Below are positions 1-32,000 of a stretch of 32,000 nucleotides of DNA, piece by piece; position 1 is the stretch's first letter, and each line of letters begins with the position of its first letter. The translations under genes and the position numbers were made by a program. Origin of the DNA: Candidatus Electrothrix sp. GW3-4 (lineage in GTDB: Bacteria; Desulfobacterota; Desulfobulbia; Desulfobulbales; Desulfobulbaceae). The stretch spans positions 2,070,001 through 2,102,000 of the forward strand of contig NZ_CP147990.1 in assembly GCF_037902255.1 (NCBI RefSeq), read 5' to 3'. Below the pieces are notes generated by a model. That model searched no databases, was not told the DNA's origin, and saw only the letters and a list, made by a program, of their open reading frames with translations.

Positions 1-1
1 T

Positions 2-340
2 AATATTAGCCTGATGACCAGGATCAACCTGGGAGACAATATCCGTAATGCGCGTCATGGATTGCTCAATCAGGCCTTGAATATCCACAAAAAGATAGTT
101 TTCCTGCGACATCAAGATGTCCTGCGTATGAGAGACCAGCACCCTGGCTTCCTGCTCCAGCTCGGCGGCAGTCATCAACGCAGGCATTTCGTGAGTAATT
201 TTCTCGAAACGAATATGAAAGGAGTTGAAACGAATAAGGATAAAGAGGACACTACCACACAGAACAGCCGCAACCAAGAAAAGGCCAAAGAGGATACGCT
301 GGCTGATTCCACAATGCATTATAGAGAGGTCCTCGGACAT
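2..340 (-). CDS. membrane sensor protein, N-terminal part (probable histidine-kinase partner of the adjacent response regulator); partial, continues past the left edge
   Basis: Absent from the ORF track because it has no stop in the window. The reverse-strand frame is open from the regulator stop codon (416..418) down to position 2, with in-frame ATGs at 340 and 319. The translation MSEDLSIMHCGISQRILFGLFLVAAVLCGSVLFILIRFNSF... has one clear hydrophobic helix followed by a soluble segment. It is co-directional with and immediately downstream of a response-regulator gene, and explains the region better than + ORF 14..472. Confidence 0.45.
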   Translation of the reverse strand, partial: MSEDLSIMHCGISQRILFGLFLVAAVLCGSVLFILIRFNSFHIRFEKITHEMPALMTAAELEQEARVLVSHTQDILMSQENYLFVDIQGLIEQSMTRITDIVSQVDPGHQANI

Positions 341-415
341 CAACGTCTCAACACCAGCAGATTTTGGGAATGGGAAACATCCAGAAAACGCATAACTGCC
401 TTCCTTGAGGAGATA

Positions 416-1285
416 TTAATCCATCGAACTCAAATAATTATACAGATTCACTTTTCGATTCGTGATATTTAATTTCTTCCTGATTGTTTTACGGTGAGAG
501 GCAATCGTACTGACAGAGATATTACAGATCTCAGAAATCTCTTTACTTGATTTTCCCTGTTTTATCAAATTAACAATCTGTAATTCCGTGGGAGAGAGGG
601 CTTTTCCCAGTTCAATCCCACCAGGGACAAAGGGTTTTGTGAGCTTCTGAAAAACATGCTCAATCTCCAACAACAAGGCCTCTTGCTTCTCAGCGTCCCG
701 TTCCTCACTTAGCTCCCGCACCTTGGGAAGAATGAGTTTTTCCGCCTTAAATTGGACCCGTTCTGCCAGCTCCTTTTTTTCTTCTTCTATTGCAGAGAGA
801 AGGACCTTAAGCGCTGTATTGGCATCCTGCACCTTGCTCTCCTTATTTTGCAGTTCTTCATCCCTGTTTTCCAGCTCATGCACCAATCGTTTATTCACCC
901 GATGCAGGGTCAGGTGGGTGCGCAGCCTGATCAAGACCTCTTTTTCTGAAAACGGTTTGGTGATATAATCTACTCCACCTGCCTCAAAGGCATTTATTTT
1001 TTCCTCAGTTGAATGCAAACCACTCAGAAAGATAATGGGAATACCCTCAGGTCCCTCATTCTCCTTCAGACGTTGACAGGTCTCATAGCCGTCCATGTTA
1101 GGCATAATAATATCAAGAAGAATAATATCAGGCTGTTGCCTACTGACTATTTCAATGGCTGAAGCTCCATCCGATGCAGTGATCAGTTCATATCCTGAAT
1201 CTTTGAGCAAGATCTGCAACTGAATAATTCCAAAAGGATCATCGTCAACAATAAGTACTGTACACGGGCTGTCTGGAAATTCCAT
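416..1285 (-). CDS. two-component response regulator: REC receiver + long coiled-coil linker + LuxR/FixJ-type HTH
   Basis: ORF 416..1312. Receiver motifs are VLIVDDDP, IILLDIIMPNMDG (phospho-acceptor Asp) and DYITKPF. The C-terminal LSPTELQIVNLIKQGKSSKEISEICNISVSTIASHRKTIRKKL is a LuxR-type HTH. The ORF-track start at 1312 is TTG; the first ATG (MEFPDSP) at 1285 is used here. Confidence 0.9.
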   Translation of the reverse strand: MEFPDSPCTVLIVDDDPFGIIQLQILLKDSGYELITASDGASAIEIVSRQQPDIILLDIIMPNMDGYETCQRLKENEGPEGIPIIFLSGLHSTEEKINAFEAGGVDYITKPFSEKEVLIRLRTHLTLHRVNKRLVHELENRDEELQNKESKVQDANTALKVLLSAIEEEKKELAERVQFKAEKLILPKVRELSEERDAEKQEALLLEIEHVFQKLTKPFVPGGIELGKALSPTELQIVNLIKQGKSSKEISEICNISVSTIASHRKTIRKKLNITNRKVNLYNYLSSMD

Positions 1286-1321
1286 ATTGTTTGCAAAGGC
1301 TAAGGTGAGCAAATAATCTTG

Positions 1322-1338
1322 TATACTTTATAAGTATA
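1322..1338. promoter_or_regulatory. 7-3-7 perfect inverted repeat TATACTT-tat-AAGTATA in the divergent regulator / ABC promoter region (candidate operator)
   Basis: Read directly from the sequence. It sits 10-40 bp upstream of the regulator start. The region is AT-rich, so a chance palindrome is possible. Confidence 0.2.
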
Positions 1339-1527
1339 ATTTGTTTAATATTTTTATCATAGCGAAAAAGTAAATACAAGATTTGAAACTGCTTATTTAA
1401 TTTTCTTTACAACCCGTTTCTATAAGGAAAAACAAGATTATTGGCAAAATTTACTCCTTTTTTTCAAGAAAAAAACGACTATACTTCCTTTTTCTTCCAA
1501 ACTGTTACCCTCTTTTTTGGAGTGACT

Positions 1528-2232
1528 ATGCAACTTGCATGCAACAATCTCAGCTTCCAATATCCAGACAGTGGAGCGAGAGTGCTTGATCGCCTCTCTT
1601 TTAGCCTGCAGGGCCCTGGGATTCATGCCGTGTTTGGTCCTTCCGGGATAGGAAAGACCTCGTTGGCTCGGATTATCTCCACCGGAATCACCAGGTATGA
1701 GGGTGACCTCTGTCTCAAAGAGATCAAGACGGTCCTTTACACCTATAATATGGAACGGTTACCGACCTGGGCAAGCATCCAGAGCTTACTGAAACAGGTA
1801 ACACCATCAGGACGCGAGCCCTTGCTTGAAGAACTGGTGAGAGTTTTCGCCCTGGAGGAGCTGATGGATGCTCGTTTTTCTCGCCTCTCGTTGGGTCAAC
1901 AAAATCGAGCCAACCTGGTTCGCTATCTGGTGCAGGACTTTGACCTCCTGATCCTTGACGAAAGCCTGGCCAATGTAGATGAAAGACTGCGCCAGATCAT
2001 CCTGCTCCACATCAAAGCGCGCTTTCCAGAAAAAATGTTTCTCTCTATATCTCATAATTTGATGGAGGTAGCCATCTTCTGTAAGAAAATTGTGCTGCTC
2101 GGTGCGCAAAATAAAGGGGAGCAGGGGCGCCTTATCCAAGGGATGGATTTACAACAGGACCATGCCCAAGACATAAGCCTGGATAAAAAACAGTTAGATG
2201 CAGTGATGCTGGAGATCATGAATGCTTGTTAG
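1528..2232 (+). CDS. ABC transporter ATP-binding protein (NitT/TauT sulfonate/nitrate/taurine-like family)
   Basis: ORF 1441..2232. Start taken at ATG 1528 (MQLACNNLSF) behind GGAG at 1519. Motifs: Walker A GPSGIGKTS, signature LSLGQQNR, Walker B LLILDES, H-loop SISHN. Confidence 0.9.
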   Translation: MQLACNNLSFQYPDSGARVLDRLSFSLQGPGIHAVFGPSGIGKTSLARIISTGITRYEGDLCLKEIKTVLYTYNMERLPTWASIQSLLKQVTPSGREPLLEELVRVFALEELMDARFSRLSLGQQNRANLVRYLVQDFDLLILDESLANVDERLRQIILLHIKARFPEKMFLSISHNLMEVAIFCKKIVLLGAQNKGEQGRLIQGMDLQQDHAQDISLDKKQLDAVMLEIMNAC

Positions 2233-2260
2233 AAGAATTACCCAGTTTCTCATTGTGTAC
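2222..2260 (+). pseudogene. orphaned 5' end (first 13 codons, MLVRRITQFLIVY) of the ABC permease gene, cut off by the IS insertion
   Basis: ATG 2222 lies 7 nt after SD GGAG (2211..2214) and overlaps the ATPase stop by 11 nt, the usual coupled arrangement. The frame joins the permease body at 4017 exactly once the IS plus one GTGTAC copy is removed. Confidence 0.7.
2255..2260. repeat. target-site duplication GTGTAC (left copy)
   Basis: An identical hexamer abuts both IS termini (2255..2260 and 4011..4016). Confidence 0.7.
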
Positions 2261-4010
2261 CCCACATTCCGCACGTTGACACATAAAAAAATATTTTATA
2301 ACCTGCTGCCTCAAAAAGACATTTAATAAATCAACCAGGCAGCAGGTATGGAAAACAACACAACGATTTTACCACAGGAATGCTCAAGTAAACTCCTCAA
2401 TCACTTGGGCCTAGTCGCGGGTATGTATGACGAACTCGGACTTGGGGAGCTGATTGACAGTCTGATTCATCAGGATAAAGAAAAGCGAGTTGTCTCAGTT
2501 GGTCAGGCAGTTAAGGCAATGGTTCTTAACGGGTTGGGCTTTGCGAATCGGGCATTGTATCTGACCCCGCATTTTTTCCAGGATAAACCGGTAGATCGAC
2601 TCATCGGAGAAGGCATTGAGGCCCAGCACCTGAACGATACTGTTTTGGGCCGGGCCTTAGAAGTGATTTACGAGCATAATCCCGAAGAGTTATATTCGCA
2701 GCTTGCAGCTAGGGCAATTGGTCGTCTAGGGCTGCTGGCACGTTTTGGTCACTTGGATTCAACGAGTTTTCATACCGACGGTCGCTATCCAGCCAACGGA
2801 TCAGAAGAGGAAGAAGGTGTTATTCGGATCACAAAAGGCTACAGCCGTGATCATCGTCCGGATCTGAACCAGATCGTGTTGCAGCTCATTTGCGAACGAC
2901 AGGCTGGCATCCCGCTTCTGATGAAGCCGTTAAGTGGTAACAGTAGCGATAAAACAGATTTTCGGGAAACAGTGCAAGCGCATATTGATCAGATGAAAAA
3001 CGATTTCAGCCTGGAATATCTGGTTGCGGATAGTGCGCTCTATACAGCGCAAACATTAAAAGAACTGAGCATGATATTGTGGATTTCCCGTGTACCGGAG
3101 ACATTGAATCTGTCCCAGGAGATCATCCATGAAGTAGCTTCAAATCTGATGCAGGATCCTGAAAAAGCAGCATCTCGCAGTCTCGGGGTAGTTTATGGCG
3201 ATGTCAGGCAGCGCTGGTTGGTTGTCTATTCGCCTGAAGCATATCAACGGGGACGCAAGACCGTAAACAAAAAATGCCTCAAGCTGAGCACAAATGAATC
3301 CAAGCAATTCGATAAATTGTGCAAACAGGATTTTGCCTGCGAGGCCGATGCATTGAAAGCACTGTCCCGTTTTGAAAAAAAGCTGAAAATACTCTCAATT
3401 CATGACGCTCGTGTTGTTGCTTTACCTCGCCATAAGGGCAAAGGACGGCCAGCCAAGGGCAAGAAACCGGACTTTTATGTTTACCGCATTGAAGGCAACC
3501 CAGCCTCCCTGCTTCAGGAGAGAACCCGATTGTTGGAACGAAAAAGCTGTTTTATTCTTGCAACGAATCAGTTGGACTGCGAAGAATTGTCCGACGAGGA
3601 ACTCTTGAAAGTGTACAAAGATCAGCAAAAGGTTGAACGGGGTTTTCGTTTCCTCAAAGATCCTATGTTTATGGCTTCAACGCTTTTTTTAAAATCCCGA
3701 AAACGTATCATGGCCCTGATGATGGTTATGACGCTTTGCCTCCTGGTGTACGCCGCGTTGGAATATCGCATCAGACAAGCGCTCGAAATAAATAATGAAA
3801 CATTTCCCAACCAGAAAGGAAAACCTGCCCCTAACCCTACTGCTCGTTGGGTATTTCAGTTTTTTTCAGGAATTCACCTGCTGCTTGTCGGCGGAATGCA
3901 ACAGCTGGTCCTGAATTTAAATGAACATCATTTGCGTCTGCTGAAGCTGTTGGGTGGGAGATATGAAAAATTATATTCTGGAAATGGATAGAGGGTATGC
4001 TGAATGTGGG
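2261..4010 (+). mobile_element. insertion sequence, IS1634 family (IS4 superfamily), about 1750 bp
   Basis: Terminal inverted repeats match 12/13: CCCACATTCCGCA at 2261..2273 versus the reverse complement of 3998..4010 (CCCACATTCAGCA). The element is flanked by a 6-bp direct repeat GTGTAC, carries a single 547-aa DDE transposase, and interrupts an ABC permease gene. Confidence 0.85.
2348..3991 (+). CDS. IS1634-family DDE transposase
   Basis: 547-aa ORF. The N-terminal LNHLGLVAGMYDELGLGELID region is typical of IS1634-type transposases. Candidate DDE residues: HLDSTSF, YLVADSALYT, and YKDQQKVERGFRFLK for the Y..E..K region. The family call is from memory of family members, not from a search. 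Confidence 0.8.
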   Translation: MENNTTILPQECSSKLLNHLGLVAGMYDELGLGELIDSLIHQDKEKRVVSVGQAVKAMVLNGLGFANRALYLTPHFFQDKPVDRLIGEGIEAQHLNDTVLGRALEVIYEHNPEELYSQLAARAIGRLGLLARFGHLDSTSFHTDGRYPANGSEEEEGVIRITKGYSRDHRPDLNQIVLQLICERQAGIPLLMKPLSGNSSDKTDFRETVQAHIDQMKNDFSLEYLVADSALYTAQTLKELSMILWISRVPETLNLSQEIIHEVASNLMQDPEKAASRSLGVVYGDVRQRWLVVYSPEAYQRGRKTVNKKCLKLSTNESKQFDKLCKQDFACEADALKALSRFEKKLKILSIHDARVVALPRHKGKGRPAKGKKPDFYVYRIEGNPASLLQERTRLLERKSCFILATNQLDCEELSDEELLKVYKDQQKVERGFRFLKDPMFMASTLFLKSRKRIMALMMVMTLCLLVYAALEYRIRQALEINNETFPNQKGKPAPNPTARWVFQFFSGIHLLLVGGMQQLVLNLNEHHLRLLKLLGGRYEKLYSGNG

Positions 4011-4745
4011 GTGTACAGTATCGGCCTTGGTGGATTACTGGGCCTGAAATATACCCTTGCCCTCTCCGATTATGTCATACCAGCTCTTCCTTTGCTTCTG
4101 GAGACAGCAAAAGCTGTACTGACAGACTATATCCCCGCAGTCCTCAGTACCTTCTGGGTGACTGTTTTAGGACAACTGCTCTCTATCCTCCTGGCCTTCA
4201 GTCTGGGTATTGCCGGACGAAACACCTCCTGGCTGGGCTCCTTTATCCGGGTAACAGCCTATAACATCCAGGCCTATCCCATTGTAGCCCTGGCCCCGAT
4301 CATTTTTATCCTGCTCGGTGACGGCTTTCTCTCCCGGCTCCTCATCGCCTCCATGATCTGTTATTTCCCCCTCCTCCTCTCTGTCCTCGGGGTCATGGCA
4401 GCCCCGGTTCAGGATATTGAACATTTCTATCAGGCCACAGGGCGGATGACCTGGCAATTAGAGGTCAAGATCCGGGCCTTTGAAAACCTCAGCAAGCTGA
4501 CCACCGCAATCTCCGGCAGCGCGACCCTGGCTATGGCCGGAACCATTGTGGCGGAGTTTATTGCTGCCAATGCTGGGATTGGCTACAGCATCCGTACAGC
4601 CCTCTATCAAAGCGATCTGGCAAAAATCTTTATTGCCCTCTTCCTGATCGGCATTATCATCTCTGTTTACCAAGGGGTGCTTGAAAGTCTTGGCACCTGG
4701 ATTATCCGCAGAACCTCAACCAAACCATCGTCTCATGCCCAATAA
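3954..4745 (+). CDS. ABC transporter permease (NitT/TauT family), 5' end displaced by the IS; the present ORF has a hybrid N-terminus encoded by the IS right end
   Basis: ORF 3954..4745, with GTG at 3954 and ATG at 3963, both inside the IS. From 4011 onward it is a typical multi-helix permease (…FWVTVLGQLLSILLAFSLGIAGR…, IVAEFIAANAGIGY). The first 19 residues (MGDMKNYILEMDRGYAECG) derive from IS sequence. Confidence 0.8.
   Translation: MGDMKNYILEMDRGYAECGVYSIGLGGLLGLKYTLALSDYVIPALPLLLETAKAVLTDYIPAVLSTFWVTVLGQLLSILLAFSLGIAGRNTSWLGSFIRVTAYNIQAYPIVALAPIIFILLGDGFLSRLLIASMICYFPLLLSVLGVMAAPVQDIEHFYQATGRMTWQLEVKIRAFENLSKLTTAISGSATLAMAGTIVAEFIAANAGIGYSIRTALYQSDLAKIFIALFLIGIIISVYQGVLESLGTWIIRRTSTKPSSHAQ
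4011..4016. repeat. target-site duplication GTGTAC (right copy)
   Basis: See the left copy. Confidence 0.7.
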
Positions 4746-5721
4746 GCACACTACCTTATGGCCCATCTTGCTCTGTTCCTTCATTTATCTCCTGCTCTCG
4801 ACCTTCTCAGCCCAGGCAAATGAACAACAGATTCGCTACAGACTGAAATGGCTGTTTAACACCAGTGTTGCCGGAGATATCTATGCCGACAAGGCGGGCT
4901 ATTTTGCCGCCCAGGGCCTGCGGGTCACGGTCCGGGAGGGGAGCCCGGAAAAAAATGCCCTCAATGAGCTGGAGTTGGGGCGGGCTGAGTTTGGGGTAGC
5001 CTCGGCAGATCAGGTGATTCGGGCCCTGGATAAGGGAGCACACCTTGTTGTCCTGGCGCAGATCTTTCAGATAAACCCTATGCAGTGGATCTACCGGGCA
5101 GATCAGCCGAAAATTGAGACCCTGGCCGATCTTCGGGGCAGAAGGATAGGTATCACCTTGGGCGGGAATGACGAGACCATCATGCGCACGCTGCTGACCA
5201 AGGCCGGAATCAAAAAAAAGGAGGTCAAGCTGAGCGGGGTTCGTTTTGACTTCACCCCCTTTTTCCGCCGCAAAGTCGAGATCTGGCCGGTCTACCGCAA
5301 CAGCCAAGGCGTCATCCTGCAAGAGAAACTGGCCAAGGAGGGAGAGGCTGTTCGTTTCTTTAATCCGGCAGCCTTTGGGGTGCATTTTGTTGCCAACTCA
5401 GTTATCACCTCAGCAGAGATGATCAGGGAACAACCTGAGGTGGTGAAAAAATTCCTGAGCGCCTTATTACAGGGTTGGGAGGCGGCCATGAACCCAGACA
5501 ACGAGGACAAAGTACTGGCTGCGGTGCAGGAGCAGGATAAGGGCACCAAGGCAATGCTGATGAAAAAGCAACTTGCCTCGACCCGAGAACTGGTGCTGGC
5601 GGATGCCCCCAAAATAGGAGCCATTGACCTCCCTGCCTGGCAGCAAACTGAGGCAATCATGTTAGAGGCAGGCCAGATTAAGCAGGCCGTGCAGGTGGAA
5701 AAACACCTGCGGGTGAGGTAG
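4735..5721 (+). CDS. ABC transporter periplasmic substrate-binding protein (NMT1/THI5/SsuA-like)
   Basis: ORF 4681..5721. Start taken at ATG 4735, which gives a signal peptide MPNKHTTLWPILLCSFIYLLLSTFSAQA and overlaps the permease end. Family call rests on the conserved block RLKWLFNTSVAGDIYADKAGYF. Confidence 0.8.
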   Translation: MPNKHTTLWPILLCSFIYLLLSTFSAQANEQQIRYRLKWLFNTSVAGDIYADKAGYFAAQGLRVTVREGSPEKNALNELELGRAEFGVASADQVIRALDKGAHLVVLAQIFQINPMQWIYRADQPKIETLADLRGRRIGITLGGNDETIMRTLLTKAGIKKKEVKLSGVRFDFTPFFRRKVEIWPVYRNSQGVILQEKLAKEGEAVRFFNPAAFGVHFVANSVITSAEMIREQPEVVKKFLSALLQGWEAAMNPDNEDKVLAAVQEQDKGTKAMLMKKQLASTRELVLADAPKIGAIDLPAWQQTEAIMLEAGQIKQAVQVEKHLRVR

Positions 5722-5741
5722 AGCAGGCAAACCTCTGCTCT
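5720..5741 (+). terminator. candidate intrinsic terminator between convergent genes
   Basis: Stem AGAGCAG / CTGCTCT (7 bp) with an 8-nt loop, followed by GCGTTGTTCTG, which is only a weak T tract. Confidence 0.3.
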
Positions 5742-5780
5742 GCGTTGTTCTGCACCATTACTCTCCACTTCTGACCACAA

Positions 5781-6359
5781 TCAGTTAACGACAACCACCT
5801 CCACTCTTCGATTAATCGCGCTCAGCGGATTATACGGATCAAGCAGTTGATCCTCCCCCATGCCTATGGGGATAATCCTCTGGGCAGGGATCCCATGAAC
5901 CTGGACCAGATAACGGGCAGCACTGTGCGCCCGCCTGACTGACAAGTTTCTGTTGTACTCGCGGGAACCGGCTGCGTCCGTATGTCCAATAAGCTGAATA
6001 CGGGAATGCCGCAATTTTACGTCCTGCAAGGCTATGACGAGCTGATCTAATTGACGCTTTGCCACCGGCAAGAGTTCGTCCGAATCATAAACAAACTGAA
6101 CAGCAGTAAGGGTAGAGAAACCAGTTGGCGCTGGAGCTGTCTGTACGGCCTGAACAGGTGTTGCCGAAGGGGACGCAACAGGTCGAGGAACAAGCCCTCT
6201 GGTACGCCGTACTGGTTCGGCAGGCGGCAAGGGTGCCAGTTCCATAATGAGGTCTTTGGCTGACTTCACCTCCTCTTCTTCTGCAAAAGAACCCTTTGCA
6301 AACAAGAGGATTACAGAGAAAGCAGCACCGCACAAAACAGCCGCTCGTTTTTTCAGCAT
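5781..6359 (-). CDS. OmpA-family peptidoglycan-binding protein, exported
   Basis: ORF 5781..6422. Start at ATG 6359 behind GGAGGA. Signal peptide MLKKRAAVLCGAAFSVILLFAKGSFA, then a Pro-rich linker, then an OmpA_C-like block IQLIGHTDAAGSREYNRNLSVRRAHSAARYL…NRRVEVVV. Confidence 0.85.
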   Translation of the reverse strand: MLKKRAAVLCGAAFSVILLFAKGSFAEEEEVKSAKDLIMELAPLPPAEPVRRTRGLVPRPVASPSATPVQAVQTAPAPTGFSTLTAVQFVYDSDELLPVAKRQLDQLVIALQDVKLRHSRIQLIGHTDAAGSREYNRNLSVRRAHSAARYLVQVHGIPAQRIIPIGMGEDQLLDPYNPLSAINRRVEVVVVN

Positions 6360-6435
6360 GGTATATCCTCCGCTAATCCGAACGATGTGCAATAAATGCC
6401 ATACTGCCGCCCGGATTATCATGGATTCATCATCG

Positions 6436-7308
6436 TTATTGGTGCTTTAACTGAATTTCCATTGCCACTGGCTCACCGGCAGTATTAACAACATATCTCC
6501 CCGGATCATTTGCAACCGTCACGGGAGTTGAAATCCTTCCTGTATAACTGCTGCTCTTGCGGTTAATCCTCAGCGCCGGTGCTGTATAAAAACCGCTTGC
6601 TCCTTCAAGAACGAGATCTTTTGTCCCGCTAACAACGCTTTCAAGCAGCGATTTACTCTGGCTGTAGTTATCATATAATCGATTAAATTCTGCGCCTGAA
6701 GCACCGACATGGGCCTGACCAGCCTGACCAGGTAGCAAAATAAGACGGAGGGTCTCGCCCCCTTTATTATTATCAAAACGAAGCCAGCCATTGGCAGAAG
6801 GTATAACATACTGCTTACCCATGGTGACCCCGCCTTTTGCGGCCACTGGAAACGTTTTCTCCCGACCCGAACTTCCGGTATGGTGAACCAGGATAGTACC
6901 TGCGACATTGGCGCTCAGGTGAATCCTGATCTTCTCCCCGCTTCTGAACACACGTCGATCACTCACCCGCTGGATCATACTGCTCCCCGGCCTGGAAAGC
7001 TCTATCCAGTAATGCATCCCCGGATTTTTTAATCGATCATAATAATTACTTATACCGGTGTACGCCTGACCTGCGCCACCGCTACCACCTGATGCTGGCC
7101 TATATTGTCCTCCTGTTCCACCACCCGGAGCCTGCACAACATTCCCGGATATTACCCCGGAATTTGTCCCGCTGTTCGGATTGTAAAAAAGGGCCTTGGC
7201 TTGTGACTCGACCTCTGCATGACCGGTACCAAACGCCAAAAGAACACAACATACGGCCAGCATGACAGGACTGCTTGGTGCCGAAAATAACCTTTTTGGG
7301 GTCTGCAT
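6436..7308 (-). CDS. exported DUF4384-domain protein with Gly-rich linker
   Basis: ORF 6436..7461. Start at ATG 7308 behind AGGAGA. Signal peptide …VMLAVCCVLLAFGTGHA. The DUF4384-like core is FRSGEKIRIHLSANVAGTILVHHTGSSGREKTFPV…YVIPSANGWLRFDNNKGGETLRLILLP. Confidence 0.75.
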   Translation of the reverse strand: MQTPKRLFSAPSSPVMLAVCCVLLAFGTGHAEVESQAKALFYNPNSGTNSGVISGNVVQAPGGGTGGQYRPASGGSGGAGQAYTGISNYYDRLKNPGMHYWIELSRPGSSMIQRVSDRRVFRSGEKIRIHLSANVAGTILVHHTGSSGREKTFPVAAKGGVTMGKQYVIPSANGWLRFDNNKGGETLRLILLPGQAGQAHVGASGAEFNRLYDNYSQSKSLLESVVSGTKDLVLEGASGFYTAPALRINRKSSSYTGRISTPVTVANDPGRYVVNTAGEPVAMEIQLKHQ

Positions 7309-7333
7309 AGTATTCTCCTGTTCGGTTAAGATG

Positions 7334-7831
7334 CTATTGAATGAAAAACTTATGCCTTTCCAGAATAGTCCTGAACTCCGGCTCTCCGCGCACATTATCC
7401 AGGTCGCGGTCAAAACGAAGTGCATCGGCATTGTTAAAACCATTACCCAGGGCCCGTTCAAGGGCTTCCAACGACAAATCGGTCTGATTCATTAAGGAAT
7501 AAATAACCCCCAGGTTATACTGCGTAAAGGGACTGTTCGGGTCAAGAGCAGCACCCTTGCGAAGAGATGCAAGGGCCTTATTATTTTTGCCCACCTGAAT
7601 ATAGGCTACCCCAAGGTTGGTATGCGCTTCAGCAGAATTCGGATTTTCTTCCACTGCCCGCTTACACTCACGAATAGCATTGGGATAATCCCCCTGATTT
7701 GCATAAAACAGACATTGCTGGAGATGGTTGATCTTGGTTTCACCTGGTGGTCCCTGCGGACCAGTACACGAGATGAAAAACATTCCGGCCAATATTGTTC
7801 CAATAAATATTTTTCCTGTCCTTCCTGTCAT
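7334..7831 (-). CDS. TPR-repeat lipoprotein
   Basis: ORF 7334..7879. Start at ATG 7831 behind GGGGGGA. Lipobox-like GMFFISC, followed by about three TPR units (AEAHTNLGVAYIQVGKNNKALASLRKGAALDPNS…). Confidence 0.75.
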   Translation of the reverse strand: MTGRTGKIFIGTILAGMFFISCTGPQGPPGETKINHLQQCLFYANQGDYPNAIRECKRAVEENPNSAEAHTNLGVAYIQVGKNNKALASLRKGAALDPNSPFTQYNLGVIYSLMNQTDLSLEALERALGNGFNNADALRFDRDLDNVRGEPEFRTILERHKFFIQ

Positions 7832-7887
7832 GAGCATTCCCCCCTGTAGTAACAATTCCCCTGAGCAGACAAATAACACAGCCTTAC

Positions 7888-9348
7888 CTAGGGCTCAATA
7901 AGGTACTCAAACACCCCCTTTGACCATTTGACGGCCCGATTCACCTCGTCGCCCACCCATACCGCCTGGAGCCGACGGGTCACCTCAGCCAGATAGGTCG
8001 TTGGTTCGCTGATGACCTGAAGATCCTTATGCATGCCGAGTAAATCACTCATTTCAACCCGGTCCTCAGTAAAGATGGCGATCAGCGTATTCTGACCAAG
8101 GGGAAGCTGGGCCTCAATGGAAAAACCCCAATCAGGCCCAGGAACAACAACTGTGGTATGGGCAGGGATAAAATTATCAACTGTAGGTGTGCTGTACTGA
8201 TTAGGAAAAACCTGCAGCATCTCTCCCTTGGCATTGATATCCAACAGGATCAGATATCCGCTTTTGTTACTTCTACATTCAACGGTTACCGTGTCACCAA
8301 GGCGGAGACGCCGCCCTTCCCGCACCCTGACGCTCACTTCGCCTGAATCTTCTCCAGGGAGCATGGATTCAACACCTGTCTGTACACTCAGCTGTGATTT
8401 TTTTTCACCTGTCAGGCTGCTCCCGTAGAGATCTTTTCCGATTTCCAACATGGGGGTAAGTCCGAGTGTGCAGATCTTATGGTTTCGTTTGCAAAATGCC
8501 TCGGATTCCTGGCGCAGGTACATCAGCTGTTCGCTATTGGTAACAATTCCGTCCTTATTAAAGTCCGCCTTTCGCTCCCGCACCCCTTGAATAAACCGGT
8601 TGGTAAAAAACGACCCAGACCTTGTTTCAAGATCGGTAAAGGCCTTTTGTGAACTTGATGCCGCTGACCAGACAGTAACATGATTATTTCCCGGAATAAA
8701 ACCGCCCTCTCTCCTGAGAGCCTTTGATGCCGTTACCGTCAATCCCCTTGTACCTTCGGACGAAGCAAAGGGATCAAGGGATTTGGTATAACGTATTCCC
8801 CCTTCTTGAGCCTGCAGCTGCACGGGGAGCCCCCCCCGTGACACCGTGCCGGAATAACAGGAATCGAAGATAAGAATAATCTTTCTCTCCTGAAGTCGCT
8901 GCACAAATCCTGCAATTTCATCGTCCAAAATCATATGCTCCACAATGCGCTCTGCCGGTTTGGGCAAGGTATCGTAGGGGGCCAGCGTTTCATCCTCTCC
9001 GTCTTTTTCATCACCATCTGTATCTTTCTGGTGCCAACCATGTCCGCTATAGTAGAGGAGCAGTTCCTGATCAGTGCTTTTCTCCAACCAGTTCTTCAAT
9101 TCAGACAAAATATTTTTTCTTGTCGCCCTGCTATTGATCAGCTTATGAATGTCTTCTTTCCTATACCCCCAATCGGCCTTTATAAGCTTCTCTATATTTT
9201 CAACATCTTGAACAGGACCGCGCAAGTGAGCTGCATGCGGATAGTCTTCAATCCCGATGAGCAATGCCTTTTTCGCCTGGGCTGCAGGTGCGGATAAAAG
9301 CAGGAGCACGAGGGCAAGTATTTGAACTGTTTTTTTTCTCACTAACAT
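7888..9348 (-). CDS. exported caspase-family (peptidase C14) protein with C-terminal DUF4384 domain
   Basis: Signal peptide MLVRKKTVQILALVLLLLSAPAAQA. The catalytic dyad context is LLLYYSGHG (His) and ILIFDSCYSG (Cys). An acidic insert DTDGDEKDGEDE is present. The C-terminal block LRLGDTVTVECRSNKSGYLILLDINAKGEMLQVFPN…FIPAHTTVVVPG…FSIEAQLPLGQNTLIAIF matches the DUF4384 pattern. Confidence 0.85.
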   Translation of the reverse strand: MLVRKKTVQILALVLLLLSAPAAQAKKALLIGIEDYPHAAHLRGPVQDVENIEKLIKADWGYRKEDIHKLINSRATRKNILSELKNWLEKSTDQELLLYYSGHGWHQKDTDGDEKDGEDETLAPYDTLPKPAERIVEHMILDDEIAGFVQRLQERKIILIFDSCYSGTVSRGGLPVQLQAQEGGIRYTKSLDPFASSEGTRGLTVTASKALRREGGFIPGNNHVTVWSAASSSQKAFTDLETRSGSFFTNRFIQGVRERKADFNKDGIVTNSEQLMYLRQESEAFCKRNHKICTLGLTPMLEIGKDLYGSSLTGEKKSQLSVQTGVESMLPGEDSGEVSVRVREGRRLRLGDTVTVECRSNKSGYLILLDINAKGEMLQVFPNQYSTPTVDNFIPAHTTVVVPGPDWGFSIEAQLPLGQNTLIAIFTEDRVEMSDLLGMHKDLQVISEPTTYLAEVTRRLQAVWVGDEVNRAVKWSKGVFEYLIEP

Positions 9349-9390
9349 CGCAAACTCAAGTTAACGTCCTTCCACGATATCATCTCGCTC

Positions 9391-9422
9391 AAAACAAAAA
9401 TCCCCCGGCAATACCGAGGGAT
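9391..9422 (-). terminator. rho-independent terminator between the beta-barrel gene and the caspase gene
   Basis: Reverse-strand RNA reads AUCCCUCGG-UAUUG-CCGGGGGAU, a 9-bp stem with one G-U pair, followed directly by UUUUGUUUU. Confidence 0.65.
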
Positions 9423-9524
9423 CCTTGCTTACAGTACGTCGTCTTCGCTCATGCCTTTGTCCTGCTGCTGCACTACTGTCTGGCCAGTTCCTTCTGGCTC
9501 TATTTTCACCCGGGAAGGCAAGAG

Positions 9525-10430
9525 CTAAAACTGATAGCTAAGGGCGAAACGGAAGATGTAGGACTCTTCCTCTACATCGCTTGAGGAATCGTCATAATAT
9601 TGCTGAGGCCCTTCATTATCATAACCCCAATCCACTGTAATCTCATTACCGGAGAAATCATCAAAGGTGTACTTATACCAATCCGCCGTAATACTGTAGC
9701 TGAGTGAATCAGTCAGGTAGGACTTCCAGGCCACTCCGATGGTCATTCCTGTTGCATCACCACCATCGTTATTGATAGTTACATGGTTTCTGGAGTAGTA
9801 AATGGTATTGCTCCCCTCATAGGAGTAAAAACTGTAACTATCGTATCTTGACGTTAGATCACCGTCCAACAGGGCATAGGCCGCCTTTATGGAAAGGGTA
9901 CTGTCTTCAAAGAGGTTCCACCCATAGGAGAGGCCCAGGAACCAGCCATCCGCAGAGAACTCTGTCTCACCATCCAAAGGGTCCAACGCACTTAATACAC
10001 TATCAGTATAACTAAATTGGTCTGTAAAAGAGGTTTCATGACTATTCCAACCAGCGAAAACGGACAGACCGCCGGTGATATTATAGCCCAGGGTCAAGGC
10101 ATAGGCAAACACGTCGAAGTCTGTATCGTAGTAAGCGTAATCATAAGTCTCATCATCACTGCCTTCCATGGTTTGTTCAAAGGAGGCATCAAAGTAAAAC
10201 TTACCCGCAGCCAGGGTTAGGCCCGCCCCCCCGGTCAACAGGTCGTCCCCCACATCCGCAAAGTCCGATGTACCGGTATCATTGCCCCAATTACTGACCT
10301 GCCATTTTAGACTGTAATGATTAATCCCCACACTAGCTCGCGGGGTGATACTGACAGCAGAAGCAAAACTGTTTTGGGCAACAAGAAGTGAACTCCCCAC
10401 CAATACGGCCATCATCATTCTTTTCTTCAT
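9525..10430 (-). CDS. outer-membrane beta-barrel protein
   Basis: ORF 9525..10490. Start at ATG 10430 behind AGGAGA. Signal peptide MKKRMMMAVLVGSSLLVAQNSFASA. The body shows alternating hydrophobic/polar Gly/Tyr/Ser/Asp-rich strands and ends with the C-terminal signature …FALSYQF. Confidence 0.7.
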   Translation of the reverse strand: MKKRMMMAVLVGSSLLVAQNSFASAVSITPRASVGINHYSLKWQVSNWGNDTGTSDFADVGDDLLTGGAGLTLAAGKFYFDASFEQTMEGSDDETYDYAYYDTDFDVFAYALTLGYNITGGLSVFAGWNSHETSFTDQFSYTDSVLSALDPLDGETEFSADGWFLGLSYGWNLFEDSTLSIKAAYALLDGDLTSRYDSYSFYSYEGSNTIYYSRNHVTINNDGGDATGMTIGVAWKSYLTDSLSYSITADWYKYTFDDFSGNEITVDWGYDNEGPQQYYDDSSSDVEEESYIFRFALSYQF

Positions 10431-10623
10431 AGCTTCTCCTTTGTTTAGTTCTTTTGTCAATAATTCAATAATTCCTCTTCGTCCAACCACCTACTTACTG
10501 AAAATTAATTGAAATTGTGCGGAATGCTCGTTTTTACCCGCCCTGATTAAGGTACTCAAATAATTCGATTAAAAAAACATCTCCCTAACCTCTTGTTTAT
10601 GAAAATAAAACTACTCCCCTTAT

Positions 10624-10890
10624 CTAACGGTTAAATCTTTTTCTTTTTTTTTGCAAGGAAAATTTACTCTTACAGTCTTCTGATTTTATTCTTTTTCTTC
10701 TTAAAGCCATTGATAAGCTCACCGAGATAACAGCTAGCAAACAACTTATCGTTTTTAAATCCATACTTTTTTTGATCAGCTTTGGGTAACCACAATCAAG
10801 GCTCTCCCCCCCTTGATGCTCCTCATAGACGGTGCCCGTTCTACCGCTGCGGAAAGATATCGACTTTCTGTTCTTATACAGAACCGCCAT
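10624..10890 (-). CDS. hypothetical small membrane protein (weak call)
   Basis: Internal ATG of ORF 10624..10971, behind AAGGGG. There is one hydrophobic helix (TISCLLAVISVSLSMAL) and a Lys/Arg-rich tail. The context is AT-rich intergenic, so it may be spurious. Confidence 0.2.
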   Translation of the reverse strand: MAVLYKNRKSISFRSGRTGTVYEEHQGGESLDCGYPKLIKKSMDLKTISCLLAVISVSLSMALRRKRIKSEDCKSKFSLQKKRKRFNR

Positions 10891-11055
10891 AATTATCAAC
10901 CCCTTACTTTCACGAGATACTGTAATGTGATAATAAATAAATCCCTTGCAATTTGAGACATAATTGAGCAAAGTTTTATATGCATTCTGCCCTCCCTTGA
11001 ATCTTGGTCGAGATTCATGAAAAAGTAATCACAGATCGGACTGAATGTACATTTT

Positions 11056-11091
11056 GATCAACTCCCCTCATAAAGAGGAGGGGAGTTGATC
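11056..11091. repeat. perfect 14-bp inverted repeat (hairpin), GATCAACTCCCCTC - 8 nt - GAGGGGAGTTGATC
   Basis: Read directly: arms at 11056..11069 and 11078..11091. It lies in the divergent control region, about 150 bp upstream of the DUF4384/CHASE2 operon. No flanking T tract on either strand, so it is not a canonical terminator. Confidence 0.6.
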
Positions 11092-11242
11092 GGAAAAGAC
11101 CAGGCCTATCTCATGAGTTAGGTGAGATTCTTGTGAAGAGTTAATGAGCAGTTCATCTTCGACCCAGCGTATCATATTGAATTTTCTAAAAAACAAAAGG
11201 AATCTGCACGAAAAATTCCAATCCAGGGGAGAGAAAAAAATT

Positions 11243-11953
11243 ATGTATTATAAAAGAGTTATTATCGAGACAAAAAAAATAAAGACCATCCTGTTATTTT
11301 CTCTGATAATTTTACAATGTTCTCTCGTTTTCTCTCCAGCAGATGTCTTTGCTGCAGAGAGCAAGACAGACAACGAGATCTCTTTTGTCTGGGCATTCGC
11401 TGCAATCAAAAATGCGAGCGGCCGTCCTGAATCGGTAAATATAGATCGCGATATCACCTTAAAAAAAGGCGATCAAATCAAGATGCTGGTTCAGTTAACA
11501 TCACATTGCTTTGTCTATGTTATCCATTTAGGCAGTAAAGGCGAAATGAGCCTTCTCTATCCTGAGGGAGCTGGGCAACATCAATTGAAGAATAAAGTAT
11601 TTATTCCCCAGGGTGACTATTGGTTTACCTTGGATGAAAATAAAGGAAAAGAAACTGTTTACCTGTTGGCATCGAAAACGCGGCTCATATCCCTTGAAGC
11701 CCTTTTTGAAAGGTATAAGACCCTGGATCAGGGAAGTAAAAACAACATGAAAGATCAAATTTTAAGCCAAATAAGGAGGATAAAAAAACAGCATAAAAAA
11801 CCACTTTATGGTAAAGCAGAACGCCCTGTGTTAATAGGGGGGGCATTTAGAGGTCTTGAAAAAGAAGCATCAGAAAATTCAATCACAAGACATTCAATAC
11901 AAATTACAGCCAAAGAATTCTATAGTCGAACATTCATCATTCACCATGAATAA
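11243..11953 (+). CDS. exported/membrane-anchored DUF4384-domain protein
   Basis: ORF 11144..11953. Start at ATG 11243 behind GGGGAGAG puts the hydrophobic segment TILLFSLIILQCSLVFSPADVFA at the N-terminus. The core LKKGDQIKMLVQLTSHCFVYVIHLGSKGEMSLLYP…VFIPQGDYWFTLDENKGKETVYLLAS matches DUF4384. The stop overlaps the next gene's start. Confidence 0.75.
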   Translation: MYYKRVIIETKKIKTILLFSLIILQCSLVFSPADVFAAESKTDNEISFVWAFAAIKNASGRPESVNIDRDITLKKGDQIKMLVQLTSHCFVYVIHLGSKGEMSLLYPEGAGQHQLKNKVFIPQGDYWFTLDENKGKETVYLLASKTRLISLEALFERYKTLDQGSKNNMKDQILSQIRRIKKQHKKPLYGKAERPVLIGGAFRGLEKEASENSITRHSIQITAKEFYSRTFIIHHE

Positions 11954-13928
11954 ACAAACGGATACAAAAACAACTGGTTTTTTGATTTGTTTTTCTTTTA
12001 TCCTCTCACACGTCTGTTTCTGGTTACTGCCAAACCTCTTTCAGTCCTGGAACTTAAAAGCCGTTGACCATCTCTTTCAATATCGGATAAAAAACGAGCG
12101 GTTTAGTCCACAATACAATGATACCATTGTTCACGTTGACTTAAACGATACCAGTATCCAGGATTTTGATAATTACTATCTGGATCGCACCTACTATTCA
12201 AGGGTCATTGAAAATTTATCCAGAATGGGCGTTCAATCCCAACTGCACGATTTTTTATTTGTTGCGCCCACGGACCAAGATAAAGACAAAAAATTAATAG
12301 AGGCCGTAACCAAGGCAGATAATGTCTATTTTGGTATGGCCTTTAGGTTCAACGAGACCGGGCAAAGGTCACATATTTCCGTTAAATCACCAGCAGCTCA
12401 ATATTTAGATGAAACTAGCTATTCCGTTAAAACAAAAGGCGATCTATCTCAAGTATACAGAGGCAATAATCCCATATCTACCTTTCCCGCCCTGGCAAAG
12501 GCAGCAAAAGGAATTGGTTTTTTAAATATTGTAAACGATATTGATGGGGTTTTTAGACGGGCTCCCCTGCTTGTACAGTATAAGCAAGATTTTTATCCCA
12601 GCCTTGTCTTTCGCGCAGTCTGTGATCTACTCAACGTGTCTCCTCAAGATATCATCATCACGCCAGGCAAATCCATTCGTCTGAAAAATGCAAAAAAAGC
12701 TAGCGGATCTCCACCAAGAGATATCGTCATCCCTATAGATGCATCGGGAAAGATGCTCATCAATTTTGTCGGTACCTGGGAAAAAATGAAACATTATAAC
12801 TTCTCAGACATCTACTACTCTTCTGAGTATTCAGGTGAAATTGACATGTGGACTGATGAGTTATCTGGAAAAATTATTATTGTTTCAGATGTGACCAGTG
12901 GATCATCAGACATAGGGGCAACCCCCATAGATGCCAATTTTCCTTTATCCGGACTACATGCCAATACCATTCATACCATACTGACCGAATCCTTCCTCTA
13001 TGAGGTCTCCCCACAGCACATGCTGGCAATAATGTTTGGCATATCAATCATCATGTATTTGCTTTGCATTCTTATTCCCTCCATTTGGTTTGCCTTGGGA
13101 GCAGTCCTCCTGGGCATTGGCTATATCTTCACAGCATCTTTCTTGTTTTTATCAAAGCAAATTATACTTAACATGATTAATCCGCCTTTCATGATCATTT
13201 TGTCTATAGTACTCGTGCTATCCTATCGATTTTTTCAAGATGAAAAGGAAAAAGAGGTCCTACGAAGGACATTTGAAGCATATTTCTCCCCGGCTATCGT
13301 TAAAAAAGCAATGAATAATCCAGACCTTCTGGTATCAAACGGAAATAAAAAAGAACTCACCATTCTCTTTAGTGATATTGTCTCCTTTACTTCCCACTCT
13401 GCCAATATGGCTCCTGAAAAAGTGCAACAACTCCTCAATGAGTATTTTAGCGAGATGACCAAAATAGTCTTTAAACATAATGGTACGGTCGATAAATTTA
13501 TAGGGGACGGTATGATGGTTTTTTTTGGTGATCCAGAACCCATGAAGGACCATGCCTTAAAATGTGTACAAGTCGCCATTGAAATGCAGGAAAAAACAAC
13601 TGAACTGAGAGATGCGTGGACCAGAAAGGGAGACATGCCCCTGGAGATCAGAATTGGCGTCAACACAGGCAAGGTCTTTGTGGGAAACATGGGATCACCC
13701 CAGCGCCTTTCCTATACGGCCCTTGGCGGTGCAGTGAATATGGCTCAACGCCTGGAATCAAACGCCCCGGTCAACGGAATCCTCATCTCACAACATACCA
13801 ATGATCTCATTAAAGCTCACTTCAAGACAAAATGCCTTGGAAAAATTATGTTAAAAGGCTTTAAAGATCCTGTTCCAGTGTTTGAAGTAAAAAAACAACG
13901 TGCTGAATCAATGCATCAGGGAGCTTGA
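11946..13928 (+). CDS. CHASE2 extracytoplasmic sensor domain - transmembrane - class III adenylate/guanylate cyclase
   Basis: ORF 11856..13928. ATG 11946 overlaps the upstream gene's stop by 8 nt. Layout: N-terminal helix, about 330-aa periplasmic CHASE2-like region (…GFLNIVNDIDGVFRRAPLLVQYKQDFYPSLVF…), a cluster of about three helices, then a cyclase domain (ILFSDIVSFTS, DKFIGDGMMVFFG, RIGVNTGKVFVGNMG, YTALGGAVNMAQRLES). The Lys in DKFIGDG and Thr in YTALGG are consistent with an ATP-specific class IIIb enzyme; that is inference. Confidence 0.85.
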   Translation: MNKQTDTKTTGFLICFSFILSHVCFWLLPNLFQSWNLKAVDHLFQYRIKNERFSPQYNDTIVHVDLNDTSIQDFDNYYLDRTYYSRVIENLSRMGVQSQLHDFLFVAPTDQDKDKKLIEAVTKADNVYFGMAFRFNETGQRSHISVKSPAAQYLDETSYSVKTKGDLSQVYRGNNPISTFPALAKAAKGIGFLNIVNDIDGVFRRAPLLVQYKQDFYPSLVFRAVCDLLNVSPQDIIITPGKSIRLKNAKKASGSPPRDIVIPIDASGKMLINFVGTWEKMKHYNFSDIYYSSEYSGEIDMWTDELSGKIIIVSDVTSGSSDIGATPIDANFPLSGLHANTIHTILTESFLYEVSPQHMLAIMFGISIIMYLLCILIPSIWFALGAVLLGIGYIFTASFLFLSKQIILNMINPPFMIILSIVLVLSYRFFQDEKEKEVLRRTFEAYFSPAIVKKAMNNPDLLVSNGNKKELTILFSDIVSFTSHSANMAPEKVQQLLNEYFSEMTKIVFKHNGTVDKFIGDGMMVFFGDPEPMKDHALKCVQVAIEMQEKTTELRDAWTRKGDMPLEIRIGVNTGKVFVGNMGSPQRLSYTALGGAVNMAQRLESNAPVNGILISQHTNDLIKAHFKTKCLGKIMLKGFKDPVPVFEVKKQRAESMHQGA

Positions 13929-14096
13929 TCCTCTATAAACCCTCCGGTAGCGGCGCGGATGATGCCCCCTCCACGCAGGCGATGAAAAGAGTACGATAAA
14001 TAATCTGAGTTGGAAGCTTGGTCGGCTTTGCCAATCACTTTCATATTACATAAAAAGGCAAAACAGGCAACCAAGAATCAATACAATCTAATTATA

Positions 14097-15722
14097 ATGA
14101 ACAACCGTTTACTTTTTGGGATTATTTGCACAATTATTCTCTGTCCATCTCTTCTGCATGCCCAAAAAAAAGTACAAATTTTTAATGCGCAAGGCGTTGA
14201 ACAGATACTGTATCGACAGAGTCACGCCTTATTGATTGGTGCTTCGGATTATACTGCCGGTTGGCCCGATCTTCCAGGAGTAAAGGAGGATATCGCAGCT
14301 GTAGAAAAAATCCTAAAAGAGCATAATTTCAGCATAACCAAGATCTTAAACCCTGATAAACAGGCCTTAAATGAAGCCTTTGAAAAATTTATTCGCGATT
14401 ATGGATTGGATGAAGAAAACAGACTTCTTGTCTACTTTGCTGGCCATGGTTACACCCTGAAAAAAAAATATGGTGAAGAAATGGGATATATCGTGCCCGT
14501 TGATGCCCCAAACCCGCATAATGACGAAAAGGGGTTTATCAGTAAGGCAATGCCCATTGAGCGCATTGAACTTTTTGCCAAAAGAATTGATGCCAAACAC
14601 GCGCTTTTTATCTTTGATAGCTGCTTTTCAGGTTCCATCTTCTCCTTGTCTCGGGCAATTCCAGCAAGTATTACCGATAAAACCTCAAAACCGGTACGGC
14701 AATTTATCACTTCTGGAGACGCTGATGAGGAAGTTCCTGATATCAGCGTGTTCAGCCAACAATTTATTTCCGCCCTCTCTGGGGACGGGGACAGTAACCG
14801 TGATGGCTATCTTACTGGCAGCGAATTAGGTTCTTTTCTTACAGATACGGTAATCAATTATTCGAAAAATACCCAACATCCGCAATATGGTAAAATACGT
14901 AACCCCCACCTGAATAAAGGTGATTTTGTTTTCATCCTTCCTCAAAAGAAATTATCTGTAAAAGCAGTTAGTCAGAGCGATAAGCAAAAGACTAGCGATA
15001 CCGCTTTAGGAGAAGGTGGAAAGTTTTCAGAACAAGCCGAGCTTATGTTTTGGGATACCATAAAAAACAGCTCGAATCCCGCTGATTTCAAGGCCTACTT
15101 GGAACAATTCCCGCATGGCAAATTTGCAGGTCTTGCTCGGATTCGTAGTGGTAAATTAGATAGTTCAGTCACTTCGAAACCTGCTATACCAGAGAAGACA
15201 ACAAAGGAGGCTGCACGAATCGCCAGAGAGCAGGAGGAGGCGAGAAAGAAAAGAGCGGAGGCTGCACGAATCGCCAGAGAGCAGGAGGAGGCGAGAAAGA
15301 AAAGAGCGGAGGCTGCACGAATCGCCAGAGAGCAGGAGGAGGCGAGAAAGAAAAGAGCGGAGGCTGCACGAATCGCCAGAGAGCAGGAGGAGGCGAGAAA
15401 GAAAAGAGCGGAGGCTGCACGAATCGCCAGAGAGCAGGAGGAGGCGAGAAAGAAAAGAGCGGAGGCTGCACGAATCGCCAGAGAGCAGGAGGAGGCGAGG
15501 AAGAAAAGAGAAATTTTATCTCAGTACAACAAGGTACTGAGCCTGGGTTTTAAGGCGGTTGAGCAAAATAACCGCGAGAAAAGTCAGGATTACTATAATC
15601 AGGCTCGACAGTTGGCTGATACATACAAGCTTTCCCGCAAAGATCTGCGTCAATTAGAGCAGAAAATAAAATCCATCAAGAAAGCAAAAAAGAAAAAACG
15701 TCGCATTATCAGCACATTTTAA
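14097..15722 (+). CDS. exported caspase-family (peptidase C14) protein with C-terminal E/R/K-rich tandem-repeat helix
   Basis: ORF 14010..15722. Start at ATG 14097 gives the signal peptide MNNRLLFGIICTIILCPSLLHA. The dyad context is LLVYFAGHG (His) and ALFIFDSCFSG (Cys). Downstream features are the FWDTIKNSSNPADFKAYLEQFPHGKFAGLARIR motif, then 6 x EAARIAREQEEARKKRA, and a basic C-terminus. Confidence 0.85.
   Translation: MNNRLLFGIICTIILCPSLLHAQKKVQIFNAQGVEQILYRQSHALLIGASDYTAGWPDLPGVKEDIAAVEKILKEHNFSITKILNPDKQALNEAFEKFIRDYGLDEENRLLVYFAGHGYTLKKKYGEEMGYIVPVDAPNPHNDEKGFISKAMPIERIELFAKRIDAKHALFIFDSCFSGSIFSLSRAIPASITDKTSKPVRQFITSGDADEEVPDISVFSQQFISALSGDGDSNRDGYLTGSELGSFLTDTVINYSKNTQHPQYGKIRNPHLNKGDFVFILPQKKLSVKAVSQSDKQKTSDTALGEGGKFSEQAELMFWDTIKNSSNPADFKAYLEQFPHGKFAGLARIRSGKLDSSVTSKPAIPEKTTKEAARIAREQEEARKKRAEAARIAREQEEARKKRAEAARIAREQEEARKKRAEAARIAREQEEARKKRAEAARIAREQEEARKKRAEAARIAREQEEARKKREILSQYNKVLSLGFKAVEQNNREKSQDYYNQARQLADTYKLSRKDLRQLEQKIKSIKKAKKKKRRIISTF
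15207..15510 (+). repeat. tandem repeat, 51-bp unit x about 6 (five identical copies, the sixth with one substitution and a divergent end), in frame within the caspase gene
   Basis: Unit GAGGCTGCACGAATCGCCAGAGAGCAGGAGGAGGCGAGAAAGAAAAGAGCG starts at 15207, 15258, 15309, 15360, 15411 and 15462. It encodes the 17-aa unit EAARIAREQEEARKKRA. Confidence 0.95.
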
Positions 15723-15740
15723 AGGAAATAAGGGCGGATA

Positions 15741-16523
15741 TCATTTTGGCACCACCCGAATCTCAAACAGCCAGGGCCAGAGTTTTCCGGTCACAACGAG
15801 GCGATCATTCACCGGATCGTACATAATCCCGTTGAGTACATCTGTTTTTCCTTTCCAGATGCTCTGTACCTGGGCGGAGAGCTCACTCAGGTCAAGCCAG
15901 CCAGTGACCCTGCCGTCCTCTGGGTGAATAATGGCAATCCGATCTGTCTGCCAGACATTGGCATAGATCGCTCCCCGCACATATTCCAGTTCATTGAGTC
16001 TGGTGACTTTCCCCTGATCATCATGCACCAGGATCTGCCTTTTTTCCTGCAAGGTCTCAGGATCAAGAAAATAGAGAGAGGCCGAGCCATCACTAACGAT
16101 CAGCTCCTTGCCGTTATGGGTAATCCCCCAGCCCTCACGCGGGTATGGCCAGGATCTGATCACAACCAATCGTTCCCTATCCAAGAGAAAGACCTGTCTG
16201 TTTTTCCAGGTCAGCTGGTAAATTCGATCCCGAAAGACCGTGATTCCCTCAGCAAAATATTGCCGTCTGTAGCGCCGCTGCCGATGCACGGCTCCTGTTT
16301 TCAGGTCCAGCGAGCGTAAGGAGGATCGACCATAGAGCCCGGTTCCTTCGTACATTCGGCCCTCATCCCAGGCAAGCCCCTGGGTAAACGCCTTGGGATC
16401 ATGGGGATATTGTCGAACAAGCCTGTAGGTGAACTGTTTCGGGCGGAGAGTCTGCGTGCTACCCAAGGTGGAGCTCACTCCGAAGAGCAGCAGGAGAAAA
16501 CAGCAAAAAAAACGAGCCTTCAC
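15741..16523 (-). CDS. glutaminyl-peptide cyclotransferase (bacterial/plant beta-propeller type), exported
   Basis: 260 aa with a GTG start at 16523. Signal peptide KARFFCCFLLLLFGVSS. Blocks YPHDPKAFTQGLAWDEG, YEGTGLYGRSSLR, EGWGITHNG, LNELEYVRGAIYANVW are typical of the glutamine cyclotransferase family. Confidence 0.8.
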   Translation of the reverse strand: MKARFFCCFLLLLFGVSSTLGSTQTLRPKQFTYRLVRQYPHDPKAFTQGLAWDEGRMYEGTGLYGRSSLRSLDLKTGAVHRQRRYRRQYFAEGITVFRDRIYQLTWKNRQVFLLDRERLVVIRSWPYPREGWGITHNGKELIVSDGSASLYFLDPETLQEKRQILVHDDQGKVTRLNELEYVRGAIYANVWQTDRIAIIHPEDGRVTGWLDLSELSAQVQSIWKGKTDVLNGIMYDPVNDRLVVTGKLWPWLFEIRVVPK

Positions 16524-16591
16524 TACACGTTAACCGACAACATCTTTTTCTTACCACAGCCTGGTTGCCTCACCCTTCCCTGCTTCTTCAT
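16523..16591 (-). CDS. 22-codon upstream small ORF (MKKQGRVRQPGCGKKKMLSVNV), stop/start-coupled to the cyclotransferase gene
   Basis: ATG 16591 is preceded by AAGGAGGAG at a 4-nt spacing. Its TAG (16525..16523) overlaps the GTG start of the downstream gene (TAGTG). That gene has no recognisable SD of its own. Confidence 0.35.
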   Translation of the reverse strand: MKKQGRVRQPGCGKKKMLSVNV

Positions 16592-16985
16592 AACTCTCCT
16601 CCTTGTGCAGACAAGCACTTGAGCAGTAAATAAGGCTGTTCTCCGCTCATGATCTCACTGCAACCGCATGCACTTCCAGTCGTTTTCTCCCCCGAAAACA
16701 GGACTCCTTAAGACGAAACCCCAAGTCCACCCTGCCAGCCACAGCAGAGGCATGCTGTTCTGACATCTTTTTCTTACCACAGCCTGGTTGCCTCACCCTT
16801 CCCTGCTTCTTCATAACTCTCCTCCTTGTGCAGACAAGCACTTGAGCAGTAAATAAGGCTGTTCTCCGCTCATGATCTCACTGCAACCGCATGCACTTCC
16901 AGTCGTTTTCTCCCCCGAAAACAGGACTCCTTAAGACGAAACCCCAAGTCCACCCTGCCAGCCACAGCAGAGGCATGCTGTTCTG
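16540..16985. repeat. perfect tandem duplication, 2 x 223 bp (16540..16762 = 16763..16985)
   Basis: Base-by-base comparison of the two units shows identity. The unit contains the last 116 bp of recJ, the intergenic spacer and the first 16 codons of the small ORF. Confidence 0.95.
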
Positions 16986-18639
16986 CCATGAAAAAACCAA
17001 TACCACTGAACCGAGTACCGTTGAGACGGAGTGAAAACTTGAGATGTTCGCGCAGACAATGAACCTCCTCCAGCTGCACATCTTGGACAAGAAAAACCGG
17101 CTCCGGGTTGCCCTCGCCAAAGGGCTCCATGAGCTGTAAGCCTCGCAGGATCTCCTGGCAATCCTGTTTCGTATCCAACAGGGCATCCACCATGATGCCC
17201 TGCTGTTGCTCATCGCGTTCCATTTCCTGGACCTGGCTGTCAAACAGGGCGCCAAAGGCGGCAAAGGCATCTTGGCGCACAGTGAGTCCTGCGGCCATGG
17301 CATGACCTCCAAAACGGAGAATTTGTTCCTGACAGAGCTCAAGGGCCCGGTGGAGATCAAGTCCGGGCACAGAACGGCCTGACCCCTTGACCACCGCCAC
17401 CTCCCCCTCCTCTGTGAGATAGGGCGGAATATCGCCGGTGAAGACTAAGGATGGCAGCTGAAAACGATCCACCATCCGGGAGGCAATAATGCCGATGACC
17501 CCTACATGCCAGTTCCTGCCGTACAGCACCAGGCTCTCCATGCCCTCTTTGAGCTGTTCCTCGGCCTGGCGTACCGCCTCATCCAAGACCGCTGCCTCAA
17601 GCTTCCGCCGGAGGAGATTGGCCTGCTCCAGTTCCTGGGCCAGGCCTTTCGCGGTATCAGTTCCACTGAGAAGAAGATCCGCAGCCAGCTGAGGATTGCC
17701 CAATCGACCTGCAGCATTGATCCGGGGGGCCAGCTGATAGGCAATATCCTCAGCAGTGATCAAGCCCTGCCCAGTGCCAGTGACCTTGCACAGGGCCCGG
17801 ATCCCGGGCCTGCTCCGTTCCCCCAGGACCTCCAACCCGGCCCTGACCAGCGTCCGATTTACTCCAGTCAGCTGCATCACGTCCGCCACTGTGCCCAGGG
17901 CCACCAGATCCAACGCATCACGCAGGTTAGGCATGGTGTCCTGGGTCCAAAAGCCCTGTTGCACCATCCTGCGACGCAGGGCCATAACCAGAAAAAAGGC
18001 CACTCCGACCCCGGAGAGCTCCTTATAGGCAAACTCGCACCCCTGTTGGCGTGGGTTGATCACAGCATCGGCCTGGGGTATCCTGTCCGCATCACTGGGC
18101 GGTTGATGGTGGTCAGTGATAATAACCCGAAAGCCCAGCTCCTGGGCATAGGCCACCTCATCCGCTGTGTTGATGCCGCAGTCCACAGTCATCAACAGGG
18201 CAGGCATGCGCACCTTTTCTGCCAAGGCAGCCACGGATTTCATAGTCAGGCCATAATCATCGGTCAGACGATTGGGGAGATGCCAGATCGCCTTGACACC
18301 AAGCTTGGCCAAAAAATCAGTCAGGAGCACAGTGGCAGTGATGCCGTCCACGTCGTAATCTCCGTGGATCACCACCTGCTGTCCGTCCTGAATGGTCTCA
18401 GCCAGGAGATCAACAGCGGCCTCCAGCCCCTTCAGGGCTGTTGGAGAGGGTAACTCAGCCAGCTGTGGCGCGAGAAAGGGGGCAGCGGCTTCCGGGCTTG
18501 TCACCCCGCGCCGACAGAGGAGTTCGGCAATGATCTCGGGTAGACGGAGGTCATGGGCCAGTTTCTGACTCCATGCCGTCTCGCTTGGAGTCAAAGGGGG
18601 GGGGAGGATATAGGGTGTTTGTTTTTTTGCGGTGGTCAA
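16870..18639 (-). CDS. recJ: single-stranded-DNA-specific exonuclease RecJ
   Basis: ORF 16870..18879. DHH-family motifs VIHGDYDVDGITA, VIITDHHQP and GGHAMAAG, plus N-terminal LPEIIAELLCRRGV. There is no in-frame ATG near the true N-terminus. Candidate TTG starts are at 18639 (used) and 18594, so the start is uncertain. Confidence 0.85.
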   Translation of the reverse strand: MTTAKKQTPYILPPPLTPSETAWSQKLAHDLRLPEIIAELLCRRGVTSPEAAAPFLAPQLAELPSPTALKGLEAAVDLLAETIQDGQQVVIHGDYDVDGITATVLLTDFLAKLGVKAIWHLPNRLTDDYGLTMKSVAALAEKVRMPALLMTVDCGINTADEVAYAQELGFRVIITDHHQPPSDADRIPQADAVINPRQQGCEFAYKELSGVGVAFFLVMALRRRMVQQGFWTQDTMPNLRDALDLVALGTVADVMQLTGVNRTLVRAGLEVLGERSRPGIRALCKVTGTGQGLITAEDIAYQLAPRINAAGRLGNPQLAADLLLSGTDTAKGLAQELEQANLLRRKLEAAVLDEAVRQAEEQLKEGMESLVLYGRNWHVGVIGIIASRMVDRFQLPSLVFTGDIPPYLTEEGEVAVVKGSGRSVPGLDLHRALELCQEQILRFGGHAMAAGLTVRQDAFAAFGALFDSQVQEMERDEQQQGIMVDALLDTKQDCQEILRGLQLMEPFGEGNPEPVFLVQDVQLEEVHCLREHLKFSLRLNGTRFSGIGFFMAEQHASAVAGRVDLGFRLKESCFRGRKRLEVHAVAVRS

Positions 18640-18909
18640 GGTAAGGTCTTCGGGACGGTGAGGGTTAGAGATGTAGATGTTTTTTATCTTAATTATGATG
18701 GCCTGGTAAAAAGTCAGAAAACAGCAATTCGCTAACGGCAACTCAACGAGTTGCAATACGATTTTTCGCAAAATTGGACTTTTTACAAAACCACCAATTA
18801 TCGTGAAGGCGATCCCTTGTACCCCACCTGTTTGGGCTGTAAAAAAGCAAGGGTCTGCCAGGTGAGATGCTCTTCGCAATGAGACAAATGAGGTCGCCCT
18901 ACACCAATC

Positions 18910-19722
18910 TCAGGTTGTATCCAGAGCAGAGATAAAGCGAGACAATGCATCATAGGTACAGCCATAACAGCGAAAGGGATTCTTCTTGCCCCGAATGTCA
19001 ATGGTGTATAAGTGAAAAGTAGCTGTCGGCTCAGGAAGATAACGGTAAGCTGTTTCTCCTATGACAACATCACTGTGAAGACGGGACGCCTGCTCTTCAA
19101 GGCGGAACGCAACATTGACCGAATCTCCTATTATAGTATAATCACGATTACTTGCCACACCAATATTACCGACAACGGCATCACCTGTATTTAATGCTGT
19201 CCAGAGACAGAGTGCCTCCTTGATCTCAGGGAAGTACTTGCCGAGCTCTGCAGTCTGTTTCTGCATTTTATCGGCAGCGGTAAGGGCCTGAACCACCTGT
19301 GCCTGTCCGTCCTCACCACTCCAGACGGCCAAGACGGCGTCGCCTATAAACTTATCCACCTCACCGCCGTTCTCTGTGACAATATCGCTCATCGCCTTGT
19401 ACCAAAGCCGGAGCAGTTCGCCGATGCGTTCTACGCCGAGTTGCTCAGACAGGGCCGTATAACTGCGGATATCACAGACAAGAATGCACACCCTTTTCTG
19501 TTGCAGACAGACAACGGTTTCATCAACAGGAAATTCGGCGCTATGCTTCAGGGTGTCAGGCGCTGTCTCCTGGGTAAATATCAGCTCGGTGTTCCCCATA
19601 GTGATAATATCACCCGTTGCAAGTTTGACCGGGGCAAGAATCAGTTTATGGTTCAACAGAGTGCCGTTGGCACTTCCGAGGTCAAGGATCGTATAGGTAT
19701 CGTTCTCATCTTTTTGAATCAT
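18910..19722 (-). CDS. FHA domain + class III adenylate/guanylate cyclase; as an intact ORF it lacks the FHA core, which continues upstream to about 19883 (see finding)
   Basis: Cyclase blocks VCDIRSYTA, DKFIGDAVLAVW, ALNTGDAVVGNIG, YTIIGDSVNVAFRLEE. The N-terminal TILDLGSANGTLLN is only the distal half of an FHA domain. The GR…SxxH half is encoded in the same frame upstream of the first ATG. Confidence 0.8.
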   Translation of the reverse strand: MIQKDENDTYTILDLGSANGTLLNHKLILAPVKLATGDIITMGNTELIFTQETAPDTLKHSAEFPVDETVVCLQQKRVCILVCDIRSYTALSEQLGVERIGELLRLWYKAMSDIVTENGGEVDKFIGDAVLAVWSGEDGQAQVVQALTAADKMQKQTAELGKYFPEIKEALCLWTALNTGDAVVGNIGVASNRDYTIIGDSVNVAFRLEEQASRLHSDVVIGETAYRYLPEPTATFHLYTIDIRGKKNPFRCYGCTYDALSRFISALDTT

Positions 19723-20052
19723 CGCGTGCCGACGGGATACCCAGGAGTACGGCAGAACGATATCGTTCCCCAGACTGCGACCAATACCTATATTGTCGGC
19801 AGCAAGGACCCATTTCTCCCTGGCTTCTGACGAATTAAAGACATGCAGCGTGGCGGCCTGGGGGTAACTAAGGAAGATGCCATAAACCCACCTCTCGATT
19901 GACGGTCAATTGTGCGCAACTCAAACGACATACTACATATTTTTTATATATAACCGCTGAGGGCGGACTGAACAAGCTGTTTTTCATCAAGGTCATAAGG
20001 GGCCGTACCGATTACATCGGTGGTATCCCCATGCAGGCTCTCAAAAAAAAAA

Positions 20053-21891
20053 CTACTCTACAGTCACACTCTTGGCCAGATTCCTCGGTTGATCCACATC
20101 ACAACCGCGTCGATTGGCGATCTCATAGGAGAGCAGCTGAGCCGGAATGGTATAGAGCAGGGGATTAAGTTCTTCGTGAACCTTAGGCAGATAAAGGATA
20201 TCATCGGTCAATTCAGCAAGATGCTTATCACCCACTGTGCCGATCAGCAGGAGTCTCCCCTGGCGGGCCCGAATTTCTTCCACATTGGAGATGGTTTTCT
20301 GATACACCGAGTCCTGCGGCACCAGAGCCATCACCGGCATGTCCTTATCGATCAAAGCGATAGGCCCATGTTTCAGTTCACCAGCAGCATAGCCTTCTGC
20401 ATGAATATAAGAGATCTCCTTCAACTTGAGGGCACCTTCCAGGGCGATAGGGAAATTCAGGCCCCGACCAATAAAAAGAAAATCCTTTGCATCATAATAG
20501 CCTTCAATCATCTCCCGAATCTGCTCCTGCATGACCGGCAGGGTTGCGTCAATCACGGCAGCAATATCAACGAGCGCTGCTCCCAGCTCTTTGAGCGTGT
20601 CCCGGTCAATGGTCTGCCGCACCTGGCCAAGGTACAGGGTAAACAGGAAAAGGGCCGAGAGCTGACAGGTAAAGGCCTTGGTGGAGGCCACCCCGATTTC
20701 GGGGCCAGCATGGGTGTAGATCACACCATCTGCCTCCCTGGTCATGGTGGAGCCGACCACATTACAGATAGTCACCACCCTGGAACCCAGTGAGGCTGCC
20801 AAACGGATACCTGCCAGGGTGTCTGCGGTTTCTCCGGATTGGGAGATGGAGACAGTCAGGACCCGCTCATTAAGCAAGAGTCGGCGATAACGAAACTCCG
20901 AGGCAATGTCCACATCCACCGGAATACCAGCCCATTTTTCAATCCAATACTTAGCGACCAAGGCAGCGTGCCAGGAGGTTCCACAGGCCACCAAGGCAAT
21001 GCGCTCAATACCCCGCAGTTCCTCATCAGAAAGGCCGATCTCGGGCAGGTCAATTTCTCCTGTATCCGGGACAATCCTACCGCTCACCGTGTTGAGCACA
21101 GCCTGAGGTTGTTCATAGATCTCTTTGAGCATGAAATGCTTATAGCCTGCCTTCTCGGCCATAGCAGCATTCCAGTTAATCGTCTTGACCTCTTTGGAAA
21201 TTTCCTGCCCGCTTTCAATCCCCATGATAGTATAGGAGCCTTTTGCAAGCACGGCCAATTCATGGTCATCAAGAAAGATAACCTCCTTAGTATAGGGAAG
21301 CAGGGCCGGGATATCCGAGGCCAGATAGCAGGCATCGGCATCCACGCCCATGACCAAGGGGCTCTGGTTACGGGCAGCAACGAGTCTGCCCGGGTCCTGC
21401 AACCACATCACACCCAAGGCATAAGAGCCGTCAACCCGGGCTAAGGCTGTGCGCACAGCAGTCACCAAATCGTCTTCAAGGTATTTTTCAATCAAATGAG
21501 CCAGGACCTCGGTATCGGTGTCTGAGGAGAAGCGATGCCCATCTGCGAGGAGTTCCTGCTTGAGCTGACCGTAATTCTCAATAATCCCATTATGCACCAC
21601 CACCAGTTCACCTGTACAGTCAGAATGGGGATGGGCATTATCCTCTGTCGGTGCTCCGTGGGTGGCCCAGCGGGTGTGCCCCAGACCGGTATGAGCGTCT
21701 GCCCCGATATACTCATCAACCGCCCCTTCCAGATTGATCAGTTTCCCGGCAGCCCGAAATTTCACTAATGCATTCTGATATTGATAAACGAGACCGGCTG
21801 AATCGTATCCTCGATACTCCAAACGGCGTAACCCTTCCAGCAATACCGGTATGACCTTTCGATTCCCGGTATAACCGACTATTCCACACAT
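20053..21891 (-). CDS. glmS: glutamine--fructose-6-phosphate aminotransferase (isomerising)
   Basis: ORF 20053..21930. Start at ATG 21891 behind GGAG gives the obligatory N-terminal MCGIVGY. Two SIS-domain blocks are present and the C-terminus is …NLAKSVTVE. Confidence 0.95.
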   Translation of the reverse strand: MCGIVGYTGNRKVIPVLLEGLRRLEYRGYDSAGLVYQYQNALVKFRAAGKLINLEGAVDEYIGADAHTGLGHTRWATHGAPTEDNAHPHSDCTGELVVVHNGIIENYGQLKQELLADGHRFSSDTDTEVLAHLIEKYLEDDLVTAVRTALARVDGSYALGVMWLQDPGRLVAARNQSPLVMGVDADACYLASDIPALLPYTKEVIFLDDHELAVLAKGSYTIMGIESGQEISKEVKTINWNAAMAEKAGYKHFMLKEIYEQPQAVLNTVSGRIVPDTGEIDLPEIGLSDEELRGIERIALVACGTSWHAALVAKYWIEKWAGIPVDVDIASEFRYRRLLLNERVLTVSISQSGETADTLAGIRLAASLGSRVVTICNVVGSTMTREADGVIYTHAGPEIGVASTKAFTCQLSALFLFTLYLGQVRQTIDRDTLKELGAALVDIAAVIDATLPVMQEQIREMIEGYYDAKDFLFIGRGLNFPIALEGALKLKEISYIHAEGYAAGELKHGPIALIDKDMPVMALVPQDSVYQKTISNVEEIRARQGRLLLIGTVGDKHLAELTDDILYLPKVHEELNPLLYTIPAQLLSYEIANRRGCDVDQPRNLAKSVTVE

Positions 21892-22271
21892 GGCGACTCC
21901 AAGAGAATTATGATGATTAACGAAATACAAAAAAATACGCTGATAGTTTTCAAGCTGTTCCTCTGCTCAAAATATCCCGAAAAAACGAAACACGTCGAAC
22001 AAAGATAAAAAAAGATATCATATCGATTCGATAAAGGACACAGAAAAAACACCTTCCAATAATCGGGAAAATATTTACAGGCCGCGGCAAAGGCAGTATC
22101 TTGTTCTGGTGGAAAAATGCATCCCTCTAAGGTTGGATTGAGTATTCTGTCGCAGGAGTTTCTGTGCAGGAAACGACACATGACGTTGCCCTCTTGCTCT
22201 TGGATGACCCAACCTCTTAAACTCGCCCTGTACTAATCAAGCAAAAATATGGGCGACAGCATAACATATGA

Positions 22272-22736
22272 ATGATGATGAGTACTCAGGATAAGAAAAA
22301 AACAGGCTGTGGCACCACCAACAACATACGGAAAAAGGCAGGTGTTGTTACCTATAGGTATAGCGAGAATAATCAGGAGCCCTTGGTACTCCTGGTCTCG
22401 GCCCGCAAGGTCAAAGGGTCGTGGGTCTTTCCTGTTGGTGGAATTGATCCTGGAGAAACTCCAGAAATCGCAGCTGCCCGGGAATGTGAAGAGGAGTCCG
22501 GCTACTGTGTTGAGATTGGCAAGGAGCTGGCACCGATTGAATCATGCAATGGTCCCCAACCAGCCCTTTTCATCTTCTTTTTAGCCACAGTATCAGGGGA
22601 GAAGGAGTCCTGGGAGACCGACAGGACCAGGGAATGGGTTCCTCTTTCCCAAGCAAAAGACAGGCTGCCCTCCTTTTTTCATAGCGTGGCAGAGGAAGCT
22701 GCTCGCTACCTTACTGAGCAGCAAAAAAACTCCTAA
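22272..22736 (+). CDS. NUDIX hydrolase
   Basis: Nudix box GGIDPGETPEIAAARECEEESGY, matching G-x5-E-x7-REUxEExGU. Confidence 0.85.
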   Translation: MMMSTQDKKKTGCGTTNNIRKKAGVVTYRYSENNQEPLVLLVSARKVKGSWVFPVGGIDPGETPEIAAARECEEESGYCVEIGKELAPIESCNGPQPALFIFFLATVSGEKESWETDRTREWVPLSQAKDRLPSFFHSVAEEAARYLTEQQKNS

Positions 22737-22830
22737 GCAATTCTTAAAAAAAACACCCCCCTTTTTAGATGCTGCAGGACTGTAGGGCCGACCTGCTAAC
22801 AAGGAAGACACCATTAAGGATATTATACAA

Positions 22831-23391
22831 ATGAATACAGCGGATGAACGAAAGAGACTAAAAGAATTACTCCTTGAAAAATCATATCGCCAGGGTACTT
22901 TTACCCTGACCTCAGGAAAAACGTCAGATTTTTATATTGATGGCAAGCAAACTACCCTGGATGCTGAAGGTGGGTACCTCTGCGGCCGTCTCCTCTTTGA
23001 ACTGATCAAAGAGGCTCCAGAAAAAATCGGGAGCGTTGGCGGTATGACCTTAGGTGCAGATCCTCTGGTGACCGCAGTCTCCGTTGTCAGCCATTTAGAA
23101 GGCAGCGCGATTCCTGCTTTTATAGTTCGCAAAGAGGCCAAGGGGCACGGTACAGGCAATTATATAGAAGGAAAGAACAATCTGGAACCTGGGAGCTCTG
23201 TCGCGCTGGTTGAGGATGTGGTAACTACGGGTGGAACCCTGATCAAGGTTATTGAACGGGTAGAAAATGAAGGCTTTACAGTTGGCCTTGTTGTGACGGT
23301 GGTTGATCGAGAGGAAGGCGGTGCGGAAGTACTTGCTCAGGCTGGCTACCCCTTAAAAGCCATTTTTACCCGAACAGAGCTTATGGGTTAA
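22831..23391 (+). CDS. pyrE: orotate phosphoribosyltransferase
   Basis: 186 aa. Blocks FTLTSGKTSDFYIDG and the PRPP-binding loop VALVEDVVTTGGT. Confidence 0.9.
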   Translation: MNTADERKRLKELLLEKSYRQGTFTLTSGKTSDFYIDGKQTTLDAEGGYLCGRLLFELIKEAPEKIGSVGGMTLGADPLVTAVSVVSHLEGSAIPAFIVRKEAKGHGTGNYIEGKNNLEPGSSVALVEDVVTTGGTLIKVIERVENEGFTVGLVVTVVDREEGGAEVLAQAGYPLKAIFTRTELMG

Positions 23392-23410
23392 GCAACCAAG
23401 GAGCGCCTTT

Positions 23411-23581
23411 ATGCAATGCAAAAAATGTAATGCTAAACTGGAAGTGAATCGGCAATGTCGTCGGGTCCGCCTGAAATGCCGAAACTGTCAACAGGAATAC
23501 CAGATTCACGAGGTGGCAGCGGATCTGGATGCGGAAACCGAAAAACTGCTGGAGCAGTACACCTGCATTATCTACGACTGA
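23411..23581 (+). CDS. small zinc-ribbon protein, 56 aa (two CxxC pairs); not in the ORF track
   Basis: ATG 23411 lies 9 nt after AAGGAG (23396..23401). Translation: MQCKKCNAKLEVNRQCRRVRLKCRNCQQEYQIHEVAADLDAETEKLLEQYTCIIYD. CxxC pairs are at residues 3-6 and 23-26. It starts 19 nt after the pyrE stop. Confidence 0.6.
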   Translation: MQCKKCNAKLEVNRQCRRVRLKCRNCQQEYQIHEVAADLDAETEKLLEQYTCIIYD

Positions 23582-23921
23582 GCTCAGCATAACCAGCCGT
23601 ACGACCATCCTCTCTCGCTCTGTGTTGGGCGATGGATTTTTCCAACGCCCACAGAACTGGCCAAGGAGACATAGACCTCCTGTTTTTGCTCTCAGCTCCC
23701 TTTACGCAATGTTACAGGATTATCCAGACAGCTTTTCATATTAACGCTCAACAAAAAGCGCCTATGTTATCAAACATACGTCTTACGTTTTGCCGTAATT
23801 TATGCAGATACTTTCTCTAACGCGGGCTTTGCCCGCAACCCAATGACTGTAGAAGTAGAGCCGTTCCTCATGTAAAATGAAAGTATCCCAACAACTTTCC
23901 AGATACAAAAAGGAACGACTC

Positions 23922-25487
23922 ATGAAAGCATTAATAGACAGGTTCTCCAGTTCAGTCAAGGGCGTACTCTCAGGATTTGATCGTATTGTTTTCAAAGGAT
24001 GGCTTCTGCCCCTGATGTCCGCCTCCCAGGTAATGAGCTTTCTCAGTTTTAAAGGCGTACTCAACAAAGACTATAAAAACTGGATGATTGCCCAAACAAG
24101 AGAGATAGTCAACACTGCGGACCAATATGCCCGTGATAACTGTGGATCTCCCATTATCAAGATTCCGACATGGCGTATTCGAAAAGAAGAACTTGCCCAT
24201 AAACGCCAACAGCAGGAACAGATTAAAACCGGACTGATCGGCGTCTGGTCCTGTATGGAAAGTGCCTCATCTTACCGGGCTGTGTATTGCAAACAGGCGG
24301 GTTTCCCGCAAATCAAAAATTATCAAACCCAATGTAAGCATCTGTATTTTTACTTTGATGACAGAGAGTTCGGTTTTATGAACATACGGTTGCAGACCTG
24401 GTTTCCCTACCATATCCAGATGTGCCTCAACGGTCGTGAATGGCTGCGCCGGGGACTTGAACAGGAAGGTATTGACTTTCATGTTCACGGAAACAAGTTT
24501 CTCCATATTGCCGATTACCAAAAAGCGCAACAACTGCTCGACCAACAGCTGAACATCCGTTTTACAGATATACTTGACGGCTTTACGCAACGAGTTTTTC
24601 CCGGAATGGAAGATATTCTCGGACCACATTTTTCGTATTATTGGACCTTATGGCAGAGCGAATGGGCCACGGATCTTATTTTCTACAACCCCGATTCCAT
24701 AAAAGATCGTATGGATACTTTGTTGCGGCACGCCCATATAATCGGGACAAGCACTCGCGTCCTGCGTTATCTTGATCGACCTCTGACCAAAGCCGGTCGC
24801 CCTGATGGCCGTTCTCATGATACTGTTATGACTCGCCTCACGGATTTCAACGACGGTATGTGTATTCGCCACTGGAATGATAAGAATTCTGTTAAATTGT
24901 ACAATGAGCAGAATAATGTCCGAGTGGAAACAACCATCAATGATCCCAGAAAATTTAAAGTATTTCGCCACAAACAGGGTCAGGATGAAAACGAACCGAA
25001 GCAACGATTGCCCATGCGCAAAGGCGTAATGGATATACCGTTGCGGGCATCGGTTTCTCAGGATGTCAACAATCGCTTTATGGAGGATCTTGCGACGCTG
25101 GAGGAGAAGACTCCGATTCGTTCGTTTCTTGACGATTTGACTGTTCATATAACGAAAAACGGTCGTCGTTTTCGTGGCCTTGATCCGGTCGGTAAGGACC
25201 AGGAGCTACTTCTTGCTTTGTCCGATCCCGCATACATGGTTTCCGGTCTAACCAACAAAATGCTTCGGGAGCGGTTGTCGAGTACTCCTTTTGGCTCCAG
25301 TCGCACGGACAAACAGTTATCAGCCAAAATAAGTCGTCACCTTCGACTGTTGAGGAGTCACGGAATTATCCGAAAACTTCCCCGGCAGAATAGATATCAG
25401 GTGACCACCAGGGGGATGCGGTTGACCAATGCCCTGAATGCGTTGTTAGCGGCATCCATTGAAAATCTTTTAAAAATCGCCGCTTGA
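23922..25487 (+). CDS. large uncharacterised protein (521 aa) with a C-terminal winged-helix-like segment; family not recognised
   Basis: ORF 23877..25487. Start at ATG 23922 behind AAGGAA. Conserved-looking blocks: GFDRIVFKGWL, YFYFDDREFGFMNIRLQTWFPYHIQMCLNGREWL, VRVETTINDPRKF. The C-terminal ISRHLRLLRSHGIIRKLPRQNRYQVTTRG resembles a MarR/wHTH recognition unit. I cannot assign a function. Confidence 0.7.
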   Translation: MKALIDRFSSSVKGVLSGFDRIVFKGWLLPLMSASQVMSFLSFKGVLNKDYKNWMIAQTREIVNTADQYARDNCGSPIIKIPTWRIRKEELAHKRQQQEQIKTGLIGVWSCMESASSYRAVYCKQAGFPQIKNYQTQCKHLYFYFDDREFGFMNIRLQTWFPYHIQMCLNGREWLRRGLEQEGIDFHVHGNKFLHIADYQKAQQLLDQQLNIRFTDILDGFTQRVFPGMEDILGPHFSYYWTLWQSEWATDLIFYNPDSIKDRMDTLLRHAHIIGTSTRVLRYLDRPLTKAGRPDGRSHDTVMTRLTDFNDGMCIRHWNDKNSVKLYNEQNNVRVETTINDPRKFKVFRHKQGQDENEPKQRLPMRKGVMDIPLRASVSQDVNNRFMEDLATLEEKTPIRSFLDDLTVHITKNGRRFRGLDPVGKDQELLLALSDPAYMVSGLTNKMLRERLSSTPFGSSRTDKQLSAKISRHLRLLRSHGIIRKLPRQNRYQVTTRGMRLTNALNALLAASIENLLKIAA

Positions 25488-25733
25488 TTTTCTTGTTTTT
25501 TATAGCAGGAGTTGAGGGGTAAGGCACTAATAACTTTCGGCTCAATTTTACAGGTAAAAAAGCCTGTTGAAGGGTAAAAGTTATTATCAAAACTTAGAGG
25601 TTGCTGTACTAGTACAGCCGGGCGCAAATTACCCTATTCTTTTTGGAGCCGCTTTTTCACTTTTTATAAAGCATTCTGCGCTAAAAAGTAGCGTGAGACT
25701 GCCGCACTGTACCAGCCTTTCGGCTGGCAACAA

Positions 25734-25758
25734 GGGAGCAGAGAACCTTCCTGCTCCC
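25734..25758. terminator. GC-rich hairpin downstream of ilvC, possibly a bidirectional terminator
   Basis: Stem GGGAGCAG / CTGCTCCC (8 bp) with a 9-nt loop. It is followed by TTTCTCTC on the + strand and TTGTTGCC on the - strand. It starts 22 nt beyond the ilvC stop. Confidence 0.45.
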
Positions 25759-25779
25759 TTTCTCTCGCTATAACCGTCC

Positions 25780-27249
25780 TTAGATAATTGGTTTCATCGC
25801 GCCCATATAGGAACGCAGTTCTTCACCGATGATCTCCACCCCGGTGTAGCGGATGGCCTCATTGACCTCAATCAGCTCCACATTGCTGACCCCATTATCC
25901 TTCACATCCAAGCCCTTGCCGATGACATCGCTGTTCACGGTCTTCATGAAATCCTGCAGCAGGGGATAGGCGGCGTGATTGAACAGGTAACAACCGTATT
26001 CCGCCGTATCCGAGATAACCACGTTCATCTCATAGAGCTTCTTACGGGTGATCAGGTTGGCAATCAGCGGCAGCTCATGCAGGGACTCGTAATAGGCTGA
26101 CTCCTCCTTGATACCTGCTGAAACCATCGTATCAAAGGCCAGTTCAACGCCCGCCTTGACCATGGCCACCATCAGGATCCCCTTGTCAAAGTACTCCTGT
26201 TCAGTAATCTCTACATCCGCAGCATCAATCTTCTCGAACTCGGTTTCACCGGTCTCCTTCCGCCAATTCAGCAGGTCCGCATCATCCTTGGCCCAGTCTG
26301 CCATCATGGTCTTGGAAAAATGCCCGGACATGATATCGTCCATATGCTTATGAAAGAGTGGCGCCATAACCTGGGTCAACTCTTCCGCCAGCTCGTTGGC
26401 ACGAATCTTAGCCGGATTAGAGAGCCGATCCATCATATTGGTGATACCGCCGTGTTTGAGGGCCTCGGTAATGGTTTCCCAGCCGTTCTGGATGAATTTC
26501 ACGGCGTAGGCTGCATCAATACCCTGCTCAACCATCTTTTCAAAGCACAGCAACGAGCCGGTCTGCAGCATACCGCAGAGGATGGTCTGCTCACCCATCA
26601 AGTCGGACTTGACCTCAGCAACAAAGGAGGACTCCAGGCAGCCTGCCCGATCTCCGCCAGTACCGCAGGCATAGGCCTTGGCAATATCCCAGCCAATGCC
26701 CTGGGGATCGTTCTCGCGATGGACGGCCAGCAGGGTCGGGACCCCAAAACCGCGCTTGTACTCTTCACGGACCTCGGTTCCAGGAGATTTCGGAGCCACC
26801 ATAACAACCGTGATATCCTCGCGGATCTGCATACCTTCCTCAACAATATTAAAACCGTGAGAATAGGACAGGCAAGCCCCCTTCTTCATAAAGGGCATAA
26901 CCGCTTCAATAACCTTGGAGTGCTGCTTATCCGGGGTCAGGTTGATGACCAAGTCCGCATCCGGGAGCATCTCTTCGTAGCTGCCTACCTTGAAATCATT
27001 CTCTGTGGCATTCTTCCAGGACTGACGCTTCTCTTGAATTGCCGCTTCACGCAGGGTATAGGCGACATCCAGACCAGAGTCACGCAGGTTCAGGCCCTGG
27101 TTCAAGCCTTGGGCTCCACAACCGACAATAACAATCTTCTTACCTTTCAGGGCTTCCACCCCATTAAATTCCGAGGCGTCCATGAAACGACATTGGCCCA
27201 GTTCTTCCAGCTGAAGCCGCAAGGGCAGGGTATTAAAATAATTTGCCAT
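25780..27249 (-). CDS. ilvC: ketol-acid reductoisomerase, long (class II) form
   Basis: 489 aa. The N-terminus [23 protein letters not shown]…[27 protein letters not shown]…[12 protein letters not shown] closely parallels enterobacterial IlvC as I recall it. Confidence 0.95.
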
Positions 27250-27333
27250 CAGTCATTCTCCTTGTGTTGATACATTCTTTGGTCAGTTCTTTCTCAGCTG
27301 CAACGTAGCGATAAAAAAAACTTGTGCGGTCAA

Positions 27334-27345
27334 TTTGATATCAAA
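27334..27345. promoter_or_regulatory. 12-bp perfect palindrome TTTGATATCAAA in the ilvY-ilvC intergenic region (candidate operator)
   Basis: Read directly from the sequence. It lies between the divergent ilvC and ilvY starts. Confidence 0.25.
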
Positions 27346-27399
27346 ACGTATCTTACCATGTAATAGCGTTGCGTAAAGTGATTTATTTGGGATATATTA

Positions 27400-27414
27400 T
27401 TGTGAATAACACAA
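27400..27414. promoter_or_regulatory. LysR-type T-N11-A dyad TTGTG-AATAA-CACAA (candidate IlvY box)
   Basis: The inner 13 bp TGTGAATAACACA fit T-N11-A with GTG/CAC dyad symmetry. It lies about 32 bp upstream of the ilvY ATG. Confidence 0.35.
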
Positions 27415-27445
27415 CACTACCTGAACACTATCCCCCTTTGACCTT

Positions 27446-28387
27446 ATGGATATCCAGACCCTCCGCCTGTTCACCCACCTTGCCAAGGGGCTCCACTTTG
27501 GGCGCACCAGCCGGGCCTGTAACATTTCCCCGTCTGCCCTTACAAGGACAATCCAACGCCTGGAAGCAGAGCTGGGAGAACAGCTTTTTTTTCGTGATAA
27601 TCGTTCTGTTTCCCTGACTCAGGCAGGAGAATATTTCCGTGCATATGCAGAAGATGTGCTTCAGCGGCGAGAACAACTCCAGCTTCAATTTGCCAGCAAT
27701 CGGGAGCTCAAGGGCTCTGTCTCGTTGTACTGCTCGGTGACAGCGGCATACTCTGTACTCCCGGATATTTTCCAACGATTTAGAAGAGGATACCCGCAGG
27801 TTCACCTCAAATTACAGACCGGTGATGCAGCCGCTGCCCTGCCCCGACTGCAGAACCGAGAAACTGACATCGTCATCGCCGCCTTACCGGAAAAACTGCC
27901 CGGGCGAATAATTTTTTTGGAGCTAACTGAAACACCGCTCGTCTTTATTGCCCCGACAGATTATCCAGGTACCGTTTGTCACAGTACAAACAGCGAGCAA
28001 GAGATTGACTGGCTGCAAACCCCGTTTATCATGCCAGATACCGGACTGAGTAGACGACGTGTTGATCAATGGTTTGCTGAAAAAAAAATTACCCCGCATA
28101 TATATGCTGAGGTTGCCGGAAACGAAGCGATTATCGCTATGGTGAGTTTGGGGTGCGGGATTGGGGTTGTGCCCCTGCTTGTCCTTGACAAAAGCCCTGT
28201 AAGAAAGCAGATAAAAATCCTTGCCTGCTCTCCTCCACTTGTACCTTTCTCCATCGCAGTCTGTACAATAGATAAAAAAATCCGCTCTCCCCAGGTGCAA
28301 GCCTTTTGGAACATTGCAACATCAATTGAGAACGCATATAAAAAAGGCCCCACTCCTCATATGAAGAACGGGGTCAGCAAAAATTGA
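27446..28387 (+). CDS. ilvY: LysR-family transcriptional activator IlvY
   Basis: The N-terminal HTH MDIQTLRLFTHLAKGLHFGRTSRACNISPSALTRTIQRLEAELGEQLFFRDNRSVSLTQAGE and later CSVTAAYSVLP, LQTGDAA, PFIMPDTG parallel E. coli IlvY as I recall it. The gene is divergent from ilvC. Confidence 0.85.
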   Translation: MDIQTLRLFTHLAKGLHFGRTSRACNISPSALTRTIQRLEAELGEQLFFRDNRSVSLTQAGEYFRAYAEDVLQRREQLQLQFASNRELKGSVSLYCSVTAAYSVLPDIFQRFRRGYPQVHLKLQTGDAAAALPRLQNRETDIVIAALPEKLPGRIIFLELTETPLVFIAPTDYPGTVCHSTNSEQEIDWLQTPFIMPDTGLSRRRVDQWFAEKKITPHIYAEVAGNEAIIAMVSLGCGIGVVPLLVLDKSPVRKQIKILACSPPLVPFSIAVCTIDKKIRSPQVQAFWNIATSIENAYKKGPTPHMKNGVSKN

Positions 28388-28449
28388 GTGATGACAAAAC
28401 CGTTCACTGATCCCTCAGCACGGAGTTCTTTTTTCTACAGGAATCTTAA

Positions 28450-28809
28450 TTAGTTTTGCTTTGCCTGAACTTCCAGGTGCTCCATAATTTCGACAAGTCT
28501 GTCACATTTCTTTTTAAATTCATCCAGGGCCTGCTTCCCCTTTGCCCCCTTCCGCTCTTCCAGCGGCATTTGAATCAGGGTCTTAATATCGTCATGGACC
28601 TCCTTATGGAGATTTTCCAGCGTACTCATCTCATCAAAATCACTGAATTCTTCCAGAACAGTACCGTATAATAACTTACCGAAATCACAACGGGTATGAT
28701 CAGGAACATCTGCAAGTGTTAACTCTTCAACACCATAAAAGAAATCAGCCAATTTTGACTTCCATTGCAAATGTGCTATAATACCAACCTGTAAATTTGT
28801 AACGTCCAT
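28450..28809 (-). CDS. stand-alone CZB (chemoreceptor zinc-binding) domain protein
   Basis: ORF 28450..28941. Start at ATG 28809 behind GGAGG. The 3His/1Cys pattern is AHLQWK … DHTRCDFGKLLYG … LHKEVHDDI. Confidence 0.7.
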   Translation of the reverse strand: MDVTNLQVGIIAHLQWKSKLADFFYGVEELTLADVPDHTRCDFGKLLYGTVLEEFSDFDEMSTLENLHKEVHDDIKTLIQMPLEERKGAKGKQALDEFKKKCDRLVEIMEHLEVQAKQN

Positions 28810-29183
28810 TTTATCGCCTCCATCTACTACTTCGGTGCCAGCAGGTAGAAATATAAGCAGAGTCTGCTGACTCCATAATTCAACAAAATTCAACACAACA
28901 TAAGAACACTTCTTATTTAAAGTAAGAATTAATATCATCAAAAGAAAAAGTCAATGCATTTATTAATGACCAACTAGCTGTTCTTCTCCTTTTTTCGACT
29001 AACATGCTTTTTTAAAAATAAAATAACCCAAGATATTCTCGTTAAAAAACTTTAGTAACAGAAGGCAGTCTGCTTATAAAACTGCTCTCTCATTATTCAC
29101 AGCAACGGGACACTTCACCCCAGAGACCAGAGCGCGCAAGCAACAGCCTTTGACTCCCGCTGCATCACCAAAAAGGTACCAAC

Positions 29184-29639
29184 ATGGCAACAGTTGAAGC
29201 AATTTGTATTAGCAAAAAAAAAGGTATTCCTAAAAGCCCGATTGAAGAAGCAACCTTTGAAGTCGGCTTTGGCATTCTCACAGATGCTCATGGTGGCGAT
29301 TGGCATCGACAAGTCTCTCTCCTTGCCGGTGAAAGTATAGACAGAGTGAAAGAAATACTCCCCCAACTCACCCAGGGTGCCTTTGCCGAAAATATCATTA
29401 CCAGGGGGGTCGACCTGAGCTCACTTGCAGTTGGCGATACCCTGCGAATTGGTGCGGAGATCCTCCTGGAGATCACCCAGATTGGCAAAAAATGCCACGA
29501 TGCTGGCTGTGCGATCAAAAAAGCCACAGGTGACTGCATCATGCCGCGAGAAGGCCTCTTTGCCAAAGTGCTCCAAGGAGGAGAGGCAAAGGCTGGTGAT
29601 GAAATCAAAGTAGACTATCGAAGTACTCCCCCTGCGTAA
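29184..29639 (+). CDS. MOSC domain-containing protein
   Basis: 151 aa. Blocks GILTDAHGGDWHRQVSLL, FAENIITRGVDL, GDTLRIG. Confidence 0.7.
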   Translation: MATVEAICISKKKGIPKSPIEEATFEVGFGILTDAHGGDWHRQVSLLAGESIDRVKEILPQLTQGAFAENIITRGVDLSSLAVGDTLRIGAEILLEITQIGKKCHDAGCAIKKATGDCIMPREGLFAKVLQGGEAKAGDEIKVDYRSTPPA

Positions 29640-29880
29640 CGACGACAAAGTAGTACACAATCTATCACATTAATCGCAATCATTGTTCGTACAGAGCCTT
29701 TACAAAGCTCAACAGGAGTTGCCACCCAAAATAAGCTACCAAAACAGCCCGAATGCTACCAAATAGTAGCCCGTAACATTACAATTTCGAAGCATTTTTT
29801 CCTCTTGACAATTCGGCAAAAATAATCTTCATTAGGGGTGACATAAAATCATAACTCGGACTGAAATTTTCTACTGACAG

Positions 29881-31056
29881 ATGACCACACAATCCGCTGA
29901 AAAATACCGTCTTGACGGAAACACCTTGCCTGAGGGATTCAGGCTGCCGCAATCGGACTCTGGAGACGAAGACGAGTTCTTCGTCAACATTGGTCCTCAA
30001 CATCCCAGTACCCACGGCGTGCTCAGGGTTGTTGCTCGGCTGAGCGGCGAAACCGTTGTTGAAGTGGTACCCCACCTCGGCTATATCCATCGTGGCATAG
30101 AGAAGATGGCCGAGAACCAGACCTATATCCAAAACATCCATCTTACAGATCGCCTCGACTACCTTTCTGCCTTTTCCAACAATCTTTGCTTTTGCTTGGC
30201 TGTTGAAAAGGCTATGGATATCGGAGTCCCCGAGCGTGGTGAATACCTTCGGGTTATGATCTGTGAGCTCCAAAGAATCCAGTCGCATCTCCTCTGGTGG
30301 GGTGTTATGGGGATGGATCTTGGTGGTTTTACTCCATTCCTCTATGGCTTCAGAGAACGCGAAATGATCACGGATATCTTTGAGGAAATATGCGGAGCCC
30401 GCCTTACCATGAACTTTTTCCGTCCCGGTGGCTCTTCCTTTGATGCTCCAGACACCTTTCTTCCGCGAGTGAAAAATGTCATCAAGGTCATGCATAAGGC
30501 CCTTGCTGAATATAACACCCTGCTCAGTGACAATATTATTTTCCAGGAGAGGACCCGAGGTGTAGGTATCCTGTCCAGGGAAGCTGCACTGGCCTATGGC
30601 TGTTCAGGAGCGGTCCTTCGAGCTTCCGGGGTCTCTTATGATGTACGGAAAGATGACCCGTACTCTATTTATGACCAGTTTGATTTTGCTATTCCGACAA
30701 GCACAGAGGGTGACTGTCTTGCCCGCTATCAGCTTAAAATGGAAGAGATGGCCCAATCCTTACGGATTTTAGAACAGGCTGTGGAGAAATTCCCGAAAGG
30801 ACCGTACCGTAGCCAGCCAAAGGCAACGTATAAACCACCTAAAGGCAGTTACTATAGTCAGGTTGAAACCCCAAGAGGTCTCTTGGGAACCTATATTGTC
30901 TCCGAAGGCGGCCCAAAACCCTATCGGGTGAAATACCGTTCGCCAAATTTTTCCAACCTCAGCGCCCTGAACCATGCTGCACAAGGACTTAAGGTAGCTG
31001 ACTTGGTAACAATTATGTCCAGTATGGATATTGTTATTCCAGATATGGACAAGTAG
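29881..31056 (+). CDS. nuoD: NADH-quinone oxidoreductase subunit D
   Basis: 391 aa. Blocks NIGPQHPSTHGVLR, HLGYIHRGIEK, TDRLDYLS, ELQRIQSHLLW; C-terminal IVIPDMDK. Confidence 0.9.
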   Translation: MTTQSAEKYRLDGNTLPEGFRLPQSDSGDEDEFFVNIGPQHPSTHGVLRVVARLSGETVVEVVPHLGYIHRGIEKMAENQTYIQNIHLTDRLDYLSAFSNNLCFCLAVEKAMDIGVPERGEYLRVMICELQRIQSHLLWWGVMGMDLGGFTPFLYGFREREMITDIFEEICGARLTMNFFRPGGSSFDAPDTFLPRVKNVIKVMHKALAEYNTLLSDNIIFQERTRGVGILSREAALAYGCSGAVLRASGVSYDVRKDDPYSIYDQFDFAIPTSTEGDCLARYQLKMEEMAQSLRILEQAVEKFPKGPYRSQPKATYKPPKGSYYSQVETPRGLLGTYIVSEGGPKPYRVKYRSPNFSNLSALNHAAQGLKVADLVTIMSSMDIVIPDMDK

Positions 31057-31074
31057 AGAGCAAAAGAAAGAGAA

Positions 31075-32000
31075 ATGAACATGTCAGCAGCAGCAACACT
31101 GTATCCGCTCCAAAACGGTATCGGCAATATGGTGCGTAACCTCTTCCCGGAAAGCGCCTCTCTTATCAATCCCGTTCTGGGCGTGATTGCCTTGGTGATC
31201 CTGGTCTCCAGCTTGGCTGGCCTCCTCATCCTGTTGGAACGTAAGGTTTCGGCCCATTTCCAGGTCAGGCTTGGTCCCATGCGAGTAGGTTATCATGGCA
31301 TTCTTCAGCCCTTGGCTGACGGAATCAAACTGGTCTTCAAAGAGTTCCTGAAACCAAGGGGGGCAGATTCCTTTATTTTTTACCTTGCCCCAATGCTTCC
31401 CTTGAGCGCTACCTTCCTGCTCATGGCAATCTTGCCCTTTGACCACCACCTGCAACTGGTAGATCCGGCAGGAGGCGTTCTTTATGTACTGGGGATTTCC
31501 GGCCTGACCGTGCTGGGTATTCTGTTAGCAGGCTGGGCATCGAATAACAAATTCTCCCTTCTCGGGGCCATGCGCTCAGGAGCCCAGATGATCTCCTTTG
31601 AGATCTCCATGGCCCTGATTATGCTACTCATAGTCATGGTTTCTGGAACAGCCTCCTTACGTGAAATTGTCCTTTCTCAACAAGGCCTGATTTTTGATTG
31701 GTGGATTTTCAAACTGCCTTTTCTCGGTATCCTCTCCTTCTTCATGTATCTGATCGTCTCCACTGCTGAACTCAACCGAACGCCCTTTGACCTTGCCGAG
31801 GCTGAATCTGAATTGACAGCAGGATATCATACCGAGTATTCCGGCATGGGTTTTGCTATGTTCTTCTTTGCCGAGTTCGTCAATATGTTTGTTTCGGCAG
31901 GATTGGCAACAACCTTTTTCCTTGGCGGTTTTCATCCCCCTCTTATCGGCATTCCCCTTATTGATGGGCTGCTTAATGCCATACCGGGATTTATCTGGTT
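31075..32000 (+). CDS. nuoH: NADH-quinone oxidoreductase subunit H, partial (runs off the right edge)
   Basis: Not in the ORF track because it has no stop in the window. From ATG 31075 the frame is open to the end. Translation includes …LLERKVSAHFQVRLGPMRVGYHGILQPLADGIKLVFKE… and …AELNRTPFDLAEAESELTAGYHTEYSG…, both hallmark NuoH blocks. Confidence 0.9.
   Translation, partial: MNMSAAATLYPLQNGIGNMVRNLFPESASLINPVLGVIALVILVSSLAGLLILLERKVSAHFQVRLGPMRVGYHGILQPLADGIKLVFKEFLKPRGADSFIFYLAPMLPLSATFLLMAILPFDHHLQLVDPAGGVLYVLGISGLTVLGILLAGWASNNKFSLLGAMRSGAQMISFEISMALIMLLIVMVSGTASLREIVLSQQGLIFDWWIFKLPFLGILSFFMYLIVSTAELNRTPFDLAEAESELTAGYHTEYSGMGFAMFFFAEFVNMFVSAGLATTFFLGGFHPPLIGIPLIDGLLNAIPGFIW

Follow-up and report, generated by a model that had tools for sequence, protein, structure and literature searches.

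A DUF4384–CHASE2 adenylate cyclase gene pair, frequently adjacent to exported caspase-fold protease genes, in a composite envelope gene region of Candidatus Electrothrix

Composite Organization of the Region

The region at positions 5781–15722 of the window (the whole stretch of 32,000 nt of Ca. Electrothrix sp. GW3-4 DNA that was analyzed: NZ_CP147990.1, assembly GCF_037902255.1, positions 2,070,001–2,102,000) is a composite of two gene units and not a single eight-gene unit, a conclusion in which we have high confidence. Unit A comprises the genes of an OmpA-like protein, a 290-aa protein, a TPR lipoprotein, a C14–DUF4384 fusion and an OMP-like protein, plus a divergently transcribed C14 gene, while unit B is a DUF4384 gene followed by a CHASE2–cyclase gene. 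Unit B would form the conserved core of an envelope signalling module that is found widely, and the third member of this module, in most lineages, would be an exported C14 or CHAT protease with a variable binding domain. The explanation as a whole, i.e., a composite region plus protease-coupled cAMP signalling, seems to us evenly poised between right and wrong, and the proteolytic mechanism is put forward more tentatively.

The eight open reading frames described in an earlier note on this DNA were all recovered where it had placed them, with the probable starts corrected to 6359, 7308, 10430, 11243, 11946 and 14097. The features of the region are:

5781–6359, minus strand: exported peptidoglycan-binding protein resembling OmpA-C, with 192 aa counted from the ATG at 6359, unit A (Pfam OmpA, 1.9e-19)
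6436–7308, minus strand: exported 290-aa protein, Gly/Ser-rich N-terminal region and divergent DUF4384-like core, unit A (profile-profile comparison)
7334–7879, minus strand: TPR protein with lipobox-like N-terminus (...FFISC), unit A (Pfam TPR families; NCBIfam TPR_END_plus, 6.8e-21)
7888–9348, minus strand: exported C14–DUF4384 fusion protease, 486 aa, unit A (Pfam C14, 5e-23; DUF4384, 6.1e-19)
9525–10430, minus strand: exported protein, acidic and rich in aromatic residues, with signatures of an outer-membrane β-barrel, unit A (sequence signatures only)
10431–11242, no strand: AT-rich divergent intergenic region, 812 bp, GC 0.368 (composition)
10443–14109, no strand: 3.67-kb genome-specific segment, formed by the cassette with 787 bp upstream and 216 bp downstream (blastn synteny versus L169 and L171)
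11243–11953, plus strand: exported stand-alone DUF4384 partner protein, 236 aa, unit B (Pfam DUF4384, 4.3e-12)
11946–13928, plus strand: class III (IIIb-like) adenylate cyclase of 660 aa with a CHASE2 receptor part, unit B (Pfam CHASE2, 2.8e-41; Guanylate_cyc, 8.3e-35)
14097–15722, plus strand: exported C14 caspase homologue of 541 aa, the C-terminal part of which holds a helical repeat of 17 aa × 6 (Pfam C14, 6.6e-17)
15206–15510, plus strand: tandem repeat of 51 nt × 6.0, 99% identical, inside the C14 gene and encoding AARIAREQEEARKKRAE repeats (TRF)

Unit A occurs without any cyclase in two other Electrothrix genomes (L169 and L171), and unit B lies in unrelated surroundings in the close relatives L173 and L174, which contradicts the single eight-gene cluster of the earlier note. 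The 3.67-kb segment stands in place of about 0.53 kb of DNA located between the OMP and C14 genes of the relatives, and shows no similarity to the intergenic regions of L169 and L171, which are 84% identical to each other. The homology of L173 to the window is limited to 11230–13893; on this short contig, the cassette is preceded by a PD-(D/E)XK gene and followed by a gene that encodes no caspase. In L174, also a short contig, the 3.7 kb upstream of the cassette contain no caspase. The genes of unit B have the lowest GC3 in the window (0.35–0.41). Judging from these sequence comparisons, the DUF4384–cyclase pair is a relocating, mobile two-gene cassette. A looser OmpA, C14 and C14–DUF4384 grouping recurs in L172.

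The earlier note had described an AT-rich control region of about 800 bp between the divergent genes. Its length and composition stand, but promoter-like sites were not enriched in 10431–11242 (8 found versus 9.8 expected) and an Rfam search of the same interval gave no match. This region contains a perfect 14-nt palindrome (11056–11069/11078–11091). Concerning the wider context, IS elements occur in the window, and the GC3 of the whole cluster is below that of housekeeping genes.

Genes of Unit A

Each of the eight products has TM segments or, at its N-terminus, a lipobox or a segment resembling a signal peptide, in agreement with the export or membrane location claimed earlier. When the domain calls were checked with profile HMMs, those of OmpA, TPR, two Peptidase_C14, two DUF4384, CHASE2 and Guanylate_cyc passed in Pfam, while a third DUF4384 was sub-threshold and the OMP had no family match. 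The OmpA-like protein, with a signal peptide, scored 70.2 bits against a cut-off of 27.2 (ORF 5781–6422), and its NCBIfam equivalog matches were all under their cut-offs; its gene is kept as a neighbour in L169, L171 and L172. The TPR gene, the start codon of which is uncertain (7879, 7837 or 7831), is a conserved neighbour in L169 and L171, and its product scored 20.5 bits with the NlpI model of NCBIfam, far under the cut-off of 250. The fusion protease (Peptidase_C14, 82.4 bits, cut-off 21.4; DUF4384, 68.3 bits, cut-off 27) belongs to a narrow family of 16 matches, mainly from Electrothrix. Both His/Cys dyad contexts reported before are present, as SGHG and DSCYSG in the fusion protease and as AGHG and DSCFSG in the downstream C14 homologue.

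Two assignments were only partly sustained. The 290-aa product, earlier called a secreted DUF4384 protein, did not reach significance in Pfam (E 0.035, 14.6 bits), and its relationship to DUF4384 was recovered solely by profile-profile comparison with the partner family (hhalign probability 89%, E 2e-6, 77 columns); its orthologues are 76–79% identical. The protein described as a β-barrel OMP has the expected signatures, namely a signal peptide, no Cys, 18.7% aromatic residues, dyad-repeat strands, a C-terminal ...FALSYQF and a very acidic composition, but it found no match in Pfam, NCBIfam or PDB, and its single-sequence model was unusable (pLDDT 34). Its orthologues in L169 and L171 are 62% identical.

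The downstream C14 homologue (62.4 bits, cut-off 21.4, ORF 14010–15722, covering profile positions 3–131 of 233) starts with the signal peptide MNNRLLFGIICTIILCPSLLHA. The His of its AGHG motif aligned with the YAGHGY motif of the caspase-like domain of MALT1, which we take to be the site of the MALT1 catalytic His. The repeat helix noted earlier in this protein corresponds to the six 51-nt repeats. Its counterpart in the Electrothrix cluster is the divergently transcribed C14, an orthologue, with 77–78% nucleotide identity to L169 and L171, where the orthologues have 435 aa and 531 aa, respectively; the difference in length probably resides in the 51-nt repeat. The gap from the cyclase gene is 168 nt, and no terminator-like site was found in it on the plus strand. 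The gene order in the window is DUF4384, cyclase, C14, whereas the usual order elsewhere is protease, DUF4384, cyclase. The adjacency of C14 and cyclase in the window is secondary, and does not reflect descent with the cassette.

The DUF4384–Cyclase Pair

The cyclase product is 100% identical to a database protein of the same organism (P0001), and its start was placed at 11946 because P0001 has 660 aa. Scores were well above the gathering cut-offs for CHASE2 (142.2 versus 26.3 bits) and Guanylate_cyc (120.5 versus 21.9 bits; ORF 11856–13928). Hydropathy peaks were located at residues 10–28, 359–377 and 406–424, and a third post-CHASE2 TM segment was recognized by eye near 380–400. The cyclase motifs are FSDI475, DKFIGD516, YTALG590 and VNMAQRLE597, and the product is presumed to be cAMP. 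In the alignment of the family, mean column identity was 63%, with many invariant residues in the ectodomain. The start of the cyclase gene overlaps the stop of the DUF4384 gene by 8 nt (ATGAATAA), and the two genes probably form a translationally coupled two-gene cassette (11243–13928).

The partner protein (DUF4384, 46.4 bits, gathering cut-off 27, ORF 11144–11953) consists of a signal peptide, an FxWAFGA strand, the DUF4384 β-sandwich core, a basic helical hairpin, an invariant AERP...G..RG loop and a C-terminal FYSRTF.I.H. Its homologues form 260 clusters at E ≤ 1e-30, mainly of 220–245 aa, and the alignment of 25 of them (A2) gave a mean column identity of 58%. No solved structure matched it below E 0.02. 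Its AF2 model had a pTM of 0.72, and the sole internal flexible loop of the model (residues 199–208, low pLDDT) contains the invariant Arg203, located between a conserved motif and a Gly. A fusion of DUF4384 with LysM exists (P0178).

Association with Caspase-Fold Proteases

The DUF4384 partner gene lies directly upstream, on the same strand, in 20/20 cyclase orthologues from several phyla (loci with upstream DNA), usually with a start/stop overlap. A C14 or CHAT gene occurs within 5 kb in 14 of the 16 informative orthologue loci and in 4 of the 106 other cyclases (Fisher p = 4e-13, from metagenome contigs and ignoring kinship). The partner proteases are of several classes: C14–FGE-sulfatase (six), WD40–C14 (five), TPR–CHAT (two, in L082 and L097) and MORN–TPR–PDZ–C14 (one). 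Nearly all those with an intact N-terminus have a signal peptide or lipobox, and xGHG and D[SA]C are kept in all the C14 partners checked. Such an enrichment, reached through several unrelated protease architectures, would be difficult to account for if no functional link existed. In Betaproteobacteria, eight of eight loci contain a CHASE2 cyclase gene, a gene for a 300-aa exported protein and then an exported C14–MORN gene, and this is a separate, independent lineage with the same link between CHASE2 cyclase and C14. On these sequence data, exported caspase-fold proteases, DUF4384 proteins and CHASE2 cyclases are truly associated, and the association is conserved.

It is worth mentioning that the caspase link is not conserved within the own subclade of the window, as sampled by the short contigs L173 and L174. 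At another locus, L003, a related CHASE2 ectodomain is combined with a SpoIIE output, and neither partner is present.

Proposed Mechanism and Alternative Explanations

The DUF4384 protein would act in the periplasm, presumably in contact with the CHASE2 ectodomain, which is just as conserved, and would be its partner or co-receptor. The protease would read an envelope cue via its variable domain (FGE-sulfatase-like, WD40, TPR or MORN/PDZ) and would cut the DUF4384 protein, a candidate site being located after Arg203, although the conserved motif before this residue could equally serve as a binding surface. Cleavage would toggle the cytoplasmic synthesis of cAMP, in one direction or the other; the core would thus be conserved and the input variable. 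As to the window, the cassette most probably entered the promoter region between the divergent genes of a pre-existing Electrothrix unit A, directly upstream of the C14 of that unit, plausibly recruited as the protease of the cassette. This adjacency could also be incidental, because the orthologues of the C14 occur without cyclase in L169 and L171. We found no publication that describes the three-gene module (protease, DUF4384, CHASE2 cyclase). The location of the pair beside a protease, nearly always, in other phyla suggests a cAMP pathway of the cell envelope that is coupled to a protease and has not been described before.

An explanation that we consider unlikely, but which deserves attention, is that the pair is a self-sufficient two-component sensor, with DUF4384 as a ligand-binding periplasmic co-receptor of CHASE2, much as binding proteins dock on other receptors, and with proteolysis playing no part. 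The caspases of the window would then be unrelated envelope proteases beside which the cassette came to lie by chance. The pairing is strict, yet the protease is absent from the short flanks of L173 and L174, the closest relatives, and the C14 of the window is present without cyclase in L169 and L171; besides, DUF4384 is also a C-terminal module of Ser/Thr kinases, which fits a sensor domain, and its fusion with LysM also speaks for this reading. Against it are the frequency of adjacent caspase-fold genes in orthologue loci relative to the controls, the independent repetition of the association in the Betaproteobacterial lineage, and the recurrent occurrence of DUF4384 fused to proteases and within a CHAT-protease substrate.

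The earlier note considered the eight genes as one envelope-spanning machine, in which the OMP, OmpA-like and TPR proteins anchor the caspases and the DUF4384 proteins that feed the cyclase. In its favour, every product is either exported or located in a membrane, and the genes adjoin one another on both sides of a single divergent region. The CHASE2 cyclases of Sinorhizobium meliloti do depend on an outer-membrane β-barrel, NsrA, the OMP-like protein of the window is very acidic, and the insertion site could have been favoured by selection. Nevertheless, this model is improbable: unit A is intact without the cassette in L169 and L171, unit A is missing beside the cassette in L173, in L174 and in every other annotated orthologue locus, the GC3 of the two units differs, and the OMP fold is only putative. 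An OmpA, TPR-lipoprotein or OMP set is absent from all the orthologue neighbourhoods with gene annotation, and the anchoring role therefore lacks comparative support. So, of the protease-to-cAMP module proposed earlier, the plus-strand trio is retained and the anchoring is not.

A defence or programmed-cell-death system against phage, like Pycsar, CBASS or Craspase, is very improbable. PADLOC gave matches to PycC cyclase models (best 5.6e-29) and to a 'caspase' model (2.9e-20), and DUF4384 is found in Csx30 of type III-E systems. However, the PADLOC matches are fold-level only, and no gene for a cNMP-binding effector, Cas protein or STAND NTPase was present among the ORFs flanking the cluster. 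The signal peptides indicate that the proteases and DUF4384 proteins act outside the cytoplasm, unlike known defence caspases, and the CHASE2 sensor of the cyclase is also extracytoplasmic. Least probable of all is the absence of any functional relationship, with accessory envelope genes that rearrangements brought together in a genome rich in IS elements: the IS elements, the movement of the cassette between contexts and the low GC3 of the cluster would fit, but chance is excluded for the DUF4384–cyclase pair by its gene overlap and its occurrence in 20/20 loci, and the caspase enrichment, the synteny of unit A among Electrothrix and its looser grouping in L172 also oppose it.

Comparison with Known Systems

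Periplasmic signalling by regulated proteolysis is represented by DegS/RseA and by NlpI, a TPR lipoprotein that acts as adaptor of Prc. In these systems, as in the mechanism proposed here, an envelope protease turns an extracytoplasmic cue into a cytoplasmic response, but the proteases are serine enzymes and not C14, and the output is sigma-factor release or substrate turnover, with no second messenger. By analogy with NlpI, the TPR lipoprotein of unit A is a possible protease adaptor.

The S. meliloti CHASE2 cyclases CyaD1, CyaD2 and CyaK respond to a protein signal and depend for its perception on NsrA, a protein of the outer membrane (PMC7529298, PMC5498481). They share with the window cyclase the CHASE2, TM and class III cyclase layout and, under the mechanism proposed here, the passage from an extracytoplasmic protein or peptide cue to cAMP and the need for an accessory envelope protein; a DUF4384 partner or a caspase is not reported there, and NsrA is a β-barrel, whereas the conserved partner here is predicted to be a soluble protein of the periplasm with a β-sandwich fold. 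The other CHASE2 cyclases retrieved from Alphaproteobacteria, a set without those of S. meliloti, were about 25–30% identical to the window cyclase. BiofilmReg-type operons encode a response regulator, an exported LysM/FecR protein and a CHASE2 histidine kinase (PMC5192318). The gene of a small exported protein thus lies immediately upstream of the CHASE2 sensor, as in the cassette, which implies a periplasmic CHASE2 partner; the differences are LysM/FecR instead of DUF4384, a histidine kinase instead of a cyclase output and no protease gene.

DUF4384 is frequently fused to proteases, and in Craspase (type III-E) the TPR–CHAT protease Csx29 cleaves Csx30, which has a C-terminal DUF4384 in one subgroup (bioRxiv 10.1101/2022.08.17.504292). 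A caspase-fold protease is thus paired with a DUF4384-containing protein, and in Craspase proteolysis is the signalling switch; however, Craspase works in the cytoplasm under the guidance of RNA and controls a sigma factor, whereas here the parts are exported, Cas genes are absent and the output is a cyclase. Finally, the caspase–CHASE2 fusions of cyanobacteria and the EACC2–caspase–CHASE2 proteins (PMC3501461, PMC8195603) point to an evolutionary functional link of the caspase fold with CHASE2. In those fusions the caspase is cytoplasmic and constitutes the output of CHASE2, whereas the window caspase is a separate exported protein and would be an input, because it is on the same side of the membrane as the CHASE2 ectodomain.

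Gene models and domain assignments

The cluster at 5781-15722 comprises eight open reading frames, all of them present as the earlier note had claimed. The cyclase, the C14-DUF4384 fusion and the DUF4384 protein are each 100% identical to a protein in the MAG of Candidatus Electrothrix sp. GW3-4. Signal peptides and database protein models were used to refine their coordinates, as follows.

5781-6359, minus strand: OmpA-like protein
6436-7308, minus strand: 290-aa protein
7334-7879 (start uncertain), minus strand: TPR protein
7888-9348, minus strand: C14-DUF4384 fusion
9525-10430, minus strand: OMP-like protein
11243-11953, plus strand: DUF4384 protein
11946-13928, plus strand: CHASE2 cyclase
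14097-15722, plus strand: C14 protein

Below, the minus-strand genes together with the divergent C14 gene are called unit A, and the DUF4384 and cyclase genes are called the cassette. An export signal or transmembrane segments occur in all eight products, in agreement with the export predicted for them. Most of the domains read previously were recovered with Pfam profiles far above the gathering scores (OmpA, TPR, Peptidase_C14 twice, DUF4384 twice, CHASE2 and Guanylate_cyc), except that the "β-barrel OMP" gave no family match and that, of three DUF4384 modules proposed, only two exceeded the gathering score of 27 (68.3 and 46.4 bits). The third, in the 290-aa protein, stayed below it (14.6 bits, E 0.035); by profile-profile comparison (hhalign) this protein was aligned to the family of the cassette DUF4384 protein, across the DUF4384 core, with 89% probability and E 2e-6.

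The OmpA-like protein matched Pfam OmpA with 70.2 bits against a cut-off of 27.2. It reached no named equivalog (Pal, YfiB, PA1041 and others) and, since all its NCBIfam matches were below the cut-offs, it can be called only generic, OmpA-C-like. For the OMP-like protein (9525-10430) there was no match in Pfam, NCBIfam or PDB, and its single-sequence AF2 model was unusable (pLDDT 34). Its sequence carries a signal peptide, lacks Cys, is 18.7% aromatic, has many amphipathic strands of dyad-repeat type and ends in ...FALSYQF; judged from such sequence features, an outer-membrane β-barrel is a plausible, though unproven, assignment. Acidic residues greatly outnumber basic ones in the protein (Asp+Glu about 16%, Lys+Arg about 3%), a composition reminiscent of NsrA, which is the outer-membrane receptor for the Sinorhizobium meliloti CHASE2 cyclases and whose surface loops are reported to be acidic. 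The gene of the OMP-like protein belongs to unit A, found without the cyclase in the Electrothrix relatives L169 and L171.

The cyclase (Pfam CHASE2, 142 bits; Guanylate_cyc, 120 bits) displays a transmembrane segment, an outside CHASE2 domain, three further transmembrane segments and an inside cyclase domain, with hydropathy peaks at 10-28, 359-377 and 406-424 and another segment, read by eye, at about 380-400. Its cyclase domain contains the motifs FSD477I, IGD521G, DK517FIGD, YT591ALG and VN598MAQR602LE, which, by the roles established for class III cyclases, would hold the metal-binding Asp residues, the substrate-binding Lys and Thr (class IIIb, ATP) and the transition-state Asn and Arg. 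The class IIIb-like Lys/Thr pair makes ATP the predicted substrate. Homologues at 47-56% identity were numerous, with source names in Thermodesulfobacteriota, Bacteroidota, Ignavibacteriales and others.

Pairing of the DUF4384 protein with the CHASE2 cyclase

Neighbourhoods were gathered by exact-protein look-up and by scanning genomes and metagenomes with patterns, and all 168 loci were annotated with local HMMs. The orthologue clade was defined by at least 360 bits on a clade CHASE2 HMM, on which the window cyclase scored 543 bits. A full-length DUF4384 partner was found directly 5' of the cyclase, on the same strand, in 20/20 orthologue loci with upstream DNA, i.e., in 18/18 annotated loci plus L173 and L174, two close relatives carrying the cassette; the window partner scored 3e-98 on the partner HMM. 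An overlap of 8 or 14 nt between the partner stop and the cyclase start is usual, and in the window it is 8 nt (ATGAATAA).

The partners form a well-defined, stand-alone family of 260 clusters at 50% identity (E ≤ 1e-30), nearly all of 220-245 aa. They share a signal peptide, a strand reading FxWAFGA, the DUF4384 core and a basic helical hairpin; the segment AERP...G..RG is invariant, and the C-terminus reads FYSRTF.I.H. The AF2 model of the window partner is a β-sandwich with a helical hairpin (pTM 0.72). A Foldseek search of the PDB returned no solved structure below E 0.02, the best match being generic Ig-like (E 0.021), so the fold gives no functional lead. Arg203, invariant in 25/25 partners, falls within residues 199-208, the sole loop inside the model that has low confidence.

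The protein match P0178 is a 314-aa homologue combining DUF4384 with LysM (PF01476); it connects the partners described here with those of CHASE2 histidine kinases, which are of the LysM/FecR kind. One limit on the link was seen at locus L003 (7670-11917), checked as a possible counterexample, where a CHASE2 ectodomain 41% identical to that of the window is fused to a SpoIIE/PP2C phosphatase output, and the gene is preceded by that of a di-haem cytochrome c peroxidase-like exported protein. The L003 neighbourhood contains neither a DUF4384 partner nor a caspase, which indicates that the pairing is specific to the orthologues with cyclase output.

Caspase-fold proteases near the pair

A C14 or CHAT gene was present within 5 kb in 14/16 informative orthologue loci, versus 4/106 other cyclase loci (Fisher p = 4e-13). 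A scan of genome contigs with the single cyclase gave mostly distant cyclases and was of use only as a control set. Several of the loci without a nearby caspase were cut off by contig ends (L085, L098). So, the association of DUF4384, CHASE2 cyclase and caspase put forward in the earlier note does recur, although not as one unit of eight genes. The partner proteases were of unrelated architectures, namely C14-FGE-sulfatase (six loci), WD40-C14 (five loci), TPR-CHAT (two loci) and MORN-TPR-PDZ-C14 (one locus). Almost all those with an intact N-terminus have a signal peptide or lipobox, and the dyad contexts are kept in every partner C14 checked. Thus, the DUF4384 protein and the CHASE2 ectodomain are strongly conserved while the accessory domain of the protease varies, which is the pattern expected if the protease were the input and the conserved core the transduction part.

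In a separate Betaproteobacterial group, a divergent CHASE2 cyclase is followed by an exported protein of about 300 aa and then by an exported C14-MORN protein in 8/8 loci (L040, L058 at 9038-14142, L059, L064, L066, L071, L074 and L077). This second lineage independently supports the link between CHASE2 cyclases and exported caspases. The middle gene was considered as a cryptic DUF4384 and rejected (hhalign probability 3%, no Pfam match).

Concerning the two window proteases, the C14-DUF4384 fusion scored 82.4 bits on Peptidase_C14 (cut-off 21.4) over profile positions 2-211 of 233, and the downstream C14 protein (14097-15722) scored 62.4 bits over positions 3-131 only. The His/Cys dyads claimed for them were seen in both, in the contexts YYSGHGW/FDSCYSG and YFAGHGY/FDSCFSG, respectively, and the His motif aligns with YYAGHGY of MALT1. 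The fusion family is narrow, with Electrothrix members at 57-76% identity and a few others at 31-37%. The downstream C14 is exported, starts 168 nt 3' of the cyclase with no terminator-like site detected between them, lacks the usual accessory domains of the module proteases and is in an atypical gene order. It is the obvious candidate protease for the cassette in this genome, but its recruitment is uncertain, as no caspase adjoins the cassette of the closest relatives within the short flanks available. Inside its gene, at 15206-15510, there is a 51-nt tandem repeat (6.0 copies, 99% identical) coding for a charged, helical 17-aa repeat; the copy number is probably strain-variable, since the Electrothrix C14 orthologues have 435 and 531 aa.

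Composite origin of the cluster

In L169 and L171 the gene order is RecJ, glutaminyl cyclase, C14 (opposite strand), and then OMP-like, C14-DUF4384, TPR, an approximately 300-aa protein and OmpA, the DUF4384/cyclase pair being absent from this locus in both. By blastn, the downstream C14 of the window is orthologous to the C14 of that Electrothrix cluster, which has no cyclase neighbour, and window segments 10013-10442 and 14110-15354 match L169 segments only about 530 bp apart. The intergenic regions of L169 and L171 are 84% identical to each other and have nothing in common with that of the window. This spacing, together with the dissimilar intergenic DNA, indicates that the divergent intergenic region of the ancestor was replaced by a 3.67-kb segment (10443-14109), which is flanked by neither terminal repeats nor target-site duplications. 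Taken with the synteny of unit A in genomes without the cassette, the replacement makes the downstream C14 a member of unit A by descent and a neighbour of the cassette only secondarily.

The closest relative of the cassette is in L173, with 80% nucleotide identity over exactly 11230-13893, where its neighbours are a gene of the PD-(D/E)XK family and, on the other side, an unrelated one; in L174 it has MTHFR and HD-domain genes upstream. The GC3 of the cassette (0.35-0.41) is the window minimum, compared to 0.45-0.51 in unit A and 0.58-0.66 in housekeeping genes. The OmpA/TPR/OMP set was in none of the gene-annotated orthologue neighbourhoods. The unrelated organism of L172 has a looser counterpart of unit A, which encodes an OmpA-like protein and several exported proteins of the C14 and DUF4384 kinds, and no cyclase. 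In this larger envelope cluster of exported caspases and DUF4384 proteins (2577-12439) are OmpA, C14, C14-DUF4384, two cytochromes c, a DUF4384 protein of 471 aa and two more C14, one of these carrying PG_binding_1 and DUF4189. FecR and Sel1 proteins are encoded a little further downstream (14329-16175).

The region 10431-11242, previously described as an AT-rich control region of about 800 bp, has indeed 812 bp and a GC content of 0.368, but a promoter/terminator scan gave no enrichment of promoter-like sites in it. No Rfam match was obtained in the whole window, this region included. About 150 bp 5' of the DUF4384 gene there is a perfect 14-nt inverted repeat (11056-11091: GATCAACTCCCCTC, 8 nt, GAGGGGAGTTGATC) with no T-tail, which could serve as an operator or form a hairpin in RNA.

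Proposed pathway and alternatives

The evidence best supports a periplasmic pathway of three components, each step of which we infer. The secreted DUF4384 protein would be the partner of the CHASE2 ectodomain, the exported caspase-fold protease would process this partner on a cue sensed by its own variable domain, and the processing would alter cAMP synthesis. Such a pathway seems reasonable in view of three precedents. DUF4384 is often fused to proteases, and some Csx30 proteins, which the TPR-CHAT protease Csx29 takes as substrates, have DUF4384 as their C-terminal domain (bioRxiv 10.1101/2022.08.17.504292). For some CHASE2 sensors an exported partner of the FecR/LysM kind is encoded upstream (PMC5192318), and in S. 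meliloti the CHASE2 cyclases sense a protein signal via the accessory envelope protein NsrA (PMC7529298, PMC5498481). The most specific version, a protease-activated receptor in which an exported orthocaspase or CHAT protein, gated by its variable sensor domain, cleaves a CHASE2-bound DUF4384 co-receptor and so switches cAMP, is put forward tentatively, as a possibility we would not favour by odds. A concrete prediction of the three-component pathway is that the partner would be cleaved at Arg203, in the model loop 199-208; orthocaspases cut after basic residues (PMC6426788).

Among the alternatives, a co-receptor role of the DUF4384 protein that serves CHASE2 without proteolysis fits in part, as it accounts for the strict DUF4384/cyclase pairing and for the L173 and L174 contexts, but not for the enrichment of caspases near the cassette. 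The eight-gene envelope machine proposed in the earlier note is contradicted by the independent occurrence of unit A (L169/L171) and the cassette (L173/L174). An anti-phage, Pycsar-like cyclic-nucleotide system is contradicted by the export of all parts and by a membrane-receptor cyclase with an extracytoplasmic sensor; no cNMP-binding effector gene was seen among the genes neighbouring the cyclase, and this reading was rejected because the PADLOC PycC models match the shared cyclase fold only.

The three-component pathway would extend a known arrangement, in which a CHASE2 receptor works with an accessory protein that is exported, by coupling it to an exported caspase-fold protease. In the caspase-CHASE2 fusions of the literature the caspase is cytoplasmic, whereas in the window module the protease is separate and exported. 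No paper describing a DUF4384/CHASE2-cyclase/caspase module was found in the literature searched, most subscription journals being outside its coverage, and there is a real chance that the module represents a new signalling logic. The papers found mention DUF4384 only as an accessory domain, and CHASE2 is described in one of them (PMC5192318) as a sensor for which no ligand is known.

The comparative evidence joins CHASE2, orthocaspases and DUF4384 in a compact, widespread module with a strictly conserved core and a modular protease input. To our knowledge, bacterial orthocaspases have few known substrates or roles, and we know of no function assigned to DUF4384. What CHASE2 senses becomes a question of three-gene reconstitution, with cAMP as the read-out and Arg203 as the residue to mutate. 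If the protease-activated receptor were true, it would define an input of CHASE2 for the first time, give the exported caspase homologues of bacteria their first physiological substrate and role and assign a function to DUF4384, and it would hold for a module found in several phyla (about 260 clusters of partners at 50% identity). The genome of this cable bacterium, Candidatus Electrothrix sp. GW3-4, records the cassette plugged into a pre-existing exported-caspase cluster, which suggests how such modules recruit local proteases.

Other genes in the window

A second class III cyclase is encoded on the minus strand at 18910-19722, between RecJ and GlmS; its N-terminal FHA domain is partial and covers only profile positions 25-67. 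In the RecJ-GlmS interval of L169 its place is taken by an FGE-sulfatase gene and a toxin-antitoxin pair. An IS-type transposase (DUF4277 and DDE_Tnp_1, 2348-3991) lies between the gene of an ABC-transporter ATPase (1441-2232) and those of its apparent permease (3954-4745) and substrate-binding protein (4681-5721), transporter roles that were read from translations only, and it looks like an insertion into a transporter operon. Finally, a 536-aa open reading frame with no Pfam family (23877-25487, plus strand) is located between pyrE-like and ilvC-like genes, named from their translations.
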